Source of the DNA: a virus
IMG/VR virus record: IMGVR_UViG_3300045988_119718
Span: 128,001 to 192,000 of that record
Length of the DNA stretch: 64,000 nt
Reading direction: 5' to 3' (one strand)
Positions 1-64,000 of this stretch are shown here, in pieces (positions within the stretch are counted from its first letter, which is position 1; each line of letters opens with the position of its first letter). The notes beneath the pieces are model-generated. The model was not told the DNA's origin. It worked only from the letters and a program-made list of their open reading frames with translations, and did no database searches. Both the position numbers and the translations under genes were made by a program.

Positions 1-539
1 ACTTTATTAAAAGTATCCCTAGGCGTATTATTACTATTACCATTATCTGCCTCATCATCATTGGCATCGGATGGTACTACACAAACAACGTCAACTATGA
101 TGATAGCACAACAGTTAGAGATGAAATTAAATCAGCAGAGTCAACAGTTGATACAGTTCAAGGAGAGGTATCAGACTCTCTTGACACAATTCGAGATGCT
201 GGAAGCACAGCTACAAGCATCGCAAACACAAATAGAGAATTACAAGCAGAAGGACACAGAACAGCAGAAGGAATTTCAAAACTTGGTGAATCAATACAAT
301 CAGCTAAAGGAACAGTTGATAGTATGGGAGACAGTATATCAAGAATTGACCAACTCCAATCAGACAAGTCAGAACTTATTGACTCAGCAACAAAGTCAAA
401 TAACGACGCTTCAATCACTGCTGAAAACATCAGAGAAGAGCTTGCAGCAAGCAAATCTGAACTTGATCAACTTACAACTACAGATGAAGAAATTAGAGGA
501 CTCCTTCAACAGCTACGTGAAACATGCAAAGAGAACTGA
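1..539 (+). CDS. 5'-partial CDS, membrane-anchored coiled-coil protein (frame 3, continues from upstream of the window)
   Basis: Frame 3 is open from nt 3 to the TGA at 537-539. It has an N-terminal TM-like 'ITITIICLIIIGIGWYY' followed by amphipathic repeats. Third codon positions are A/T-rich like the rest of the genome, unlike the overlapping frame-1 ORF 61..618 (G-rich third positions, Q-rich low complexity). Confidence 0.45.
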   Translation, partial: FIKSIPRRIITITIICLIIIGIGWYYTNNVNYDDSTTVRDEIKSAESTVDTVQGEVSDSLDTIRDAGSTATSIANTNRELQAEGHRTAEGISKLGESIQSAKGTVDSMGDSISRIDQLQSDKSELIDSATKSNNDASITAENIREELAASKSELDQLTTTDEEIRGLLQQLRETCKEN

Positions 540-614
540 ACGTAGATTAAAAAGACAAAAAGTTACAACTGGTATTGTAGCTGGTTTATTTGGATACGAA
601 GTGGGTAAACATAT

Positions 615-1136
615 ATGAGTACAGAAATTATAAACAAAGCTTTATATAGCTTTCCTGTAAAAAATGATTGTACTATTACCCCTATAGTAAAACCTATACC
701 AACCTTTCAAACTTTAGAATGGCCATTATCTATGCATACTGATATGGATGGTAATAATACATATTTATTTCAAAAAAGCTATGATATAATATTCCCTACT
801 TGGTGCGAATACGTAAAAATAGAGATGCCTATAATAAAAATAAATGGAGTTGATACTCCATTAAGCACTATTAGTATTACATCAGATTCTAATGTAGTAT
901 GGTTTGATAATATAACAGAAACAAATAAATTAGTATCTTATGTTAGAGTAACCAGTTATATCGAAAGACCTGATTCTAATAATGTCAATGTTCAATATTC
1001 GTTGATGATTAGTCCTATATCTATTCTTTCTTCTGATAAATATACTATAAAATTTACTATAGGAAATGATATTAACACATATTGTAGAACTAGTCTTTCT
1101 AGTAAAGATATAATCTCAGATATCAAAAATGCATAA
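615..1136 (+). CDS. hypothetical protein
   Basis: 173-aa ORF with genome-typical codon usage, followed by a hairpin terminator. Confidence 0.5.
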   Translation: MSTEIINKALYSFPVKNDCTITPIVKPIPTFQTLEWPLSMHTDMDGNNTYLFQKSYDIIFPTWCEYVKIEMPIIKINGVDTPLSTISITSDSNVVWFDNITETNKLVSYVRVTSYIERPDSNNVNVQYSLMISPISILSSDKYTIKFTIGNDINTYCRTSLSSKDIISDIKNA

Positions 1137-1141
1137 AATAT

Positions 1142-1170
1142 TAGACTAGCTCTTTAATAGAGCTAGTCTA
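1142..1170. terminator. perfect palindromic hairpin (11-bp stem 'tagactagctc…gagctagtcta') between convergent genes
   Basis: Inverted repeat read directly from the sequence. It sits between the + gene 615..1136 and the - gene 1244..1642. Confidence 0.5.
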
Positions 1171-1243
1171 ATAAGTTGTTGTTAATGTCTTTGATTGAGT
1201 ATATTGCTTCTCTATTTATAGTAGTTTTAAAAATGATTGATTA

Positions 1244-1642
1244 TTAATTCAAAGTAAGGTATTTATAACCTGGATGGAGTTTAGAATTACGCTGTACTAC
1301 TGTAGCTTTGCAAGGGAATACAAGGTTATCACCTTTGTTTTCGATTGCAGAACGAATACCAGAAGAGCCTGTAGAAGTATAGCATTCTTCACCATTTTCA
1401 TCAGTGTATTCAAGAACAAGATATTCTTTATTATCGCCGTAGTTAGACTTTCTATAGTTTACTGCGGTAATAGTAATCGGCTGATCAATAATTTCATCAA
1501 TACGATTTTTCTTCTTATTGTTGTAATTTTTGTTCTGCTGAGCTGGTTCACTACCATCTTTGTTTTTAAAGCTAGAGAAGCTTGGAATAGAAGAAGTTGT
1601 AGTAGTTTCGTTAGAATTATTGAAGTTAAAATTTTCGCTCAT
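1244..1642 (-). CDS. hypothetical protein
   Basis: 132-aa ORF. The overlapping + ORF 1274..1648 is a low-complexity shadow. Confidence 0.5.
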   Translation of the reverse strand: MSENFNFNNSNETTTTSSIPSFSSFKNKDGSEPAQQNKNYNNKKKNRIDEIIDQPITITAVNYRKSNYGDNKEYLVLEYTDENGEECYTSTGSSGIRSAIENKGDNLVFPCKATVVQRNSKLHPGYKYLTLN

Positions 1643-1735
1643 AATTAAGCACCTAGTTACCTTTCATTTTAAGAGATATAAATATTAGTGTATAAAAAGT
1701 ACTATAAATAGATTACATATAAGTTGTACTATAAA

Positions 1736-4573
1736 TCATTTTTTATTTTTATACTCTATCTCATAATGATCGAAATAGTAACCAGCTTTAGGCTTAGTTG
1801 AGATATTAGCTATTCTATTTCTGATAATAGAATACTTAGTATCAGATACTTTATCTACATTAGTTACGTCTATCTTAGCTTCATTAGCTTCAGAATTATC
1901 TATAGTAATATATACAACATCTGGAACAACTTTAGTAGCACCTATAGTAATATCCTCTGTAACTTGAATAGAAGATACTATATCATGCTTAACTCCATCT
2001 TTACCATAATAATACAAGCTACCAGCTATATAACCATCTTTAATAGATTTAACCGATACTCTGCAATATTTATTATAACCAATAGTAAATTTATTAATAC
2101 CTTTGCTATTAGTTCTAGGAATACCTTCAGCAGTAACTGTAATCAATTCATCTATGGTAGCTTCAATGGTAATATTATATCTTATATCAGTAATCTTAGT
2201 AGAATATATTATAGTATCTTCAGTTACATCTGCTTCAGTTATATTCAATACCCCTTTATTAAACCCTTCTGCAATATAAGTTATTTCAGCTCTTATATGA
2301 GGATATCTAGAGTTTACTACAAATGAGGCTGTATGCGATTCTTCTACACCATCCTTTAAATTATAGACAGTAATAATCTGATTTTGTACCTGATTAATAA
2401 TTACATTGTATTCTTTATAAGATGCAGGAGTAGCAGTTAAAGTAGTATTGCTAGTAATAACTGCTTTAGTAACACTAGGTGTACCTGGAGTATATTTATA
2501 CTTTCCATCTATAGCTTCAGTTCTTACTGTAATTAATGAATACTCAGGTACTTCAAAAGATTCAGTATAAGTTTTACCATTACATTCTACTATAATTCTC
2601 TGATTTGTGTATTTAGTTATATTTACTTTATAAATAGGGATATTAGAGTAGTCTATATCTAAAGAACGTTCTTTATGGGTTAGTATTAATCCATTATTTT
2701 CTTTTCTAATAAGTTCGTTTAATTCATTCATTCCATCAGTATCGAATTCAAAATAATGAGCATAGAAGTCATCTACATTATTGTTTGATAATATCATATC
2801 ATTCAAACCTTCATATTTAACATCTACGACTCTATTTATATTTAGATATGAATCTATAAACTTACTTACTATCTTTTCAGCGTTAATATTTACAGTACAA
2901 TTTAAATCCTTAGATATAATTCTTCTTTTATCTACAGTATAAAAGTCATATAAACTTTTATAACCTTTTGGAATTTTACTATCAAACTTAGATTCTCCAA
3001 AATTAAATGTGCCTGTTACTTTATTATTAAATACACCTTCATCGTGTATAAAGAAATATGGATATTGTATTTTACCATTATCATCTTTATTAAAATCAGA
3101 GAAGTCTATATTCTCTTTGGTGTACTTTAAATTTAGAGAAGCTAGTTTAATACCTTCTATATAAATATCCATAAGATTATTACCTAAATCTAAAGCTACT
3201 CCTATAGTATTCCCTTGTTCTGGAGATATAGAAGTTTCTACATTCTCTAGATAATGTAAATCGTTCTTATCAGAATTTTGCGTAGAATGTCTTACTAAAT
3301 GAAATAAATAAAATCCACCAGAATTATCCAATCCATTAGGAATAAAACAATTACCTCTATATAGATTTACTCTAATAGATTCAGTCATTATAGTATTAGG
3401 ATTAGTAACTTTTTCTTGACTAGGTTCACCTACTAAAGGAACACTAGTTATACCCATAGCAATAGGTATACCTACTATTCTATCCTTTAATTCCCCTTCT
3501 TTAACTGTATATTCAAAGTATACTTTATCTGTAGTAGGTATAGGATAATTTATATATACATTACCACCTACTTTATAAGAGTTCGTAATACCATACTTAT
3601 TATCTTCACCTGTTTCAAAATCATAATCAGCTTTGATATAAGTATTAGCATTCATATTATATTTATTACTTTTAGTAGTAATAAATTCTGGATCATCTGT
3701 TACTAAAGTTAAATTATCTGTATCTGGTTCTAATTCATTTTCTACAGATAATTCTCCATCCCATTGGATACTATAGGGGTTAAATATATCACCACTTATA
3801 TAAACATAGCATGGATTATCATCTGACCCTAATTCTGCATGTATTTCTTGGTCAGCCATACGTTCATAATATGCTTTATATAATGAATCATATCCTGGTA
3901 CTGGATGGGTTAATCCATTCTTACCAAAATTTACATATCCTGAAATATGTTTTAAATCATCCATAGAAGCTATTCTAAAATTATAATCTTCTTCTATATA
4001 TTTATAATTTATATTACTATATATACAAAAATACATATTAGGTTGTTCAGCTAAGTTAAATGGAGGTGTATATGAATAAAATGGTTTATCATATTCTCCA
4101 TCATAAGGATACTCATTGTTATAGTTTACAAACAGTTTAATTTTATTAGTATGATAATCTACTGCTACTCCTATAGTGTCTCCGATACCAGGTTTTCTTG
4201 TTCCTATAACACTATTACCATCAGCATCTATGCTGCTACCATCTATATACAGTACATTATCTGGTATTTCATTAGACAGTATTTCATATCTAGGGTCAGT
4301 TACATCATAGAATAAAGATGATATAGCATAATCTGCTATTAATACACCCAATGAAGGCTCTCTACTAATTCCTACATATAACGGAATGTGTTGTATTTTA
4401 TTTATAGGGTAATAATCAGTTATATTTATTTCAAACATTGTTTTATTTTTAATAGGGAGATTAGCTATTAAAAAGAATGGTTTATCATAATCAAAGTGTA
4501 ACCCATCACTAGATAAAACATTATCTAATGGAGAGCTATTTAAATCATATGACTTCATTAATATATTATTCAT
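1736..4573 (-). CDS. large virion/tail-associated structural protein with C-terminal Ig-like repeat(s) of the window-wide '…GYxAGSL…' family
   Basis: 945-aa ORF. The C-terminus carries 'KSIKDGYIAGSLYYYG' and 'KPKAGYYFDHYEI', resembling the repeat found in 11338..12444, 13686..14708, 35505..38612 and 38665..45945. Confidence 0.55.
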   Translation of the reverse strand: MNNILMKSYDLNSSPLDNVLSSDGLHFDYDKPFFLIANLPIKNKTMFEINITDYYPINKIQHIPLYVGISREPSLGVLIADYAISSLFYDVTDPRYEILSNEIPDNVLYIDGSSIDADGNSVIGTRKPGIGDTIGVAVDYHTNKIKLFVNYNNEYPYDGEYDKPFYSYTPPFNLAEQPNMYFCIYSNINYKYIEEDYNFRIASMDDLKHISGYVNFGKNGLTHPVPGYDSLYKAYYERMADQEIHAELGSDDNPCYVYISGDIFNPYSIQWDGELSVENELEPDTDNLTLVTDDPEFITTKSNKYNMNANTYIKADYDFETGEDNKYGITNSYKVGGNVYINYPIPTTDKVYFEYTVKEGELKDRIVGIPIAMGITSVPLVGEPSQEKVTNPNTIMTESIRVNLYRGNCFIPNGLDNSGGFYLFHLVRHSTQNSDKNDLHYLENVETSISPEQGNTIGVALDLGNNLMDIYIEGIKLASLNLKYTKENIDFSDFNKDDNGKIQYPYFFIHDEGVFNNKVTGTFNFGESKFDSKIPKGYKSLYDFYTVDKRRIISKDLNCTVNINAEKIVSKFIDSYLNINRVVDVKYEGLNDMILSNNNVDDFYAHYFEFDTDGMNELNELIRKENNGLILTHKERSLDIDYSNIPIYKVNITKYTNQRIIVECNGKTYTESFEVPEYSLITVRTEAIDGKYKYTPGTPSVTKAVITSNTTLTATPASYKEYNVIINQVQNQIITVYNLKDGVEESHTASFVVNSRYPHIRAEITYIAEGFNKGVLNITEADVTEDTIIYSTKITDIRYNITIEATIDELITVTAEGIPRTNSKGINKFTIGYNKYCRVSVKSIKDGYIAGSLYYYGKDGVKHDIVSSIQVTEDITIGATKVVPDVVYITIDNSEANEAKIDVTNVDKVSDTKYSIIRNRIANISTKPKAGYYFDHYEIEYKNKK

Positions 4574-4651
4574 TCGATACCCTCCTTTTTAAGATAATGT
4601 TAAAATACGCAATATAACCATGTATGGTTATCCATACATGGTTAATGCACA

Positions 4652-5812
4652 TCATAAAGCTAAATTCTGATTACCTGATAAGAATCTTTTAGAATAGTAA
4701 TCTAAATTAAATTCTCTAGTATCTTTATCTAAATATTCTCTACTAATATACTTATCAAAACATTCTTTTTCAATATCATAGATGACTTTTCTAGATATAC
4801 ATTTATTGTATGAGTTAAATATGTATCTAGTTTCTAATGGGCATTCTGTGCAATATGAAACATGATTACACTGAATACATCTATCAATGTTTTCATTTAA
4901 AAGATTAGTATATAGATTAGTAAAATTAGACATTGATTTAGAATCAAACCCAGTAGAAATATTTCCTAGTACTAAATCATTATTATTATCTAATAATCCA
5001 TCTATTTCTTTTAAAAGTAAACATGGATAAATATCCCCATTAGGCACTACCATAAACATCTTTCCGATATATCTGCATTTATGGTCATAAATAAAATCAG
5101 GGTTTATAAATTTATTATAAATCATATATGTAAGATTATCCAAATCAAAATCATACTGATTATACAGCATATATATTTTATGCAGCTGATGTATAAAGAT
5201 AGTTTTAAACTCTTCAGTATTATAATATTTAGAGTATTCATCATTAAAAATAAAATAGTAAGATAACTTCTTACACCCTTGTTCTAGTGCATATTGAATA
5301 GAGTCAGCTAAATAACAAATATTGTCTTTAGTAACTGCTATAGCTATCATAACTTCATTATTATACTTAGAACAGCCTACTTTATCAACAATAGTAGACA
5401 ACTGTTTATCAGTAAGATGAGTTTGGGCTATTTCAGAAGCATGAATACCATCCCATGATATTTTAACTGATTCAGGAGAAATTATCTTTATTAAATCATT
5501 CATAATAAAGTTGTGATTAGTACCATTAGATACTATACCAATCTTAACTGTTGTATCTTTATATCGCTCAATCTTTTTTAACTCTTTGCATAGATTATAA
5601 AGCTCATTAGGATATATAGTTATCTCTCCCCCTAATAAGTTTATATATAACTTAGGGCCGATATTTAAGGTCTTTAAAAACTCTACCAGCTCTTTGCCTT
5701 TATTGAATACATTGTGCCTAGACCTAGAGTTATTAGTCTCAAAGCAATATTTACAATTCAAATTACAATAGTCATTAAATTTTATCCCTAAGAAATCAAT
5801 TTGCTCATACAT
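4652..5812 (-). CDS. radical SAM enzyme with C-terminal SPASM-type auxiliary Cys cluster (peptide-modifying maturase-like)
   Basis: N-terminal 'CNLNCKYC' (CxxxCxxC) and C-terminal 'CIQCNHVSYCTECP'. Overlaps the upstream gene by 8 nt. Confidence 0.8.
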   Translation of the reverse strand: MYEQIDFLGIKFNDYCNLNCKYCFETNNSRSRHNVFNKGKELVEFLKTLNIGPKLYINLLGGEITIYPNELYNLCKELKKIERYKDTTVKIGIVSNGTNHNFIMNDLIKIISPESVKISWDGIHASEIAQTHLTDKQLSTIVDKVGCSKYNNEVMIAIAVTKDNICYLADSIQYALEQGCKKLSYYFIFNDEYSKYYNTEEFKTIFIHQLHKIYMLYNQYDFDLDNLTYMIYNKFINPDFIYDHKCRYIGKMFMVVPNGDIYPCLLLKEIDGLLDNNNDLVLGNISTGFDSKSMSNFTNLYTNLLNENIDRCIQCNHVSYCTECPLETRYIFNSYNKCISRKVIYDIEKECFDKYISREYLDKDTREFNLDYYSKRFLSGNQNLAL

Positions 5813-6992
5813 TTTTCATACCTAATAGCTTAATAAAATTGCTTACTAATTCGGCTTCTTCATCATTTTTCTGTATTGCTTCTATATTATTAATTCTATT
5901 AAAAGTATAATTATCCATCTTAGTAGTGGAGATATCAGTAGATAATGCAAACTTCAAATCTTCTGGTGAAGTATTAATAATCTTACCATTTAAAATTTTT
6001 TCATTATTAATTGCAATAGTAGCATATTTTCTTAACAATACTGCATACTTAATAACTTTAGATCTATCATAATAAGATAATCCTCTAAGAAGAGTCGGCA
6101 TATTGGTAAGACCATCATTGAACAAGTCGATGATCTTGTTCAATAATTTTTTACAAGTTGTAATTCTTTCTGCTCTATTTGTATTACTGATAGAAAATAA
6201 TAAGTACATCAGCATAGTATCACAGAATCTGAGATAACCATAGTTATACTTCTTATATTGATAATCTCCTATTTCACTATATAAGAAATTATCAAGCTTA
6301 TTATACAAATCCTGAAGATCTATTTTAATTCTATTATCTTCTAAAAGTTGATTGATATTATGAATATAGAAGCATACCCAATCACAGAATTGGGAGTTAA
6401 TATTATCTTTATCACTAGAATACTCTAAAGTCTTATTATAATACTTTTTAATAGTATTCATGCATTTGGATGTAATATCTTCTTCTGACATAGAATTTGT
6501 AATAAAGTCTTTAGAGATACTGTCTATAAGAATCTTGTAAGCAATATAGTTATAATAAATAAATTTACTATAGTTTTTAGATTCATGAGATTCAAAATAT
6601 TTAATAAAGGTTTTCATATAAGAGAAATAAACATCTTTTTTATTAGAATCATTAAAATCTATAAATGCAATTAATAATGCTAAATAGTTTTCATCATCTA
6701 ATGCTTTAGTATTATGAATATATTCTTCTCCAATAAAATCTTTACTAATTATTTCAAATTCTTGAAGTAAAATTGGTTCATTTTTTAATGATTCTTCAAT
6801 AGAAGATTTAATATCAGAGTATACTTTCTTATTATCTTCATTTTCTATAAACAAAGAAGAATATTTAATATATTCTTCAAATGTAGTAAAAGAATTATAT
6901 TTATCAGATAGAGCGTTAAGTTTATCTATTACATCAGATACTTTATTCTCTAATATATAATTATAAATTCTTTCTGGTAAAAAATATATCAT
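5805..6992 (-). CDS. hypothetical alpha-helical protein inside the rSAM operon (candidate leader-binding, scaffold or peptidase partner)
   Basis: 395-aa ORF with RBS 'tggaggt'. Tightly packed between two rSAM genes. No motif recognised. Confidence 0.55.
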   Translation of the reverse strand: MIYFLPERIYNYILENKVSDVIDKLNALSDKYNSFTTFEEYIKYSSLFIENEDNKKVYSDIKSSIEESLKNEPILLQEFEIISKDFIGEEYIHNTKALDDENYLALLIAFIDFNDSNKKDVYFSYMKTFIKYFESHESKNYSKFIYYNYIAYKILIDSISKDFITNSMSEEDITSKCMNTIKKYYNKTLEYSSDKDNINSQFCDWVCFYIHNINQLLEDNRIKIDLQDLYNKLDNFLYSEIGDYQYKKYNYGYLRFCDTMLMYLLFSISNTNRAERITTCKKLLNKIIDLFNDGLTNMPTLLRGLSYYDRSKVIKYAVLLRKYATIAINNEKILNGKIINTSPEDLKFALSTDISTTKMDNYTFNRINNIEAIQKNDEEAELVSNFIKLLGMKNV

Positions 6993-6993
6993 A

Positions 6994-8028
6994 TTAAACC
7001 TCCATATCTACATTATTAACCTTATATAACCAATTCTTATATCGCATAATTATTTTATAAAGTTCTGCTAATTCTTCATGATTAAGACTTGCTAAATATT
7101 TAGTAATAAGATTATCATAAACTTTCATAAGTTTACATGTTTCTGGTAAATAATTATCTAACCATTTATCACCAAACTTTAGCATTCTTTCATATCTACA
7201 TCCACCATCGCAAAGGTAAAAATATTTACAATTTTCTATCTGACAATCTTTACTGGTACAACGCTTCTGTATTTTATCAAAGTCTTCATATTTCTGTTCA
7301 GTAAATGCGATAGAAGTGCATGATGACATAGTTTTATCTGTAAGATAAGACTGTTCTTTACCTGCTGCGCATGACTGCATTGGTGCTCTATTAATATATG
7401 CCATTATCTTATTAAGATTTTCTGTATATGGATGCTCTAATGTACCTTCAAAAGTACAATAAAGATTCTCTTCTAAATCTTTAAACCATTGATCGTCATG
7501 GTCTTCACCTCTAGCAATACAGTATTGACCATTAATATGAAACTCTTTATCTAATCTATGGAATAACTTATTAAGTCTAGGTATATCTTTTACATTAGCA
7601 TTATTAATTACAGTCTTAATATCAAAGTGGTCTAGTCCTTCAGATATAGCATAATTAATATTATTCAATACTCTATCGGCAATACTTCTACCAGAAGTAT
7701 CTACTCTAGAATCTTTAAATCCATCCCAAGAAATTTGTAATTCTATATGCCATTTCTTTTGGAACTTAATAAACTCTTTCCAATTAGCCATACTAGAAGT
7801 TATAACTTGAAAGTTCATTTGATCGTGATACTTTTCTAAGGTGTATTCCATTAAGTCTAATCTCATTAATGGTTCTCCACCAAAGAATACCACTCTATTT
7901 GGTTTATTTTGCTCTATACACTCATCTATATCTTTTTCTGTAAGACAATCATTATTATACTTGATATAACAATAATGGCATCTATTAGGACATTGATTGG
8001 TTAAAAATAAATATATTTCTTTATACAT
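6994..8028 (-). CDS. radical SAM/SPASM enzyme (likely true start MYKEIYLF…)
   Basis: 'CPNRCHYC' near the N-terminus and a SPASM-like 'CKYFYLCDGGCRYE' near the C-terminus. Its start overlaps the stop of the upstream precursor gene as TAATG. Confidence 0.8.
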   Translation of the reverse strand: MYKEIYLFLTNQCPNRCHYCYIKYNNDCLTEKDIDECIEQNKPNRVVFFGGEPLMRLDLMEYTLEKYHDQMNFQVITSSMANWKEFIKFQKKWHIELQISWDGFKDSRVDTSGRSIADRVLNNINYAISEGLDHFDIKTVINNANVKDIPRLNKLFHRLDKEFHINGQYCIARGEDHDDQWFKDLEENLYCTFEGTLEHPYTENLNKIMAYINRAPMQSCAAGKEQSYLTDKTMSSCTSIAFTEQKYEDFDKIQKRCTSKDCQIENCKYFYLCDGGCRYERMLKFGDKWLDNYLPETCKLMKVYDNLITKYLASLNHEELAELYKIIMRYKNWLYKVNNVDMEV

Positions 8029-8501
8029 TAGAATCCACCACCACATTTCTTATCATGACATGTACCACCATGGCATGATTGGCAAGATATTTGGCAAGTA
8101 GACTGACAAGATGCTTGACATACAAGTTTGCATGGGCCTGCCCAATAATCATCAGACTTAGAATTCATTTGCTGTAGTAAAAGTTTTGCTATATTATAAA
8201 TAATACCTATATCATTAGCTGTAATTATTTTTTGTTTTTGAACTTTATTGTTGATATCTTTTAATTGATTATAGTTTGCTGAAGTAGTTCTAGAAAGCTG
8301 TGTAATAGTTTTACTATAACCATTACCACCTTTTCTACTTATTTCGTTATCAGTAACAGCATTAATAGAATCTAATTCTGTAATATTTGTAAGCAAACAA
8401 TTTATCGTATTATTAAAGAAATCATTTGTAATGAAATGATCTTTAGCAGGAGAATCTGGTAAATAATATTTTACAGATTGTCTAATTACTTCTGTAGCCA
8501 T
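8028..8501 (-). CDS. Cys-rich precursor-like peptide B: ~127-aa leader plus 30-aa core LVCQASCQSTCQISCQSCHGGTCHDKKCGGGF
   Basis: Start MATEVIRQ… overlaps the stop of precursor A (TAATG). The C-terminal 30 aa are identical to precursor A and contain 8 Cys at 3-4 residue spacing. Confidence 0.6.
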   Translation of the reverse strand: MATEVIRQSVKYYLPDSPAKDHFITNDFFNNTINCLLTNITELDSINAVTDNEISRKGGNGYSKTITQLSRTTSANYNQLKDINNKVQKQKIITANDIGIIYNIAKLLLQQMNSKSDDYWAGPCKLVCQASCQSTCQISCQSCHGGTCHDKKCGGGF

Positions 8502-8911
8502 TAGAAACCACCCCCACATTTCTTATCATGACATGTACCACCATGGCATGATTGGCAAGATATTTGGCAAGTAGACTGACAAGATGCTTGACAGACTAAT
8601 CCACATGTACCATTGTTATTCCAATATTTCCAAGAATGTTCTTGCAATACATTGGAAATAGATTTACATAAATTATATATAGCTTTAGCATCATCTGCTT
8701 TAATAACATCACCTTGACTGATTAAGCTAATAATAGAATGAACAGTTTTAGGAACACCAATTCTAGAATATTCTATAATCTGTTTCTTTCTATATTCGTC
8801 TTTCTCTAATTCATCTATATTAGATAACATAGTCTCAATCATGTTATCATAAATAGTCTTACTAGAATTGACTAAATTATAGTGTATACCATTATTTACT
8901 ATCTTTTCCAT
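8501..8911 (-). CDS. Cys-rich precursor-like peptide A: ~106-aa leader plus the identical 30-aa core
   Basis: 136-aa ORF ending …NGTCGLVCQASCQSTCQISCQSCHGGTCHDKKCGGGF. Immediately downstream of an rSAM/SPASM gene, which it overlaps. Confidence 0.6.
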   Translation of the reverse strand: MEKIVNNGIHYNLVNSSKTIYDNMIETMLSNIDELEKDEYRKKQIIEYSRIGVPKTVHSIISLISQGDVIKADDAKAIYNLCKSISNVLQEHSWKYWNNNGTCGLVCQASCQSTCQISCQSCHGGTCHDKKCGGGF

Positions 8912-10265
8912 TATCTTCTACACCACCTTTATTATTCAATGAATATAAAATCATAGTCATAAGAATTTCAGATTTCTTTCTAAAGTATTCTTCAAATGTA
9001 GGGAATACATTATCAGAACCCAAATTATTAATCATTTCTTTAAGATGAATCAATCTAAGCTTTAATGCAAAAGTATTAGATAAATCCGCAGTATCCATAA
9101 TCATATCGATATACTTCTTAATCTCTAAATTAGTCTTAAGAATATTTAAGTATCTACTTCTAATATTAGTAGCATTAAGAATCTCAGCTTGCTTAATAAT
9201 AATTACATCGGTCATAATCTTATGAAGATCACAATAAGATTGTAAGACTTTATTCTCATCACCATTTTCTCTAAGGTTTTCTTCAGGGCAACCATTCTTA
9301 CAATTTCCTTTAGCTTTACAAGTTTCACATTCTTCTTTTTGATATACTGCTTGTTTTTCTTTTCTATCAGTATGGACTTTGGTTTCATCTACGTCAGTAT
9401 AGATATTACCAATCTTCTGTACTAATTTAATTTCATCCTTAGAAGTTGGTAATTGATGGCATGGATAGATATCCCCATTATAATCAATAGTACACCATTT
9501 ATTCAATCCAATAGGGCAAAGTAAATCATCAGATACTTCTGGTTCCATAACCTGTCTCATAAAGTCATCTATATTCTTAATAGCTATATTTCTCTTAGAA
9601 CCTTCTTCATTAAGTTTATCGACATACATATCCACTAATTCAATATAGTTTTCTTTATAGTCATTCAGTTGTTCTTCTGTCCACTCTACATCAGTTACTG
9701 GCATAGGACAAATAGAATCTATTCCTAAAGTATTTACTAAGTAATCTACACCATCATACATATACTTTGCATCTTCTGGTAAGATAGTCATTCTAGCTTC
9801 AATAAATACTTTCAATCCATTAGTAATAAGAATCTTTAAGTTCTTTACTACTTGATTCCATGAATTAGAACGGTTCTTATCATGAACATGTTTAATACCA
9901 TCAATAGATACTAATAAACCAATATTATTATCATCTACGTATTGAATGAAGTCTTTTGGCAAGAATGATAAGTTAGTAGTCATACCATAATCTACTAATC
10001 TATGATGCTTATTATTATCATCTATAACTGCTTTAATACATTCCCAATTCAATAATGGCTCTCCACCAAAGAAATTGACTTGGAACCTTCTATTAAAACC
10101 AGATAAATCATTATATGCCAGTCTCATAGCATCTACTGCTACTTCTGGCTTCATATATTTTTTATTTTTATCTTTTTCAAAACAATAGATACATTTAAAA
10201 TTACAATCATTAGTAATATCCAATGTGATAGAATCACAATCATAGACTTCTCTAAATGGTTTCAT
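8892..10265 (-). CDS. radical SAM/SPASM enzyme (probable start at the internal ATG MKPFREV…, strong RBS GGAGGA)
   Basis: 'CNFKCIYC' and a SPASM-like 'CETCKAKGNCKNGCPEE'. The track ORF extends to 10322, but the RBS 'ggaggaataatt-ATG' supports a start near 10265. Confidence 0.8.
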   Translation of the reverse strand: MKPFREVYDCDSITLDITNDCNFKCIYCFEKDKNKKYMKPEVAVDAMRLAYNDLSGFNRRFQVNFFGGEPLLNWECIKAVIDDNNKHHRLVDYGMTTNLSFLPKDFIQYVDDNNIGLLVSIDGIKHVHDKNRSNSWNQVVKNLKILITNGLKVFIEARMTILPEDAKYMYDGVDYLVNTLGIDSICPMPVTDVEWTEEQLNDYKENYIELVDMYVDKLNEEGSKRNIAIKNIDDFMRQVMEPEVSDDLLCPIGLNKWCTIDYNGDIYPCHQLPTSKDEIKLVQKIGNIYTDVDETKVHTDRKEKQAVYQKEECETCKAKGNCKNGCPEENLRENGDENKVLQSYCDLHKIMTDVIIIKQAEILNATNIRSRYLNILKTNLEIKKYIDMIMDTADLSNTFALKLRLIHLKEMINNLGSDNVFPTFEEYFRKKSEILMTMILYSLNNKGGVEDNGKDSK

Positions 10266-10350
10266 AATTATTCCTCCTAAAAAATAAATTATTATAATGT
10301 AAAAAAGATTATTAGTAGCCATATAAACGGCTACTAATATTTTCTACTAA

Positions 10351-10962
10351 TTATTCTTCATCATCATCATCTTTATGCTCACGAATATAAATAGCATTCC
10401 CTCTGATGGTATCTCCACCAGAACGCCATTCATCTCCATCTTTAAGAATAGCTAAATCCCATCTAGTAATACCATCACTAGGCTGTGGATCAGACCATAC
10501 TGCATATGGTTCATGAAGATACAATCCATCTTCATTATCAGCAGCTTCACCATGAGTCATAATTCTATCTAAATCAATAGTTAAATCTAAAGCATCTGCT
10601 GCTGCTTCAGTCAATGCACATAAAGACCAAATCTGAGCATCAGTTGGGGGGTATGGCCCTAAGTCATATCTACCATCTGGCCAGCACATAGCATTATAAG
10701 CACAACAAAGAGCTATTGCAATAGATCCAGAGTTTCTCTTATATGTAGCAGCTACAGGCTCATTTACATCGCCAGTATAATGAATATTACCTTCACCATC
10801 AATACAGAAATTATAGTCATCATAAACGTTCGTATAATTATCAGCAGTCCAGTGTAAATAAATTTTTGCGTCTCTATCATACGCTTTAGCGTTTTCCCAA
10901 ATATAAGAATATGCATCAGAAATAATTTGCTTAGCTTCTTCTATAGATACTATTCTATCCAT
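10351..10962 (-). CDS. N-acetylmuramoyl-L-alanine amidase (Amidase_2/PGRP fold, XlyA/PlyL-like catalytic domain); endolysin or virion lysin
   Basis: 'IYLHWTAD', 'NFCIDGEGNIH', 'NSGSIAIALC' and 'IMTHGE' match the conserved blocks of family-2 amidases. No cell-wall-binding domain, acidic C-terminus. Locally higher GC than the flanks. Confidence 0.55.
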   Translation of the reverse strand: MDRIVSIEEAKQIISDAYSYIWENAKAYDRDAKIYLHWTADNYTNVYDDYNFCIDGEGNIHYTGDVNEPVAATYKRNSGSIAIALCCAYNAMCWPDGRYDLGPYPPTDAQIWSLCALTEAAADALDLTIDLDRIMTHGEAADNEDGLYLHEPYAVWSDPQPSDGITRWDLAILKDGDEWRSGGDTIRGNAIYIREHKDDDDEE

Positions 10963-11297
10963 TCTTTTCCCTTTCTTTTTGTTAATAGATTATATAAAGC
11001 ATTTTTCATAGCAGAATAAGAAGAATAAGTTTGTGTATAGATAGCATCTTTGTTTTCAACTGTAATAGTACTAATTTTAGACTTTTTATTGTAAGTTTTA
11101 TATTCAGTATTATTTACTTTTTTGAATAATGCATTAGGATAATTAAAGAATACATCACATGGATTCGTATTAATAATAAATTGATTTAGTGATAAAACGA
11201 TGTCATTTAGTGTAAGTTCATTATACTTAGATAGTATAAACTTAACCCAAACATAGTTATCATTATCATTCTTTACTTCAATATAGAAATATTTCAT
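10950..11297 (-). CDS. hypothetical protein
   Basis: 115-aa ORF. Confidence 0.45.
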   Translation of the reverse strand: MKYFYIEVKNDNDNYVWVKFILSKYNELTLNDIVLSLNQFIINTNPCDVFFNYPNALFKKVNNTEYKTYNKKSKISTITVENKDAIYTQTYSSYSAMKNALYNLLTKRKGKEWIE

Positions 11298-11337
11298 TAT
11301 TATTTATACCCCTAATCTATACACAAACTAAAATAAA

Positions 11338-12444
11338 TTATCTCATATTATTCATATCTAAAATATAGTTAATCACTGGAGCAATAGCAGCAGCTTTAGC
11401 TTCTGCTTTCTCTTCTTCTTCTTTTTTAACGTATTCTTCTGTTTTCCAGTTCTGAGGAATTGTAGTATCTTTATAAACTTCGTTTACAAATTTACCACCA
11501 TTGATAGTAATAGAAGCTGTATCTTTATTGGTTACACCAGAAAGTTCAATATCGAAAGTACCATTCTCAATCGTAATCTTAGCTGATTCAGTCCATTTAG
11601 TACTTGTTCCTGGAAGAGTTTCAGGAGCTGAGGAAGATTTATCATATTCTACAGCACCTACTACTTTACCAGTGAAGTCCTTACCAAAAGTAATTACTGG
11701 AGCAGCATTATAATACTTCTTTAATAATCCATAATAGCAGTCAAATGCTACTCTACGGAATCCATCAGTATTAGGTGCATTGATAATTGTATTACCTTTG
11801 CAAGTTAATCCACCATAGTTATTGGATACTGCATATGCACACTGAGTTCCTTTAGAAATATCTACAGTTACATCTTCTAATACTAATTCAGAATAGTTCT
11901 GAATAAACATTTTGCAATTTGCAAAGTTAGTAGTAAGAGTACCATTCTTAAAAGTAACTTTACAACCTTCCATAAGTCTAAATGCAATAGTCTGATATTT
12001 AACACTAGCACCTACTAATGGAAGTTTAGAAACATTTACGGTATGACCATTTAAATCAAATGTAATGTATCTATCTTGAGTATGGTCATTTTCTACACCA
12101 ACTTGAGTACCACAAGTATCAATATCTTCTAAAAGAGTAATTGTAGTTTCAGTCTTAGGTTTAGCTGCATTTACTGCTTCTTGGAAAGTAGCATATTTTA
12201 CACCATTAGATTCAATTACATATTTTACAGCTTCAGTAGCACTAAATTCAACAGTAGTATCTGATTCTGCTACAGTATAAGTCTCTTTATTTAAAGTACC
12301 AGCTTTATAGCCTTCACTAGCTACAATAGAAGCAATGAGTTCTTTACCAGTTTCTACAGTATCACCATCATGATAAGTTTTAGAATCTAAATCTGAAACT
12401 GTAATAACCTGATTAGCAGATTGAATAATTTTTAAAGTTGCCAT
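11338..12444 (-). CDS. tail-fibre-like protein with N-terminal Ig-like repeat domain
   Basis: The N-terminus 'KIIQSANQVITVSDLDSKTYHDGDTVETGKELIASIVASEGYKAGTLN' matches the repeat consensus of the family. Confidence 0.55.
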   Translation of the reverse strand: MATLKIIQSANQVITVSDLDSKTYHDGDTVETGKELIASIVASEGYKAGTLNKETYTVAESDTTVEFSATEAVKYVIESNGVKYATFQEAVNAAKPKTETTITLLEDIDTCGTQVGVENDHTQDRYITFDLNGHTVNVSKLPLVGASVKYQTIAFRLMEGCKVTFKNGTLTTNFANCKMFIQNYSELVLEDVTVDISKGTQCAYAVSNNYGGLTCKGNTIINAPNTDGFRRVAFDCYYGLLKKYYNAAPVITFGKDFTGKVVGAVEYDKSSSAPETLPGTSTKWTESAKITIENGTFDIELSGVTNKDTASITINGGKFVNEVYKDTTIPQNWKTEEYVKKEEEEKAEAKAAAIAPVINYILDMNNMR

Positions 12445-12464
12445 AATTTATAAATCCTTTCTTT

Positions 12465-12887
12465 TTAATAATCGGTTAAAGTAGGAGTTTTATTATTTAT
12501 TTCAGGAGAATATTTTATATAAAATCTGTCTATATAAGATTCACCACCACGAACACCAACGTACACCCTAATAGAGTATCGCTTATTCGGAGTTACACCA
12601 ATATATCCTAGAAATGAAATCGTCTCGCCATAATCACCACCACGGTACCATTGTTTGTTATTACTAAATACAGTCATACAAACTGGGTAATCCTCCTCGT
12701 GAGACGAACTAGCACTTGCATATACTTCAATCACATGTATACCATTAGGAATTGTGATAGTTCTAGTAATATCATCATTATAAGTATTTTGTTCATTTAC
12801 CAAATACCCTGTTGGTATGCTTACGGTTGCTGGGCTAGCCGTGAATGTTAGCCCCCCCCCAATTATACCTTTCATTGTTGTAGCCAT
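12465..12887 (-). CDS. small tail-associated protein with an in-frame poly-G tract (9 G = GGG codons); 'ON' member of a phase-variable paralogue pair
   Basis: MATTMKGIIGGGLTF… The homopolymer lies at codons 10-12. The paralogue at 31790..32201 has 10 G and is frameshifted. Confidence 0.55.
   Translation of the reverse strand: MATTMKGIIGGGLTFTASPATVSIPTGYLVNEQNTYNDDITRTITIPNGIHVIEVYASASSSHEEDYPVCMTVFSNNKQWYRGGDYGETISFLGYIGVTPNKRYSIRVYVGVRGGESYIDRFYIKYSPEINNKTPTLTDY
12852..12860 (-). repeat. homopolymeric G9 tract (C9 on the + strand) inside the CDS
   Basis: Seen directly as 'gccccccccc'. Confidence 0.9.
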
Positions 12888-12918
12888 ATACAACTACCTT
12901 CTTTCTTTTTAATCGTAT

Positions 12919-13674
12919 TTATGATACTATAGTGTATTGTGATGCAGATAATCCAGCACCATCGAATCCTGCTGGTGGATTCTTAATCTTAACATTTCTA
13001 AGTTTATGAGAATAGTTAAACATTTCATTCCAATGCTTGCATGATTTCATATCAATTACACCTTTAATGGTAGTAAGATTATAGCATTTATAGAACATCA
13101 AGACCATATCAGTTACTTTAGAAGTATCAAAATTAGATATGTTCAATGTGGTAAGATTATCACAGTTAGAGAACATAGAGGCCATACTTTCTACATTAGA
13201 AGTATCGAAGTTGGATAAGTCTAACGATGTAAGATTACGACAATCCCAAAACATACCTTCCATAGTATACACATTAGAAGTATCAAAGCTAGATACATCT
13301 AATGAAATAAGTTTAGAGCAGTTAGAGAACATAAATTCCATATCTATTGCATTAGAAGTATCGAAATTAGATACGTTTATTGAAGTGAGTTTAGGGTGAC
13401 CATAGGCATTTTTAAACATACCTTCCATAGTATATACTTTAGAAGTACTAAAATTAGATAAGTCTAATGAAGTAAGATTATCAGTGCAGTGACCAAACAT
13501 ATAGCTCATACTCATTACAAAACCATCACATGTAACTGTAGCTTGACCTGGGACTGATGTATCTATTTTATCCACACAGGATTTATCATCCCAATTATCA
13601 TTATACCATGGACTAGAACCTTTAGCTATAAAAATTTGATCTTTGAAGGCTGCATAGCTAACAGTAATAGTCAT
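12919..13674 (-). CDS. DUF285 / 'Liste_lipo_26' 26-residue LRR-like repeat protein (surface-binding module)
   Basis: At least 5 tandem repeats of 'LTSLDLSNFDTSNVxSMxxMFxxCxNL'. Confidence 0.65.
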   Translation of the reverse strand: MTITVSYAAFKDQIFIAKGSSPWYNDNWDDKSCVDKIDTSVPGQATVTCDGFVMSMSYMFGHCTDNLTSLDLSNFSTSKVYTMEGMFKNAYGHPKLTSINVSNFDTSNAIDMEFMFSNCSKLISLDVSSFDTSNVYTMEGMFWDCRNLTSLDLSNFDTSNVESMASMFSNCDNLTTLNISNFDTSKVTDMVLMFYKCYNLTTIKGVIDMKSCKHWNEMFNYSHKLRNVKIKNPPAGFDGAGLSASQYTIVS

Positions 13675-13685
13675 ATCACTATTAA

Positions 13686-14708
13686 TTACCCCCCCCCACT
13701 AACGTTCAATGCTCCTGGTTTATACCCACTATCAGCTATAACTTCAGCTTCATATGTAGTTCCCCTTGGACAAGTAAAGGTAGAAGTATGATCGGTTCCT
13801 CCATTCTTTTGAGGTGTATAAACGTGAATAGTCTGGTTAGCAGACTGAACAATAGTTACTGTAGCATTAGCTACTGTTGCAGCTTTAGCACTAATAATCA
13901 TATTGCTATTAAATGTACCACCCTTGGTATTTGGTGTACCTGCTATATAATTATTAGCAGCTATAACTTCTACTTCATAAGTAGTACCTACAGAGCAGGT
14001 GAATGATGAAGTGTGGTCAGTACCACCAGATTTTCTAGGTGTATATACATGGATAGTCTGATTATCACTTTGAACTATAGTTATTTTAGCATAGGATATA
14101 GCAGGGTTAGCATTAATAGACATATCACTATTAATTGTACCATTCTCATTAACATTTAATGACCCTGCTGTATAACCATTTTCAGCTATAACTTCAGCTT
14201 CATATGTAGTTCCCCTTGGACAAGTAAATGTAGAGGTATGATCTGTTCCACCAGACTTCTTAGGAGTATACACATGAATAGTTTGATTAGCAGATTGGGT
14301 AATAGTTACAGTAGCATTAGATTTTGTAGCAGAAGTAGCATTGATAGTTTTATTTTTAGTAAATGTACCACTTCTGCTAATATTTAGTGTTCCTGCCTTA
14401 TAACTATTTTCAGCTATAACTTCAGCTTCATAAGTAGTTCCTGCTAGACAGGTAAAGGTAGAAGTATAATCTATACCACCAATCTTTTTCGGTACATATA
14501 CATGAATAGTTTGATTATCTGACTGATTAATAGTAATTGTAATATTCTTTTTTTCATTATGAGTTTTCTTATAAAGGTCATCTATTAGATCTTGTAATTT
14601 CTTCCAAGTAGGGTCATCTTTAGAGATTCTTTTTAGAAGAATATTTTGAAGAGAAGCATCTAAATCTTCTAATCTTATTCTTCTAATTTCCTTTTTGTTA
14701 TCATTCAT
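13686..14708 (-). CDS. tail-fibre-like protein with 4 tandem Ig-like repeats; ends GGG-stop inside a G9 tract
   Basis: Four repeats of 'QSANQTIHVYTPKKSGGTDHTSTFTCPRGTTYEAEVIAENGYTAGSLN'. Confidence 0.65.
   Translation of the reverse strand: MNDNKKEIRRIRLEDLDASLQNILLKRISKDDPTWKKLQDLIDDLYKKTHNEKKNITITINQSDNQTIHVYVPKKIGGIDYTSTFTCLAGTTYEAEVIAENSYKAGTLNISRSGTFTKNKTINATSATKSNATVTITQSANQTIHVYTPKKSGGTDHTSTFTCPRGTTYEAEVIAENGYTAGSLNVNENGTINSDMSINANPAISYAKITIVQSDNQTIHVYTPRKSGGTDHTSSFTCSVGTTYEVEVIAANNYIAGTPNTKGGTFNSNMIISAKAATVANATVTIVQSANQTIHVYTPQKNGGTDHTSTFTCPRGTTYEAEVIADSGYKPGALNVSGGG
13689..13697 (-). repeat. homopolymeric G9 tract immediately before the stop codon; a +1 G would fuse the gene in frame to the downstream DUF285 gene
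   Basis: 'taccccccccact' on the + strand. Hand translation of the 10-G variant reads GGGVINSDMTITVSYAAF…, in frame with the start of 12919..13674. Confidence 0.85.
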
Positions 14709-14719
14709 AATATCACCTA

Positions 14720-15742
14720 TTATGAAACTCTATACCAAGCTGCTAATACTGCACCATATGGATTATTTGGTAATGGAGTAGATTTACAATTTGGTGATAA
14801 AGTTGAAGAGATAGTATGTCTATGAGCACCATCAGTAGATGTATTAGGTAAAACATCATCCTTGTCAGATTTTCCGCAGCCTAAATTTTTATTACTACTG
14901 TCATACACCCCCCATTTGCATCTATCAGGCCAATGCTCACCAAATACGGTTCCATGATGATGATCGCCGGTTGTATTAGTTGAACTACCGTTATGACTAT
15001 GCGGAGGCAAATTAGCCTCTGTAAACTTTAATGTGCTACTACCAGTCTTAGTAGTTATATCTGAAGTAGAATTCTTAATATTAACTTCCTCTACACTAGG
15101 ACTACCAATCTTTACATATGCATCACTAATTCTTACCCAATGTGTTCCTGGATATTCTGTACTAGGATTTACATTATAAGCATAGAATATAACTCTGCCT
15201 ACAGCTGGTACACCACTTACATCATCACTAGTCATTACTCTCTTAAATTTGGTATTATTTATATTACCATTACTAGCTCGAATGTATAATTTTCCATCTG
15301 GTTGAGAGATAAATAATTGTGTAGAATAATTTGTGTCTTTATCATAAGGCATATTTATTAATTGACCAGAACTAGCAGGTTGATTAGAAATAGTAGGTCT
15401 ATTGTAATTTGAAATATACATGCCTTGACTATTCCAATCAGCATCACTTGTTCCAGGATTATAGTTATCTTCTAATTTATGGAATGCTTCCCATACTTCA
15501 GTTTTCTTAACAAATTGATCAGTTATATTACCTAAATTATCTGCAATAAAATTTAGCTTTTTTACTAATTCATCATAACTATCTTTAGTTACTGTATTCT
15601 TAAATAGCTCTTGTAATGATGGAGCTAATTCTTCAAAGGTGATCTTATTTTCATTATCAACTTCAGCCATTAAAAAACCTCCAATCTTATTGATTCTAAT
15701 AGGTTTACGCCTATAGGTTACTAGTATGTTAATGTGCTCCAT
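14720..15742 (-). CDS. hypothetical tail-associated protein
   Basis: 340-aa ORF, first gene of the minus-strand block after the divergent intergenic region. Confidence 0.5.
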   Translation of the reverse strand: MEHINILVTYRRKPIRINKIGGFLMAEVDNENKITFEELAPSLQELFKNTVTKDSYDELVKKLNFIADNLGNITDQFVKKTEVWEAFHKLEDNYNPGTSDADWNSQGMYISNYNRPTISNQPASSGQLINMPYDKDTNYSTQLFISQPDGKLYIRASNGNINNTKFKRVMTSDDVSGVPAVGRVIFYAYNVNPSTEYPGTHWVRISDAYVKIGSPSVEEVNIKNSTSDITTKTGSSTLKFTEANLPPHSHNGSSTNTTGDHHHGTVFGEHWPDRCKWGVYDSSNKNLGCGKSDKDDVLPNTSTDGAHRHTISSTLSPNCKSTPLPNNPYGAVLAAWYRVS

Positions 15743-15749
15743 TTTGCTT

Positions 15750-15790
15750 CGACATTACATTAAATATTATAAATACAAAATGGGGTGTTA
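15750..15790 (+). promoter_or_regulatory. putative sigma-A-like promoter in a 53-nt divergent intergenic region (TTGCTT…TATTAT)
   Basis: 'ttgcttcgacattacattaaatattat' sits upstream of the + gene at 15796. This is speculative. Confidence 0.25.
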
Positions 15791-15795
15791 AAAAA

Positions 15796-16752
15796 ATGAA
15801 TAAAGATAGTAAAAAATTTCATCTTTTATTAGTTCTGATTCCTATTTTTTGCTTTATTATAATTTCAGATATATTTGTATCTGATATAAGAGCTATAAAA
15901 CAAGATACATCAGAAAATATACAGACACTAGAAGAAAAGAAAACTGAATCTATCCATTATATAGTTGATAATAGAATTAGACAAGCCAGATTGCAAAATG
16001 CTTATATAGAAAGTGCTTTTAAATCTTATATAGCAGATTATGATACATCTCAATTACAAAAAGAAATGAACTCTGATGTATTGGATAATAAAATTATAAA
16101 TATACTTTCTAATATAATCATTTATGATACAAAAATAACAAGTATTTTTGAAACACATTATTCGGATCATATCTTGTTTATTAGTAATAAGAATGGTATA
16201 ATTAATATATGCAATTTATCTTCTAATAATCCAGAGATAATGTTTACTAATTGGGATGATTATATTGCTAAGAAGAATAATACCCAACTTACTTCTTCTG
16301 CTATAGATAAGCTTATTAATAAAGAAGAATCTGTTTTAGTATGGGAATCTAGTATAGCTACTAAAAATAATATACTCAATACAGAGTATACTACTTCTTC
16401 TGAAGAAACTATAGATAAGATTATACAGACTGATAATAGTTTTGAATATAGATATTATAATATTCTTGTACCTACTTATGTAAATATAAATAACCAAGAT
16501 GATACTTATGATTTCATAATAGTAAGAGAAATAAACTTATATAAAACTTTAGAACCACTTAGCTATAATATAAATAAGTATGATACGATAATAGAAGATT
16601 ATAAACATGAAATGAGTAACTTGCTATACATAACTATTCTTTTCTCTATTTCAATTACCATCTCGTTGTCTATCAGTATAATCATTGGGGTTCTTAAAAC
16701 CAATAATTATATAAAATATAAATTTAAGTTTAAGAAAGATGGTGATAAATAA
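15796..16752 (+). CDS. membrane protein (N- and C-terminal TM segments)
   Basis: 'LLLVLIPIFCFIIISDIFV' and 'LLYITILFSISITISLSISIIIGVL'. Confidence 0.5.
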   Translation: MNKDSKKFHLLLVLIPIFCFIIISDIFVSDIRAIKQDTSENIQTLEEKKTESIHYIVDNRIRQARLQNAYIESAFKSYIADYDTSQLQKEMNSDVLDNKIINILSNIIIYDTKITSIFETHYSDHILFISNKNGIINICNLSSNNPEIMFTNWDDYIAKKNNTQLTSSAIDKLINKEESVLVWESSIATKNNILNTEYTTSSEETIDKIIQTDNSFEYRYYNILVPTYVNINNQDDTYDFIIVREINLYKTLEPLSYNINKYDTIIEDYKHEMSNLLYITILFSISITISLSISIIIGVLKTNNYIKYKFKFKKDGDK

Positions 16753-17183
16753 TGCTAAAAGATGTGGTATTAGATGAAGAATTATTATTAATTCTTATAA
16801 TAATTACCATATCATTGATTGGAAGCCTAGTAAAAAATTATTATGAATTATTATATCATCATAAACGTATGAAGGTTGGACTTATAATTTTATCCACGGT
16901 ATCAACTTCTATACTAGATTATTCCATAAGCTCCCATCTATTAAAATTTTTAGGGTATAGACCTTTCATAGGAGTAACTTTCTTTTTAGGGTTAATAAGT
17001 ATGGAGCTTTTAGGAAAGCTTTCAAACCTAAATGATGTGTTTTTAATTATAAAAGTTATAATTTTTCGAGATAAAGATGACATAAAAAAATTACTAGATG
17101 ATAAAACTAGCAAAGATAAAAACAATCAAAACCACACCGATAATAGCACGAATAACAACATAAATATCACTATTAAGAAATAA
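16752..17183 (+). CDS. small membrane protein
   Basis: Hydrophobic N-terminus. ATGA overlap with the upstream gene. Confidence 0.45.
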   Translation: MLKDVVLDEELLLILIIITISLIGSLVKNYYELLYHHKRMKVGLIILSTVSTSILDYSISSHLLKFLGYRPFIGVTFFLGLISMELLGKLSNLNDVFLIIKVIIFRDKDDIKKLLDDKTSKDKNNQNHTDNSTNNNINITIKK

Positions 17184-17224
17184 ACATTATTATAATATTT
17201 TAAAAAGGAGGAGCTAATATTCCA

Positions 17225-18529
17225 ATGGCATACTTAAAGACATTGTGGCTTGTTGACGGTATTAGAAATAAACTGTACAAATATGAAGATAATGAATTAC
17301 AGCAAGAAAGTTATACCATTCCTGTTGTAAATACATGTGTACCAGTTGGTGATTGTAAGGTCTTAGTTTCAACTGACCAATCCAATGTATACATCTTATC
17401 TCCTACTGGATATTTATTTAAGTTTAATACCAAAGCAGAAACCTTCGTTAAAACTATTCGTCTTACTGATGGTTCTTCTGGTATAGCTCAAGGTGTTTTA
17501 CATGAGTGTAACACTTCACCTATTTTCGTCTCTAACTATAACGAAAATACAGTATCTGTAATCATGGATGACACTATTAAATATGATATTCCAGTTGGTT
17601 TAGGCCCTACAAATATCATAGTAGATAGTAATGGGTCAGCATATGTTTGTAATAGTATCGAAAATACTATTTCCATTATTTCTTACCAAAACTGTAAATA
17701 TATATGCTATAAAAAGATTAGATTACTTTCTAATCCTATAGACGTATGTGTTGATAAGCATAATACTTTATATGTATTATGCAAAGATTCTAAGATATAC
17801 AAACTTATGGCTAATGATAAATCATGCAAACGTTTATCATTTGACGTAGGAGAACAGCCTAGTGCTATTACTGTAGATAATCAAAATAATATTATCGTTA
17901 CAAACTATGGTGAAGGAACTATTACTATTATTGATCCAAACTCTATTATTAAAACAGTTGGATTACAAGAATTCCATCCTATAGCGGTAGATGGTGATAT
18001 TGACGATAATATCTTTGTAATTACTTCTCATAATATTATCATTGAGATCAATCAGGCTGGTAGAATTATTAATAAATTCTATGCTAATATTCCAGCATCT
18101 ATTACTACATTAAATGACTTTACTGGTATGAAAACCAGTAAGGCATTATATGCTGCTAACAATCCTGGTGGCAAACCAACTACCAAAGATGACCTTGATG
18201 AATTAAAAAAACAACTTGATAATAAAATTCAGAATTATCCTAATAAGGATGCATTCCCATATCCATCATCTAATCCAGACAGTAAAGCTCTGTATATTGA
18301 TGATGAAAATGGAACTATTTATAGATTCGATAAAGATAAAAAAGAATACAAAGTTCTATACGGAACTAGTATAGTAAATGCTAGATATGATGATAGTTCT
18401 GAAACATCATTGTCATTAGTATCAGTTAATGGCACTGTAAAACCATTAGAACTCAAGGATATTACTAATACCGTTTTATCTAAATATAATACAATCTTGG
18501 ATTCTGAGATTGATAAGGTGTTTGAATAA
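17225..18529 (+). CDS. beta-propeller (YVTN/NHL-like repeat) protein, tail-fibre or adhesin-like
   Basis: Recurrent 'Y(V/I)xNxxxxTISII', 'YVLCKDSKIYK', 'IIVTNYGEGTITIID'. The C-terminal motif 'KDAFPYP…LYIDDENGTIYRF' is shared with the next gene. Confidence 0.5.
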   Translation: MAYLKTLWLVDGIRNKLYKYEDNELQQESYTIPVVNTCVPVGDCKVLVSTDQSNVYILSPTGYLFKFNTKAETFVKTIRLTDGSSGIAQGVLHECNTSPIFVSNYNENTVSVIMDDTIKYDIPVGLGPTNIIVDSNGSAYVCNSIENTISIISYQNCKYICYKKIRLLSNPIDVCVDKHNTLYVLCKDSKIYKLMANDKSCKRLSFDVGEQPSAITVDNQNNIIVTNYGEGTITIIDPNSIIKTVGLQEFHPIAVDGDIDDNIFVITSHNIIIEINQAGRIINKFYANIPASITTLNDFTGMKTSKALYAANNPGGKPTTKDDLDELKKQLDNKIQNYPNKDAFPYPSSNPDSKALYIDDENGTIYRFDKDKKEYKVLYGTSIVNARYDDSSETSLSLVSVNGTVKPLELKDITNTVLSKYNTILDSEIDKVFE

Positions 18530-18589
18530 AATGGTTATTATTAATATATATACATAACCATATTTTTTTATAAAAGGGGACATACAATT

Positions 18590-19831
18590 ATGCCAGAAAC
18601 TAAATATTTTCTTGATGCGGCTGGTTTAGCTCGTTTTAAAACAAAGCAGGATGCAGCTAATGAAGGCAAATTCTTAGGTATTAATGCTAAAGCTAAGACT
18701 GCTGGTGCAGCAGATACCGCTGCAAAGCTTGCTGCTGCTGTAGCTATCAACGGTGTACTCTTTGATGGTTCTAAGGCTATTACTATTGAAGATGGCACTA
18801 AGCTTTCTCTCGCTGATGCTGAAAAGCTTTATCTCAAGAAGGCTACTGCTGATACCACCTATCTTCCGCTCCATGGTACTGCCGATAAAGCAACCAAGCT
18901 TGCTAATCAGGTAAAGATCAATGGTGTACTCTTTGATGGCTCTGCTGATATCACTGTAGAAGATGCTACCAAGTTACCGCTCCATGGTAAGGCTGATACC
19001 GCTGGTACTGCTGACACTGCTGCTGAAGCTACTCATGCTGCTGCCGCAGATACTGCAACCAAACTTGCAGCTGCTGTAACGATTAACGGTGTTGACTTCG
19101 ATGGTTCTAAAGCTATCACTATCAATGCTGTAGATTCAACTGCTCGTATCGCTGAATCTGAGAAGGGTGTTGCAAACGGTGTTGCTACCCTTGATACTGC
19201 TGGTAAGGTTCCGGCTGCTCAGTTACCGTCTTACGTTGATGACGTAAAAGAATATGAAAACAAGGCTGCTTTCCCTGAAACTGGTGAAGCTGATAAGATT
19301 TATGTAGATATTGATACCGGTAGCATTTATCGTTGGTCTGGTACGCAGTATATTCAGATTAATACTTCTGTAGCATCTGCTGATACTGCTGTCAAACTTG
19401 CAACGGCTCGCAAGATTGCTGGTGTTCCGTTTGATGGTTCTGCTGATATCACCATTCCGGCTGGTAACGTCGGTGCTTTCACCAAAGAAGAAACCACTAC
19501 TACCTTCCTTTCCAAAGCTGATGCTACGACTACTTATGTTGCTATTACTCCAGGCAAAGACCTCTCTGATAACAACTTCACGACTGAACTTCTCACCAAA
19601 CTTAACGGTATTGAAGAAGGTGCTAACAAGTATGATCTTCCGCAGGCTTCCTCTACCACCCTCGGCGGTGTAACGGTTGGCAGCAACATTACCGTAAAGA
19701 CTGGTACTATTTCTTTAGCTAAGGAAAATGTAATTGCAGCTCTCGGTTATACTCCGTCTGATTCCGCAGCAGAAGTACCGGTAGAAGCTATTTCCGATAC
19801 CGAAATCGATAAGCTCTTTGCTACTGAATAA
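18590..19831 (+). CDS. tail fibre protein with Phage_fiber_2-type repeats (AxKLAxAxxINGVxFDGSxxITI); atypical codon usage
   Basis: At least 5 repeats such as 'ATKLANQVKINGVLFDGSADITV'. Codons are GCT/GGT/CCG/CTC-rich, unlike the genome-wide A/T-ending preference. Confidence 0.7.
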   Translation: MPETKYFLDAAGLARFKTKQDAANEGKFLGINAKAKTAGAADTAAKLAAAVAINGVLFDGSKAITIEDGTKLSLADAEKLYLKKATADTTYLPLHGTADKATKLANQVKINGVLFDGSADITVEDATKLPLHGKADTAGTADTAAEATHAAAADTATKLAAAVTINGVDFDGSKAITINAVDSTARIAESEKGVANGVATLDTAGKVPAAQLPSYVDDVKEYENKAAFPETGEADKIYVDIDTGSIYRWSGTQYIQINTSVASADTAVKLATARKIAGVPFDGSADITIPAGNVGAFTKEETTTTFLSKADATTTYVAITPGKDLSDNNFTTELLTKLNGIEEGANKYDLPQASSTTLGGVTVGSNITVKTGTISLAKENVIAALGYTPSDSAAEVPVEAISDTEIDKLFATE

Positions 19832-19868
19832 TAAATAATTATATTTATGAACTAGCAAAGGAGGATAT

Positions 19869-20375
19869 ATGGCAAGTGCTACACCAATTATCACTATTTG
19901 TGATAGGGATGATAGAGAAATCAGTTCTCCTTGGGGAGTAGGAACCTTAGATGTAAATAATGGCTCTGCTGTACCTCAGTCCGAAACTAAGGAAATCCAT
20001 ATATGGAATAATAAGGGTGGCATTGAAAGTGCAGCTGACTTAGTAAGTTCTTATATCACCACTAAGAATATTAATGGTGATAACTTGAATGAACAGTTAG
20101 TTACTGATAAATGGGTACAAGCTAATTATAAGAATGAATCTATCTCAGCTCTTAACGGCTTCCATGCTATTGGTGGGGATGATATATTAGAAATTTGCTC
20201 TGATAGTGCTACTGGTATAGACAAAGAAAATCATGTAATTTCTGGTACTGCTAACTCCGGTTCTACAACTGATATGTCTAACTTTGCTACTGTTCGTTTA
20301 AAAGTAGTTCCTAAAATAAATGCATTAAAAGGTCTACATCAGTTTAAAGTAAGAATATCAGGGTATTATACTTAA
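19869..20375 (+). CDS. hypothetical protein (possible tail-fibre accessory protein)
   Basis: 168-aa ORF. TAATG overlap with the next gene. Confidence 0.45.
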   Translation: MASATPIITICDRDDREISSPWGVGTLDVNNGSAVPQSETKEIHIWNNKGGIESAADLVSSYITTKNINGDNLNEQLVTDKWVQANYKNESISALNGFHAIGGDDILEICSDSATGIDKENHVISGTANSGSTTDMSNFATVRLKVVPKINALKGLHQFKVRISGYYT

Positions 20376-21025
20376 TGATGGTATATGAATTAAAATCTAT
20401 TCCATTATATACTAATTCATCTGAACAATCTTATGGTTGGTTTATTATTTACAATAATCATTCCATTGTATATGAGCATACTAGCTATGCTCATATACAA
20501 TATTCAACTATTTCTAAAGATAATATCAATCTATTTGGATTATATGGGAATGATTTTAAATTAGTTTCCAACTTCTCAGATGGATCTATGTATATTTATT
20601 GGAAAGATAATCTGATTACTAAATTTAATTTTCTATTGTCAAATAAAGCAATAGAAACGAATTTAAACTCACATGTATACCATTGTAGACCATTTCATTT
20701 AAAAAGTTTTATTTATGATTTCAATATGTTTAATGCCATTAATTCTAATGGATATATGACTAATAAATATTACTCTGGGTATAATGGGTTGATTTTAGCC
20801 AATAATTATCCATTAAAAGTAAAGCAGTACTTCTCTATAGACTTAATGGATCATCCTAAGGAGTTAGCTATAATAACTAAATTAGAAAAAATAAAAGATA
20901 TTGAATATCCAAAAGATAATTTTATATTCTCAGTAATTAAGAATGATAAAATTTCTAAAGACAATTCTCAATTAAACTTATTAAATGATAATGTATTTAA
21001 ACATAAAACTATTTTTAAACTCTAA
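20375..21025 (+). CDS. hypothetical protein
   Basis: 216-aa ORF. Confidence 0.45.
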   Translation: MMVYELKSIPLYTNSSEQSYGWFIIYNNHSIVYEHTSYAHIQYSTISKDNINLFGLYGNDFKLVSNFSDGSMYIYWKDNLITKFNFLLSNKAIETNLNSHVYHCRPFHLKSFIYDFNMFNAINSNGYMTNKYYSGYNGLILANNYPLKVKQYFSIDLMDHPKELAIITKLEKIKDIEYPKDNFIFSVIKNDKISKDNSQLNLLNDNVFKHKTIFKL

Positions 21026-21068
21026 AGATAGGTGGTGTGCTTAAATTCATATAAGATCATCAGTATAT

Positions 21069-21350
21069 ATGCACATTTTCTATGCATTAATGGCTATTTC
21101 ACTGTTACTAATATCATTATATAAGCTTCAATATAGTAATATAAATGATAGCTTAAAGGAAAATGCTTCTATTAGAGGAAATGCAAATTTATTATATCTT
21201 CAATCCAGCATAAAAAAAGAAAATAGTGTATTAACGTCCATCTATTCTAATAATACTAATAGTAACTTTGATAAAGCCGCTATACAAGCTATTATCAATG
21301 AGCCTAAGATCGTTGGTAATGTGATAGAAACAAAAATATTAGCAAGATAA
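21069..21350 (+). CDS. small membrane-anchored protein
   Basis: N-terminal 'ALMAISLLLISLY'. Confidence 0.4.
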   Translation: MHIFYALMAISLLLISLYKLQYSNINDSLKENASIRGNANLLYLQSSIKKENSVLTSIYSNNTNSNFDKAAIQAIINEPKIVGNVIETKILAR

Positions 21351-21378
21351 TTGGATAGCTCTTTATAGAGCTATCCAA
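21351..21378. terminator. perfect palindrome 'ggatagctctttatagagctatcc' between convergent genes
   Basis: Seen directly. The loop resembles the 1142..1170 hairpin. Confidence 0.5.
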
Positions 21379-21380
21379 TT

Positions 21381-22715
21381 CTATATATTGTTATTTTGGT
21401 CTTTTACTCTATTAGAATATCCTTTTTGAGTATTAATAGCATAGTTATTAATAAACTCTAAGTCTATATAGAATACTAGCTCTGAAGTTCTTTCTACTAA
21501 TGGTTGGTTAGTACTAATTGTATAGGTATTCCAATCTATTTGTATAGGAACTTCTGATAATCCATTAAATAGTTTTACATCCATAAATACTGATGGAGAT
21601 ATAAATATAGACTTAGTGTATTCAGCTATGTCAAATAATGAATTTTCATTTCTAGATTGTATGAGTTCTTTAAAGTGAATTGTAGAAGGTTTATGTTGCT
21701 CATATATATCGTTATCTTCTATATAATCAGTAGTCATATACTGATTCCAGCCTTTATCATTCTTAAATGGTATTGCTCCAATATAGAGATTATAAATAGT
21801 ACATTTTAATGCTTTATCTATTAAAGCAAAATCATGTTTATCTTTAGCATAATAAGCATAGAATTTAGGAGCTGGGAATAAACATTCTATCTGAGTAGAT
21901 ACAACAAAGTTATTGTCTGTTTGACCTTCTCTTTCTCCTTCATCTACTTCTATATCACCACATCTAAGATGTACATACATATCTGTAAGCTTAATAAAGT
22001 ATTCATATTCTCCTTTAGTTCCTCTAAACTTACAAACAAATGGTAATCTAGAGTTCTTATTTAAGAATGATAAGAATTTACAATTATCAACTACCTGTTC
22101 ATTTCTTATCTCGAATCCAGAATCTTTAGCTATAGCCAGCATCAATGCTTTAGGAACATTAAAGTCTATTTCTGCATATCTAGTTTCAGTAGCATTAGCT
22201 CTACATGCAATTTGCATAAACTTGTATAAATCCATAGCGGTATTAAATGAAGATACTTTAATTCTAAATTCAAAATCTACTTTCCATTGTTCTAAAGTAA
22301 GAGAAACCATATTCTTATTAGTAGGGTTTACAAAGAAACAATCTTTAAATCTAGTTCTATTATTAATGATATTTCTTCCTAGTAAGTATAAATCAGTATT
22401 TTCTCTATTAAAAGTATAATCCATTCTAGGTCTAATAGCTAAAGCTGGTTTATTCTTTCTAATATTATTAATCATATCATTAGATAAAAAATCTCTAAGT
22501 ATATTTCTACCAGCTATATATTCTGATTTAAAGAAATCAGGTTGAAATTTATTTTTAAACCATTTTCTCATATATTCTACACAAATAGAATATGATGAAG
22601 AAACCGATGGAATACATAATGACATAGCATATTCATTCTTAAATCGCTTTAAATCTTTTATTGGAGAATCATGAGTAGTTACTAAATATTGAGGGTTATC
22701 ATGATTAAATCCCAT
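21381..22715 (-). CDS. hypothetical protein
   Basis: 444-aa ORF. Confidence 0.5.
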   Translation of the reverse strand: MGFNHDNPQYLVTTHDSPIKDLKRFKNEYAMSLCIPSVSSSYSICVEYMRKWFKNKFQPDFFKSEYIAGRNILRDFLSNDMINNIRKNKPALAIRPRMDYTFNRENTDLYLLGRNIINNRTRFKDCFFVNPTNKNMVSLTLEQWKVDFEFRIKVSSFNTAMDLYKFMQIACRANATETRYAEIDFNVPKALMLAIAKDSGFEIRNEQVVDNCKFLSFLNKNSRLPFVCKFRGTKGEYEYFIKLTDMYVHLRCGDIEVDEGEREGQTDNNFVVSTQIECLFPAPKFYAYYAKDKHDFALIDKALKCTIYNLYIGAIPFKNDKGWNQYMTTDYIEDNDIYEQHKPSTIHFKELIQSRNENSLFDIAEYTKSIFISPSVFMDVKLFNGLSEVPIQIDWNTYTISTNQPLVERTSELVFYIDLEFINNYAINTQKGYSNRVKDQNNNI

Positions 22716-22756
22716 ATTAACTCCTCCTTTCTAAAATTAATGATATGTCCAAAAAA

Positions 22757-22788
22757 TAAAGAGATGCTGAATAATCAGCATCTCTTTA
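22757..22788 (-). terminator. hairpin 'aaagagatgctga…tcagcatctcttt' followed by a U-tract on the minus strand
   Basis: Seen directly. Downstream of beta-prime exon 2. Confidence 0.45.
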
Positions 22789-22792
22789 TAGA

Positions 22793-23032
22793 TTAATCAA
22801 TATGGTATTTTTCTTTCAACTGTTGTATCTTCTGTTTCTGCCCTATAGAATAATTATCTCTTCCAATATTGATTAAACCATTAGCATTAATAATCATATC
22901 TTTAAAAATATTCATATCATTGTTAAAGGTTCCATCATTTCTAGAAATCATCATAGAATTTCTTGGATTAAATACTTCCATAGCAGATTCCCAAAACTTT
23001 TTATTTGGCACATAGATAATATTCAAGCAATC
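22793..23032 (-). CDS. RNAP beta-prime exon 2 (begins D-CLNIIYVP…, supplying the last Asp of NADFDGD)
   Basis: 'DCLNIIYVPNKKFWESAMEVFNPRNSMMISRNDG' aligns with the E. coli beta-prime '[33 protein letters not shown]'. The track ORF's N-terminal extension (MLTHKTF…) is intron sequence. Confidence 0.6.
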   Translation of the reverse strand, partial: DCLNIIYVPNKKFWESAMEVFNPRNSMMISRNDGTFNNDMNIFKDMIINANGLINIGRDNYSIGQKQKIQQLKEKYHID

Positions 23033-23393
23033 CTTTTTCTTTACATAGGTCGTTAGTCTATGCAGTTCTCTTAAGAACGTCTTATGCGTTAGCATAAGTA
23101 GAGACTATATCTACATCTCATAGAGATGATACGCACTTCGGATACACTTGTATCCTACTCCTTACGGATAGTCGTTGAACAGAATTAGAAATTCATATTT
23201 CTAAAACTTGCTGCTGATTGTACATTGCATATACTTTTAGGATTTCTCCATGAGTAATCTTATAGATTTTTTCTGTATTTCTACTGCATTCACACTTATA
23301 CTTTCTATCGTATTATGTTGTAGCTCTATAAGCTTTAGCACTTTCCAGCAATTCACGTATTTTAAATTACACTATCGCTAGTATAATTGGCAA
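23033..23393 (-). other. group I self-splicing intron (~360 nt) in the RNAP beta-prime gene
   Basis: On the minus strand, P 'AATTGCTGGAAAG', Q 'AATCAGCAGC', R 'GTTCAACGACTAT' and S 'AGATATAGTC' occur in canonical order. The 5' exon ends in U (…GAU GGU|). The intron ends …AAAAAG| before GAT of exon 2. A candidate P1 'GCCA' pairs with 'UGGU'. Confidence 0.7.
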
Positions 23394-24773
23394 TTATTTA
23401 CCATCGAAGTCTGCTGCCATAGTTGCAAGAATCTGTAAAGGCATACCCATTGTGTAGTCATCATTAATAGCTACACATTGTACTGCCAGAATAGAACCAT
23501 AATTAATTGTAGGATTACGATTAATCAATACATTAATACCAGAAGTATCGATGATATTTTGAATAATATCTCTAATACGTTTATCCTCTTTCAGTAATCC
23601 TTGCTTATATCTCATATATGCTGTATTATATGAAATATTATAAGTTCTTACTAAAATATTAATTACAGTCTGTTGAAGTAATTCCAATAATGTAAAATAA
23701 GATAATGTAACCTGATCTACTCTAAGTTTAGGGTCGGGAACAATAACTGATCTAGATGTAAATCCACATCTACCACCAATCAGTCTTTTAATAACACCAT
23801 TCTTATCTTTGCAGATATTAATTACTTCAGTATACAGCTCCAGATATCTCTGTTGAAGATTCCACAATAGTACATTTCTATGTTTTGGAATTCTGTAAAT
23901 AGACAATGTGTCATCATTAATCTTAGCTGCTAACTTAGCCATCATATTATAGATACCATTGGTTTTTTCATATGTAAATCTACCATCTCTTCTATCAAAT
24001 GGTCTAAGAGCTGTAGAATACACTGGAATACTATGAATAAAGATTTTATCTCTATTCTCTAAGATATCTTGATAATAATCAGGTTTCTTATTTTTATTCT
24101 TCTTATGAAAATATTCTAGGATTTCATCAAATCTATGATAAAATTCAATCAATCCAATTCCTTTATACTTTTCATCTAACTTAGTCTTTCTAGTAGACCT
24201 CTTAGCTGTAGATTTAATAATTTTAGAAGAATACTTTTGTACTGGTTTACCATTTTCATCGAGATCAATAATTGGTTCTACAATAGAAGCAAACTGATCT
24301 TTACCAATATAGCTTTCCAATACATAGAATAAATTCGGATGAATAATTGGATATCCTTCTTTAAGAGTAATCCAACCAGTCATCTCAAAATCTTCACCTA
24401 CATAGATTACTCTGGAATGACAATATGGGCAGATCATTCCTTCATAATTCTTCCCTTGTGTTCTTTTGCATTTACAAGAATATCTATCTGTAAATGCATC
24501 AGGGTCTTGCATAGTTTTTGTAAACTTGGATGAGAAAATAGAATTATCGCTTTTTAATCCTACATCAATAGCTTTCTTATCATCCTCAGGTTCATCAATA
24601 ATAAACCCTTTTCCCGATATCAGGTCTTTTGCTTTCTCTTCATCTAGATTTAATCGTAACAACCTAGTTTGGAAAGTAAACTTCTTTGATACTGGATAAT
24701 TAACGGTTAAGTTTAATTCCATATTACTCTCCTTCTCTTTAAAAACAAATAAAAAAGAATGAGTCAAGCTCAT
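23394..24773 (-). CDS. rpoC: RNAP beta-prime N-terminal fragment, exon 1 (Zn finger to catalytic AADFDG)
   Basis: 'CKCKRTQGKNYEGMICPYCHSRV' (Zn ribbon), 'LRPFDRRDGRF', 'INRNPTINYGSILAVQ…AADFDG' then an in-frame stop because of the intron. Confidence 0.8.
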   Translation of the reverse strand: MSLTHSFLFVFKEKESNMELNLTVNYPVSKKFTFQTRLLRLNLDEEKAKDLISGKGFIIDEPEDDKKAIDVGLKSDNSIFSSKFTKTMQDPDAFTDRYSCKCKRTQGKNYEGMICPYCHSRVIYVGEDFEMTGWITLKEGYPIIHPNLFYVLESYIGKDQFASIVEPIIDLDENGKPVQKYSSKIIKSTAKRSTRKTKLDEKYKGIGLIEFYHRFDEILEYFHKKNKNKKPDYYQDILENRDKIFIHSIPVYSTALRPFDRRDGRFTYEKTNGIYNMMAKLAAKINDDTLSIYRIPKHRNVLLWNLQQRYLELYTEVINICKDKNGVIKRLIGGRCGFTSRSVIVPDPKLRVDQVTLSYFTLLELLQQTVINILVRTYNISYNTAYMRYKQGLLKEDKRIRDIIQNIIDTSGINVLINRNPTINYGSILAVQCVAINDDYTMGMPLQILATMAADFDGK

Positions 24774-24788
24774 TCTTTTTTATATTAT

Positions 24789-25085
24789 CTACTTGTTTTT
24801 ATCTTTGTCAATCTTAATATGAATACCGCTATCATCTTTTTTAAATTTTATTTTAAGATCAAACAGTATATTTGCAATATCACTAAGTACTCCAGCTACA
24901 CCACTACTTTCTGTTGGGCTATCATCTGGATAATAGTTTCTCTTAATTCTATGAGTATTGGATTTATCAATACGATTAACGACATGTCTCAATTCTTTCT
25001 TTTCATCTGTCATAATAAACATCCTTCCCATAAAAATAATTGTTACTGAATATGATGAGGCATGGTATTCATAGCAAAAATACAA
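24789..25085 (-). CDS. hypothetical protein
   Basis: 98-aa ORF. Confidence 0.4.
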   Translation of the reverse strand: MYFCYEYHASSYSVTIIFMGRMFIMTDEKKELRHVVNRIDKSNTHRIKRNYYPDDSPTESSGVAGVLSDIANILFDLKIKFKKDDSGIHIKIDKDKNK

Positions 25086-25351
25086 CCGTCATCATATGAG
25101 CACTCAGGTATTCCTTTAAGATTGATATCTACATGAGTTAAAGCTTCATTGAAAATATCAAATAAATGCATAATTTTACCGTCTGGATATTTGATTTTCC
25201 AATCCAGCATTCGTCTTATATCAACATTCATCTCGATATCATTATCATTATATAAGGTATATACTTCTTTACCTTTCTCATCGATAATCTTTAACTCATA
25301 ATCAGTATTGTTTTGTATCATCATTATTATCACCTTCTTTACTAACAACAA
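25043..25351 (-). CDS. hypothetical protein
   Basis: 102-aa ORF. Confidence 0.4.
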   Translation of the reverse strand: MLLVKKVIIMMIQNNTDYELKIIDEKGKEVYTLYNDNDIEMNVDIRRMLDWKIKYPDGKIMHLFDIFNEALTHVDINLKGIPECSYDDGCIFAMNTMPHHIQ

Positions 25352-25754
25352 TAGACTGATTATGCCACAACTTAATCATTCTTTTATAAAGCAAATTAAG
25401 CCTTCTTACTTTGTTATACCTTTTAGAAAAAGTATAGTACAAACTAAGAATACAAATATTAGATGGCTTAGGAATGGCAGCAAAATCACTTTCTTGTTTC
25501 GCATCACGTACCATATTCATAATAACCTCAGAATTCCAAACAAGATTTCCATGATTATCGTAAATGTCACTCATTGGATTATCAATAATTTGTTTATCGA
25601 AATCATACAACGCATTATAAACCTCAGGTTTATAATTACCATTAGCATCTTTACATACGCTAAAGAAATACCTTTCAATAGCTGTTGTAGGAATAGCGAT
25701 AACGTTTGTAGGCAAACGATCATTAGAACCTTTTTTATCAAATACTAATTTCAT
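25302..25754 (-). CDS. hypothetical protein, paralogue of 25941..26378
   Basis: Shared '(A/C)(I/V)PTT…(G/H)GN(Y/I)KP(E/S)VYN(A/M)LY…KPS(N/T)(I/L)C(I/L)…LYYT'. Confidence 0.5.
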   Translation of the reverse strand: MKLVFDKKGSNDRLPTNVIAIPTTAIERYFFSVCKDANGNYKPEVYNALYDFDKQIIDNPMSDIYDNHGNLVWNSEVIMNMVRDAKQESDFAAIPKPSNICILSLYYTFSKRYNKVRRLNLLYKRMIKLWHNQSIVVSKEGDNNDDTKQY

Positions 25755-25940
25755 TTTAATTACTCCTTTACTTCATACAAAATAAGTGCTACAAAATTCA
25801 TATACACATGATCCCCAGTAGATGAAGTTTTATATCAATAATTTTACCTTTATCCTCTGCTTGAATTTCTGTAATACGTTCATTAATTAAACTTTCTATA
25901 GAATAATCACGATCAGTTACAGTATTATATTTAACGCACG

Positions 25941-26378
25941 CTACTTGTACCATTTTTCTTCCTCCGTATCTTTGAGTAAAATATCTATACCAGCCTTAAT
26001 AATTTTATCTGTCATTTCACGATTATTATTAATAGTATAGAATAAGTCGATCAAGCACAAAGTACTAGGCTTTAGAAATGGTAATTTTTTTATAGTCCAC
26101 TTATCTTCTTCTTTATCACGCAACCTTTCTACTTCATCCTTAATAATTTGGGATGCAATATATGCATCCCTATTGTCATCACCATAACTATCATGAAAAA
26201 TATTATCAACAATACCATCTCTGTAATTGTATAACATATTATACACAGATGGTTTAATATTTCCATGCTCATCAGTGGACTTCTTAATAAATTCTTTCTC
26301 CTCTTCTGTTGTTGGAACACAACAGATTCGATTTTTTTCAAATAATAAGCATTCATCATCATCAACACGAATTATCAT
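25941..26378 (-). CDS. hypothetical protein, paralogue of 25302..25754
   Basis: As above. Confidence 0.5.
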   Translation of the reverse strand: MIIRVDDDECLLFEKNRICCVPTTEEEKEFIKKSTDEHGNIKPSVYNMLYNYRDGIVDNIFHDSYGDDNRDAYIASQIIKDEVERLRDKEEDKWTIKKLPFLKPSTLCLIDLFYTINNNREMTDKIIKAGIDILLKDTEEEKWYK

Positions 26379-26470
26379 TTAATATTACTCCTTTCTTAAA
26401 TACAATCTGAAGATTTCAGATTATTATACATTCAATAATATAATATACAATTATTTTTAATTTTTAAAAT

Positions 26471-26498
26471 ATACTGAGCCTAATATTAGGCTCAGTAT
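26471..26498 (-). terminator. hairpin 'tactgagcctaatattaggctcagta'
   Basis: Seen directly, 3' of the minus gene 26503..26751. Confidence 0.45.
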
Positions 26499-26502
26499 AG
26501 TA

Positions 26503-26751
26503 TTATCTATTTTTATATTTAACCATCAAGATATTACCAATTCTTATAGGCAATACATTAGCATATACTCTAGATTCAGCATCTATAGATATATTAAGTT
26601 TAACCCCTCTAGGGCCTATCATTTTATAGTCTGACTGTTTTACTCTAGTACCATTAATATCTATTGATATAATACGTGCATTCATTCTATACTTATAGTT
26701 ATTAGAGAAGTAAAATTCATTACCGTTCTTTCTTACTAGTTCTATTCTCAT
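26503..26751 (-). CDS. hypothetical protein
   Basis: 82-aa ORF. Confidence 0.4.
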   Translation of the reverse strand: MRIELVRKNGNEFYFSNNYKYRMNARIISIDINGTRVKQSDYKMIGPRGVKLNISIDAESRVYANVLPIRIGNILMVKYKNR

Positions 26752-26755
26752 AATA

Positions 26756-28012
26756 TCACTTCTTTAATCCGAATGCTTTCCATACATCTATTTCATGAAG
26801 TTTAACTGTAGAGTCATGGAATGCCTTTAATGCTTTAAGCTTTAATGCTGATGCTACTTGTGGCATAGCAACACCAATATCTTTAAATCCCGCTCTATAG
26901 AATAGATTTCCTGCACATACATTACAAATCTTATTAGGTTCTTTATATTCACATAAAGAAGAGAATCTCATTCTAACTGTTTTACCTAAATATTTATCTT
27001 TATTAGTAGAATTCAATTCTATAAGTTTATTTCCTTCTACTATATAAGAATACATCATAAGTTTAATATTATACTTATCTAATGTAATTTCTATAGTTCT
27101 CTTAGTACCACAATCAGTTCCTTTAGGAGCTAAAGTAAGATGCTGAAATGCTCTTAATAATAGTTTTTCATTGTACCCGCCTTCAGGGGTCTTCTTAGAT
27201 CTAGAATATGGGCCAGCTGCTAATGCTTTAGCTAATTTAGAATAATCATCTCTAGAAATACCATCAATGTAACTTGACATAGCTACGTCATAACCCTTAG
27301 TAGGGTCTGGGTCTTTAATAGCACCTTTCATTACAAAGATATTTTTAAAGTTATTAGCAAAAGAACCTTTAGCTTTGGAATCATACATATCCATAGATAT
27401 ATCATCTTTAAGTTCTTTTTTAGCATAGTCTAATAATTCTTTTTCTATCTTATCCGCAGCATACATATTTCTTTCTGGATCTGCTAATTCATCTGCATAT
27501 TTCTTTTCTAATTGTTTTTTCATTTTATCAATCTTATAAGAAATAGTAAGCATGTTTGTAGTAAATCCAGAGCATAGTATATTACAATAAGGCTGGAATT
27601 TCTGCTGTCTCATTAAATATCTTTTTAATGCAGACAATGGTAATCTATCTTCCATAATAGCATATGAAATCTGATCATTCATATCGCCTAATACATCTTT
27701 ATTTATAGGCTTATTGATATAATGGAATAAATCAAATAAGTCTTGTTCTATAAAACACTTATTGAACCACCATCTACCTAAAGTAGTAGTAAAAGTATTT
27801 TTATTCTTCTTATTACCAATACCATAAGAATTAGGTGGAATAGTAATAATATCATATGTATTATACTTTGGTGCTTTACCATTTAAAGTACCAAAAGTTT
27901 CCATAAGTTTAGAAAGAGATTCTACATCTTTTTGAGATAAATTTAAAAAATAATCTACTTCATCTTTGTTTGTAATCTTTCTAGCAACACGTTTGTTAGT
28001 AGATACTGCCAT
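26756..28012 (-). CDS. rpoC: RNAP beta-prime fragment containing the bridge helix and the start of the trigger loop
   Basis: 'KTPEGGYNEKLLLRAFQHLTLAPKGTDCGT' matches '[28 protein letters not shown]'. 'CNVCAGNLFYRAGFKDIGVAMPQVASAL' matches '[30 protein letters not shown]'. Confidence 0.75.
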   Translation of the reverse strand: MAVSTNKRVARKITNKDEVDYFLNLSQKDVESLSKLMETFGTLNGKAPKYNTYDIITIPPNSYGIGNKKNKNTFTTTLGRWWFNKCFIEQDLFDLFHYINKPINKDVLGDMNDQISYAIMEDRLPLSALKRYLMRQQKFQPYCNILCSGFTTNMLTISYKIDKMKKQLEKKYADELADPERNMYAADKIEKELLDYAKKELKDDISMDMYDSKAKGSFANNFKNIFVMKGAIKDPDPTKGYDVAMSSYIDGISRDDYSKLAKALAAGPYSRSKKTPEGGYNEKLLLRAFQHLTLAPKGTDCGTKRTIEITLDKYNIKLMMYSYIVEGNKLIELNSTNKDKYLGKTVRMRFSSLCEYKEPNKICNVCAGNLFYRAGFKDIGVAMPQVASALKLKALKAFHDSTVKLHEIDVWKAFGLKK

Positions 28013-28015
28013 TTA

Positions 28016-29068
28016 TTAGCTCACCACCTTTTTATATATTCTACCTTTATAAACATTAGAGGCAACTATACCATTTAATCTATTTTTTATATTGCCTCTA
28101 TCTTTTTCAACATAATTATTAGCTCTAAGATATTTATTTAACCCTCTATATTTTCCTATAAATTCATTAGTGGCTTCGTCATATACTTCAAATTCAAGAT
28201 TATACCTTCTATTATTAGATTGCTCTTCTTGTGTTGCCCATGTACAATTTTCAGGAGAATAGTCTTTATTTACATCTATTCTATCCATAGTTGTATTTAT
28301 TAATCCATGTTTATCAGCAAATTCTTTAAAAGAGTTCCAATTATCTAAAAAATAATTATGGAAATCATGCCATCTATCACAAACTTTTATACCTCTCCCG
28401 CCATATAACTTGTAACGATTATTAGATGGATTATAACGTTGCATCATACCTCTCCATCTTTTATAAAAAGCTCTATATGAAGGATCAGTTCTATCCTCGA
28501 TTTCGTTGTAAATTAAATGAGAATATTCATCATGCTTAGTTCCATGCCTTTTACAAAAATTACTGTAATATATTTCTTTTGTATATCCGCAAATTTTACA
28601 TTTAGCTAAAAATCTAGGCATATTATTTTTATATCCTAAAAATTTAATTAATACCATATCTTCAATAGTTTCTCCGACTTTTTCTTTATAATAATCTTCT
28701 TCACAATTTAGCCTATTGTGAAAATAATTATATTTTATAAAATTACTTTTTAATACTTTTTTTATATGCCCACATTTAGTGCATTGAATATTGCAGTATT
28801 GCTCATTACGATCTGTATACTCATCTAAAAGCTCTTTAAACTTATAATCAGTTCTAACTACATTTTTCAAAAAATCTTCATTGCAAGTATCTAGCGAATG
28901 CTTATAATGATATAACGTAATACTCTGCTTTGTTATATGTTTAATATGACCGCATTTAGTGCATTGAATAGTATAAACAGGGGCATAATGTTTATTTCTT
29001 CCATCATACGATATAATTTGGTAATCACCGATTATTTCTCCGACTAAATCTGAATAATTAGTTTTCAT
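28016..29068 (-). CDS. free-standing HNH-family homing endonuclease-like protein (three Zn-ribbon modules plus a C-terminal 'IDVNKDYSPENCTWATQEEQSNN' block)
   Basis: Three repeats of 'CTKCGHIK…SNF'. The C-terminal block is typical of phage HNH/AP2-type homing endonucleases. Strong RBS 'aaaaggag'. Immediately adjacent to the intron-like element. Confidence 0.55.
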   Translation of the reverse strand: MKTNYSDLVGEIIGDYQIISYDGRNKHYAPVYTIQCTKCGHIKHITKQSITLYHYKHSLDTCNEDFLKNVVRTDYKFKELLDEYTDRNEQYCNIQCTKCGHIKKVLKSNFIKYNYFHNRLNCEEDYYKEKVGETIEDMVLIKFLGYKNNMPRFLAKCKICGYTKEIYYSNFCKRHGTKHDEYSHLIYNEIEDRTDPSYRAFYKRWRGMMQRYNPSNNRYKLYGGRGIKVCDRWHDFHNYFLDNWNSFKEFADKHGLINTTMDRIDVNKDYSPENCTWATQEEQSNNRRYNLEFEVYDEATNEFIGKYRGLNKYLRANNYVEKDRGNIKNRLNGIVASNVYKGRIYKKVVS

Positions 29069-29199
29069 ATGCTAATATCTCCTTTTATTTTTATATTAAT
29101 ATAAGTGCTATAAAAACTAATTATTAATTTTTGGTTTTATTGTATTTTTAGAAGTAAATACTATAGTTAATAGTTATTGACTTACGTAAATCGATCAAT

Positions 29200-29557
29200 G
29201 CATTTTTATTCGCTTAGAGTCGTTAATTCTAAACCGCTTATTTAAAGCCGCTTTATGTCTCCATAAAGAGTAGATCATATCATAATCTCTATTAAAGAGA
29301 TTTCTCCCATTTCCACCCACTTGGATGTACGTCATAAAGACTGATCGTTGAACCTTCTCTATAAAAGAGCTTGGCTGCTGATTGTGCATTGTTTATACCT
29401 TTTAGGTTTTAGCCATGAGGCATCATAAAGATTGTTTCTGTTTTTCAACAACCTATGTTTAAAATATAGGTTCTTTATGCTTTAGCAGTTTCCAGCAATT
29501 AAGGAGATTTGCAAATCTATATCGCTATAGACTGGAACCATTGAATAATAATATAGC
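29200..29557 (-). other. second copy of the group I intron (P 'AATTGCTGGAAAC', Q 'AATCAGCAGCC', R 'GGTTCAACGATCAGTC', S-like 'TGATATGATC'); 3' boundary uncertain
   Basis: About 150 nt aligns with intron 23033..23393 at roughly 75-80% identity. It begins right after the stop of 29558..30394 (exon ends in U). ORF 29195..29389 lies inside it and is probably spurious. Confidence 0.5.
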
Positions 29558-30394
29558 TTAACGCTTGTTATTATCGCTTAATTCATTTGGTATGTTTAAC
29601 CTAGTTACAGGTCTGATATTCATATATTCAGCATTATCCACTGTATCAGACAATTTACCATCTGTTTTTACATAACCAGTACAAAGAGAGATAGAGTTAA
29701 TTCTAGCATCATTCAATCCTGTACCATAAAAGAAAAAGTCTCTACAATCGTCTTTGGTAATAGACATCTGCATTGAAACTATAGATTCTACTTCCATATC
29801 AGTAGACTCTTGTGTTGTATATACATTAGCGTCTATAGGAGTACCATCTGTAAATTGCTGTGTAAATACTGGATTAGAATCAAACTTCTTAAAGTAATAT
29901 GCGATTCTATCTGATTTCTCTTTTCTACCAAAGTAAGTACCAGTCTTAGTATAGTCTCTCTGTACTGGGGTTAAATCAGTATCTGGAGTGGTGTATCTAA
30001 ATGGAACAATACCACCATAAGTATCTGTATAAGCTGGATTAATCCATGAAGCATATTTAGCTGCATATACTTGTGAATTTTCTCTACCGCAGCCATCTGT
30101 ACCTACACAGAACAAGCATACTTTTTCTAGTTTATTTTCAGTATTAGATTCTTCAGAATTAGCAAAAGTAAAATCAAGCATAGAATTATAGTTCGGTGTC
30201 TTTTCAGGTTCATCAATATCAAATAACAACCTAGCTATAAATCCACCACCAGCTAATGTCATAATATTATGAGTTGTGAATAATACTTCCCCAGTATCAG
30301 TATACCATGCTTTAATAACTGTTTTAAAATTAGTACGTTCACCAGTTATACCCATGGTATCTTTTAGAGATAAAGGTTTATTTATAATAGACAT
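29558..30394 (-). CDS. hypothetical protein (candidate intron-containing gene; function unknown)
   Basis: 278-aa ORF. Confidence 0.5.
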   Translation of the reverse strand: MSIINKPLSLKDTMGITGERTNFKTVIKAWYTDTGEVLFTTHNIMTLAGGGFIARLLFDIDEPEKTPNYNSMLDFTFANSEESNTENKLEKVCLFCVGTDGCGRENSQVYAAKYASWINPAYTDTYGGIVPFRYTTPDTDLTPVQRDYTKTGTYFGRKEKSDRIAYYFKKFDSNPVFTQQFTDGTPIDANVYTTQESTDMEVESIVSMQMSITKDDCRDFFFYGTGLNDARINSISLCTGYVKTDGKLSDTVDNAEYMNIRPVTRLNIPNELSDNNKR

Positions 30395-30450
30395 AAAATC
30401 CTCCTTTTTATCAATACAATATTATAGTAAAGTTGGAGGTTATAAATACA

Positions 30451-30488
30451 AAAAAAAATAAAAGGTCGTAAGACCTTTTATTTTTAAA
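30451..30488 (-). terminator. rho-independent terminator 'aaaaggtcgtaagacctttt' plus U-tract (minus strand)
   Basis: One of three near-identical terminators (also at 31058..31092 and 33805..33838). Confidence 0.6.
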
Positions 30489-30502
30489 TGATGAATCAAA
30501 GC

Positions 30503-30970
30503 TTAATATAGTTTTGTTGCATTCAGAAGTTGTTTCAACAGGTCTTTCTGCTGCTGCATATCATCCTGTAGGTGTTGCAGATCCATAGTAACCTCATCTC
30601 TCATATTGCTAATATGCTGATATATCGCATTTAATGCAGCAATACCAGGATGTGCTGCGTCACTAGAGAATTTATCTCTAGTAGAAGAACAAAAAGTTTC
30701 ATAGGGGTAAAGTTTTTCCCATTTATTTTCTACGAATGCATAAACCCTTTTCGTTACAAATTTCATCTCATCGAATGAGATTACATGGTTCCACCATAAA
30801 TCGGTGGCAACCTGAGTGACTTTCACCCAAGCTTTAGTTAAAAGTTCTTCGGCTTCTGAGTAGTGACCTTCTTTAATCGTTTTTTCAAACTCCGCATCTA
30901 ACCGATTAATTACTACATTGATTACGTCTGCAATTAATTCTTTCTGTTCACTATTGTTATTGTTTTCCAT
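30503..30970 (-). CDS. hypothetical protein; member of a 3-gene paralogous module
   Basis: 'WW/WIHNHISF…M' region shared with 31101..31628. RBS 'aaggagga'. Confidence 0.55.
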   Translation of the reverse strand: MENNNNSEQKELIADVINVVINRLDAEFEKTIKEGHYSEAEELLTKAWVKVTQVATDLWWNHVISFDEMKFVTKRVYAFVENKWEKLYPYETFCSSTRDKFSSDAAHPGIAALNAIYQHISNMRDEVTMDLQHLQDDMQQQKDLLKQLLNATKLY

Positions 30971-31057
30971 GATGTTCCTCCTTTAGGAAAATGGTAGAAT
31001 TATAGTCCACCTTGATTCACTATTATATTATATAGCTAAGTATTATTTTAAGAATTA

Positions 31058-31092
31058 CAAAAAATAAAAGGTCTTATGACCTTTTATTTCTA
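31058..31092 (-). terminator. rho-independent terminator 'aaaaggtcttatgacctttt'
   Basis: Seen directly. Confidence 0.6.
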
Positions 31093-31100
31093 ACGATGCA

Positions 31101-31628
31101 TTACTTCATAATGATAATGATTGTGGAAAGTTTAGAAGACTTCATGCTCTTCTGCATTTCATCATACTCACGATATATCTCCTGAAGCTTCTCATTGATA
31201 TGACGATCAAATTCATCATAGTCAATGGATTCATGTTCTTTTACGCTTCTCTGATAGGTACCTTCAAACTCATGCCTTCTCTGTTCAGCTTCTCTATTGA
31301 ATTCTTCATCATCCTTTCTAGAAGCTTTATCCCAAAGCTCATCTCTCTTTACCTCTGCAAAACTGTGAAATCGATTTTTTAATTCTATCATTTTCGCAAA
31401 TGAGATATGGTTGTGGATCCACAACGAATCCACAAACGTAATAACAGTTGCCTCAAGTCGAGAAACAACTGTACGAGCTTTTCTAAACTCACCTTCATCG
31501 ATGAGTTCATAAAACTCTTCAGCTAATCTTCTCATGCTCTTTTCAAACATGGGAACATCAGGATGATTTGCAAGACCTAATTTGGCAACTTCGTTCATCA
31601 CTGCATTTACTAAATTTTCGCTTTTCAT
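31101..31628 (-). CDS. hypothetical protein; paralogue of 30503..30970 and 33847..34260
   Basis: Shared motif 'SLWIHNHISFAKMIELKNRFHSFAEVKRDELW' versus 'DLWWNHVISFDEMKFVTKRVYAFVENKWEKLY'. RBS 'aaggagga'. Confidence 0.55.
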   Translation of the reverse strand: MKSENLVNAVMNEVAKLGLANHPDVPMFEKSMRRLAEEFYELIDEGEFRKARTVVSRLEATVITFVDSLWIHNHISFAKMIELKNRFHSFAEVKRDELWDKASRKDDEEFNREAEQRRHEFEGTYQRSVKEHESIDYDEFDRHINEKLQEIYREYDEMQKSMKSSKLSTIIIIMK

Positions 31629-31789
31629 GATTGTTTTCCTCCTTTAGGAAACTGACTGGAGTAATCTTCTCCAGTAACATAGATAAATGAATACACTTAT
31701 ATATGTATTCATTGTTATAGTACATAAGTATAGATTATAAGTATTACAAAATATACCCTACCTAATATTAGGTAGGGTAATATAATAAA

Positions 31790-32201
31790 TTAATAATCTG
31801 TAACAGTAGGAGGTATTTTATTTATTTCAGAAGACCAAGACATAACGACACTAACACCACCAACTTCTTCACCAAAGTCGGATTCGTATGTAAGTTGTAA
31901 CTCATATGTTTTTTTAGGTGTCACACCAACATAGCTAATACTAGTAGCTGAGTCACCATAACCAGTAACAGATGCCCAGATATTACTAGAACCACCAAGC
32001 TCGCCTTTATACGCACCTGATTGAGATTCAGCATCAATATCACATTTAATAACCCTTACTGATTCTGGTGGAATAAAACTAAATGATGTTATACTATCAG
32101 TGCTTTCAAACCTACTATCACTAGTTATTTGAGCTGTTGCGGGGCTAGCACTAAATACTACTACCCCCCCCCCGTATAGTTCCTTTTAAAGTTGTTGTCA
32201 T
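31790..32201 (-). pseudogene. frameshifted ('OFF') paralogue of 12465..12887; the ATG with strong RBS reads 16 codons to a stop because the poly-G tract has 10 G, while a 9-G version encodes a ~137-aa protein ending …KIPPTVTDY
   Basis: Hand translation with 9 G gives MTTTLKGTIRGGVVVFSASPATAQI…VGVTPKKTYELQLTYE…KIPPTVTDY*, which parallels MATTMKGIIGGGLTFTASPATVSI…IGVTPNKRYSIRVYVG…KTPTLTDY*. Confidence 0.55.
32164..32173 (-). repeat. homopolymeric G10 tract (C10 on the + strand)
   Basis: 'ctaccccccccccgtat'. Confidence 0.9.
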
Positions 32202-32221
32202 AATGATTCCTCCTTTATTAT

Positions 32222-32326
32222 TTATCTATATTTCAATTCTAATAATTCTTTAAAGTCATTACTTCTATAAAGAGTACCAATTACTAAAATAAATGAAATC
32301 ATAGCTTTCCAAATAATAGTTTCCAT
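32222..32326 (-). CDS. possible 34-aa small hydrophobic protein
   Basis: METIIWKAMISFILVIGTLYRSNDFKELLELKYR with RBS 'aagga'. Low confidence. Confidence 0.25.
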   Translation of the reverse strand: METIIWKAMISFILVIGTLYRSNDFKELLELKYR

Positions 32327-32341
32327 ATTACTTCATCCTTT

Positions 32342-33742
32342 CTATTGCTTATATGGTTTATATCCATTATTGGTCTTAAACCAAATAATCATATCCCCAA
32401 TCATATCTTTATAGTTACCATATACTTCTGGGCATTTACAAATCATATCAGAAGGCAAAGATACAGATTCTGGCTTGATATAAGAATTTATATTATCAGA
32501 TATAGTTGTAGTACCATCTGTAGTAACTCCACATTTAGCGATACCACCATATACTGTAGCACCAATTACACTACCATTTACAGTCTTACCACCAACTATC
32601 TTACCATTGGTGATAGTACACTTCATACTAGTACCACCTTTAGTAATACCATTTTGAATTATATACGGAATATCATTAATCTTACCCGTAGCAGTACCAC
32701 CAACTAAAGTTCCTCCAGTAATAGTACCACCATATGCAATATCACCAATTACTATAGCACCAGTAGTAACCATATCTTTGCCAGATCTAGTTCCTCCTAC
32801 TACAGTAGATTTCTCTATAACTGGATTGATTACAGTTCCATCATATGCTTTAGAGCCAACTACATTACAATCAGTAGCAACTATAGTAGCATTACAAGAT
32901 TCTACTATACATTTAGACATAATGGTTTTAGTACTATCATTACAATCACAAGTACAATTACCCTGACTAATAATAGTGTACTTTTCCATCTTACCACTCA
33001 TTATCTTACCAGTAGTAATAGTGCCTCCAATTACTTTAGCATTTGCTACTGTAATGAAGTTATTTAATGAGTTTACACCAGTAGCACAGCCATCTACAAT
33101 AATACATTGCTTATCATCTGCAACGCCTTTAGTGATAGTACCTGAATAGATATTACCATCTTCATCTATCGTAGCATCAGTAATAACAATAGCGTTTACT
33201 AAGCCTGCTACAGTAACACCACTAGAATGAGCATTAAGAATAGTGCTATCTTCATCAGCATGCTCTACATATGGCTGAATATCTCTAATGTTAGAAGTTC
33301 TAATATCTTCTACTACTGAAGAATAGTTAGTAGAAGCGTCTACTCTAATAATATAATCATTTACTCCAGAACAGCAATCACAAGAGCAATTAGAATTAGA
33401 GTTTACTTTACCAATTTTAGTAATTACTCCTACTAAAGTATTAAGTTCTCCATTAGCTAAGTATTGTACTTTGTATCTTTTTCCTTTTTCTAAAGCGTAA
33501 GTTTTAGACGTTCCATCTGAATAGTCTATAGTAATATCAATAGAATAATTAGCTTTAGCAGATACATTAGTAATCATCAAAGTAGCTCTTTGTAATTTCT
33601 CTACAGCATGATTGATATCATATGGCTGACAACAATCACAATTATGGATATTAGATAAATTATAAGAATTTTGAAATTGCTCAGTATAATGACCACAATA
33701 GGTGTCTAATGGGAATTCACCTTCACTATAATGAATAGGCAT
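32342..33742 (-). CDS. beta-helix-like repeat protein with three 'NCxCDCC' cysteine clusters (virion fibre or spike candidate)
   Basis: Gly/Thr/Ile-rich repeats such as 'GGTITTGKI', 'GGTITGGTLVGGTATGKI', 'GGKTVNGSVIGATVYGGIAKCGV'. Clusters 'HNCDCCQ', 'SNCSCDCCSG' and 'GNCTCDCND'. Confidence 0.5.
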   Translation of the reverse strand: MPIHYSEGEFPLDTYCGHYTEQFQNSYNLSNIHNCDCCQPYDINHAVEKLQRATLMITNVSAKANYSIDITIDYSDGTSKTYALEKGKRYKVQYLANGELNTLVGVITKIGKVNSNSNCSCDCCSGVNDYIIRVDASTNYSSVVEDIRTSNIRDIQPYVEHADEDSTILNAHSSGVTVAGLVNAIVITDATIDEDGNIYSGTITKGVADDKQCIIVDGCATGVNSLNNFITVANAKVIGGTITTGKIMSGKMEKYTIISQGNCTCDCNDSTKTIMSKCIVESCNATIVATDCNVVGSKAYDGTVINPVIEKSTVVGGTRSGKDMVTTGAIVIGDIAYGGTITGGTLVGGTATGKINDIPYIIQNGITKGGTSMKCTITNGKIVGGKTVNGSVIGATVYGGIAKCGVTTDGTTTISDNINSYIKPESVSLPSDMICKCPEVYGNYKDMIGDMIIWFKTNNGYKPYKQ

Positions 33743-33804
33743 ATGTATACCTCCTTTTTTTAATACATAAATTATTAAAATGTTTTGTTTATTTTGAATA
33801 AGGT

Positions 33805-33838
33805 AAAAAATAAAAGGTCGAAAGACCTTTTATTTTCA
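33805..33838 (-). terminator. rho-independent terminator 'aaaaggtcgaaagacctttt'
   Basis: Seen directly. Confidence 0.6.
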
Positions 33839-33846
33839 GATGATGA

Positions 33847-34260
33847 TTAGAGGTCATCCTCGTCATCATCATCTCTCCAGTGATTATTGATCGCCTTGGA
33901 ATCTTTAGAATCTGTAGTATGACGAGATTCTTCATCAAAAGGAGGAGCAATATACTCCTTCCAGTTAGCCTCTTCCTGCTCAAAGAAGGAATCATCTTCT
34001 TTGGACTCCAGATAGCGAATCTTCTCGCTTTTCATGATAATCATGCGTTTATCCTCTACAATGCGGTGGATAAATGTCATAATCATATCTGACTCACGGA
34101 TATCGATAATATCGCCATGCAAGAGCATGGCGGAAACAATCTTCTTAAGGAATGTTTCCATATCGGAAACTAAAACCCTTGCACCGGTGTAATCTTTGTA
34201 ATCGATTCTCAAATCGATCAGCCTACACAAATCGGATACACTATTTGCGAATTTCATCAT
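33847..34260 (-). CDS. hypothetical protein; third member of the module family
   Basis: 137-aa ORF, acidic C-terminus. Preceded by the conserved leader and a 6-codon uORF. Confidence 0.5.
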   Translation of the reverse strand: MMKFANSVSDLCRLIDLRIDYKDYTGARVLVSDMETFLKKIVSAMLLHGDIIDIRESDMIMTFIHRIVEDKRMIIMKSEKIRYLESKEDDSFFEQEEANWKEYIAPPFDEESRHTTDSKDSKAINNHWRDDDDEDDL

Positions 34261-34412
34261 TACTGTTTTTCATTAATCATGATTTGTCCTCCTTATAGAC
34301 AAAATGACTAGAGTTTATTTTCTCTAGTAACATAGTGAATTGGTAGATGTATTTCTACCACGACTCACTATTATAATATATAACTATATATAACTAAGTA
34401 TTTTAGGAATTA

Positions 34413-34455
34413 CAAAGTATACTCTACCTTATATAAGGTAGAGTATATTAAAAAG
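34413..34455. promoter_or_regulatory. palindrome 'tatactctaccttatataaggtagagtata' in a conserved 5' leader (counterpart 'ccctacctaatattaggtaggg' at 31757..31780)
   Basis: Seen directly. Its position upstream of the module genes suggests an operator or promoter-associated hairpin. Confidence 0.35.
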
Positions 34456-34614
34456 ATATTAGTAAACGAATATTCAATTATATAATATTACAATGAGATA
34501 GTATAAATAGAAGTTAGAAATCTGAAGTTGGAGTTTTTATTTATACATATCTCGTACATATTTGTTTTCCTTTCTTGTATCAACAGTCTTTGTTTCTGCT
34601 GATACAGAGCACGC

Positions 34615-34654
34615 ATATATCTCACTATACCTAATATGGTATAGTGAGATATAT
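34615..34654 (-). terminator. 17-bp-stem hairpin 'atatatctcactatacc-taatat-ggtatagtgagatatat' 10 nt after the gene stop
   Basis: Seen directly. There is no clear U-tract on the minus strand. Confidence 0.35.
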
Positions 34655-34664
34655 TTTACATATT

Positions 34665-35489
34665 TTATTTTTTCTCTTTTTCTAAATATTCTTTTACTTT
34701 ATCATAGTAATAGTCTTTATTTAAAAATGCTTTCTTAAATTCTTCTAAAGACCCAAATAGTTCTTGTAAATCTCTTCTGTTATCATATAAGTATTTTATC
34801 AAGTTCATATGTCTATCATAAAGTTTAGGATAATGCTGTTTTATTTTTTCTAAGTTTTCAGCAGTATTATATTGAATTGGACATATTAAGCAAGATCTAG
34901 TGAATCCTAAAGTATCATAATCTTTATTAAGCTTTATATTATTTTCCTTAATATACTCATAGCAGTCTTCATCTGTCCAATTAAATATAGGAGAAATTAT
35001 TTTTTTATTTCCTTCTTTTATGGTAATTGCAGATTTAACCCAAGTCTTAGTATTGTATAAATCGTCTTTTCTAACACCAGTGAAAAATATATCATATTTT
35101 TTTAATACTTTTGTTGTTGTTTGCCGTTTATATGAGCAGCAAGATAATAAAAATTTACTATTTATAATATTATTATCTTTGTATAATTTTTTGATATAAG
35201 AAGATAAAGCAAAACATTTATTTTCTTTCATATACTTTTCAGCATCTATACCAATAATAGTTACATCAGGTCTAGATTTAAGATAATCTAATATACCATC
35301 ATCTTCAAACCCAGTAGCAATATAATATTGATAAATAAAATCTCTTACTTTTAATTCTTTTAATAAATTATCGACGATTACACTATCTTTACCACAAGAA
35401 AATAGAAAACATGCATTATCGTCTTTAGAGTAATTATCTAAAATTATTTGTTTAGATTCTTTTATTTTTTCTTCTAGTTGATTAGTCAT
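34665..35489 (-). CDS. PAPS-reductase-family (PP-loop ATP pyrophosphatase) protein
   Basis: PP-loop 'FLFSCGKDS' (SGGxDS-like). Confidence 0.55.
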   Translation of the reverse strand: MTNQLEEKIKESKQIILDNYSKDDNACFLFSCGKDSVIVDNLLKELKVRDFIYQYYIATGFEDDGILDYLKSRPDVTIIGIDAEKYMKENKCFALSSYIKKLYKDNNIINSKFLLSCCSYKRQTTTKVLKKYDIFFTGVRKDDLYNTKTWVKSAITIKEGNKKIISPIFNWTDEDCYEYIKENNIKLNKDYDTLGFTRSCLICPIQYNTAENLEKIKQHYPKLYDRHMNLIKYLYDNRRDLQELFGSLEEFKKAFLNKDYYYDKVKEYLEKEKK

Positions 35490-35504
35490 TCCGATTACCT
35501 TCTC

Positions 35505-38500
35505 TTATGTAATATTTTCTGTACCCGATGTTCCGGCATCTTTACCGCCGCCAAGGATATACCATGAAGCAACTACATTAGCAACTTTAACTGTTATGTC
35601 TTCGGTTAAAGTGTATGTAATATCAGATGTTGCATAGAAATACTTTACACTTTTATCTAAATTAGTAATAGTACATGGGATTTTAGTATCATTTATATAC
35701 ATATCGATAGTTTCAATACTGTCATATCCATTATCATCAGTTGGGGTTAATTTAAATCGTACTCTATATAATCTCCCATAACCCCATTTACTAGTTTGAT
35801 ATTCACTCTTATCAATTAATACATATAATGCAGCATCTGTATTGGTTAATTGAATTACATTTATAGTATATAAAATACCATCAGCAGATCCAGCATATAC
35901 TTCATCGTCTGATAATAGTATACCACTAGTTTTATTTAAAGTACCGGCATTATAACCTACATCAGGTTTAATACCTGCTGTCCATTTAGTACCATAATCT
36001 AATTTAACTGAAGAGGTATAAATTTTACCATTAGCCATTACAGCGATAGTTTGATGCTCAGACTGAGTAATAGTTAAAGTGAATTGCTTTATAGTAGCAG
36101 CTGTAGCACTAATACTGTCATTACCTGTTAAAGTACCACTAGTTTTATTTAAAGTACCAGCATTATAGCCTTCTGCTGGTTCTATAGCTACAGTATAAGT
36201 AGTTCCATATGGTAAAGCTACAGTATTGGTATATTTATTACCATTAGCTGTAACAGTAATAGTCTGATGCTCAGATTGAGCTATTGTAAGAGTACATTCA
36301 ATCTTCTTAGCTGCTGATTGAGCATAGATATATGTATCGCTAGTTAAAGTACCACTAGGTAAGTTTACCTCTCCAGCAGTGTATCCTGTTACACCTTCTG
36401 TATATGCTACCCATGTAGAACCATATGGGAAAGATTTAGTACCAGTTGTCCAAGTAATAACATGATTAATATCATCTGGATAAGTACATGTTACTGTAGT
36501 TATAGTATTTTCTGTCTGTTTTATAATTATTCTATAATTGATCTTATTAGCAGCACTAGTAGCATATACCGAATCATCTCCAGTTATAGTACCACTAGCC
36601 TTATTTAAAGTACCAGCGGTATAACCAGTATCTGCTGTAATAGTAGCAGTCCATTTAGTCCCATATGGCAAAGATACACTATTAGTATAAGTTTTACCAT
36701 TAGCATGAACTATGATAGTCTGATGTTCAGATTGAGTAATAGTTAAAGTAAATTGCTTTATAGTAGCAGGACTAGCACTTATAGAATCATTGCCAGTTAT
36801 AGTGTCACTAGTTTTAGACAAAGTACCAGCAGTATAACCAGTATCTGCTGTAATAGTAGCAGTCCATTTAGTCCCATATGGCAAAGATACACTATTAGTA
36901 TAAGTTTTACCATTAGCATGAACTGTGATAGTTTGATGATTACTTTGGTTAATACTAAGAATATAACCATAAGCTGTAGCATTAGTAGCTGAAATAGTAT
37001 GGTTACTATTGATATCGTTTATTTCAAAAGAATTATATAGTTTACCATCAAGTGTTATATATCCGCTTTTATATCCAATAGATGGAGTTATCTTTATATC
37101 GAGAGAATCTCCTTCTGTAGTCTCAAATGTGCTGGTATAATTTTGGTTATTTAATCTTGAATATACGGTAATAGTCTGATTGCTGGTCTGATTAATAGTA
37201 ATAGTATATTTCTTTTTAGCTATATATGTAGCTTCTGTAGCAAATATTGTATAATCCTGACTAATGTTATTAATAGAAGTATAATTCAATTTACCTGCTG
37301 CATAATTAGAATTAGTAGATACAATAGTACAAGTTATACTATCTCCTGACTCTACTTTAAAGCTATTAGTATATATAATACCATTATGGTATACTCTTAT
37401 TATTTGATTTTCTGATTGTTGTATAGTAATAGTATGGGTTCTTAAAGACGGTGGAACTATACCATTTTTATCATGTACATAATCATAGCTATTTTTATCA
37501 TCTATATCTTTAAATCCAGATTTAGTAGTACCAGCAAATGGTAAATAATATAAATCTTCCTTATTATTATGATCAAGATTAACTAATAAATGCGGTTCTG
37601 TAAGATACCAATCGTCATCATCATAGTCTGACAACGGTGTTATTTCCTTATTACCATCTAAATATTGTAAATAAAATACACCATCATTTATCTTATGTGC
37701 TGGTGTTATCTTGATTTCACTATCTTCTTTTAAGATAAAACTTCTTTTTATAGGAATATTAGAATCTATATCCACTGGTGGATATATCAATCTTCCTGGT
37801 ACATAAGTATTATCTTTAGGTGTAATAGTTATTCTGTATTCTGTAAGATAATCTAAACTTACAGCACTAGTATAAGTAGTTCCATTAGCTATTACTCTAA
37901 CGGCTTCATTATCCATTGTAGGTATAGTTATTTTATATTTCTTTTTAGTAGCATTAGTGCAAGTTATATTTAAACTAAAATCATTACTATTAACTAACGT
38001 ATTAGAGGCATTTAGCTTATACATAGTTAATTCAGTATGGTTAGAAGTGCCTTTATTATACCCATATATAGGATTGATTTCTATGCTGTATTCAGTATCA
38101 TAAGTAACATAAAAAGATTTACTTTTATTACCAGATTTCTGTATCGTATACATAGAATAAAAAGTTAAAGTTTGATTAATAGTAGCCGGTAAAGTAATTT
38201 TACACATCTTAGGTTCTGCATCTTTATCTACAGACAAATGTTTATTCTTATACATTATACCACTAGTAGAATTTAATGCTCCTTTGATGGTATAACCAGT
38301 ATCTGCTACTATTTCAGCATCAAATCTATCACCTATCTTACATTTAATGATTCTAGTATTTTCGTATACAGTTTCATTATTTATAGTAACTTTAATATGC
38401 TGATGATTATATTGATCTATTAATATATATAATGCATTGTTTATACTTTCACTAGCATATATAGAAATATCACTTTCTAGTATTCCATGTTCTTTATTTA

Positions 38501-38612
38501 ATCGACCTGATATATAGCCTTCATCTGCTTCTATAGAAGCAGACCATTCTGTCTTATTAGGTCGCTTTTGTGAGGAAGTATATTTTGAATGATCGCTCAT
38601 TTTACCCTCCAT
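35505..38612 (-). CDS. large tail-fibre-like protein with at least 8 tandem Ig-like repeats
   Basis: Repeats such as 'ITQSEHQTIIVHANGKTYTNSVSLPYGTKWTATITADTGYTAGTL'. Two copies are nearly identical at the nucleotide level (~36580-36960). Confidence 0.65.
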   Translation of the reverse strand: MEGKMSDHSKYTSSQKRPNKTEWSASIEADEGYISGRLNKEHGILESDISIYASESINNALYILIDQYNHQHIKVTINNETVYENTRIIKCKIGDRFDAEIVADTGYTIKGALNSTSGIMYKNKHLSVDKDAEPKMCKITLPATINQTLTFYSMYTIQKSGNKSKSFYVTYDTEYSIEINPIYGYNKGTSNHTELTMYKLNASNTLVNSNDFSLNITCTNATKKKYKITIPTMDNEAVRVIANGTTYTSAVSLDYLTEYRITITPKDNTYVPGRLIYPPVDIDSNIPIKRSFILKEDSEIKITPAHKINDGVFYLQYLDGNKEITPLSDYDDDDWYLTEPHLLVNLDHNNKEDLYYLPFAGTTKSGFKDIDDKNSYDYVHDKNGIVPPSLRTHTITIQQSENQIIRVYHNGIIYTNSFKVESGDSITCTIVSTNSNYAAGKLNYTSINNISQDYTIFATEATYIAKKKYTITINQTSNQTITVYSRLNNQNYTSTFETTEGDSLDIKITPSIGYKSGYITLDGKLYNSFEINDINSNHTISATNATAYGYILSINQSNHQTITVHANGKTYTNSVSLPYGTKWTATITADTGYTAGTLSKTSDTITGNDSISASPATIKQFTLTITQSEHQTIIVHANGKTYTNSVSLPYGTKWTATITADTGYTAGTLNKASGTITGDDSVYATSAANKINYRIIIKQTENTITTVTCTYPDDINHVITWTTGTKSFPYGSTWVAYTEGVTGYTAGEVNLPSGTLTSDTYIYAQSAAKKIECTLTIAQSEHQTITVTANGNKYTNTVALPYGTTYTVAIEPAEGYNAGTLNKTSGTLTGNDSISATAATIKQFTLTITQSEHQTIAVMANGKIYTSSVKLDYGTKWTAGIKPDVGYNAGTLNKTSGILLSDDEVYAGSADGILYTINVIQLTNTDAALYVLIDKSEYQTSKWGYGRLYRVRFKLTPTDDNGYDSIETIDMYINDTKIPCTITNLDKSVKYFYATSDITYTLTEDITVKVANVVASWYILGGGKDAGTSGTENIT

Positions 38613-38664
38613 TTAAAAATTATTACACATACCATTTACTGGTATGTGCAATAATACAAATATT

Positions 38665-41600
38665 TTATTTATAAGCAGAAGTTGCTCTAATAACCATATT
38701 ATCAGAAATAATACCAAATGTAGATACACCAATTATAGTGCCAGTCTTATAACCTTCGTTAGCTACTACGGAAATCATATACTCTAAGCCACCTTCGCAT
38801 TCAAAGCTGGATGTATGCGTTGTTCCATTGACAATAACTTGGATAGTCTGATTAGCACTTTGTTCAATCGTAATATTATACTTTCTAACTGTAGCTGCTG
38901 TAGCTGTAAATGTAGTATCAGCTTCAACAGATGGAACCTCTGTGATATTAAGCGTACCACAGTTATAGCTATCATTTGTAGGCTCAACTGTAGCTCTAAG
39001 ATGCGATTGAGCAAATGCTTTGAAGCTATCGAGATGGTCAATATTATCAGCCTCATCTGCAAATACTTCGGTAACAATAATACGCTGATTATCATACTTA
39101 GTAATAGTGATATTGTACTTATGGACTTCAACATTTGTAGCTTCAATAGTAATATCACTGGTTACTGTAGTAGAAGTTATATTCAGCTTACCAGCATCAA
39201 AGAATTTCGCTGTAGATCTAATACTTGCTGTAATAGCAGCACCATACGGAACAGTAAAGTCACTAGTGTATTCAGTACCATTGTAGGCAACAGTAATAAG
39301 CTGATTATTGGTCTGATTGATAGTAATATTAAACATTGCAGTGCTAGCTTCTGTTGTTGTAATTTCAATAGTAGTACCAACACCATCTGTAGATATACTA
39401 TCGTCAATTAAACCACTCATAGGAATATTCAATGTACCATTACTATATCCAGCATCAGCTACTAGTTCTACACTATATTCACTATCATACTGTACATCGG
39501 CTAATGTAATACTTGTATTAGGTTTAACCGTAGTTACTTTACCTTCATTAGTAAAGATTATGGTCTGATGTGCAGGTGCAGTAATAGTAACATTAAATGC
39601 CTTTGGCGTTGCATCACTGCATACAATTTGGGTATCCTCATTAATTATATAAGTATCTTTTAATGGTCTACCTGCTGCATACCCAGTATCTGCTACAACT
39701 CTTACATTTACTTCAGCATGAATAGGAACCTCAAAATCTTCAAAGTAATCTTTAAACTGATAAGTAGCAATTATAGTTTGGTGTTCAGTTTCAGCAAAAT
39801 ATACGGTAAAATATTTCAAAGTAGGTTTAGTTGCAGTAATAGTAATATGGTTATCTGTATCCATAATACTATCACTAAGTATACCACTCTTTTTAATATT
39901 TAATGTACCAGCATTATAATCGCTATGAGTACTTAGATAAACTACATATTTACTATTATAATCCTTAATTACCGTTTTAGTTTGGTTACTACCAACTGTT
40001 ACAGTTTCATCATCAAAGATTACTCTGATAGTAGTATTATCAGGTGCTTTAATATCAACAGTAACTTTCTTAGCTATAGGTTTTACAGCAGAAATCACTA
40101 TAGTATCTTCTTTTACTACAGCTGTAGTTTTAAGAGAAGTTAATGTAGTTCCATTTAATATTAAATTACCTGCAATATAACCATTATCAGCATAAGTTTC
40201 AAATTCTATATAAGAACCTGTCATAGCTTCAAACGATTTATCAATATATACTTTATCACCGTTAATGGCTTTAATATGAGCATGTTCTGGAACTATAACT
40301 TGGATAAATTGTGTTATAGGAGTAGCATCAGTAGCATATATATGCATATCATCATTCTCAGCTCTACCATATCTCATATTTAAATTACCTTCATTATAGT
40401 TTTCATCTGGTATTAAGTATGCAAAGAACTCTTCACCATATTTAAGAGTAAATTCAATATAATCAGTATTAAAATCTGTATCTAAGAATTTACTAAATTC
40501 AGTTACTTCTCTAGTATTCTTATCTTCTAATGTAAACCCAGATAAATCTTTACCTTCAAAGATAATAAATCTAGACATATCTATTGCATTATCTTTATTA
40601 AGTATAAAACTACCATAGGTTTGTAAATTAGGATTTTTCTTATAAGAATAATAATAAGTGATTAAACTTTCTTCACTAGTAGCTTTATCTTTAGCTAATA
40701 ATTCACCATGATAAATATTAGTAGAGTAAGTTTGACCAGTACTTGTTACTATAAAGATAGTCTGATTCTTAGTTACATCTACTCTAACTTTAATAATATT
40801 TGTAGTTGGTAAATTATTCTTCTTAGCATAATCCAAATACTTTTCGTTAATAGAATCTTCTATAGTAGTATCAAAATGAATGTGTTCTTTAAACCCAATA
40901 CTATCCGTGTAGTGTGTAAATACTTGCATTTCACTTCTTATACTATCAAGAGGATTTATACATTCATATTTATTTAATTCTACAAAGTTATCTTTTACAT
41001 CTACATATCTTAAAGTATTAAGCATTGGGTCTTTAGCATTAAATACTATATAATCCCCTTTGCTTCTCAATACTACTTTATATGACTTAAAGAAATTAAT
41101 TATAGTATATAGCATATCTAAGAATGCATTGCCACTTACTCCAGGTAAATGGTCAAATATATTCTGGAATTCTTTTAAATTCAAATACTCTTCCAATATA
41201 TATACTACATCAGAAATTCTATCTACAATAGCTTCATTTCTAGTTTCTTTATCAGTAATGTACTTTAGCCTCATATAATCATTATAAAGTTCAGTATCTT
41301 TATACTTTAAGAACTCAGTTAATGATTTAGCTATTCTAGTAGTACCATTCTCTTTAATATGATAATAATCAAATGTCTGTTTATAGGTCATCAAGGTATC
41401 AAATATCTTTTTCCAAATTTTAAAGATATCATAGTCTTGGGATTTATAAATACTTCTAACTATGAAGTTATAGATATCTCTATTAGTGACTTTACCATTG
41501 ACTAATTTACCAGTACTAAACATATCTGCTATTTCTTTAAGAGAATTAAATACATTATTTTCTCCTGGTTTAATATCAAAATCCCAAATCTTTTTAGTTC

Positions 41601-44600
41601 TATCCTCAGGCAATGGCACAGACATATTTTCATCCAATGGTCTTGGTTGATAGATAAATGTAGTATCAAAATTATTAGCATGCCTACGCTGATCTAATAT
41701 CCATTTCTTTAGTTTAGGTATATCTGCTTTAAAGTTAAATCCTTTAACGTACAATATTTTACCTGTTGTATCGATTATAGTATCATCTACACCAGAGTAT
41801 AAATATGCTAAAGCATTTAAATATGTAAAGAGATATGCTACATTAAATTGCTTATATGGAATAATAGAAGGCACTGATACTTTTACCTTATTTTCCTTAA
41901 ATACATCATCAAAGAAAATATTATAGAAATAAGCAATTTTTAAACTCATTTCTGCTATATCTAAGACATAGTTTATACCAAAATATTTAGTTCTCTCATA
42001 GTTAAATTCTTTAGCTAGTATTTGTTCCTTTACTTTAATATGATTCTTATTTTCATCATCATCAAATCCTACACCATCCCAATACTTATCAGCTAATGTA
42101 GTTTCATCATACGGAAGTAAATTAGTTCTTTTAATAATATTCTTATTAAAGAAAGTATCTTCTATAGGAACACCTACAAACTTCAAATCTATATCTTTCT
42201 TATAATCTTCTGTATAAGTTTTATATACATATCTTTCATTATCAAAATATATAAAATGGAAATTTATATTGCTATACTTTAGTATATCTTTAGAATTTAA
42301 GAATGATAAATGCCCATCAAATATATCATAAGTAGATTCATCTATAATATTATTATTCTCATCAGTAATAAACATTAACCATCCATTGTTATCATAATTA
42401 TCGAATGGGTATGGTATCTCAATCTGAACTTTATTATTTATATCAGTACTCTTTATCGTTTTAACTTCTTCTTTGATAAGATTCGTTCTATCATTGATGT
42501 ATTTATTATTATAAACAAATAAAATATCTATAGAATCGTTGTTAGTAAATATTTCATCAGGTATAGTAATTTCATCATTTGTAAGTTCAAATTTAGTTAC
42601 TACAGATGAATAGTTATTGCTAAAATTATGGAATACTATAGCACTTTGTTTAGTTTCTACATATGATTTAAATGGTATTTTTATTTTATATGTATTAGTA
42701 TTCTCTTTAGCTGCAATAGTTTCTCTTTTAATTTTCAAAGCAGTATTTGTAGTATTATTCATTACATAGGTTATATTGATACAATCTTTTTTACTAGGTA
42801 ATCTATTAAGATTCGTAATAGTCAAAGTTTTAGTAGCAGCATCAATATTATACTCATTAGATCTCAAGTACTTACCAGTTATATCTACAATTACATTATT
42901 ATTCATTTCAAAATAATCATTTGCTATATTTATATCTTTGAATTCACTTTGTTTATCTTTAGCAACTTCTATTCTTTGCTTACTACAAATAATATTAGAA
43001 GTATCTGGGCTGAATACATATGTTATAGTAACTTTCTGACCTTTTTGTAAACCAATAGCTTGGTCTTTAAGAGTGAGAGTATTATTAAATATATCATATA
43101 ATTCAGTGGATAAGTATTCTTTGTTTGAACGAAGTTTAGGATATGCCTTGTATCCTAAAGCAAAGAATTTTTTAAATGGAGGATTTAATTTAAAAGTAAC
43201 TTGGAAATTCTCAGTAGCAGTAATTTCTTCAGTACTTTCATTTATATAGATTCTATTATAAATAGAATTTTCAGAATAAATAAAGAATACTTTTATAACA
43301 GTATTATCATTAATAACTACATTATTATTGAGAGTAACAAGACCTTCATTAATAGTATAATCTGTAGAAGGAATAATAGATATTCTATTATCAGTACTAT
43401 CAGATTTGGTTATTAATACTTCATTTCCTCTTTCAAAGTATTTATCAAAAGGAAAATCTATAGAGAATTCTCTTTTAGCTTCTTTAGTAGATTCAGAATC
43501 ATTATCTATAAGCAAGCTTTCTCTTTGTTCATCTAATTTAACTATATTATCTTTATTATAAATATAGATTATAGTAGCAATAGAATCTTGTGGTATATCT
43601 TCTAATACTATTCTATTCTTAGATAAATCTATAGTATATCTAGTAAGCTCCTTAGTATTAATAAGTATATCACCATCTATACAAATCATTATCTGATTTC
43701 CATCAGTAAGATATGTAGGAGTTGGTAATTTCTTTAATTTTATAATATTAGTATCTAATACATCTGCTTCTTCTGTACTAATAATATATCCATTTTCTGT
43801 ATCAATATAAGGAGTTATATCTTCTTTATTATAGTAGAAATCAAATATTACATCTTTCTGTTTTACACCAGCTTTAGTTATGGTAATTTGTTTCTTATCA
43901 GAAGAGATAGTATAGTCTGTATCTTTAGTAAGAATAGCATTACCATAAACTACCTTCATAATATTATTCTGAAGATAATCGTCAAAAGGCTTATTATTAT
44001 ACTTAGGATAAGGAATATCAAAAGTAGAATTATTTAATCCTTTTCTGGTAAAATTAATTACAACAGAAGTATTATCTTTGCCTAAAGACATTGCATAATC
44101 CCATTCTTTAGGAGAAAGGTTATTAACTATTTCTTTAGATTTACGAGTTTGAATATCAGTTTCTACTAATCTACTATTTTCAATAGAATACCATTTATTA
44201 GTAGCTTCATTATAGAATAAATCTAAATTGATATCATAATATTCTATTTCAATATTATTTTTATCATTAATAGACAACTTATAATAGTTTTCTTTAACTA
44301 AAGAACTAGCATCATCATTATCGCCAGAAGTTACTACTTTATCTTCGGTAATAATATATGCATTATCAGAAGAATCATTGGTAAGTTTATAAATAGTAGT
44401 TGTAGTGGTACCATTCTGTTTTTTATCCTCTATAGGTACATTTATAGCTGTATCCAGATTGCTAGCTATATCGGATATAGTAACTTTAGATATACTACCA
44501 TCACTACCATTTAAATAAGCTATACCATCTTTAACTGTTAGAGTATACGTTCTAGTAAACTCTCTCTTTACTCTATCATGGAAAACAGTATCATTTAATT

Positions 44601-45945
44601 TACTAGATTTAGATTCTAGTTCATTAAAAATAATATCTCCCCATTTATCTACTTTTCTATCTCTAAGTATAAAATATCTAAATACTTCAATATTTGGAGC
44701 ACCAAATAGATCGATTAGATTAATCATACCTTGAGAGCAAGATTTAAATCTAATTAATTGATTTATATTCTTGCACATTCTATACTGGTATCTTAAAGGA
44801 ATGGTATTATAGTAAGGCATACCATACATTTCAAAGATATATTGGATACATCTTTTATCTAATAAATCAGTCTTAATAATATCTTGATGTACTTCTGATA
44901 AGATATCAGTTATAGTCATAATCATTATCATCATTCCTATAAAATTATCATAATAATCAGAAGTTTCTTTAAAAATATCATTGTAGAAAGTACTCATTAC
45001 AAATAATCTATTTTCTTCATACTTAGATTTAAATTTAGAAGTTACTACATAATCATCATCTACTGTAGGAGCATATAATAATTGGAAATTATATGCTTTT
45101 CTAGCTTTATATATTTTCTTAGCTCTGTAAATAGTGTTATCTTCAGATTCATCATAGTCTACAAAAGCATCAGCAATATAATCAAGATAATCAGCATTAG
45201 GATAATCGGCTCTAATTCTATCCATAATGCCTTTACTCTCTAAGTATTCTATCTGAGTTGGTGATAACTCATGAACATAAGTTACATTATCATTATTAAT
45301 AAATTCTTCAATAGTAGAAGCAGCTACTGGAATATATTCATAATCCATTATAGGAATACCATAATCCCCAATTTTTGGTAATCCTGCTAACATACGATAG
45401 TAGTTATTAAGCTCATTATAATTCGCTATATAAGATTGCTTGCCTTTTTCAGTTAATTCATCTCTAAGAGCATAAATACCTACAATCCTACCATCATCAA
45501 GTTTTTTAACTTTATAATTTCTAAAAGTTATTCCTCCACCAATAGTTTCTACTTTAAAATATTCACCAAATTTATACTTTACTTTATCAAAGTATCCACC
45601 TATTTCTTCTCCAGTTTCATCGTCTAAAGCTGGTTTAAGTTCTATCATATCATGTAAATCAGGTATATAAGTTTTATCTTCCATGCATTTAGAAAGATGA
45701 TAAGAGCCTGTTATACCAGCACTTTTAAGTAAACTTTCATCGTAATCAAATAACTCAAATACAGCAGTATTCTCAAAACAAGAAATAAGTATATCACCGG
45801 CTAATATACTTTCTTTAGTTTCATTTTTCATAGCTTCTTCTTCATTTTTTATTACCGAACCAAATGAAAGAAGTTTAGTATAATATAAGAGATAATCAAC
45901 GAATGGGTTATTAGAATAGGTTTTGCTTATTTCTATGCTACTCAA
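38665..45945 (-). CDS. giant (2426-aa) virion structural or adhesin protein; C-terminal ~700 aa consist of the same Ig-like repeats
   Basis: The C-terminus has 'YNITIEQSANQTIQVIVNGTTHTSSFECEGGLEYMISVVANEGYKTGTI' and 'ITKYDNQRIIVTEV…'. The N-terminal ~1700 aa were not recognised. Confidence 0.65.
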   Translation of the reverse strand: MSSIEISKTYSNNPFVDYLLYYTKLLSFGSVIKNEEEAMKNETKESILAGDILISCFENTAVFELFDYDESLLKSAGITGSYHLSKCMEDKTYIPDLHDMIELKPALDDETGEEIGGYFDKVKYKFGEYFKVETIGGGITFRNYKVKKLDDGRIVGIYALRDELTEKGKQSYIANYNELNNYYRMLAGLPKIGDYGIPIMDYEYIPVAASTIEEFINNDNVTYVHELSPTQIEYLESKGIMDRIRADYPNADYLDYIADAFVDYDESEDNTIYRAKKIYKARKAYNFQLLYAPTVDDDYVVTSKFKSKYEENRLFVMSTFYNDIFKETSDYYDNFIGMMIMIMTITDILSEVHQDIIKTDLLDKRCIQYIFEMYGMPYYNTIPLRYQYRMCKNINQLIRFKSCSQGMINLIDLFGAPNIEVFRYFILRDRKVDKWGDIIFNELESKSSKLNDTVFHDRVKREFTRTYTLTVKDGIAYLNGSDGSISKVTISDIASNLDTAINVPIEDKKQNGTTTTTIYKLTNDSSDNAYIITEDKVVTSGDNDDASSLVKENYYKLSINDKNNIEIEYYDINLDLFYNEATNKWYSIENSRLVETDIQTRKSKEIVNNLSPKEWDYAMSLGKDNTSVVINFTRKGLNNSTFDIPYPKYNNKPFDDYLQNNIMKVVYGNAILTKDTDYTISSDKKQITITKAGVKQKDVIFDFYYNKEDITPYIDTENGYIISTEEADVLDTNIIKLKKLPTPTYLTDGNQIMICIDGDILINTKELTRYTIDLSKNRIVLEDIPQDSIATIIYIYNKDNIVKLDEQRESLLIDNDSESTKEAKREFSIDFPFDKYFERGNEVLITKSDSTDNRISIIPSTDYTINEGLVTLNNNVVINDNTVIKVFFIYSENSIYNRIYINESTEEITATENFQVTFKLNPPFKKFFALGYKAYPKLRSNKEYLSTELYDIFNNTLTLKDQAIGLQKGQKVTITYVFSPDTSNIICSKQRIEVAKDKQSEFKDINIANDYFEMNNNVIVDITGKYLRSNEYNIDAATKTLTITNLNRLPSKKDCINITYVMNNTTNTALKIKRETIAAKENTNTYKIKIPFKSYVETKQSAIVFHNFSNNYSSVVTKFELTNDEITIPDEIFTNNDSIDILFVYNNKYINDRTNLIKEEVKTIKSTDINNKVQIEIPYPFDNYDNNGWLMFITDENNNIIDESTYDIFDGHLSFLNSKDILKYSNINFHFIYFDNERYVYKTYTEDYKKDIDLKFVGVPIEDTFFNKNIIKRTNLLPYDETTLADKYWDGVGFDDDENKNHIKVKEQILAKEFNYERTKYFGINYVLDIAEMSLKIAYFYNIFFDDVFKENKVKVSVPSIIPYKQFNVAYLFTYLNALAYLYSGVDDTIIDTTGKILYVKGFNFKADIPKLKKWILDQRRHANNFDTTFIYQPRPLDENMSVPLPEDRTKKIWDFDIKPGENNVFNSLKEIADMFSTGKLVNGKVTNRDIYNFIVRSIYKSQDYDIFKIWKKIFDTLMTYKQTFDYYHIKENGTTRIAKSLTEFLKYKDTELYNDYMRLKYITDKETRNEAIVDRISDVVYILEEYLNLKEFQNIFDHLPGVSGNAFLDMLYTIINFFKSYKVVLRSKGDYIVFNAKDPMLNTLRYVDVKDNFVELNKYECINPLDSIRSEMQVFTHYTDSIGFKEHIHFDTTIEDSINEKYLDYAKKNNLPTTNIIKVRVDVTKNQTIFIVTSTGQTYSTNIYHGELLAKDKATSEESLITYYYSYKKNPNLQTYGSFILNKDNAIDMSRFIIFEGKDLSGFTLEDKNTREVTEFSKFLDTDFNTDYIEFTLKYGEEFFAYLIPDENYNEGNLNMRYGRAENDDMHIYATDATPITQFIQVIVPEHAHIKAINGDKVYIDKSFEAMTGSYIEFETYADNGYIAGNLILNGTTLTSLKTTAVVKEDTIVISAVKPIAKKVTVDIKAPDNTTIRVIFDDETVTVGSNQTKTVIKDYNSKYVVYLSTHSDYNAGTLNIKKSGILSDSIMDTDNHITITATKPTLKYFTVYFAETEHQTIIATYQFKDYFEDFEVPIHAEVNVRVVADTGYAAGRPLKDTYIINEDTQIVCSDATPKAFNVTITAPAHQTIIFTNEGKVTTVKPNTSITLADVQYDSEYSVELVADAGYSNGTLNIPMSGLIDDSISTDGVGTTIEITTTEASTAMFNITINQTNNQLITVAYNGTEYTSDFTVPYGAAITASIRSTAKFFDAGKLNITSTTVTSDITIEATNVEVHKYNITITKYDNQRIIVTEVFADEADNIDHLDSFKAFAQSHLRATVEPTNDSYNCGTLNITEVPSVEADTTFTATAATVRKYNITIEQSANQTIQVIVNGTTHTSSFECEGGLEYMISVVANEGYKTGTIIGVSTFGIISDNMVIRATSAYK

Positions 45946-46036
45946 AATTTTATCTCCTTTCTATATATAATATTATTAATACTATGTAAAACCTCTTTGC
46001 TTTTAGACATTATTATAAGAAAGGTGGTATATCTCT

Positions 46037-46750
46037 ATGACAAACGATACTATTAAACCATTGATAATAGATTCTAAATATCCAAAATTATTTACCTATA
46101 ATAATTTTAATCCTACTTTGTATTCTCCTAATTCTCCATATCAAATTATGTTTGCTCAAACTAAAGATTCTCTTATGGATGTAGATGTTTATAGAAATTT
46201 CTTATATTCTGCTATAACTAGATTTAGGCAATCTAATTTCTATAGACATTATAAAGCTCATTTAATGCAAATGGGTATGGATAGATGTCAATTACATCCA
46301 TACTTAATTTCTGATGAAGATGATTCTACTGCTACATTAGAAATGCATCATCATGTACTTACTATATTTGATATAGCATTAGTAATTACTGAGCATATTT
46401 TAAATACCTATGGATATATAACTTCTTTTGACTTAGCATATTTACTTAGGCAAGTTCATGAGCAACATAAAGTTTGCATTGTAATGCTTTGTAAAACTTG
46501 CCATCAGTTATATACAAACCATAATGATGAGTTTAAGATTCCATCTACCTTAGGCTTTGGTAAATGGTGGGAATTCTTGGATGAATATAAATATGGTATT
46601 ACTAGAGACTTAGCAGTTAAGATTTATTATATGCTTAAGAATGATTTACAAAATGCTGATGAACGAGATGAAAAAATAAAAAATATGCTGACTATTAGGG
46701 ATAAGATATTGGATTGGTCTGAATACAATGAAAAACTTACTAGAAAATAA
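46037..46750 (+). CDS. hypothetical protein with an 'HHHxLTxFDI' motif; paralogue of 57523..58245
   Basis: 'LEMHHHVLTIFDIALVITEHILN' versus 'IHIHHHPLTLFDIVSTIINKNIA'. Confidence 0.5.
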   Translation: MTNDTIKPLIIDSKYPKLFTYNNFNPTLYSPNSPYQIMFAQTKDSLMDVDVYRNFLYSAITRFRQSNFYRHYKAHLMQMGMDRCQLHPYLISDEDDSTATLEMHHHVLTIFDIALVITEHILNTYGYITSFDLAYLLRQVHEQHKVCIVMLCKTCHQLYTNHNDEFKIPSTLGFGKWWEFLDEYKYGITRDLAVKIYYMLKNDLQNADERDEKIKNMLTIRDKILDWSEYNEKLTRK

Positions 46751-46806
46751 TAGGCTCTTTAACTCTATTATAATAATTCTATAAGTTTAAAAAAGGAGAC
46801 AGTATC

Positions 46807-47439
46807 ATGACAAATCCAATCGGTTCAGGGTTAATTAAAAAATACAGTTTTTATATTAAGGAATATTTTAGAAATCTAATTCCTAAAATTAATTCTATAA
46901 AAAATAAAATAGGTGATCTTATATCTATTTTTAAAGATAGCTTTAGTAAGAATCCATTTATTTATATTGCTATATTCTTTATTCTGTCTTTCTTAATTTG
47001 TGATTCTATTTATAAAATCTCATTTATTTTATTTTTAGTATCTTTAGTTGTAATTGCTAATAAGTTTGTTAATAATAAGCATGAAGAATTTATTCTAACT
47101 ACAGATTTCTCTATAGCAATTAAAGAATTAGATTCCCTTATTTCTGATTGTATCCAAGAATATATGGTTATGAATGGTTTAGCTAATACTACATATATCA
47201 ATGATAAACTAGAAACTCAAATAAGAAAAGAGACTACTAATCTAGTTACAGCTAAACTTAGTAATACTTTATTTAAGAAACTTTCATATCTTTATAATGA
47301 AGAATCAGTATATACCGTAATAGCAGCTAGAATCTATATCATTATTATGAACTTTACTATTCAGACTAATGAGAAAGCTAGAAATAATGAAGTAGTAACA
47401 GAGATTAATAAACAAAACAAACAAGTTTCATTATTTTAA
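46807..47439 (+). CDS. membrane protein
   Basis: TM segments 'FIYIAIFFILSFLICDSIY' and 'ISFILFLVSLVVIANKFV'. Confidence 0.5.
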   Translation: MTNPIGSGLIKKYSFYIKEYFRNLIPKINSIKNKIGDLISIFKDSFSKNPFIYIAIFFILSFLICDSIYKISFILFLVSLVVIANKFVNNKHEEFILTTDFSIAIKELDSLISDCIQEYMVMNGLANTTYINDKLETQIRKETTNLVTAKLSNTLFKKLSYLYNEESVYTVIAARIYIIIMNFTIQTNEKARNNEVVTEINKQNKQVSLF

Positions 47440-47447
47440 CAAAAAAT

Positions 47448-47486
47448 AAATATAGTGTAAGCTCATATGAGCTTACACTATATTTC
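47448..47486. terminator. hairpin 'atatagtgtaagctcatatgagcttacactatat' between convergent genes
   Basis: Seen directly. Confidence 0.5.
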
Positions 47487-47493
47487 ACATTAA

Positions 47494-48279
47494 CTATTTA
47501 TCATTATCCAAAGTAATCATTGTGGATAAATTAGAATCACCAGTAATTACTCTAGGCATTACTCCATTCCATTTATCAAGGAATTTTTCCATCAATACGT
47601 ATTTAGACAAACCTTCGTTTTTATACTTATTGGCTTCAGAATCCAATTGAGCTTTCTGCTTATTATATTCAGCTGTAATAGCAGCCTGTTCAGCAATCTT
47701 CTTCTGCTCAATAGCTTTGTCGTATTCATCAGAGAAATTGTGGTCTGTAATCAAGAAAGATTTTATGATAATACCATTATCAGAGAGACGAGTCTTAATA
47801 GAACTAGCAATCTTGTTACTAATTTCATCTCTCTTACTAATGAAATCTTCAATAGGATACTGAGCAATAGTAGCATTGATTACTTCAGCAACAGTAGGTT
47901 TAATAATAATAGATTCTATATTATTTCCATACTGTCTATAGATATCACCAACTTTATTAGTATCCAAAGAATATACTAATGACGATGCGATTTTAATAGT
48001 CTGGATATCACTACTAGATACTTCTACTTCAGAATTGTAACTAATATCTCTAACCTGAAGTTTTACTACTTTATCAATGAATGGAAACTTAAGATTAAAA
48101 CCTTCATTCAGATTATATTTATATTCACCTAAACGAAGTACTACACCTCTTTCACCTGTTTCAATAATTGTAAAAGAGTTGAATATTATAATACCACCAA
48201 CCAAAATACCAGCTACAAGTTTTCCTATCTTAAGTACCATAGATCCTTCATCTTCACCGGTTTCATAATTAAAGCCCAT
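47494..48279 (-). CDS. SPFH/Band-7 (prohibitin/HflK-like) domain membrane protein
   Basis: N-terminal TM, then 'GERGVVLRLGEY…EGFNLKFPFIDKVVKLQVRD…' and a C-terminal coiled coil 'AIEQKKIAEQAAITAEYNKQKAQ'. Confidence 0.65.
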   Translation of the reverse strand: MGFNYETGEDEGSMVLKIGKLVAGILVGGIIIFNSFTIIETGERGVVLRLGEYKYNLNEGFNLKFPFIDKVVKLQVRDISYNSEVEVSSSDIQTIKIASSLVYSLDTNKVGDIYRQYGNNIESIIIKPTVAEVINATIAQYPIEDFISKRDEISNKIASSIKTRLSDNGIIIKSFLITDHNFSDEYDKAIEQKKIAEQAAITAEYNKQKAQLDSEANKYKNEGLSKYVLMEKFLDKWNGVMPRVITGDSNLSTMITLDNDK

Positions 48280-48297
48280 ATTAAATCTCCTTTTTAT

Positions 48298-48885
48298 TTA
48301 AAAACCTTTATAGCCATCTTTTATAACAGCTATATTGTTTATAAAACTAATATCATCTAAAGCATCTTTATTATTCTCTATTACTTCAGGTGGGATAGAG
48401 GTATGCTTGTTTTCTTTTAGCCTTAGATAATGCTCATACAAATCCATGAATAATCTATTAAATAACATTTTACCGTTAAAGGTTAAAATATTATACCTCA
48501 ATACTTTCTCAGGAATAATACGTTCTCTTAATTTAGTATTGGTTACTTGGAAAATAGTTATTCTATACTTATTCAAATCCAGTTTGTAGATACGTATTCT
48601 AAAATACTTTTTAAGTTTTTCATCATACTTAAGCAATGCGAAGTTAATAATACCGCAAGATGCATCTCCATTTAAAACTGCCATATATTCAGTATTATTA
48701 TTATTAACTTTTAAAATAGTACTAGCTATTTGTGTCAACTGTATTACTACAGTTCTATCATTAGATTCATTTGTTGTATAATCCATATAAACCCTCTCCC
48801 TTAATTTAATTATTGTTGCTAATAAAATCCAAAATGAAAAATATTGAAATAAGGAATATAGGTAACGCTGCAATAGATAATCCAA
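48298..48885 (-). CDS. hypothetical protein
   Basis: 195-aa ORF. Confidence 0.45.
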   Translation of the reverse strand: MDYLLQRYLYSLFQYFSFWILLATIIKLRERVYMDYTTNESNDRTVVIQLTQIASTILKVNNNNTEYMAVLNGDASCGIINFALLKYDEKLKKYFRIRIYKLDLNKYRITIFQVTNTKLRERIIPEKVLRYNILTFNGKMLFNRLFMDLYEHYLRLKENKHTSIPPEVIENNKDALDDISFINNIAVIKDGYKGF

Positions 48886-49294
48886 CAGATAAATACCTAA
48901 TGTACTTTTGATATTCTAAAGGTCTAATGTATTTCTTAATTTTTACTTTAGCTATTTTTTCCTTACAAGAATCTTGATGAAGTATTTCATCAAGAAAATC
49001 ATCCGCACATCGAATACTCGAAGAAAGAGTTGAATAAAACCCATCATAAATAAAACATTTATCTTGATATTTAAGAATATCGATTTTAACTATATGCACA
49101 TGACCGCTAGTAACTTCTACGTCATAAATTATAATATGGTCGTCTATACGCTCGTTCATAATCAGGAATGAGTTCCTAAATGAAGAACCATATGCGGTTA
49201 CATACTCACTATTATTTCTTAAATCACCCATTAAATAGTTTACGTTCTCTAAAAAAAGTAGATGGTTTATATTATTTCTATAGTGTATTTTCAT
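48806..49294 (-). CDS. hypothetical protein
   Basis: 162-aa ORF with a C-terminal TM. Confidence 0.4.
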   Translation of the reverse strand: MKIHYRNNINHLLFLENVNYLMGDLRNNSEYVTAYGSSFRNSFLIMNERIDDHIIIYDVEVTSGHVHIVKIDILKYQDKCFIYDGFYSTLSSSIRCADDFLDEILHQDSCKEKIAKVKIKKYIRPLEYQKYIRYLSVGLSIAALPIFLISIFFILDFISNNN

Positions 49295-49299
49295 AGTAC

Positions 49300-50127
49300 T
49301 TATCCTCGTTCAAATGCAACAGATAATAGTATTTGATAGAATCTTTCCAGTATTCTTCTATTGTATTCGATATTTAGCATTACTGGATAACTATAATGCA
49401 TATCCATTAGACGATAATTAGCATTTTTAGATTGTATATTAAACTTAGATTCGCTATTAAATTCTCTATAATAGTTTAAGTCTAAATTTAGTTTTACATA
49501 ATCTATCAAAAAATTTTTAATAAAGTTTACTACATTAAACAAATCTGATTCTCTTTCAGCACCAATAATAATATCTTCAAATATATCTAATAAATATCCC
49601 TTATGATATTTTAAAGATTCTTTATCAATACCTTTGATATCAAGATATGTTTCTGTACGTATTTTGGAATTATTCATATATCTATACCCATATAAGAAAA
49701 CAAGATTAAAAATCTTGTAGTATGAAGTATAAACATTTTTCTCTTTGAAATGAATATGACCAAAATCTAAGTTATTTAGCTTTCTTGTAGTAAATATAGC
49801 ATCTTTTCTAATACTGATAATTTCAAACTCACTAATACTATTAGAAATTACTAAAGCTTTTCTAGCTCCAATAAATCCAGCTTTTAATGCTTCTGCTATT
49901 TCAGGGTTATCTCTTTGAAGTAAACCAATGCTAATCTCCCTATCTATCTTCGGGAGATTAGCATAATAGTTAAACTTACTTTCATCGATAATTCCTGTTT
50001 CTAATAGTATAGAAATATTGGCTTGCTTGATATCATATTCATAAATAGATTGATTGATTAAACAATCTACAGGTGCAGTATATGAATCATTATCCCATAT
50101 TTCCATAAGAACAATCCTCCATAGCAT
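49300..50127 (-). CDS. hypothetical protein
   Basis: 275-aa ORF. Confidence 0.5.
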   Translation of the reverse strand: MLWRIVLMEIWDNDSYTAPVDCLINQSIYEYDIKQANISILLETGIIDESKFNYYANLPKIDREISIGLLQRDNPEIAEALKAGFIGARKALVISNSISEFEIISIRKDAIFTTRKLNNLDFGHIHFKEKNVYTSYYKIFNLVFLYGYRYMNNSKIRTETYLDIKGIDKESLKYHKGYLLDIFEDIIIGAERESDLFNVVNFIKNFLIDYVKLNLDLNYYREFNSESKFNIQSKNANYRLMDMHYSYPVMLNIEYNRRILERFYQILLSVAFERG

Positions 50128-50653
50128 CTAAATTATCAAGCAACTCTTTTTCTTTACCATTTATAGTTTGACTATAATACCATTCTTTATCATTCATGAA
50201 TCGCTGTATGCAATCATTAGATTTTACTTCTTTACTAGTATTGGCATTAAAGATACAATCATTCATATCTTCAATACAATTAATCATAATAGAATTACTA
50301 CCATATCTTCTATTAATAACTAATGCAACACATTCTAATACGTTACAACAATAATCACTTGATAAGTCTGTAAGTACTATAACATCGTTATTATAATACT
50401 CACCTAGTACTAAATCAATTAACGATAATAATGGCTTATAGCTCTCCAAATATTGCAAATAATAATATCTAAAAGTTTCCATATCATCAATCATAAAATA
50501 ATGCATAATCTCTTTAGGGGGATTTACATCATCTATAGGAATACCTTTAGACGCTATACCTATAGGAGCATAGATAGTTCGTATAGAATAATTAAATTTA
50601 TCTATAATTAATGCTATATAACTATCTAAATGATAATCTACAAAATAAATCAT
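50090..50653 (-). CDS. hypothetical protein
   Basis: 187-aa ORF. Confidence 0.45.
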   Translation of the reverse strand: MIYFVDYHLDSYIALIIDKFNYSIRTIYAPIGIASKGIPIDDVNPPKEIMHYFMIDDMETFRYYYLQYLESYKPLLSLIDLVLGEYYNNDVIVLTDLSSDYCCNVLECVALVINRRYGSNSIMINCIEDMNDCIFNANTSKEVKSNDCIQRFMNDKEWYYSQTINGKEKELLDNLDAMEDCSYGNMG

Positions 50654-51471
50654 TTGTTATCACTATCCTTTGGTACACTAGAGATAACTCGACGATACTG
50701 TTTATTTGCTTCCATAATACCTTTATTAGTATTGCTTCTAATGCTTCTAGCATACCCATTCGCGAAATTAACAATATCTTCCATTGTAGGTGAAGGATTA
50801 TTACTATATCTAACAATATCCTCTAAAGTAATCTTATTATCAGCAATAATCTTATTCGCCATTGCTTCATTCATACGAATATTATCTGGGAAATGCATAC
50901 AGAGGTCAATAAACGAAAGATTATCATAAAGATACATACAATTCAGCATATTTGCAAATTGTACTTCATTAGGATTAGTAAAAGCACTCTGAGGATTTCT
51001 AATATCTCCAACTCTAACCCCAAATAAATTAAATAAATAATTTCCAAGTACTGGAATAAAATTAAGAGATGTAGCTTCATCTCTAGGGACAAATAATACG
51101 ATATTTCTACCTGTATAAAATAGTTTCAATAATACCGAAATAATATTTTGACAGGTGACATCATTATTCAAGAAATTACCATAAATATTTGCTCCAATAT
51201 CATATCTTCCTTCAAGATAAGCACTAATTGCTTCTGGTGGAGGAAGAAGTGAACTAAGCATTACTACGCCTTTTCTTGGCATTACTGATACTCCAAATTG
51301 ATTTCTAACTTTATATTTCTCTGGATTATCATCAATAATACCTAAACTAAAATTCTGATTATTTAAAACCATAAAATACTCATCTGCATTACTTGCAAAA
51401 TAACCTACTCCAAACATAATAAACACTTCTCCTTTCAAATATATAAATATAATAACTTTATATGGTTTCAC
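50650..51471 (-). CDS. hypothetical protein
   Basis: 273-aa ORF. Confidence 0.5.
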   Translation of the reverse strand: MKPYKVIIFIYLKGEVFIMFGVGYFASNADEYFMVLNNQNFSLGIIDDNPEKYKVRNQFGVSVMPRKGVVMLSSLLPPPEAISAYLEGRYDIGANIYGNFLNNDVTCQNIISVLLKLFYTGRNIVLFVPRDEATSLNFIPVLGNYLFNLFGVRVGDIRNPQSAFTNPNEVQFANMLNCMYLYDNLSFIDLCMHFPDNIRMNEAMANKIIADNKITLEDIVRYSNNPSPTMEDIVNFANGYARSIRSNTNKGIMEANKQYRRVISSVPKDSDNK

Positions 51472-51547
51472 TACTATAATATATATTTTATTTATACTTT
51501 ATGAAAAAATAAAAGTAGAGAATATTCTCTACTTTTATTTCTAATGA

Positions 51548-53191
51548 TTAGAATTCATCCTTAAACTGACCATACTGTTTAGCTGATACTTCGATTGCAT
51601 CTGAAGCATCAATTACTCCTTTTCCCAAAGGATTACTAGTGCCAGTAACATTCATAATCTTTTCTTCAGGTAATACTACTGATGTAACTGCTTCTTTATC
51701 TTTCTTAGGATTCTCAGAAGTAAATGATACAGATTTATCATTAGCAATTTCATTAATAGCATCAGCTAATGCATTATCGCTATGATCGGTATCTGTGGTT
51801 TCTTCTTTAACTTCTTCTTTTTCGTTCTCCTCGTCAAGATAACGTTCGTAAGCTTTTACGATACACTTAGTAAATCTTTCAATATTAATAATCGGTTTAG
51901 ATGGAATATACATATTGAAAGAACCCATATTTACTTCTGTAAATGCAGTTACATTTACTCCTGCATCTTCAGACAGTTTACTCTTAATGCTTTCTCTAAT
52001 CTCATCTGTAATCTCTGTTTCACTATCAAGAACTACAGAAGGGACAAGAATAAACTGATCATGATAAACGTCCAAATAATTGGCAATGTATTCGATTACC
52101 TTATTATTAAAATTGTCAATCTTATATTCAGCTTTAAGTTTTTCCAATGTTTTGCTATAAGCATTATTAAGACTGAATTTATTAATAAAATTATTTGGCT
52201 TCTTATCGTTTTTCTTTTTAATATTCTCAATGTACTTCTGCTTATCAGAATTTTTTGTGATATTTTCGGATACAGGATTATTGATGTAGTCTACACCATT
52301 ATCCGTAACAATATGAGTTACACTCTTATTACCTCTTGTGAATGTGAATTTGATTGGTTCCATTTTAAATACTTCCTTTCTTTTTAACTTCTGCATGAAA
52401 TCAATATCACTACCAACATCTTTTGCCCTATATACTTTTTTGCATACAGGGCAATATAGATGATTGAAGCCTTCATCATATATGATTCTACCTGGGCATC
52501 TAGCACCATTTTTAAATGTATTACAGTGCAATCTATCTCGGTTTAATCGATAAACATATGGGAAATCCAACAATACTGGACCAAATTCATCTCTTACACC
52601 CCAATTCATAAAATAATCTGTACCAATATCTTCCATTACTAACCCATGGTTTACCCAATAATCGGTTATCATAAAAGTCATTGGTGCATACTTTATAAAC
52701 GTTTCTCGATTCATAATAGGATGAACTTTCTCAATCATCTCTACTACTCCATCTGGAGAAATATCAAATATTTTAGGAACAAAAGGTTTAAGTTTTTGCT
52801 GGAGTTCAAATTCAGACCTATTATCATTAATACCAACTTTATCCATACCAATCTTCAGTAAAAAAGTATCATCGCTTAAATAACTATATACAACTCTATT
52901 AGTACCAGAGAATGATCTTACAAATCCTAATGGGTTTAAGATAGAATCGTATACATCATTTCTAACAAATTGATCGCTTACTGAAAATTTAGGATTAGTA
53001 GCAAATTGATATAAGACATAGAAATCTTCTCTTCTTAGATAATTCAGCAATGGTGCGTGATACATATTATCAAATGCGACGGTATATTTATCATCAATAG
53101 AAGGTTTATCGATTGATTCACCAATACTTTTGATACTAGTTCTTAGTGTTGAATACAGATTAGTATCTAAGGTATTTGTTTTCATAATCAA
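51548..53191 (-). CDS. hypothetical protein; a possible atypical protein-kinase-like fold followed by a Zn ribbon (CxxxxxxxC…CPVC)
   Basis: 'SFSGTNRVVYSY…LLKIG', 'HGLVMEDIG…NWGV', 'LLDFPY' loosely resemble kinase subdomains. The cysteine ribbon is 'CNTFKNGARCPGRIIYDEGFNHLYCPVC'. The kinase call is weak. Confidence 0.35.
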   Translation of the reverse strand: MIMKTNTLDTNLYSTLRTSIKSIGESIDKPSIDDKYTVAFDNMYHAPLLNYLRREDFYVLYQFATNPKFSVSDQFVRNDVYDSILNPLGFVRSFSGTNRVVYSYLSDDTFLLKIGMDKVGINDNRSEFELQQKLKPFVPKIFDISPDGVVEMIEKVHPIMNRETFIKYAPMTFMITDYWVNHGLVMEDIGTDYFMNWGVRDEFGPVLLDFPYVYRLNRDRLHCNTFKNGARCPGRIIYDEGFNHLYCPVCKKVYRAKDVGSDIDFMQKLKRKEVFKMEPIKFTFTRGNKSVTHIVTDNGVDYINNPVSENITKNSDKQKYIENIKKKNDKKPNNFINKFSLNNAYSKTLEKLKAEYKIDNFNNKVIEYIANYLDVYHDQFILVPSVVLDSETEITDEIRESIKSKLSEDAGVNVTAFTEVNMGSFNMYIPSKPIINIERFTKCIVKAYERYLDEENEKEEVKEETTDTDHSDNALADAINEIANDKSVSFTSENPKKDKEAVTSVVLPEEKIMNVTGTSNPLGKGVIDASDAIEVSAKQYGQFKDEF

Positions 53192-55943
53192 ACAACTCCC
53201 CTCTCTTCTTTCTCATAATCTTATTGATGTAATTCTGTGCTCTTACTTCTGGTGGATCAGATGGATTGATACTAATTGGTTCTGGATTATAGCTAGGATT
53301 ATCAGGATTATGATAAATATCATAAGCAAACTGATTTAATCCGCCATATTTTTCAAACTCTTTTTGTCTAGCATTTATTTCATGCATACAAGCCAATCCA
53401 CGTTCATTGGTATAAAAGCTATTGCGGTTTCTATATCTAACTCCTGCATTATAGTTATTAAAGAGGCAATTAGTTACATAATCAGCATCTGCAATAGTTT
53501 TTACATTCAGAATTCTACCATGAGTAAGTTTGATTAAGAAGTCGCTATGTTGTTTGATACGTTCTTTTACTACCTCTTCATAAGGAATAAGCTTTTTGTC
53601 AAGTTCTTCCCAATGATCATTTGCTAACTGCATCATTCTATCGACATATTTCTTTCTGTATTCTTTTTCAGATAATTTAGATGTTGGTTTAGTCCACCAT
53701 TTAAAGAATCTCCTTTCAAATGTTGCTGGATCTTTATCAGTCTTTCTCATAAACATTTTGAAGATATCGTAATTAGCTTTGTTCTGACCTTGAGCAATAT
53801 TAAGAGCTTTAATCATTTTCTTAAATGCTCCATATGCTACATCATCTTTTTCATCGATTACCCGAACATCTCTAAGATTCTGTAGATATTTAACTTTTTC
53901 TTCTACTGTATCATACTTATCGAGTTCAGATAAATCATATGAAACTTTCTTTCTAAGCTCTTCAATCTCTTCTAATGTTGTAGGCTTAGGCTGACCATAA
54001 ACTACTTTATCTCCAATAAAGAGTACGCAAGATTTATTATATGCAAATTCATCAGCATTTCTATAATGCATCAACTGATTCTGACAAAGATCAGTTAAAT
54101 TCTTACGTGCATTACGTGGTAAAATTGTAATAAACCACAAATAGTTATCTGCTACAAACTGATTATATCTAGACAATTCTGTAGCAAGATTAACTCCTTC
54201 ATCTTCTTCAGCTTGTTCTTGAGCAGATTTAAATACATCTGCAAACTGAGAGAAACTGCTAATATGTGGATCTTGGAAATCTTTTGGAGTGGATGACATA
54301 CCAATAGCAGCAAATTTATAGTCATCAGAAAACTGATGACTTGTATTAGCTTGCTTCTGATAATACTCATGTACTTCTTCTTTAGTAAGCTGATGTTTAT
54401 GAGTAGCATCATACATACTAATTTCTTTAGAACCATCTTCATTAGTTTTAGTTCTAATAAGATATACGATAGGTTCAGTATTTTTAGGTTCTTCTTTTTT
54501 CTTTGGCTTACGCTCTACCCCATTACTACAAATCAATTTACCATTTCTATACAGTTTAATGCCTACTTCTTCTCCATCATCAATTTCTTCTTGAGTTGGA
54601 GTTAAGTATAACCAGTTATCATTAAACCATTTAGTTGGTAATCCTTCTTTATCATGACTAAATACGTTCATGTAACCAGAACCTGGTCTATAATGCTGAT
54701 TAGCAAATAACTGCTGATTCTGCATGCAGTAGTTATAATAATTATTCCACTGCTGTGGGGTAGAATAGCTAGCAAGACCATTAGAGTTTGGTGTAAATGC
54801 TGGTGCTACTGGGGTTGTTTCAACAGGCTGGTTGTTGTCTTCTTTATCAAATTCATGGAATACATCTTCACCATTAGCCCATCTCTGGAATTCCTCATTA
54901 TTAGCACTCAATCCTCTTTCTTCACACTTAAATACATATTCAGTATACCCTAACATATCACGATCTTCTGGAGACCAATCTGGTCTTTTCTTAATCTTCT
55001 TAGGTGTATTTCTTGCTTCCTTGGCACTAAGAATAGCAGCTTTCTGCTGATTAAAGCCATCCATAATCTGCTGATAAGGATTACCAGTTTCATTATAAGT
55101 CATGGGTACTGGTGGCATATATGATGCATACTGTAAATACTGAGGATTAATACTTGGTGTAATAATACTATTATATCTACATTTATCATCATATGGATTT
55201 CTTGCTCTAATCTTGCAATCTTGATCTGGAGTAAGTTGGAATTTACGATTTTCTTTTTCTTTCTTCATCCTCATCTGATCTAAGAATTTATTATTCTCAG
55301 TTTCACTATTAAATGAATTATCTCTTTCATCATCTTCATCATGAGGAACACCATCTCTATCCAAAACGCCACCAGCTTTAGCTACTGTGTTTTTATCTTT
55401 CCAATACTGTTTAGCAATCTGATTTGGGTCGTTTACATATTGATTGGTGTGTCTCTGAAAATCAGCAATACGTTCATCATGTTTTCTTTCATTATTGAAC
55501 TGATATTCAGGAGTATACGGTCTTTGATTAAGATATGCTTGTCCTCTAGCTGCATTAACCTGATCCATATAGAGTTCATACGGCGTCTTAGGTCTTTGCT
55601 GAATATGAACATACATATCTTTTGTAGGGTCAAATGATCCTAGTGTATATTTCTTACCAAATTGAGGACTATAAATTGGTACAATGTTTGGGTCATTAGG
55701 ATGAACCTCTAAAGTACCATTAGTCGGAATTGCAGCAGGTATGTCTTGTTTAAATAACTTAGACATATCTGCTTCAGATTCATGAAATTCTTCTTCTTGT
55801 TTTTTACGAATTTTTGTAAGTGCATCTAAGAAATTAAAACTACTAGTTGTTTGTTCTTCTGTGTTAGATTGTTCGCTACAATGTAAATTACTCAATTCTC
55901 TGAAATCGTATGGATTTTTAAATACATAAGGCTCCATAGTCAT
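53160..55943 (-). CDS. large hypothetical protein (927 aa)
   Basis: Long ORF with genome-typical codon usage. Confidence 0.55.
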   Translation of the reverse strand: MTMEPYVFKNPYDFRELSNLHCSEQSNTEEQTTSSFNFLDALTKIRKKQEEEFHESEADMSKLFKQDIPAAIPTNGTLEVHPNDPNIVPIYSPQFGKKYTLGSFDPTKDMYVHIQQRPKTPYELYMDQVNAARGQAYLNQRPYTPEYQFNNERKHDERIADFQRHTNQYVNDPNQIAKQYWKDKNTVAKAGGVLDRDGVPHDEDDERDNSFNSETENNKFLDQMRMKKEKENRKFQLTPDQDCKIRARNPYDDKCRYNSIITPSINPQYLQYASYMPPVPMTYNETGNPYQQIMDGFNQQKAAILSAKEARNTPKKIKKRPDWSPEDRDMLGYTEYVFKCEERGLSANNEEFQRWANGEDVFHEFDKEDNNQPVETTPVAPAFTPNSNGLASYSTPQQWNNYYNYCMQNQQLFANQHYRPGSGYMNVFSHDKEGLPTKWFNDNWLYLTPTQEEIDDGEEVGIKLYRNGKLICSNGVERKPKKKEEPKNTEPIVYLIRTKTNEDGSKEISMYDATHKHQLTKEEVHEYYQKQANTSHQFSDDYKFAAIGMSSTPKDFQDPHISSFSQFADVFKSAQEQAEEDEGVNLATELSRYNQFVADNYLWFITILPRNARKNLTDLCQNQLMHYRNADEFAYNKSCVLFIGDKVVYGQPKPTTLEEIEELRKKVSYDLSELDKYDTVEEKVKYLQNLRDVRVIDEKDDVAYGAFKKMIKALNIAQGQNKANYDIFKMFMRKTDKDPATFERRFFKWWTKPTSKLSEKEYRKKYVDRMMQLANDHWEELDKKLIPYEEVVKERIKQHSDFLIKLTHGRILNVKTIADADYVTNCLFNNYNAGVRYRNRNSFYTNERGLACMHEINARQKEFEKYGGLNQFAYDIYHNPDNPSYNPEPISINPSDPPEVRAQNYINKIMRKKRGELFDYENKYLRY

Positions 55944-56680
55944 TCACCTCCATTAATATATTCGCTAAATGTTTTCAAATCTTCTTTTGTAAGTTTTGTA
56001 TTATTAAGCTTCGGCTTAATATAATTACTATTATGATATATACTTGAAGACATGTTTTCCTTCATATTATATCTAGTAAAATTATCTACAAAAATATTAT
56101 AATAGCAAAGCTCAGCAGCTTCTGTATCTGTTATAAATATTCTGTTATTATTGAAAAACATTTCGATAATTTTGTTTAATTCTACTCTATCGCTCAAATT
56201 AGATTTTTTATTAAGCTTAATCTGAGCATGACCTTTAATGTGATATAGATTAACAGGTATCTTATACTTATTAACTATCTCTATAATTTTTCTAATAATA
56301 TCTTGATTGATTACTTCCTTATCATCATAAGTCTTTCTAATAATATTATCGAGAATATACCAGTTTTTAAAATTATTTCTTAGATTCTCAATACTACTAA
56401 GAGAATCGCTGAAAATATTTATAGGTGTATTGGAAGGCAATCTTCCACTAATAATTTCTCTGTATACGGCTTTAATACCCATTAGAATGGCGTATAATTC
56501 ACCGTATGAAGAATTAGTTTTATTGATAAATTTATTACCATACAATCTAATTATATTATTATAAACTATTACATATCCTGGACTGGATGTAATTTGATCG
56601 GTGCTAGTATAAGCATTTGTAGTACTAGCATCGGTATAGACATTAATAGAATTAAATAAATCCAACTGTTTCATTTTCAT
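55940..56680 (-). CDS. hypothetical protein
   Basis: 246-aa ORF with a 4-nt overlap. Confidence 0.5.
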   Translation of the reverse strand: MKMKQLDLFNSINVYTDASTTNAYTSTDQITSSPGYVIVYNNIIRLYGNKFINKTNSSYGELYAILMGIKAVYREIISGRLPSNTPINIFSDSLSSIENLRNNFKNWYILDNIIRKTYDDKEVINQDIIRKIIEIVNKYKIPVNLYHIKGHAQIKLNKKSNLSDRVELNKIIEMFFNNNRIFITDTEAAELCYYNIFVDNFTRYNMKENMSSSIYHNSNYIKPKLNNTKLTKEDLKTFSEYINGGE

Positions 56681-56964
56681 TCACCATCCTTTAATAATGG
56701 CTCTTTAAAATAATGATTAATAGACTCTTTACTACTTACAGCGATTACAATATCTTCTGTACTCATAGTTTTAAGTATTTCTTTAATAATCATTCGTTTT
56801 TTATAATAATACGACCTAGCTTCAGTTTCATCACTAAAGTAAGTATTAAGAATATAATCTTTTTTATTTTTTAGAATAACAGCTTTTTTAGCTACTTCTA
56901 ATTTAGGATTAAATTCTGCTAAATATTCTAAAATTACGTTTGCTGTAATATCTAATTTAGTCAT
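56677..56964 (-). CDS. hypothetical protein
   Basis: 95-aa ORF. Confidence 0.4.
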   Translation of the reverse strand: MTKLDITANVILEYLAEFNPKLEVAKKAVILKNKKDYILNTYFSDETEARSYYYKKRMIIKEILKTMSTEDIVIAVSSKESINHYFKEPLLKDGE

Positions 56965-57162
56965 AACTTATTTTTCCTTTCTATTTAAAATTATAAGTGT
57001 AATTATCTCACAATTATAATATATTTTTTAATTAATTTTTACATTTATATCTCCTAGTTCATATGAACTAGGAGATATAAATGCTGCTTAGAAAGAGAGT
57101 TTAAGTGTACTGCAATTAGGGAAGTCATTGCATTACTTATATGTATACTCATATGTAGAAAA

Positions 57163-57489
57163 CTAAATACTTGTAAGCTCTTGTATTCTTCTGCATATAT
57201 ATTCGTTATTATAGACTTGGTTATTAATAATAAAACTTTTAGATTTTCCTATAAAAGGAGAATTACTATTAGCTTTTGCCAAACACATAAATTCTATTTC
57301 TTTTTTAGTATTAATTAAAACCTGAATAAATGCGTACTGATTTTCAGTTTCTATTTGTAAAGCATCATTAGAAAAAGAAAAAATATAAGGTGGATATTTA
57401 AAGTAACTAGATATATCTCTTGCTAAGTCTATAATTTCATTATCAAAGTCATTAGATAAGTTTTTTATATTATCTTCATTGGCAAACAT
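57163..57489 (-). CDS. hypothetical protein
   Basis: 108-aa ORF. Confidence 0.4.
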   Translation of the reverse strand: MFANEDNIKNLSNDFDNEIIDLARDISSYFKYPPYIFSFSNDALQIETENQYAFIQVLINTKKEIEFMCLAKANSNSPFIGKSKSFIINNQVYNNEYICRRIQELTSI

Positions 57490-57522
57490 AGCAATCTCCT
57501 TTCTTATGATTTTTATAATCTC

Positions 57523-58245
57523 TTAGGCATCGGTTTTAGCTTTGATTTCATTTAAAGTCGTATTAATCTTTTCATACAATTTTTCTGTACTTGGTTGATA
57601 ATCGCTGTCATCAACCTGAACATGAACGAATCCATGATCCAATATCTTGGTATTGTCTTCATAGTCATATTCTTGGCTCATTTTTTCAGATTTTTCTATG
57701 TTACTGATGGTTTCTAATGGTATATAATCTTTATAGGCTTCTATAAAGGCTTTCCAATTACCAAATACTACATCATTAGGAATAAATAAATATTGATTGT
57801 GAACTAATTCATGTACTGTTTCTGATAATGGTATTAATCCTACTTTAAGGGTATAATGGTTATACATAACTTCTCTAGCTATTACATTTTCTTCAGTAGA
57901 TAAACCTTCTGCAATATTCTTATTTATAATAGTAGATACAATATCAAACAAAGTTAATGGATGATGATGGATATGTATTTTAACTCCTCTTTCTATCTCA
58001 TTAGAAATATTAGTCATTATACTACATTTGTTAAATCCAGCATAATCTCTTAGAAAAGAAATAAATGATTTATATTCATAGGAATTTCTACAAACTCTTT
58101 CGATTCTAATTACGTATTTCTTAAAATCTTTAGGATTAGATAAATCATAATCAGCGATATCAAAATTAGGAACATTTGATACTTCTATATCATGGTTAAG
58201 GTCTTCATCAATATTTGATTTAATTAATTCAGGATTACGAGCCAA
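57523..58245 (-). CDS. HHH-motif protein, paralogue of 46037..46750
   Basis: See 46037..46750. Confidence 0.5.
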   Translation of the reverse strand: MARNPELIKSNIDEDLNHDIEVSNVPNFDIADYDLSNPKDFKKYVIRIERVCRNSYEYKSFISFLRDYAGFNKCSIMTNISNEIERGVKIHIHHHPLTLFDIVSTIINKNIAEGLSTEENVIAREVMYNHYTLKVGLIPLSETVHELVHNQYLFIPNDVVFGNWKAFIEAYKDYIPLETISNIEKSEKMSQEYDYEDNTKILDHGFVHVQVDDSDYQPSTEKLYEKINTTLNEIKAKTDA

Positions 58246-58337
58246 TTAAATCAACTCCTTTCTGGTAATATAATAGTTATTATATAATTTAATAATTATT
58301 ACCTTAATGTGATTTATTAGAACCATATAAAGCAGAC

Positions 58338-58370
58338 TATACCCCTCTGCCAGCACAAATGGCAGAGGGG
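58338..58370. other. GC-rich 13-bp-stem hairpin 'tacccctctgcca-gcacaaa-tggcagaggggta' in an AT-rich spacer; a second hairpin 'gattgttgtg-ggccttgtaa-cacaacaatc' lies at ~58474..58503
   Basis: Seen directly. There is no flanking U-tract on either strand, so this is not a classic terminator. Confidence 0.4.
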
Positions 58371-58577
58371 TATATCGCTTGTAAGGAGCCTGCGAGTTGA
58401 TTGATATAATAAATAAGTACACAAAATATAAATAACACTACTCTTGGACAGTAAGTATGGTATTTATATTTATGATTGTTGTGGGCCTTGTAACACAACA
58501 ATCATACTGTAGCCTTGTATCCAGCATACTTTATTTATATATCAATATTATGTTCATCAGTTAATAATCAATATTAG

Positions 58578-59939
58578 TTAATTCTTAATCTGCTCTTTAT
58601 ATAATTCCACGAAAAGTTCATAAGAGTTCTTTAATACATCAATGTTATTGTAGAAATCTTTCTGGGATCTTTCAATAACATCTTCTAATTGCTTTGCTAA
58701 GCCTTGTACTTCCTGCTGTGCAAACTGACTATCTCTTACTTTAATAAAGTGAAGCATATTTTCCATTGTAAAAGTATACATAGCATTGGTAGTTACATTC
58801 ATAGGTAAGAATGCTCTAGCATCTTGGTTAATCATACCTTGCTGTTTAAGCTGAGGATAGAGTTTAATAATTTCTTCACCTAATTCTTCAGATGTCATAT
58901 TAAACTCTTTACCACCAAATTTGAATGCATACTTCTTATTGATATCAGGATATGCTTTAGGGTTAAATGGAAGAGGATCAACAAATAATGCTTTCTTAGA
59001 ATAATCTACATATCTCTGAGATTCTTGAGAAATAGCGCATAAGTGTCTATTTACCTGTTGAGAAATAGCTCTAGAGAAATTCTTCATTTTAAAGCTAACA
59101 GTAGTACATCTAAAGATAGCTTTCATAAAGAGTTTAGCCTGTTCTTTATTTAGTTTATACATTCCTTCAGGGTCAATAAGTTCAACATGATCTTCATAGT
59201 GATCAGCAATACGTACTAAGATATCATTATATATAGCAATGATATCAGGGTAATTATACATAAAAATATTTTTATTAGAATATAGACGACTTTCATCAGT
59301 AAATGAGTTATCAAGATAATATGGATATTTATACTTAAATTCATCCAAGTCTACATAATCCTTCATATCTTCAAAGAACTCTTTTTCAATACTGTGTTTA
59401 GCAATATCCAAAATAACTCTATACAGGTCAAAGTTAAAGTTAGTTTCATTCTCAGATACAATACTGTCTGGGAGAGTACTATTTTGAATAAAATATCTAA
59501 ATGCTCTGATAGACCCTGACATTAATACGAAATACTCTTTAGCATCTTTATTATGAATAAAGTCTAAAGGTACGATATTCATGAAGTGTAATGCTGATAA
59601 ACTGGTATAGATAGAAGATAAATCAAAATCAGAGAGAACTGTATTATTCGATTTAAAACACAGCAAAACCATAATATTGGAATGACCACAAATAGAATCA
59701 TGACCATATCCCATAACTCTTTTAATATGAGCTAAGCATTTATCATATGTATTTTCTGGTGCTAACCCATAGCATGTTCTAGCAGCCATACTACAAAGAA
59801 ATGCTGATTCAGTATTATCAATAATATCGTAGGTAATAACGATATTGCGATTAGATTCATTCTGTAATTGTTTATTCATCTTTGAAGAATCTTTATTAAA
59901 GAATTCTTTAAGTTTGTTACGATTAAAAATCATAGTCAC
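58578..59939 (-). CDS. divergent ThyX-like (flavin-dependent thymidylate synthase family) protein of two pseudo-halves
   Basis: First half 'AARTCYG…GYGHDSICGHSN'. Second half 'NRHLCAISQESQRY', which resembles the ThyX signature RHRxxSxxxxSxRY with the third Arg replaced by Leu. Confidence 0.4.
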   Translation of the reverse strand: MTMIFNRNKLKEFFNKDSSKMNKQLQNESNRNIVITYDIIDNTESAFLCSMAARTCYGLAPENTYDKCLAHIKRVMGYGHDSICGHSNIMVLLCFKSNNTVLSDFDLSSIYTSLSALHFMNIVPLDFIHNKDAKEYFVLMSGSIRAFRYFIQNSTLPDSIVSENETNFNFDLYRVILDIAKHSIEKEFFEDMKDYVDLDEFKYKYPYYLDNSFTDESRLYSNKNIFMYNYPDIIAIYNDILVRIADHYEDHVELIDPEGMYKLNKEQAKLFMKAIFRCTTVSFKMKNFSRAISQQVNRHLCAISQESQRYVDYSKKALFVDPLPFNPKAYPDINKKYAFKFGGKEFNMTSEELGEEIIKLYPQLKQQGMINQDARAFLPMNVTTNAMYTFTMENMLHFIKVRDSQFAQQEVQGLAKQLEDVIERSQKDFYNNIDVLKNSYELFVELYKEQIKN

Positions 59940-60423
59940 TTACCCTCCCAAATTGACTTTGATAAATATTATTGGTGCTATCTGGAGTATTAGTAGTTAC
60001 TTGTCTACTAATACCTCTATTATTATATTCTACTACAGGAATCAATAGTCTCTGTGCATATTGACACAGAGTAGTAGTTCCGTTAGAATGCTGGTTATCT
60101 CTAAAAACGAAAATCTTATCAGGTTTATAATTCAGTAATTGTAAAAACCATTGAGCTTCTTTAGATTGAGTCATAATATACTTTTTAGAACAATCGCATG
60201 GAATATCTAGTTTTATAAGATTTTCTTTAGGAATCTTTAATGATTCAGCATACTGTTCTACATGGTCTACTAATCTTGGTAAACCACCATATACAAATTT
60301 TGCTTTCTTATTATAATAAAGAATTGTATAAATATTTCCCATAGGTATCCCAATATCATAAACTAAATATGTTTGGTCAAATACAATTCCTATTACTACT
60401 TGTGAATTATCTTCTTCTTGCAT
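59923..60423 (-). CDS. hypothetical protein
   Basis: 166-aa ORF. Confidence 0.45.
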   Translation of the reverse strand: MQEEDNSQVVIGIVFDQTYLVYDIGIPMGNIYTILYYNKKAKFVYGGLPRLVDHVEQYAESLKIPKENLIKLDIPCDCSKKYIMTQSKEAQWFLQLLNYKPDKIFVFRDNQHSNGTTTLCQYAQRLLIPVVEYNNRGISRQVTTNTPDSTNNIYQSQFGRVSDYDF

Positions 60424-60431
60424 AATATCAC

Positions 60432-61280
60432 CTATTTTCTCTTTGCTCTAGCAGAAAGAATAAGTTTAAATCTTCTCAGAGAAGGTTTAAGAGCAGTAAC
60501 AATTTCTTCTTTAATAGCTTCTCTATCTTTACCTTCTACATTGATATTAGTAATATTAGAATACTTACTGTTTACATACGGTGTAAAATCAGTATTATTA
60601 AAAGTATTTCTTACAAAGCCAAGATAGCAATCATCACTTTCATAACCATCTTTCTTGTTTCCTCTAATATTAAGTTTCTTATTAATATCATCAATATTAT
60701 TATTATGAAGATTAATCAGGATATCAGTTACAGGAAGCTTATAATAAACATGAGCCATATTAAATACAGTTTTCTGACATTTCTTAATAAACTCTTCTAG
60801 TTCTTTAAGATGTACTTTATCAATAGTACCCTGAATATCTTTAGTAAGATAATAGAGCATAGAATACCAATATCTATCAAAGATAATGATAGTAGGTTTA
60901 GAGAATACTTTATTCACTCTCATACTTTCATACCAATCATACATATCAAGCAAAAACAGATTAGATACAAACTTAAGATAATCCATAGATTCTGGATTAA
61001 TATCTACTTTTGGATGATCTACAAACTTATTAGCTAAATGACGTTTAACAAAATAAGATGCTTCAGATTTATATCTAGGAAAAGATACAATCTTAATCTG
61101 TAAATCAACTGAATCAATATATTTCTTAAAATCTTCTTTAAGATAACTAGCAATAGCTTTAGCATTAGTTTCCTTATAAGTAGCATCTAATCCTTCTAAT
61201 GTAATAAAAAGATTATACTTACTATAATCTGGAAGAATAGGTTGTCTTTTCATAATAAACTCTCCTTTGCATAAAAACAC
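60432..61280 (-). CDS. hypothetical protein
   Basis: 282-aa ORF, last gene before the long non-coding region. Confidence 0.5.
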   Translation of the reverse strand: MFLCKGEFIMKRQPILPDYSKYNLFITLEGLDATYKETNAKAIASYLKEDFKKYIDSVDLQIKIVSFPRYKSEASYFVKRHLANKFVDHPKVDINPESMDYLKFVSNLFLLDMYDWYESMRVNKVFSKPTIIIFDRYWYSMLYYLTKDIQGTIDKVHLKELEEFIKKCQKTVFNMAHVYYKLPVTDILINLHNNNIDDINKKLNIRGNKKDGYESDDCYLGFVRNTFNNTDFTPYVNSKYSNITNINVEGKDREAIKEEIVTALKPSLRRFKLILSARAKRK

Positions 61281-61492
61281 TTATGAAAAAAGCCTTTTAT
61301 TCTAAAGTGATTATAATTTTATATATCTATTTTCTATAAATAACGCATAGAAGATTTTCTATATGTCCGGAAAATTAACAAAGGTTTTTAAACTGGAATA
61401 GTTCAAAAGTGTAATAGACTTCTACAACTTTATAAACTATTCTTTACTGAAGAAGTGTAAAACTTTTATTTTTATTGAAAGGAGAAAACTTT

Positions 61493-61597
61493 ATGAACTC
61501 TATTATTGAAAAAAGTATATATGCTATTTTACTATTTCTCTGGAGTATTATTATCTACGATATTATTTCTGGTAATATTATTGAAGAACTTTTATAA
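61493..61597 (+). CDS. possible 34-aa hydrophobic peptide with a strong RBS (aaaggagaaaacttt-ATG)
   Basis: MNSIIEKSIYAILLFLWSIIIYDIISGNIIEELL. It is the only good RBS+ORF in the 1.8-kb non-coding region. Confidence 0.3.
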   Translation: MNSIIEKSIYAILLFLWSIIIYDIISGNIIEELL

Positions 61598-62235
61598 ACT
61601 TTCTTAACTTCTATAACTTTATTGGAGTTTTTAACTATTAGGTTGATTCTAGGAAAGGATTTGTGCGACTGAAAGGAGCAACAAAACTTTCCGCCATTAA
61701 AAATGGGTTCTAACCCCCGTGAGGGGGTGGTGATTGTAGATTCCTACCCCCTGGAGGTAGACTAGCTTTTAAACTTTTACCAAGTTTTATACTTTATAAA
61801 CTTTTTTAATTACCATCTTCGGTATATACCGAAGATGGGTTATATTCTTTAAAAACTGTATTTTTAGAAAGAATTCTTAATATATCAATACACTTATATT
61901 GAATTAAGGTTTAGAACTCTTATATTAAAAAATGCAGTGTTATATTTCTATTATATTGGATAGGTTTAGAACAGTATTATTTTGAAAAATACTTATAAAC
62001 TTGTTTTTATTGGTATTTTATTTACACTTCTTAATTGAAGAGGTTTTATAACTCTTTTCAATTAAAAATAAAATTATAAACTCGTAGTTTATAAAGTTTA
62101 GAAAAAGTTTATAATTATAGTATTTTTTCAATAAATTCTTTTTTGTTATTATTTAATAATTCATGTACATTTTCGTAATGAAATTTTTTTGACTACTTTT
62201 ATAGTTTGTATTCTTTTTTCTTTCCCTCTTTTTGG

Positions 62236-62290
62236 AGGGAAAGGGGGATGGGGGTTCTAGGGGGTAGGGGGGGGAAGGGAACCTTTTTCT
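62236..62290 (+). other. G-rich island with G-quadruplex potential (GGG/GGGGG/GGGGG/GGGGG/GGGGGGGG/GGG)
   Basis: 'ggagggaaagggggatgggggttctagggggtaggggggggaagggaacc' flanked by 'tccctc…' pyrimidine tracts. Extreme for a ~28% GC genome. Confidence 0.6.
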
Positions 62291-62697
62291 CCCTTTCTTT
62301 TTTCAACTTCATAAAAATGTATAGATTCTTTTCTATCTTTATAAGTTGTATTTCAATGTATTCTAATAGAAATATGGCTATTCAGTAGTAAAAAATAAAA
62401 CGATTTTTCTTATAACTTCAGTGTAAAAACAAGGGTATGAGATTGATTCTCATACCCATATCTTACCTCGTATATTGCTTTCATACAAAAAATGCTATAT
62501 CTCAAAATATAGTATCGTATTCCTATTAAAAATAATAGTCATAGGAGCATGGTTTAAAAATACAACATTACATACTTCCTATAGAAAAATGATTTTTTCA
62601 TGGATTTTTACCTAAATATCAATAATTTCTGTCTAAATGCGAATCATTCGCATTTGTTAGAAAAAGTTTATAATTATAAACTGAAAAAATCGCTAAT

Positions 62698-62940
62698 TTT
62701 TTAGTTAAAAATTAAAAATCAACTAACATACCCTTTTTTCGCTATTTTCGTATTCCTATTAGTTTTAATGGAAATATGACTTTCTCATACCTTGCTAAAA
62801 ATTTAGTTAAAATTGAAAAACCAATTAACATACACTTTTTTAGCCATATTCGTATTCCCATTGGTTCTAATGGAAATACGACTTTTCAATTTTTTCTAAA
62901 AATTTAGTTAAAATTGAAATACCAATTAACATGTGGTCAC
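62698..62940. repeat. ~100-nt direct tandem repeat, 2.4 copies, ~80% identity (candidate iterons)
   Basis: The unit 'aatttagttaaaattgaaaaaccaattaacata…cgtattcccattggttctaatggaaatacgact…' is repeated. It is flanked by the TTTATAA palindromes 'gtttataattataaac' at 62656 and 'tttataattagtttataa' at 62960. Confidence 0.7.
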
Positions 62941-63096
62941 TACGAAATTATAAACAAAAGTTTATAATTAGTTTATAATTTATTTTTAAAGAAAATAAAA
63001 AACATGATAAAAGACAGCAGAAACCCAGTACAGGATAAACCTGTACTGAGTATTCACGCTATCTTCAGTTGGTATACTATAATGTAGGTAAAAATA

Positions 63097-63921
63097 TTAA
63101 TCATGAAGATTATCTACATTAGTAAGGTTATTCCACTTTATACCAAGTTTTTCCTTACACTGTCTAGATAATTCCATAAGTACTTTGTTCAATGAACCAC
63201 TACTAATGATAGAAGCTGTCATACGAGCATTAACCGATGCTGAAGTTAATAAAGCATCTATTGGTTCATCAGGTCTAAAATCAGTATATGGTTCTTTACC
63301 TTTAGGCATAATATCTTTTACTACACCTTTGATTGCAGTGTTGTAAGTCAGCTTATCACCAACGCCCATCTTATCTTCACACTTGATGTAGAAGCAGAAC
63401 ATTACACCTTTTTCCAAGTTCTTGAATTTGCCTTCTGGTAATAACTTTTCTGTAGAAGGTACTGATTCATTAATTTCTATATCTGTTACTCCGTTATCTT
63501 TAAGATATTTCTTTTCTTTCTTTATAGAATTTTCATACTTAGAAACTATCTTCTTTAATGATGGAGATAATTCATCTAATTCACAAGTTCTAAATATTTT
63601 AATATCTTGAAGAGTACCAGTAATCTTAGAATGAACTTGAATTCTACCAAAGTCTGTAGCTAATTCTAATTCATCATCAGAAATATTCTTCATTAAAGTA
63701 TTAGCTTCATCATCAGTAAATGCATTCTGGAAGATTATTAATGGAGAACCTTCTTCTATAGGTTTACCTTTTTCAGCTAAGAAGAATACATTAGAACCAG
63801 CATCTAAAGAACATGTTTTTTCTACACAATAGAATGAAGTAAGAGCATCTGAAATACGTTCATCTATAATAGAAGAATCTTCATATGCTTCATCTGTACA
63901 CATTATAGCTATTTTAGCCAT
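63097..63921 (-). CDS. rpoB: RNAP beta-subunit C-terminal-region fragment
   Basis: 'GDKLTYNTAIKGVVKDIMPKGKEPYTDFRPDEPIDALLTSASVNARMTASII' matches the beta '[50 protein letters not shown]' region. Confidence 0.5.
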   Translation of the reverse strand: MAKIAIMCTDEAYEDSSIIDERISDALTSFYCVEKTCSLDAGSNVFFLAEKGKPIEEGSPLIIFQNAFTDDEANTLMKNISDDELELATDFGRIQVHSKITGTLQDIKIFRTCELDELSPSLKKIVSKYENSIKKEKKYLKDNGVTDIEINESVPSTEKLLPEGKFKNLEKGVMFCFYIKCEDKMGVGDKLTYNTAIKGVVKDIMPKGKEPYTDFRPDEPIDALLTSASVNARMTASIISSGSLNKVLMELSRQCKEKLGIKWNNLTNVDNLHD

Positions 63922-64000
63922 AGTACCAATGTTAAATGCAACGTTTTTATTATCAGCGTTATGCCCTATAGAGGGACTGAACGAAGTTGGGTCATATGCT
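63919..64000 (-). CDS. 3' end of an upstream CDS (possibly the preceding RNAP beta fragment) overlapping the next start as ATGGCTAA
   Basis: The open frame …AYDPTSFSPSIGHNADNKNVAFNIGTNG* runs to the window edge. Confidence 0.3.

Follow-up and report, generated by a model that had tools for sequence, protein, structure and literature searches.

Predicted Subunit Genes of Two Multisubunit RNA Polymerases, and Group I Introns, in a Putative AR9-Type Jumbo Phage from the Human Gut

RNA Polymerase Genes in the Window

In the window (the whole 64-kb stretch of DNA analysed here), three minus-strand ORFs had been called RNA polymerase (RNAP) homologues in a preliminary description, and we confirm this with similarities far beyond chance (Pfam, PHROG and AR9 matches). 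The proposed comparison with phage AR9 gave significant matches to gp264, gp270 and gp189, and the motifs quoted are present as written: a CxC-x12-CxxC Zn site, LRPFDRRDGRF, AADFDG, EGGYNEKLLLRAFQHL...DCGT and CNVCAGNLFY...VASAL. The features are collected in Table 1.

Table 1. Predicted genes, introns and signals in the window.
Feature	Position	Strand	Evidence or context
Terminator-like hairpin with T-run	22756..22789	-	Immediately 3' of the stop of non-virion beta'N
Non-virion beta'N exon 2 (79 aa and stop; DCLNIIYVPNKKFWES...)	22793..23032	-	Intron-less alleles; gp270 alignment
Group I intron 1 (367 nt, without ORF)	23033..23399	-	Rfam RF00028; intron-less contigs
Non-virion beta'N exon 1 (441 codons; AR9 gp270 homologue)	23400..24722	-	Pfam; PHROG; related contigs' gene calls
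Small-ORF run (82, 145, 150, 102/93 and 98/74 aa)	24789..26751	-	Between the two RNAP genes
Motif resembling AR9-type early (virion-RNAP) promoters, AATTGTATATTAT-N6-G	26431..26452	-	PWM score 16.0
Terminator-like palindromic hairpin	26470..26499	.	Separates the virion beta'/82-aa ORF pair from the promoter-like motif
Virion beta' middle fragment (418 aa; AR9 gp264 homologue)	26756..28012	-	tblastn; phmmer; PHROG
Free-standing HNH homing endonuclease (350 aa)	28016..29068	-	PHROG 374 HNH endonuclease, 5e-36
Group I intron 2 (380 nt)	29201..29580	-	Rfam RF00028, 64 bits, E 1.9e-15
Intron 2 host gene (288 aa; exon 1 29581..30394, exon 2 29148..29200)	29148..30394	-	Intron-less alleles
Virion beta, 3' end (AR9 gp189 homologue)	63097..64000	-	Pfam; PHROG; gp189 match

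The 418-aa ORF covers the beta' region past the cyanobacterial-type split, with the bridge helix, DCGT and the first helix of the trigger loop; its last residues are ...KAFHDS. Its bridge helix and DCGT align with chloroplast beta'' (8QMA_B). It matches AR9 gp264 with 33% identity in tblastn (E 4e-51) and with E 8e-63 in local phmmer, as against merely 0.0025 for the non-virion paralogue gp154, and falls into PHROG 2962 (E 2e-65); tblastn also retrieves a Staphylococcus phage "viral RNA polymerase beta-prime, mid-domain". The comparisons identify a virion RNAP beta' fragment, with gp264 as the sole paralogue matched.

The second gene consists of two exons. Exon 1 carries the Zn site, LRPFDRRDGRF, NRNPT and AADFDG; its ATG at 24722 is preceded by a ribosome-binding site (AAGGAGAG) and is the start used in the 520/442-aa gene calls of related contigs, an alternative ATG lying upstream at 24773. 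The unspliced ORF (23394..24773, minus strand, 459 aa) matches Pfam RNA_pol_Rpb1_2 above the cut-off (E 4.3e-9) and ends in ...AADFDGK-stop because a 367-nt group I intron splits the catalytic NADFDGD motif. The preliminary description had read AADFDG(D) in this ORF: the motif is there, but the final Asp lies in exon 2, beyond the intron that had been missed. Exon 2 supplies this third catalytic Asp and 78 more residues, and continues the alignment with the sequence of the AR9 gp270 structure without a break. The spliced sequence hits PHROG 2987 (E 9e-63) and the beta' chain of the AR9 non-virion RNAP (7S00/7S01_d, E 1e-42), and gp270 (non-virion beta'N) is the only AR9 paralogue matched by the 459-aa ORF. 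The predicted product is thus a 520-aa non-virion beta'N fragment that contains the Zn site together with the NADFDGD loop that binds Mg and, since the intron lies inside DFDGD, an active subunit would need RNA splicing.

The third ORF (274 aa, 63097..63921) matches Pfam Rpb2_6 (E 5e-6), PHROG 14872 (E 6e-50) and, as sole AR9 paralogue, the virion beta subunit gp189 (E 6e-43); the 63097..64000 part of the gene carries the ED Mg-site motif and the GNKG-like AIKG and NPLGVPSRMN-like blocks. The reading frame stays open through base 64000, the window edge, and in a near-identical contig (L015:3811-8157) beta is a single uninterrupted ORF of 1448 aa. The earlier assignment to RNAP beta stands, but 63097..63921 is the 3' end of the gene only.

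Group I Introns and Homing Endonucleases

In DFDGD, intron 1 separates the Gly codon (GGT) from the Asp codon (GAT) that follows. Compared with six related contigs that lack it, it is a clean insertion of 367 nt; their alleles give ...AADFDGDCLNIIYVP... exactly, as does the intron-less protein P0018; the intron-less protein of 537 aa equals the predicted spliced product save for one residue near the C-terminus. The match with RF00028 (50.0 bits, E 1.2e-11) equals the Rfam gathering threshold exactly, and whole-window Rfam scans detected neither intron 1 nor intron 2. Pairings could be read from the sequence of intron 1 (P1 UGGU|AA/UUGCCA with the U.G pair, the terminal G, and P10 GAUU/AAUU); P9 shows compensatory changes among alleles, and 12 pairs covary between the two introns. 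We infer from these features that intron 1 is self-splicing. Related contigs carry an intron-less allele, the ORF-less intron, or an intron with an HNH endonuclease; the last (1057 nt) has its ORF in the P6 loop, with an HNH core related to AR9 gp271.

Intron 2 sits 17 codons ahead of the stop of a gene for a 288-aa protein, which had no match in PHROG, Pfam or phage databases. The intron-less alleles (L029/L032/L033) encode 288 aa ending in ...NESLIDLRKSITLNYSIYF, and the spliced window sequence ends identically; P1 (GAAU|UA/UGGUUC) and P10 (CAUUGA/UCAAUG) can be read directly. Some 130 nt downstream of the insertion site and next to the virion beta' gene, on its upstream side, lies the free-standing HNH gene, missing in two related contigs (L012/L030), broken into two ORFs in three (L013/L027/L033) and present in the others. 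Its link to intron 2 is positional and may reflect "collaborative homing", in which ORF-less introns are paired with free-standing endonucleases. Phage group I introns with HNH or GIY-YIG homing endonucleases occur in T4 (td/nrdB), SPO1 and Twort, likewise at the most conserved catalytic codons; the targets of the window introns include an RNAP subunit gene. Such homing introns also share the three allele states of the related contigs, although homing is putative here. The introns and HNH endonucleases around the RNAP genes are probably selfish homing elements aimed at highly conserved coding sequence.

Promoter-Like Motifs

A position weight matrix (PWM) derived from 32 early promoters annotated in AR9, the consensus being that of PMC5312081, yielded four window hits scoring at least 15.9, where 0.26 would be expected, all of them intergenic and on the minus strand; sigma-70-like promoters were not enriched in the window. 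Both phages share the early promoter consensus ATATATTAT-N6-G. The motif at 26431..26452 follows a terminator-like palindrome and precedes the small-ORF cluster leading to non-virion beta'N, but its link to that gene is uncertain because a terminator-like hairpin occurs directly upstream of the beta'N start. The cluster holds a paralogous pair, its copy number varies among contigs, and related contigs call one further gene of ~67 aa there.

Comparison with Known Systems

AR9/PBS1 (structures 7S00/7S01/7UM0) have the same three subunit families and the same beta' split point. In AR9, too, a group I intron interrupts gp270 at the identical DxDG|D codon, and some alleles of the window intron have a related HNH_3 endonuclease; the intron sequences of the two phages share the core motifs alone. 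The two phages also differ: amino acid identity is ~30-36%, with almost no other genes in common across 64 kb; the virion beta gene is uninterrupted here and has 6 exons in AR9 (gp189); the two beta' genes point the same way here but converge in AR9; and AR9 has uracil-DNA, whereas the window phage, of human-gut source, encodes ThyX.

The best matches of all three ORFs are in Staphylococcus jumbo phages (S6, PALS_2, Madawaska, MarsHill and vB_StaM_SA1), Listeria phage LPJP1 and Yersinia phage phiR1-37, with 27-36% identity; the viral/non-viral labels of their RNAP beta' and beta subunits agree with our assignment, and the phages of Staphylococcus keep their two beta' genes widely separated, at about 2 kb and 160 kb on the Madawaska record. 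The phiKZ non-virion RNAP (gp55 beta'N; 7OGP), from a more distant, Gram-negative, nucleus-forming lineage with the same two-RNAP strategy, has a homologous N-terminal beta' fragment (E 1e-22); the window gives no sign of a phage nucleus. Cyanobacterial gamma/beta' and plastid beta'/beta'' are divided at the same, common beta' split site past the DPBB domain (PMC7598289), and the window pieces match cyanobacterial gamma (1e-11) and plastid beta''. Those enzymes, however, are cellular and have alpha and omega, whereas the virion beta' of the window is split further and ends within the trigger loop.

Discussion

We consider it probable (roughly 0.88) that the window belongs to an uncultured jumbo phage of the human gut, with a genome of ~252 kb (29% G+C) and an AR9/PBS1-type, phiKZ-related two-polymerase transcription system. 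Its three genes are, by homology, fragments of bacterial-type beta/beta' subunits from two separate multisubunit RNAPs: each pairs with one AR9 paralogue, annotated as a virion or non-virion RNAP subunit. This paralogue-specific homology supports the earlier suggestion of split subunits in possibly two AR9/phiKZ-like polymerase sets. The placement in a giant phage, suggested at the same time, agrees with the 225-268-kb size of the human-gut metagenome contigs on which the ORF proteins recur exactly.

The non-canonical gene order noted in the preliminary description is real, the bridge-helix gene lying upstream of the N-terminal one because each beta' piece is part of a different enzyme; that they are not halves of one protein had been missed. 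A single split beta' with rearranged genes would account for two adjacent, same-strand genes that tile beta' almost exactly (the 520-aa product ends ~80 aa past DFDGD and the 418-aa product begins near the same split point). It is nevertheless very improbable, each piece having its own AR9 ortholog where AR9 possesses both sets, and the PHROG families dividing along the same virion/non-virion line as the gp264/gp154 and gp270 scores; moreover, AR9's copies of these two genes, from different enzymes, also adjoin. Even less credible is a beta'N pseudogene, cut in its catalytic motif by a nonsense mutation or insertion, with a downstream 100-aa ORF as remnant. The missing third Asp and the Rfam score no higher than the threshold would fit it, but what has been inserted is a group I intron of full length whose P1/P10 pairings bring the exons together in frame, many contigs keep this 367-nt element with compensatory changes, and AR9, a viable phage, is interrupted at the identical codon. 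Purifying selection on the exons is also clear, as the flanks of intron 1 are 96-98% identical in DNA among related contigs and the exon-1 proteins near-identical.

A cellular origin, as host or prophage-captured rpoB/rpoC fragments, has a practically negligible probability. The motifs are indeed those of bacterial beta/beta', and a 60%-identical homologue occurs on a contig that binning assigned to a "Tenericutes" MAG; that contig is just 4.3 kb long, however, jumbo-phage subunits outscore bacterial beta' by tens of orders of magnitude (1e-42 vs 1e-8), the neighbouring genes are tail-fibre and other phage genes, and the contigs reach ~250 kb, the source contig being circularly permuted on mapping. 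Somewhat less remote, though still improbable, are other roles for true RNAP fragments in this lineage, for instance a gp264-like enzyme that is not packaged, or partial dependence on host RNAP. Identity to AR9 is just ~33%, roles are predicted from sequence, most window genes have no AR9 homologue, and ThyX suggests a different DNA chemistry; on the other side stand the four AR9-like early promoter motifs with their N6-G spacing conserved, the sigma-70-like sites that show no enrichment, and the two-RNAP strategy said to be general among phiKZ-related phages (PMC7598289).

The AR9 virion RNAP comprises gp189/gp078 and gp145/gp264/gp125 (PMC5312081), and the window holds just 3 of ~10 expected RNAP polypeptides. 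The search for the others, proposed in the preliminary description, found no homologues of gp145, gp125, gp078, gp105, gp089, gp154 or gp226 within the 64-kb window, and none beyond it that could be tied to the same genome.

The phage thus appears to be a divergent member (about 30-35% amino acid identity to characterised phages) of the already known AR9-type group. By analogy with AR9 and phiKZ, the virion enzyme would be packaged, injected and used to transcribe early genes from AAATATATATTAT-N6-G-like promoters, possibly including an operon with non-virion beta'N; the non-virion enzyme would then transcribe late genes, the virion RNAP genes among them. The presence of ThyX may mean that this phage, unlike AR9, does not have uracil-DNA, in which case late-promoter recognition could differ. 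Judging by the family, transcription in this phage would be independent of the host, as the preliminary description proposed.

RNA Polymerase Genes of Two Enzymes

Three ORFs of the window had been described beforehand as carrying hallmark motifs of multisubunit RNA polymerase (RNAP), and this was borne out by Pfam for two of the three and by PHROGs and tblastn for all of them. With Pfam, the 459-aa ORF matches RNA_pol_Rpb1_2 (E 4e-9) and the 274-aa β ORF matches Rpb2_6 (E 5e-6), both passing the curated cut-off; the 418-aa ORF is too divergent in sequence and gave no family match. In PHROGs, the 418-aa ORF belongs with PHROG 2962 (E 2e-65, versus 2e-15 for PHROG 3015), β′N with PHROG 2987 (E 9e-63) and the β ORF with PHROG 14872 (E 6e-50), all three families being labelled jumbo-phage “RNA polymerase beta subunit”. 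In tblastn searches of phage genomes, some 100–235 jumbo phages were matched per RNAP ORF, the top matches (27–36% identity) being the Staphylococcus S6/PALS_2/Madawaska group, Bacillus AR9/PBS1/BpSp, Listeria LPJP1 and Yersinia phiR1-37. The proposed check against the RNAP subunits of AR9 and phiKZ returned significant similarity to AR9 for each ORF.

Features of the RNAP loci and associated elements in the window
Feature	Position	Strand	Details
Non-virion RNAP β′N ORF	23394..24773	−	459 aa; CKC-x12-CPYC, LRPFDRRDGRF, GGRCGFTSRSVIVP, NRNPT; end ...AADFDGK-stop
Virion RNAP β′ middle fragment	26756..28012	−	418 aa; contains ...PEGGYNEKLLLRAFQHLTLAPKGTDCGT... and ...CNVCAGNLFYRAGFKDIGVAMPQVASALKLKALKAFHDS
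Free-standing HNH homing endonuclease (predicted)	28016..29068	−	350 aa; PHROG 374, 5e-36
Intron 2	29201..29580 (380 nt)	−	exons 29581..30394 and 29148..29200; splits the 288-aa gene 17 codons before the stop
Virion RNAP β ORF	63097..63921	−	274 aa; AIMCTDEAYEDSSII, GNKG-like ...AIKGVV..., ...DALLTSASVNARM...
AR9-type early promoter motifs	51467..51488, 57007..57028, 26431..26452, 34364..34385	−	ATATATTAT-N6-G; found by PWM

The 418-aa ORF spans AR9 gp264 over its whole length (residues 13–412; tblastn E 4e-51). Its bridge helix and DCGT can be aligned to plastid β″; it includes the N-terminal trigger-loop helix, and the protein ends in the trigger loop. The β ORF matches AR9 gp189 (E 6e-43) over a region that includes the ED and GNKG-type catalytic blocks. 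Amongst solved structures, the spliced β′N (see below), with its Zn-binding site CKC-x12-CPYC in exon 1, matches by phmmer the β′ of the AR9 non-virion RNAP (7S00/7S01 chain d, E 1e-42) and phiKZ nvRNAP gp55 (7OGP_A, 1e-22), and also cyanobacterial γ (1e-11) and bacterial β′ (about 1e-8).

In AR9, experiments have assigned gp189/gp078 (β) and gp145/gp264/gp125 (β′) to the virion RNAP, known to be packaged in the virion and injected along with the DNA, and gp105/gp089/gp270/gp154 with gp226 to the non-virion RNAP (PMC5312081). Every ORF of the window was compared with an AR9 genome that we assembled locally. Within AR9, the 418-aa ORF matches gp264 only (6e-61), the 459-aa ORF gp270 only (3e-35) and the β ORF gp189 only (2e-48). 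In the reverse comparison, gp264 finds the 418-aa ORF at 8e-63 versus 0.0025 for its non-virion paralogue gp154, and non-virion gp089 reaches only 0.016 on the β ORF. The same matches in Staphylococcus phages are labelled “viral RNAP beta-prime, mid-domain”, “non-viral RNAP beta-prime” and “viral RNAP beta”. These paralogue-specific matches to gp264, gp270 and gp189 support the earlier proposal of split subunits from two polymerase sets, virion and non-virion, in the style of AR9 and phiKZ. Judged by sequence, the two β′ pieces are parts of different enzymes, not halves of one protein, and for that reason the gene order appears inverted. The AR9 homologues of the two β′ genes are neighbours as well, about 3.4 kb apart. 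The β′ of jumbo phages is split after the DPBB, a break common to cyanobacteria, and both β′ fragments of the window break there (PMC7598289).

No other RNAP subunit was significant in the 64-kb window, either with AR9 proteins (phmmer --max) or with PHROGs on 30 ORFs including the 20 largest. Neither the C-terminal-most piece of virion β′ (AR9 gp125/SPN3US gp244; an E. coli β′ C-terminus also served as query) nor the non-virion partners (β′C, βN, βC and a gp226/gp68-like fifth subunit) were found there. AR9 gp154 has many homologues in gut jumbo phages, none of which could be assigned to the genome of the window by IMG/VR scans and contig look-ups.

The reading frame of the β ORF stays open to base 64000. 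In contig ERZ27229725:k119_143398 (252,690 bp), which carries the proteins of the window exactly, β is a single ORF of 1448 aa, uninterrupted, in contrast to the six exons of AR9 gp189. The ends of the window fall across the ends of that contig, so the assembly is presumably circularly permuted.

Among the known dual multisubunit RNAP systems of AR9/phiKZ type, this locus is a new, divergent member, and what it adds in detail is a pair of group I introns together with mobile HNH endonucleases.

A Group I Intron in the Catalytic Motif of Non-Virion β′N

The motif AADFDG(D) had been ascribed to the β′N ORF: AADFDG is present, and the last D lies outside the ORF (which ends in AADFDGK-stop), beyond a group I intron. 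The sequence after GAT GGT reads AAATAATTGCCAATT..., and a focused Rfam scan detected a full-length group I intron (RF00028) at 23081..23409, scoring 50.0 bits, exactly the gathering threshold (E 1.2e-11). By blastn against six intron-less contigs, it is a clean insertion of 367 nt (23033..23399) between flanks of 96–98% identity. By exact-sequence look-up, the 459-aa protein falls in a cluster with proteins of 520 and 537 aa, which read ...ATMAADFDGDCLNIIYVPNKKFWES... and equal the predicted spliced product bar one residue near the C-terminus. With intron 1 removed, the catalytic loop AADFDG|D is complete and agrees with the intron-less allele P0018.

The splice sites are coherent with a group I structure: in P1, UGGU|AA pairs with UUGCCA and places a U.G pair at the splice site; the 3′ end, ...AAAAAG|, has a terminal G, and AAUU can pair with the GAUU of the 3′ exon as P10. 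The 48 nt outside the Rfam match form the P9.1 and P9.2 hairpins. A 3′ end at 23081, as in the Rfam alignment, was rejected: it would add 16 aa to DFDGD, and the intron-less alleles together with P1/P10 define the junction. The truncated catalytic motif of β′N is thus due to a group I intron. The likely start of β′N is at 24722, preceded by AAGGAGAG, giving 520 aa. AR9 gp270 has an intron at the same position (GDYDG|DVLNIIPV), which carries the HNH gene gp271.

Whole-window Rfam scans, with gathering as well as E-value thresholds, returned nothing; we set this aside as a filter artefact because intron 1 and the second intron (below) surface only in scans of regions of at most 2 kb.

A Second Intron and a Free-Standing HNH Gene

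A 489-nt “intergenic” stretch after ORF 29558..30394 holds intron 2 (RF00028, 64 bits, E 1.9e-15). Three related contigs (L029, L032 and L033) lack it and encode a 288-aa protein ending in ...NESLIDLRKSITLNYSIYF; when the window sequence is spliced at AATGAAT|...AAAAATG|CATTGA, its C-terminus is identical to that of these alleles. P1 pairs GAAU|UA with UGGUUC, the 3′ end is ...AAAAUG|, and P10 is a perfect 6-bp helix (CAUUGA/UCAAUG). Rfam places the 5′ splice site downstream of a stop codon; the intron-less alleles and P1/P10 give the junction instead, and the 288-aa alleles likewise dismiss an intron in non-coding DNA or one that joins the 278-aa and 418-aa ORFs. The 278-aa ORF is the gene callers' product of this gene, with a false C-terminus; it has no match among phage genomes. 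The predicted exon junctions of the two introns read ...GACTTCGATGGT|GATTGCTTGAAT... and ...CCAAATGAAT|CATTGATCGATT..., and the 12-nt core motifs of the intron family occur in the window only at the two intron sites.

The free-standing HNH gene occupies the space between the virion β′ gene and the 288-aa gene with its intron. Its state varies even among near-identical contigs: it is absent from two (L012 and L030), where a 12-nt segment bearing an RBS stands instead, and degraded in three (L013, L027 and L033). Intron and endonuclease occur together, the intron without the endonuclease, and the endonuclease without the intron. From its position, the HNH gene may cooperate with the ORF-less intron 2 (“collaborative homing”). 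Megablast of 22000–29000 against INPHARED gave a sole match of 42 nt, inside the HNH gene, and no near-identical phage.

Intron Variation among Related Contigs

In contigs with a truncated 442-aa call, the intron is either that of the window, at 367 nt, or a version of 1057 nt, which has an ORF for a 229-aa HNH_3 endonuclease in the P6 loop (L018/L025); the 367-nt form is a precise deletion of this ORF. The 229-aa endonuclease and AR9 gp271 have the HNH core in common (49% over 53 aa, E 2e-10). Three states thus exist at the DFDG|D codon among related contigs: intron-less, with an ORF-less intron, and with an HNH-containing intron. P9 shows compensatory changes between alleles (CTTATGC/GCATAAG versus CTCATTC/GAATGAG), and RNAalifold of both window introns with their variants found double compensatory changes in 12 pairs.

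In sister lineages from IMG/VR (L037–L044; 40–52% amino acid identity), β′N is interrupted after NRN|PT, after NRNPTxxYG and near NAD|FDGD. In one of them (L038), the gaps of the β′N homologue are exactly where two sub-threshold group I matches lie; the insertion in the L043 homologue was not recognised by Rfam. We tentatively entertain, as an idea with the odds against it, that group I introns and homing endonucleases are still turning over in the RNAP genes of this clade of gut jumbo phages, which is abundant and uncultured. The presence/absence series is a tidy natural dataset on homing dynamics in essential phage genes. If turnover is ongoing, the clade would serve as a natural test of a hypothesis from the literature, by which jumbo-phage RNAP genes were fragmented through intron mobility, and could supply an instance of collaborative homing, here of an ORF-less intron with an adjacent free-standing endonuclease.

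Promoters and a Proposed Expression Scheme

We built a position weight matrix (PWM) from 32 annotated AR9 early promoters, with consensus AAATATATATTAT-N6-G (PMC5312081). Four sites in the window score at least 15.9 bits, versus 0.26 expected, and 0 of 300 simulations gave four. All are intergenic and on the minus strand, with the G exactly six nt downstream. The exact AR9 string AWATATATTAT is not enriched in the window (2 found versus 4.2 expected), and the PWM including the N6-G spacing was needed. The four PWM sites suggest that AR9 and this phage of the gut, though distant, have kept the same promoter specificity. Site 26452..26431 comes after a terminator-like palindrome behind the virion β′/82-aa gene pair and before a cluster of small ORFs that leads to β′N, 1.7 kb upstream of β′N on the same strand; immediately ahead of the β′N gene there is a terminator-like hairpin. 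Sigma-70-like promoters are not enriched in the window. A further motif, TTTGTAAT-N3-TA(A/T)AAT, occurs three times (31061, 31750 and 34416, minus strand), directly after terminator-like hairpins, and may represent another promoter class.

These observations agree with the AR9 scheme. If it applies here, the packaged virion RNAP would transcribe the early genes including the non-virion subunits, the β′N transcript would have to self-splice, and the non-virion RNAP would transcribe the late genes, including the virion RNAP subunits.

Other Features of the Window

The window has a G+C content of 29.1% and no tRNA genes. Downstream of the virion β gene, 1.84 kb (61254..63096) are ORF-free and include three direct repeats of ~100 nt (62700–62932, ~85% identical), a C-rich tract at about 62225–62270 (minus strand) and recurring TTATAAACT motifs. 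AR9 has a gene for a Hef-like endonuclease at the syntenic position; a decayed copy was sought by tblastx against AR9, with a negative result, and no Rfam family was found in this region.

Two paralogous small ORFs on the minus strand, 25302..25754 (150 aa) and 25941..26378 (145 aa), lie between the RNAP genes; they belong to no database family and exist in two or three copies of variable length in related contigs. Homopolymeric runs of G9–G10 on the coding (minus) strand occur at 32164..32173, 13689..13697 and 12852..12860. The G10 run interrupts a 136-aa ORF starting at 32201, and one G fewer restores the frame; the break could stem from slipped-strand phase variation or from an error in the assembly. 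The remaining two runs are located at the ends of ORFs 13686..14708 and 12465..12893, next to a tail-protein-like gene (14720..15742).

By PHROG, three radical-SAM-domain proteins are clustered on the minus strand (4652..5812, 6994..8046 and 8892..10322), and a PAPS-reductase-like protein is encoded at 34665..35489 (minus strand); together they may form a nucleic-acid or metabolite modification module. Minus-strand genes 58578..59939, 60432..61253 and 55940..56680 encode a ThyX-type thymidylate synthase (Thy1 by Pfam, for the identical gene of contig L015), an adjacent dNMP-kinase-like protein (assigned by eye, with no PHROG match) and RNase H. The ThyX gene suggests that the phage may be without uracil-DNA, unlike AR9, which would bear on late-promoter recognition by the non-virion RNAP. 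A β′N homologue of 60% identity is on a 4.3-kb contig (L046; CAMKNB010000064.1) binned in an “uncultured Tenericutes” MAG, a weak hint at the host that composition-based binning could explain.

Significance

None of these findings overturns current understanding, and their interest is moderate. For annotation there is a practical warning in the intron at the catalytic Asp codon: gene callers and whole-contig Rfam scans miss it, and the subunit is therefore annotated as two hypothetical proteins. The two-RNAP strategy has so far been characterised in cultured phages of Bacillus, Staphylococcus, Yersinia and Pseudomonas; the AR9/PBS1 type is here extended to a widespread, uncultured human-gut phage of ~250 kb. 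With only ~30–35% identity to the solved AR9 enzyme, its subunits are useful for defining the conserved core of multisubunit RNAPs that operate without alpha and sigma.

Follow-up and report, generated by a model that had tools for sequence, protein, structure and literature searches.

The split polymerase gene and its setting

The window, meaning the whole 64,000-nt stretch analysed here (positions 128,001 to 192,000 of the IMG/VR virus record IMGVR_UViG_3300045988_119718), has a G+C content of 29% and encodes on its minus strand the beta'-N subunit of a non-virion RNA polymerase (nvRNAP). The gene lies in two exons separated by a group I intron, and is accompanied by two terminator-like hairpins:

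24783..24749, minus: terminator-like hairpin, covering the upstream ATG (24773) of the exon 1 ORF
23400..24773, minus: exon 1, non-virion RNA polymerase beta'-N, ending GAT GGT (...AADFDG)
23399..23033, minus: group I intron, 367 nt
22793..23032, minus: exon 2, 79 codons and stop, starting GAT TGC (DCLNIIYVPNKKFWES...)
22756..22789, minus: terminator-like hairpin with T-run, 4 nt past the exon 2 stop

The ORF that contains exon 1 (24773..23394) ends ...NRNPTINYGSILAVQ...MAADFDGK-stop, and the 100-aa ORF that contains exon 2 (23095..22793) includes ...KKKDCLNIIYVPNKKFWES... Because an uninterrupted homolog, P0001, begins MELNL and because the upstream ATG falls within the hairpin at 24783..24749, the true start is probably ATG 24722 (MELNL...), which gives a protein of 520 aa. 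Pfam PF00623 (RNA_pol_Rpb1_2) matches residues 333-458 of exon 1 with 36.8 bits. The best match among solved structures is the beta'-N subunit of AR9 nvRNAP (7S01_d, E=7e-43; 7S00_d likewise, about 1e-42), followed by phiKZ gp55 (7OGP).

The closest sequenced phages by protein are phiR1-37, Bacillus phage BpSp, Goe21 and AR9, all only about 29-31% identical, and a nucleotide search of the gene against phage genomes returned short intron-core matches only and no close relative. The relatives are metagenome assemblies, on contigs of 180-285 kb. The earlier note had implied a phage like AR9 and PBS1; at this level of protein identity, and with no nucleotide match outside intron cores, that attribution fails. 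By sequence, the phage is an uncultivated AT-rich jumbo phage and not an AR9/PBS1-like Bacillus phage.

A 418-aa ORF (28012..26756, minus) matches phrog_2962, 'RNA polymerase beta subunit' (E=2.4e-65); beta'-N thus has another polymerase subunit gene some 2 kb upstream. PHROG and Pfam scans of the neighbouring ORFs mostly gave no matches. Elsewhere on the minus strand of the window are a radical SAM protein (phrog_1802, 8892..10322), a PAPS reductase-like protein (phrog_424, 34665..35489) and a thymidylate synthase-like domain (phrog_85) in the C-terminal part of a 453-aa ORF (58578..59939).

Boundaries, anatomy and covariation of the intron

Read from the sequence, the last base of exon 1 is T23400 and the final base of the intron is G23033. 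The intron begins AAATAATTGCC... and ends ...GTAAAGAAAAAG; its opening six bases, AAATAA (23399..23394), read through from exon 1 as Lys-stop. The earlier note had proposed that a group I intron splits the catalytic motif of beta'-N, and this is borne out by the Rfam match described below and by the G|D junction in AADFDG|D. It was also right about the 3' end, about the start of exon 2 (GAT TGC onward, D-C-L-N-I-I-Y-V-P) and about the terminal exon U and terminal intron G, now identified as T23400 and G23033. Its range of 23393..23033 leaves out the first 6 nt, the true start being 23399, and its description of exon 1 as ending AADFDG-stop has the right residues up to the glycine while leaving out the lysine of AADFDGK-stop.

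Detection depended on how the scan was done. When 22700..23800 was scanned alone, the Rfam group I intron model RF00028 matched 23409..23081 on the minus strand (model positions 1-253) with 50.0 bits and E=1.7e-11, a score exactly at the gathering threshold of 50. Scans of the whole window, in gathering and E-value modes, did not report the intron, since its score only equals the family threshold and the speed filters discard the hit. The RF00028 scan had been set beforehand as a check, with the lack of a match to count against the claim; a match was found. The ORF list holds no homing endonuclease ORF within 23399..23033.

The elements of the RNA are as follows, with helices named by their usual numbers:

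23386..23405, minus: P1, exon GAUGGU (23405..23400) plus intron AA, paired with the internal guide UUGCCAAU (23393..23386)
23395..23392, minus: AAUU, possible P10 with GAUU at the start of exon 2 (4 pairs, one of them G-U)
23368..23385, minus: P2 hairpin, UAUACUA-GCGA-UAGUGUA, loop GCGA
23354..23360, minus: P3 5' strand AUACGUG, partner UGCGUAU at 23135..23129
23353..23341, minus: element P, AATTGCTGGAAAG
23350..23345 with 23217..23212, minus: P4
23341..23338 with 23223..23220, minus: P5, with a branched extension of about 110 nt
23212..23350, minus: region of P4, P5 and the P5 extension, with covariation in helices 2 to 9
23219..23210, minus: element Q, AATCAGCAGC
23185..23204, minus: P6 hairpin, 8 pairs, UUAGAAAU-AUGA-AUUUCUAA
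23180..23168, minus: element R, GTTCAACGACTAT
23168..23173, minus: P7 5' strand GACUAU (in R), partner AUAGUC at 23108..23103 (in S), pseudoknotted with P3
23140..23167, minus: P7.1 (CC-GUAA-GG) and P7.2 (GGAUAC-AAGU-GUAUCC), between P7 and the P3 3' strand
23114..23128, minus: P8 hairpin, CAUCUC-UAU-GAGAUG
23112..23103, minus: element S, AGATATAGTC
23098..23081, minus: P9
23078..23065, minus: P9.1, GUUCU-UAAG-AGAAC
23062..23044, minus: P9.2, CAUAG-ACUAACGAC-CUAUG
23033, minus: terminal G, 11 nt past P9.2

All four core elements named in the earlier note (P, Q, R and S) are thus located on the minus strand in the order it gave, and both pairings hold: P with Q as P4 (UGCUGG/UCAGCA) and R with S as P7 (GACUAU/AUAGUC). 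By analogy with other group I introns, P7 is the putative guanosine-binding helix. The sequence and the Rfam alignment agree on a U-G wobble at the P1 splice site, between T23400 and a G of the guide UUGCCAAU. P1 contains an A-A mismatch at exon position -5, and has only about five standard pairs on the exon side. An unconstrained minimum-free-energy fold (-81.4 kcal/mol, z=-2.9) recovers all helices from P2 to P9.2 except the pseudoknot.

Subgroup IA introns (IA2-like) combine P7.1/P7.2 with P9.1/P9.2. Both helix pairs are present here and recovered by the fold, and by architecture alone the intron is IA-type, IA2-like. The T4 introns of td, nrdB and sunY are subgroup IA2 introns with P7.1/P7.2 and P9.1/P9.2, found at conserved catalytic codons of nucleic-acid enzymes. 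The window intron shares that architecture, while the P5 extension of its family is unusually large and branched.

Covariation was assessed by projecting the derived structure on an alignment of 30 sequences and counting pairs. A search with the window intron (nhmmer) gave 27 compact full-length relatives. The P9.1 16-mer is present in more than 120 viral contigs; relatives were gathered by the P9.1 pattern, so P9.1 itself lies outside the covariation test, and among the collected relatives a GCGC/GCGC variant of it occurs in one (L066) alone. Standard pairs fill 82.9% of cells across the 30 sequences, versus 62.3% after shuffling and 33-43% when the partner strand is slid by 1-3 columns. The covariation score is 0.452, versus 0.152 for shuffled alignments (0/500 reach the observed value) and at most 0.105 for slid ones. 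Changes on both sides are seen in 68 of 90 pairs. They include six of the seven pairs of P3 (89% of cells paired), 8/8 pairs of the long P5a stem and 5/5 pairs of P9.2 (97.9% of cells paired); P7.1 and P7.2 also covary (helices 13 to 15). In P7, 97.8% of cells are paired and three pairs are double-changed in one relative. Taken together, the helices from P3 to P9.2 covary strongly. In four other introns of the family that have P9.2 (L010, L012, L013 and that of Vibrio phage vB_pir03, hereafter pir03), whose 3' splice sites were set independently, by protein homology, the terminal G likewise lies 11 nt past P9.2.

The tail formed by P9.1 and P9.2 (23095..23033) is open in the frame of exon 2, as are the tails of L012, L013 and pir03, and so gene callers run exon 2 into the intron. 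The tail peptides of the window intron and these three are alike (TFLRELHRLTTYV, FIRELHRLTTYV, FIRELRRLTTCV), which is probably a by-product of conservation at the RNA level together with a constant tail length.

The splice junction is fixed by comparison with genes that lack the intron. The intron splits beta'-N between the G and D of AADFDG|D, and three uninterrupted homologs, P0001 (98% identical, 520 aa), P0002 (89%) and P0003 (82%), span exon 1 and exon 2 contiguously. At the junction they read ...MAADFDGDCLNIIYVPNKKFWES... / ...ATMAADFDGDCLNIIYVPNKKFWESAMEVFNPRN..., which equals the predicted splice product (AADFDGDCLN). In DNA, the contig of P0001 (L004) is 95-96% identical to the window over 24800..23401 and 23032..22700, lacks exactly the 367 nt between them, and reads ...AADFDGDCLNIIYVP... 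at the site. The spliced protein raises the PF00623 score to 45.2 bits (profile positions 1-152), from 36.8 for exon 1 alone, with a match that crosses the junction. Its alignment to 7S01_d likewise passes unbroken through the junction (Maadfdgdclnii against SGDYDGDVLNII). The predicted spliced RNA would thus join ...GACTTCGATGGT to GATTGCTTGAAT (GATGGT-GATTGC). Moving the junction by one base, so that the exon would end ...GATGG and the intron in A, leaves the protein unchanged but breaks the rules of U at position -1 and terminal G, and was rejected.

Alleles of the intron and related introns

Near relatives of the window show the site in several states. The exon 1 ORF is found in identical form on nine contigs. 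The endonuclease-less intron is present in two contigs, L005 and L007, where it is 97-98% identical to that of the window. A third (L006) has it enlarged by 690 nt in the P6 loop, and this insertion codes for an HNH_3 protein of 244 aa; another (L008) terminates exactly where the endonuclease-bearing and endonuclease-less forms branch. The L006 protein is 34% identical to the HNH protein of the L012 intron, and shares only the HNH core (about 53 residues) with g271 of AR9. The empty allele (L004) reads GATGGA|GACTGC where the intron allele reads GATGGT|GATTGC, so that both flanking wobble bases differ. These differences fit a requirement for U at exon position -1, and may reflect co-conversion or endonuclease resistance.

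Three states of the homing cycle thus coexist in the lineage, namely empty site, intron with HNH gene and intron without it, and the intron may be or have been mobile. Having no endonuclease gene, the window intron is unable to spread on its own. It would currently be a passenger, homing only if a relative provided the endonuclease.

The window has one more member of the family (29580..29201, minus, 380 nt; RF00028, 64.0 bits, E=1.8e-15), likewise detected only by a sub-region Rfam scan. The two window introns are 61% identical to each other. The second interrupts a 278-aa ORF (30394..29558) 17 codons short of its true end, with exon 2 at 29200..29148. Its predicted spliced product is a conserved protein of 288 aa ending ...IPNESLIDLRKSITINYSIYF, and an uninterrupted homolog (P0121, 98% identical, 242 member sequences) has a tail identical to this prediction. 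The exon end GAAU can pair with a guide GUUC, and P7 is GAUCA/UGAUC. A tblastn search of phage genomes with the 278-aa ORF found nothing. Past the stop of this exon 2, and 4 nt before the RNAP beta-like gene, is a free-standing 350-aa HNH ORF (phrog_374, 29068..28016, minus). The HNH ORF is absent from a 93%-identical relative (L138), which has about 12 nt in place of window 29150..28017. A free-standing endonuclease beside an endonuclease-less intron recalls 'collaborative homing'.

Introns of the family also occur at other bonds of the same catalytic motif. Among the best 120 beta'-N homologs, 87 are full length and 33 (within P0021 to P0109) break off inside a region of 45 codons. At least 20 of these end right after NRN, six after AAD and one after ADFD, while six are unclassifiable. 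About a quarter of related beta'-N genes, among these best 120, are thus interrupted in one stretch of 45 codons. Four truncated homologs were checked. Three (L010, L011 and L013) have introns of the window family at AAD|FDGD, 9 nt upstream of the window site, and the fourth (L012) has one at DFD|GD, 3 nt upstream, that carries an HNH/NUMOD4 ORF. Vibrio phage pir03 (MT811961; L009, 81751..83073) has an ORF-bearing family intron of 1323 nt at NAD|FDGD, also 9 nt upstream of the window site; in its GenBank record no intron is annotated, and small ORFs separate two fragments labelled 'RNA polymerase beta prime subunit'. Against the family profile pir03 gives E=7.6e-55, and L010, L011 and L013 give 1e-43 to 1e-56. 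The pir03 intron tail is 91% identical to window P9.1-P9.2 over 45 nt. The introns of pir03 and L010 to L013 thus share catalytic motif and subunit type with the window intron, and all end in G; the 5' exon of pir03 apparently ends in C, whereas that of the window ends in U.

The family occupies other genes too, among them that of a family-B-type DNA polymerase, at the motif ...NDFD|...ALYPSI, and the PBS1 large terminase. The introns that nhmmer ranks nearest to that of the window (on viral contigs L051, L071, L027, L043 and L046) have very short ORFs at their flanks. Upstream they share a sequence with the translation ...HTRDFSHE..., and the gene they interrupt may be small or non-coding.

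AR9 provides the nearest parallel in position. Its g270 gene (GenBank KU878088) is annotated as a two-piece join with the HNH endonuclease gene g271 inside, while Goe21, near-identical to AR9, has one continuous gene without intron. A preprint (bioRxiv 10.1101/2020.12.14.422802) describes the non-virion beta'-N gene of AR9 as disrupted by an intron, with reference to Lavysh et al. 2016, and we take the status of the AR9 intron from the GenBank join and this secondary citation. The g270 intron interrupts the orthologous subunit at the identical bond, GGT|GAY (GGT and GAC in AR9, DYDG|D). Its P1, GACGGU|AA...UUGCCGUC, has the same register and U-G wobble as that of the window intron, with a compensatory change at exon position -4 (C-G in AR9, U-A in the window). 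The RNAs differ in other respects. The AR9 intron is 897 nt with its HNH gene in P6, versus 367 nt and no endonuclease gene in the window; it is without the long P5 extension, and its 3' tail is unlike that of the window intron. Homology of the two RNAs was considered and rejected, since nhmmer found no match at the AR9 locus from the window intron (E<=1e-3) or from the family profile (E<=10). Given the lack of an RNA match and the differences in P5, tail and HNH gene, by sequence the two introns are at the same site but of different lineages.

Similar cases extend beyond Bacillus phages. The PhiPA3 gp210 intron is a group I intron in a virion RNAP beta gene (Birkholz et al., Science 2024; PMC11620839). 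Like the window intron it lies near conserved catalytic Asp residues of a jumbo-phage multisubunit RNAP; it differs in belonging to the virion polymerase and the beta subunit, at another site, and in carrying an endonuclease. Its HNH enzyme targets the intron-less allele, with nicking and a competitive advantage demonstrated experimentally (PMC11620839). Introns in RNA polymerase genes are also described for the Staphylococcus MarsHill group, and RNA polymerase genes of jumbo phages are often interrupted (bioRxiv 10.1101/2020.12.14.422802); gut jumbo phages have about 18 introns per genome (PMC12880540). The earlier note had called introns in RNAP genes a signature of giant Bacillus phages such as AR9. 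The link to AR9 stands, through the g270 intron at the same bond; the signature does not, given pir03, PhiPA3 and the MarsHill group.

Splicing, rival explanations and meaning

Very probably, 23399..23033 is a functional subgroup IA-type group I intron in the nvRNAP beta'-N gene of a jumbo phage. Direct support comes from the sequence, from a structure that covaries, from an empty site that matches to the base and from the protein that removal of the intron restores; from these we infer catalysis. The pre-mRNA would fold into P1 to P9.2, and free guanosine bound at P7 would attack just past T23400, where the U-G pair ends exon 1. With exon 2 held by the internal guide through P10, the 3'-OH of exon 1 would attack after G23033 and join GAT GGT to GAT TGC, a ligation predicted to restore the catalytic motif AADFDGD. 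The unspliced product would end AADFDGK, without the third metal-binding Asp and without the last 79 residues.

Three other explanations were weighed. That the intron has decayed and no longer splices, so that beta'-N is a pseudogene or the phage uses another polymerase, seems improbable. The missing homing endonuclease gene, the Rfam score that only reaches threshold and the mismatch in P1 would suit decay; yet the core helices are all intact, with P3, P4, P7 and P9.2 matching the covariation of the family. Exon 2 moreover is open and 96% identical to that of the intron-less relative, and the same arrangement is found on nine contigs from different samples. RNA polymerase of this kind is essential in AR9 and phiKZ, and a subunit that bears the catalytic motif of an enzyme essential in studied relatives is a poor candidate for a pseudogene.

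The remaining two are more improbable still. Splicing at G23081, where the Rfam alignment stops, would be in frame, as no stop lies between 23095 and exon 2, and would add 16 residues (TFLRELHRLTTYVKKK) between G and D. We rejected this site: the insert is absent from the intron-less homologs, the PF00623 score falls to 37.9 bits from the 45.2 obtained with G23033, and 23080..23033 form P9.1 and P9.2, the latter covarying in 5/5 pairs and followed by the constant 11-nt family tail that ends in G. It is equally hard to credit a gene split into two polypeptides, with exon 2 translated from ATG 23095 and the spacer an unrelated structured RNA. The 100-aa ORF at 23095..22793 does exist, and in jumbo phages separate genes often encode parts of one RNA polymerase subunit (PMC7598289), but the break would fall within the DFDGD loop, a complete group I core makes up the spacer, and the 98%-identical relative has a continuous gene with 367 nt precisely missing. 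A spliced intron ending at G23033 remains by far the best account of the locus.

A broader and distinctly speculative idea, to which we give a low probability, concerns the motif as a target. One intron lineage would have shifted among adjacent bonds (AAD|FDGD, DFD|GD and DFDG|D) within nine bases of the codons for the catalytic FDGD residues, with independent AR9-type lineages converging on the same bond, making the metal-binding loop a contested landing pad. Site shifts, guide changes, and gain and loss of endonucleases would then be moves in an arms race of co-infecting jumbo phages, and the window copy could be kept as a shield against the endonucleases of relatives.

For annotation the consequences are practical. 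Gene callers yield two ORFs, one of 459 aa whose Lys-stop end is spurious and one of 100 aa whose start is spurious, where the predicted true product is a single 520-aa protein with the DFDGD motif intact, and a routine Rfam pipeline run on the contig would overlook the intron. AR9 already provides a case of such an intron at precisely this bond; the window supplies a new example and not a new phenomenon, and leaves the understanding of group I introns and of jumbo-phage transcription unchanged. What it adds is an uncultivated AT-rich jumbo-phage lineage to those whose RNAP genes have been colonised at catalytic codons.

Follow-up and report, generated by a model that had tools for sequence, protein, structure and literature searches.

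Introduction

Small Ig-like beta domains are strung along the virion proteins of phages (T4 Hoc and similar), where they are thought to give weak adherence, and beads-on-a-string arrays are typical of such decoration proteins. Another kind of array, tandem repeats of the BACON domain, is found in crAssphage and related gut phages (de Jonge et al., 2019, PMC6949934). The Listeria InlB B repeat, the structural prototype of a family related to the module treated here, has a beta-grasp fold without the helix (PMC8900821). Phage contingency loci have been described as well (PMC12633550), and, as cited in PMC10877375, hypermutable poly-G tracts occur in the receptor-binding genes of Campylobacter phages (Sørensen et al., 2021, Cell Rep 35:109214).

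Here we describe five genes (A to E) that carry from one to 11 copies of a module of ca. 71 residues, found in a window of 64,000 nucleotides of viral DNA, by which we mean the whole stretch analysed. As in the phage proteins with Ig-like domains, these are small beta domains strung along (putative) virion proteins, but Ig-type families gave no match at Pfam thresholds, no structural match was significant, and the homology leads instead to the InlB B-repeat superfamily. The likeness to BACON is that a bacterial-type surface/carbohydrate-binding domain forms tandem arrays in putative tail-associated proteins of uncultivated phages, and that these arrays appear to evolve by duplication and domain exchange; here, however, the domain family is a different one, the phages belong to another group (jumbo, with split RNA polymerase genes), and there is direct cross-sample evidence, from assemblies, for conversion tracts and unit loss. 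As in the Campylobacter phages, runs of G9-G10 lie within putative host-recognition coding sequence of an AT-rich phage, and their length differs between populations and alters the reading frame. What differs is their position, since two of them occupy codons 10-12 in small tip-like genes and one the loop of the last stalk repeat, where it would therefore decide whether the stalk and a DUF285 tip are one polypeptide; the variation takes the form here of tract-length differences between assemblies.

The phage and its repeat genes

The window contains phage markers (split RNA polymerase beta PHROGs, a Gp10_C tail-fibre gene and an HNH endonuclease), and a 252,690-bp contig matches 9,023 bp of it without a difference. 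The contigs that carry its relatives are 230-290 kb long. No match was obtained when 25 kb of the window were searched with megablast, and tblastn of D and of C fused to the neighbouring DUF285 ORF (see below) against 50,697 GenBank phage records found the DUF285 part only, the repeat being absent. The source is an uncultivated, low-GC jumbo phage of ca. 252 kb. The genes, repeat units, poly-G tracts and hairpin described below are all on the minus strand.

Seven units of ORF D were made into an HMM, and with it we searched all six-frame ORFs of at least 60 aa in the window. Matches were confined to A, B, C, D and E, with full-sequence E-values of 1e-245 for D, 2e-58 for C, 1e-50 for E, 5e-16 for A and 5e-12 for B, and with 11, 4, 8, 3 and 1 units, respectively. 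These are exactly the five ORFs in which the initial annotation had seen a single repeat family; its counts had been at least eight units in D, at least eight in E and four in C. The unit is longer than the ca. 65-70 aa or ca. 190 nt first given, measuring 71-81 aa (213-243 nt), and the family, which had been said to dominate five large ORFs, does so in D and C only, as repeats make up just ca. 25% of E. The family is real, but its first description was overdone. The hallmarks of its consensus are Q-[ST]-x-[NH]-Q-x-I and G-Y-x-A-G-x-L-N. Tandem Repeats Finder reported only the C array and the DUF285 leucine-rich repeats (LRR), and not the arrays of D and E.

Gene A (1736..4573) has an N-terminal part of ca. 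650 aa, with a weak SPRY-like match, followed by three units (about 1943-2632), and gene B (11338..12444) a single unit (aa 2-76, 12217-12441) followed by a C-terminal domain of ca. 290 aa. When 1.84 billion cluster representatives were searched exhaustively with a profile, the repeat turned up in about 776. Many of 147 family representatives share one layout, in which 2-14 units lie between an N-terminal segment of 55-85 aa and a tip of 100-200 aa or more. Partner domains include DUF285/LRR (9 of 40), Laminin_G_3 (a lectin) and the YadA head/stalk.

Gene D had been given as 35505..38612. The ATG at 38600 (MSDHS...) is the likelier start, with GGAGG upstream and the same start in orthologues and public gene calls, which gives a gene of 35505..38600 and a protein of 1031 aa (1035 aa from the alternative ATG at 38612). 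A terminator-like hairpin followed by a T run (38619..38655) lies between E and D, and the ribosome-binding site GGAGG of D comes next. The protein begins with half a unit, lacking the first two strands, and three degenerate units (37689..38600), continues with an 84-aa insert and seven well-conserved units (r1-r7, aa 393-914, 35871..37436) and ends in a variable tip (aa 915-1035, 35508..35870), the 11 units being the seven strong ones and the four degenerate N-terminal ones. Units r1 (37209-37436), r2 (36966-37208), r3 (36753-36965), r4 (36537-36752), r5 (36297-36536), r6 (36084-36296) and r7 (35871-36083) follow each other head to tail with no linkers and score 86-117 bits each in the HMM. 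The tip begins like a degenerate unit; read by eye, a further repeat-like stretch opens it.

At the DNA level, the two almost identical D units reported initially correspond to a single pair, r3 and r4, which agree at 183 of 212 positions (86%), with a perfect run of 93 nt (36832..36924 in r3, 36619..36711 in r4) between flanks of about 75%. Near-identity is not a general property of the arrays, as had been supposed, the remaining D pairs being 60-74% identical. The exact runs between units of C are 47 and 27 nt long, and E has none of 18 nt or more.

We compared D with 24 orthologues from metagenomes, using 22 of them to compute variability. The tip is the most variable part (mean pairwise difference of 0.30, against 0.08-0.20 elsewhere) and the N-terminal units are the most conserved (0.08-0.15). 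In some relatives (P0024-P0028 and P0034) the C-terminal modules have been swapped.

Gene E (38665..45945, TTG start, 2426 aa) consists of a conserved core of ca. 1800 aa and a C-terminal array of eight diverged units (38668..40479, aa 1823-2426, that is, the last 604 of the 2426 aa). Self-comparison of the protein with BLAST detected no further repeat outside aa ~1836-2426. Neither a profile search of the N-terminal core against PDB sequences nor Foldseek with an AlphaFold2 model of aa 1-480 (pLDDT 76) found an informative PDB neighbour. The number of units that go with this type of core varies from phage to phage (0, 5, 6, 7, 8, 9 or 10). Neither D nor E had a match above threshold in PHROG or Pfam, and the genes adjoining them are PAPS-reductase-like and Band_7, with no recognisable tail genes.

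Identity of the module

None of 64 non-redundant units reached the gathering threshold (23.6 bits) of the Pfam family Flg_new_2 (PF18998, also called "divergent InlB B-repeat" or "bacterial repeat domain"), and only two matched it at E <= 1 (best 0.061); the terminal units of two relatives scored 22.7 bits (P0029) and 16 bits (P0033). The relationship appears when profiles are compared. In hhalign, the repeat profile matched a set of 20 Flg_new_2 units, of which 12 individually match PF18998 and whose parent proteins were found by the repeat profile itself, with a probability of 98.1% and an E-value of 6.6e-14 (68 of 71 columns aligned). Profile positions 1-65 align collinearly, and Pfam scores the parent proteins at 160-220 bits for Flg_new_2. 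Judged from this homology at the profile level, the module is a diverged branch of the Flg_new_2 / InlB B-repeat superfamily. A relationship to Flg_new had already been suggested, and it stands at the level of the superfamily; Flg_new itself (PF09479) was not among the 25 families listed as most often matched by the 64 units (Pfam, E <= 1) and gave no whole-protein Pfam match at E <= 0.1.

A single unit modelled by AlphaFold2 with the 64-unit alignment is all-beta (pLDDT 98), with strands at residues 2-6, 11-17, 20-22, 33-40, 53-55 and 60-64. Their predicted order is compatible with a helix-less beta-grasp; InlB was absent among the 50 Foldseek PDB matches listed. Foldseek of the unit against the PDB gave nothing at E <= 1e-3, the best neighbours being pilins and CBM20 (E >= 0.013, TM 0.45-0.64), and the unit profile had no match among PDB sequences. 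In BFVD, the unit matched nothing but the same repeat in gut-virome phages. The module had been called Ig-like. It probably is not, since neither an Ig family match nor a Foldseek PDB neighbour at E <= 1e-3 was obtained, and the Pfam matches all stayed below threshold (PF21653 in 8 of the 64 units, Big_12 in one). The 30-bit match to PF21653 (pulA_all-beta) in the scans of D and E was rejected as partial and of low information. Weak matches to PF22479 (Pam3 gp18) were also dropped, because neither the PDB sequence search nor the Foldseek list backed them.

Like Flg_new_2, the phage repeat is all-beta, ca. 70-80 residues long and arranged in long tandem arrays in (here putative) surface proteins. 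It differs in having G-Y-x-A-G-x-L-N in place of G-Y-x-F-x-G-W, about six fewer residues after this motif, and a new motif, Q-S-x-H/N-Q-T-I. The carriers differ too, being uncultivated large phages here and bacterial cell-surface proteins in Flg_new_2. In the cluster representatives and phage sequences searched, the branch is so far known from phages and metagenomes only.

Distal modules and poly-G tracts

Gene C (13686..14708) has a 55-aa N-terminal segment and four units, and it stops inside the fourth directly after a run of nine G. This first poly-G tract (13689..13697, counted on the coding strand) encodes the Gly-Gly-Gly loop of unit 4. With 10 G, unit 4 would be completed and C would fuse in frame (596 aa) to the following ORF (12919..13674, 251 aa), a DUF285 / BspA-type LRR protein. 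The tract has 9 G in four loci and 10 G, with read-through, in a relative (L006), and in relatives P0049, P0089, P0121 and P0034 DUF285 is fused to repeat stalks. Downstream lies a small tip-like ORF (12465..12887, 140 aa, MATTMKGIIGGG...) with a homologue in the C-terminal tip of relative P0062. The second tract (12852..12860, 9 G in the window) is in frame at codons 10-12 of this ORF; L007 likewise has 9 G in this tract, and two other samples (L008 and L009) have 10 G. A paralogue of the small tip (31790..32201, 34% identity) is out of frame in the window, where the third tract, near its start (32164..32173), has 10 G; with 9 G it would encode 136 aa.

At ca. 29% GC, we estimate a chance expectation of about 0.003 such tracts per 64 kb; the window has three, each of 9-10 G on the coding strand, and all three occupy a homologous "GGG" position. 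Their lengths differ between samples with consequences for the frame, in short-read assemblies of which two contigs end at the tract. C and B adjoin a gene (14720..15742) that matches Pfam Gp10_C and a tail protein / tail fibre PHROG, and this gene and C have an N-terminal motif of ca. 38 aa in common. A weak Amidase_2 match was also noted on a gene near C and B (public gene calls). The idea of a hypervariable adhesin arsenal with poly-G switches, put forward in the initial annotation, is plausible on indirect grounds, namely the domain partners, the variable tip, the Gp10_C neighbour and the polymorphic tracts at junctions of stalk and tip.

As far as the sequences allow us to infer virion location, stalk role and ligand binding, A-E are most likely putative virion fibre or adhesin stalks. 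On balance, we believe them to be surface (fibre/adhesin-type) proteins of the jumbo phage, built on recombining stalk arrays of a diverged Flg_new_2 module. All-beta modules of ca. 71 residues would be joined head to tail into stalks, and these arrays would act as spacers, possibly also as weak ligand binders, keeping the conserved proximal part and the variable distal module apart.

It could be argued instead that A-E decorate the virion in the manner of T4 Hoc, coating capsid or tail and adhering weakly and multivalently to glycans or mucus, and that they are not fibres that bind a host receptor. D would suit this role, as it is nearly all repeats, a beads-on-a-string array of the decoration type in which even the ca. 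120-aa tip begins like a repeat, and it has neither a trimerisation or fibre-tip signature nor tail-gene neighbours. However, family members often end in tips of adhesin or receptor type (DUF285 LRR, lectin, YadA), paralogue C adjoins the Gp10_C tail-fibre gene with which it has the N-terminal motif in common, and receptor-binding proteins usually show such a gradient as is found in D, conserved at the N-terminus and variable at the tip. We consider decoration unlikely.

Variation among relatives

Several of the 24 D orthologues show mosaic conversion tracts, with up to 337 identical nt. The core of r4 in the window (36619..36711) is of r3 type, whereas it is of r4 type in all 23 orthologues carrying that part, so that the window copy looks like a conversion tract from r3. 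Two relatives, P0004 and P0009, have r3/r4-type sequence in r6/r7, and in P0009 the tract is identical over 337 nt at a spacing of 669 nt. Loss of units is also seen. P0020 lacks exactly 213 nt in comparison with the otherwise near-identical P0013, with the junction within a 27-nt shared run, and P0023 is independently without one unit, with a different junction. The number of 11 units is kept in 22 of the 24 orthologues, so array length is mostly constrained. The mosaic tracts and the two one-unit deletions, with junctions in shared core, support the earlier proposal that the units are a substrate for recombination; of the expansion or contraction that it foresaw, contraction by one unit is found and expansion is not, among close orthologues. 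All this, together with the differing unit numbers on the E-type core, suggests that recombination moves sequence between repeat copies and from time to time takes out a unit. Intragenic homologous recombination would copy sequence from unit to unit (gene conversion), and unequal crossing-over would now and then remove one, because neighbouring units keep stretches of identical DNA between which recombination can occur.

All variants come from short-read metagenome assemblies, in which exact repeats or deletions can be artefacts, and the arrays might actually be static. The P0020 contig has a coverage of 2.3x and its junction falls in a 27-nt repeat, below common assembly k-mers, and contigs L008 and L009 end at the poly-G tract, which implies that assemblers struggle in that region. 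Against this, the events differ across lineages, samples and assemblers (with SPAdes-, MEGAHIT- and scaffold-style contig names), a 252,628-bp scaffold listed with another sample accession also encodes D of the window with its conversion tract, all variants are in frame and respect the unit register, and P0009 represents 18 member sequences. We find an artefactual origin decidedly unlikely, and infer that the differences between assemblies are real recombination.

It is very improbable that A-E are non-virion proteins acting in or on the infected cell (scaffold, surface-modifying or exclusion factors, with the repeat as a spacer), as might be thought from the non-structural-looking genes around D and E and from an E core with no recognisable structural homologue, given that no hydrophobic signal or anchor segment is visible by eye in the N-termini of D or E, that the partner domains and neighbours of the paralogues point to fibres, and that E-like and D-like genes remain linked with DUF285 genes in a distant relative of ca. 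259 kb.

Within the reading of A-E as fibre or adhesin stalks, a further proposal, to which we give a small chance of being right, is that the repeat module is a programmable joint. One G tract falls in the Gly-Gly-Gly loop of the unit that ends the stalk and the others near the start of small tip genes, and polymerase slippage or tract recombination would pick the distal module to be joined to a stalk or expressed along with it, be it the DUF285 LRR, one of the two ca. 140-aa tips, or none; array conversion and unit loss would add to what might be a combinatorial, heritable and reversible repertoire of host-recognition fibres. More speculative is the thought that proteins starting with the last strands of a unit may dock onto truncated stalks by strand complementation. 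Candidates for this are the small tips and D, which starts with half a unit. The short D-like proteins P0026 and P0027 end in the same loop as C and are followed by a terminator-like inverted repeat, with neither a partner ORF nor a poly-G tract downstream. A truncated last unit would thus be a normal C-terminus, which weakens the idea.

Concluding remarks

The principles at work here, tandem-domain fibres, intragenic recombination and poly-G switching, were known already, and recombination among repeats is a familiar route of phage surface protein evolution. What is gained is a name and a boundary for a domain left without annotation by the present Pfam and PHROG models, and the domain's tie to a superfamily of bacterial surface proteins, that of the InlB B-repeat / Flg_new_2. 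The 24 orthologues, with their conversion tracts and unit losses, form together with the polymorphic poly-G tracts a data set on the diversification of large-phage surfaces, and A-E become candidate host-recognition genes for a group of uncultivated phages of ca. 250 kb without cultured relatives.

Repeat content of the five ORFs

An HMM built from seven units of ORF D was searched against all six-frame ORFs of the window and matched only five, all on the minus strand (E-values 1e-245 to 5e-12). These are exactly the repeat carriers that the initial annotation had named: A (1736..4573; 3 units), B (11338..12444; 1 unit), C (13686..14708; 4 units), D (35505..38600; 11 units) and E (38665..45945; 8 units). 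Seven of the units in D are strong (aa 393-914; r1-r7, head to tail at 35871..37436) and four, N-terminal, are degenerate. The repeat had been said to dominate all five ORFs; it occurs in each, but in E it is confined to aa 1823-2426 (38668-40479), and the remaining 1,800 residues form a different, conserved protein core. Units measure 71-81 aa instead of the ~65-70 aa first estimated. The nearly identical nucleotide units also described were recovered only locally, in a perfect 93-nt run common to r3 (36753-36965) and r4 (36537-36752), at 36619-36711 and 36832-36924. The flanks of this run have ~75% identity, the pair as a whole 86%, and all other pairs of D units 60-74%. C units have exact common runs of 47 and 27 nt, no common exact run of at least 18 nt was found among the E units, and Tandem Repeats Finder reported neither the D nor the E array. 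As a whole, the original observation was partly confirmed.

D probably starts at the ATG at 38600, which is preceded by GGAGG and agrees with the orthologues and with public gene calls. A terminator-like hairpin (38619-38655) stands upstream of this start, between E and D. The last unit of E is complete and only 52 nt later (gap 38613-38664) D opens with a half unit (38440-38600), the C-terminal one, in which the first two strands are lacking; it is kept even in orthologues at 28% identity. This half unit may be left over from a gene fusion in an ancestor, or it may serve for docking.

Identity of the module

For no repeat family did a unit or a whole protein attain the Pfam gathering score, and D and E had no match in PHROGs. 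When 1.84 billion cluster representatives were searched exhaustively with the repeat profile, 776 proteins were retrieved at E <= 1e-3. Among the best 150 matches were three long proteins that score 160-220 bits against PF18998 (Flg_new_2, "divergent InlB B-repeat"), one of them with a type-9 secretion sorting domain. The repeat profile is collinear with their Flg_new_2 units over positions 1-65, although these carry G-Y-x-F-G-A-W-W-D-G and ~6 extra residues where the phage module has G-Y-x-A-G-x-L-N. Profile-profile comparison with 20 Flg_new_2-type units, 12 of which match PF18998 individually, gave 98.1% probability (E 6.6e-14, 68 columns). From the collinearity and this probability we infer that the module is a diverged branch of the Flg_new_2/InlB B-repeat superfamily, albeit not a PF18998 member by Pfam's own threshold.

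AlphaFold2, with an alignment of 64 non-redundant units (A1), predicted an all-beta unit with very high confidence (pLDDT 98). Foldseek found no PDB neighbour of this model at E <= 1e-3, the best matches being Gram-positive pilins and CBM20 (TM 0.45-0.64); in a viral predicted-structure library, good matches were limited to copies of this repeat from a few gut-virome phages (TM 0.82-0.94). The prototype InlB B repeat is a beta-grasp without the helix (PMC8900821), and the predicted strand order of our module would be compatible with that fold. Given this and the homology, "Ig-like", one of the two affinities initially proposed, is probably the wrong label. The other, a relation to Flg_new, is supported at the level of the Flg_new_2 superfamily, while a Pfam scan of the units gave no match to PF09479.

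Architecture and putative role

Two layouts were common among 147 family representatives. In one, an N-terminal segment of 55-85 aa precedes 2-14 units (median 4), which lead into a C-terminal module 100-200 aa long or longer; the other, E-like, has a core of 1,400-1,800 aa followed by units. E-type cores also stand alone (~1,360-1,390 aa, 0 units), carry 5-10 units, or have a DUF285 tip in their place. Forty representatives were sampled for partner domains, which included DUF285/BspA-type LRRs (9/40), concanavalin-like lectin and YadA head and stalk. Across 22 full-length D orthologues, conservation is highest in the N-terminal part (mean pairwise difference 0.08-0.15) and lowest in the last ~120 residues (0.30), and more distant relatives have different C-terminal modules. 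C lies directly downstream of a fibre gene (14720-15742) that matches Pfam Gp10_C and tail-protein/tail-fibre PHROGs, and both have in common a ~38-residue N-terminal motif (E 0.002 in that single comparison). A distant relative of ~259 kb keeps a cluster made up of an E-like gene, a D-like gene whose product has a DUF285 tip, and a DUF285 gene. All this fits a putative role of the arrays as stalks of fibres or adhesins, in which the proximal end is conserved and the distal end can be exchanged. No recognisable tail genes adjoin D and E, and PDB comparisons of the E core, by structure and by sequence, gave no neighbour.

Within that core, aa ~620-1230 (about 42250-44090) display a second, weaker periodicity of ~90-100 aa, with periods ending in IxFDFYY, FNFIYS, VxYVYGP, TFIYN, LYIYNNKY and LTFxFIY; the consensus of 28 homologues shows this periodicity too, but a BLAST self-comparison of E did not detect it. 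The Gp10_C-like gene has a His-rich C-terminal stretch (HSHNG...GDHHHG) resembling the metal-binding HxH motifs of T4-type fibre tips.

Probable recombination within ORF D

We aligned the five best-conserved units across 24 D orthologues (metagenomic relatives with P-numbers). The r4 core of the window is of r3 type, and all 23 others carrying this core have a distinct r4 type, so a conversion tract would explain the 93-nt run. The second half of r6 is of r3 type in P0004, and P0009 is of r3/r4 type from mid-r6 through r7, with a 337-nt perfect duplication in its DNA at a spacing of 669 nt (three units). P0020 and P0013 are near-identical (two amino-acid differences outside the deletion), and P0020 lacks exactly 213 nt, with breakpoints inside a 27-nt run common to r3 and r4 of that strain. 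P0023, of another lineage, sample and assembler, lacks one unit, with a different junction. All variants are in frame and in register; all come from short-read assemblies, and the P0020 contig has only 2.3x coverage. These natural variants, unit losses and conversion tracts alike, support the proposal that the units are substrates for unequal recombination. Of the changes in fibre length expected from it, contraction was seen but expansion was not among close relatives. With 11 units kept in 22 of the 24 orthologues, array length appears to be mostly held constant.

At loci L015 and L016 of related phages (P0026 and P0027) the D-like gene encodes only 612-683 aa, far fewer than in the window, and its terminal units are of the ORF C type. 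The next called gene is a homologue of window ORF 32342-33742, so these loci seem to lack the PAPS-reductase-like gene together with its neighbours. The surroundings of D are a variable region of the genome.

Poly-G tracts and small tip-like ORFs

The coding (minus) strand has three runs of 9-10 G, against a chance expectation that we estimate at ~0.003 per 64 kb at this composition. They lie beyond the coordinates given in the initial annotation (35505-45945) but belong to its argument. All are at a homologous "GGG" position, which is a stalk/tip junction or, in small ORFs resembling tips, codons 10-12, and their lengths vary (9 or 10) from one metagenomic sample to another. In the last unit of C, the first (13689-13697) codes for the Gly-Gly-Gly loop, and the stop codon follows directly. 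At 10 G the frame continues, completes the unit (…NVSGGGVINSDMTITVSYA…) and enters the DUF285 ORF (12919..13674), with a 596-aa stalk-tip fusion as the predicted product. Stalk-DUF285 fusions are present in P0049, P0089 and P0121, and P0062 (locus L006), where this tract is 10 G long, reads through to another tip. The second (12852-12860; 9 G here, 10 G in two other samples) covers codons 10-12 of a 140-aa ORF (12465-12887) homologous to the C-terminal tip of P0062. The third (32164-32173; 10 G) interrupts a paralogue of this ORF that would be intact (136 aa) with 9 G.

These paralogues of ~140 aa (12465-12887 and 31790-32201, minus strand; 34% identity), both homologous to the P0062 tip, end in ...TP(T/P)(L/V)TDY, and each has a ribosome-binding site of its own and, close to its start, a poly-G tract; in the window one is in frame and the other out of frame. 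Docking onto truncated stalks was considered for proteins that open with the final strands of a unit; this idea is weakened by the short D-like variants, which end in the same loop as the truncated stalk (C) and have no partner ORF downstream.

The tracts resemble phage contingency loci (PMC12633550) and the hypermutable poly-G in receptor-binding genes of Campylobacter phages (Sørensen et al., 2021, as cited in PMC10877375); what is seen here is a difference in tract length between assemblies. On the plus strand there is a G-rich stretch (62267-62274; GGG..GGGGG..GGGGGGGG..GGG) and, nearby (62700-62932), a 102-nt tandem repeat (2.3 copies, 85% matches).

Source genome and significance

The window is AT-rich (GC 24-39% in 2-kb windows, ~29% overall). 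Split multisubunit RNA polymerase beta-type genes are found at 23394-24773, 26756-28012 and 28016-29068, one fragment having an HNH endonuclease gene as its immediate neighbour; the first two ORFs match RNA polymerase beta subunit PHROGs. Such split genes are typical of phiKZ-like jumbo phages. A 252,690-bp metagenomic contig contains an identical copy of 9,023 bp around ORF C, a 252,628-bp scaffold encodes the exact D protein, and relatives of D and E sit on contigs of 230-290 kb. Nothing among GenBank phage records resembles the region. The phage genes, the size of these contigs and the lack of GenBank relatives identify the source as an uncultivated jumbo phage. Downstream of the fibre/adhesin genes lies a radical-SAM-type cluster (4652-10322), with PHROG matches at 4652-5812, 6994-8046 and 8892-10322 and none at 5805-6992; the neighbouring gene 10351-10962 has a weak Amidase_2 match in public gene calls.

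Of the interpretation first offered, the recombination substrate and the Flg_new-type relation are supported and the Ig-like assignment probably does not stand. Judged from sequence, the repeat is a diverged, unannotated phage branch of the Flg_new_2/InlB B-repeat superfamily; its tandem copies would make up the stalks of putative jumbo-phage surface proteins, and the variants support a reshaping of these stalks by intragenic recombination. The repeat is most closely paralleled by three known systems: the BACON tandem repeats of crAssphage (PMC6949934), the Flg_new_2 arrays of bacterial surface proteins and the poly-G-controlled receptor-binding genes of Campylobacter phages. The principle of repeat stalks with intragenic recombination is unsurprising, being known from other systems; the family is useful for annotation and for locating host-recognition genes in uncultivated large phages.
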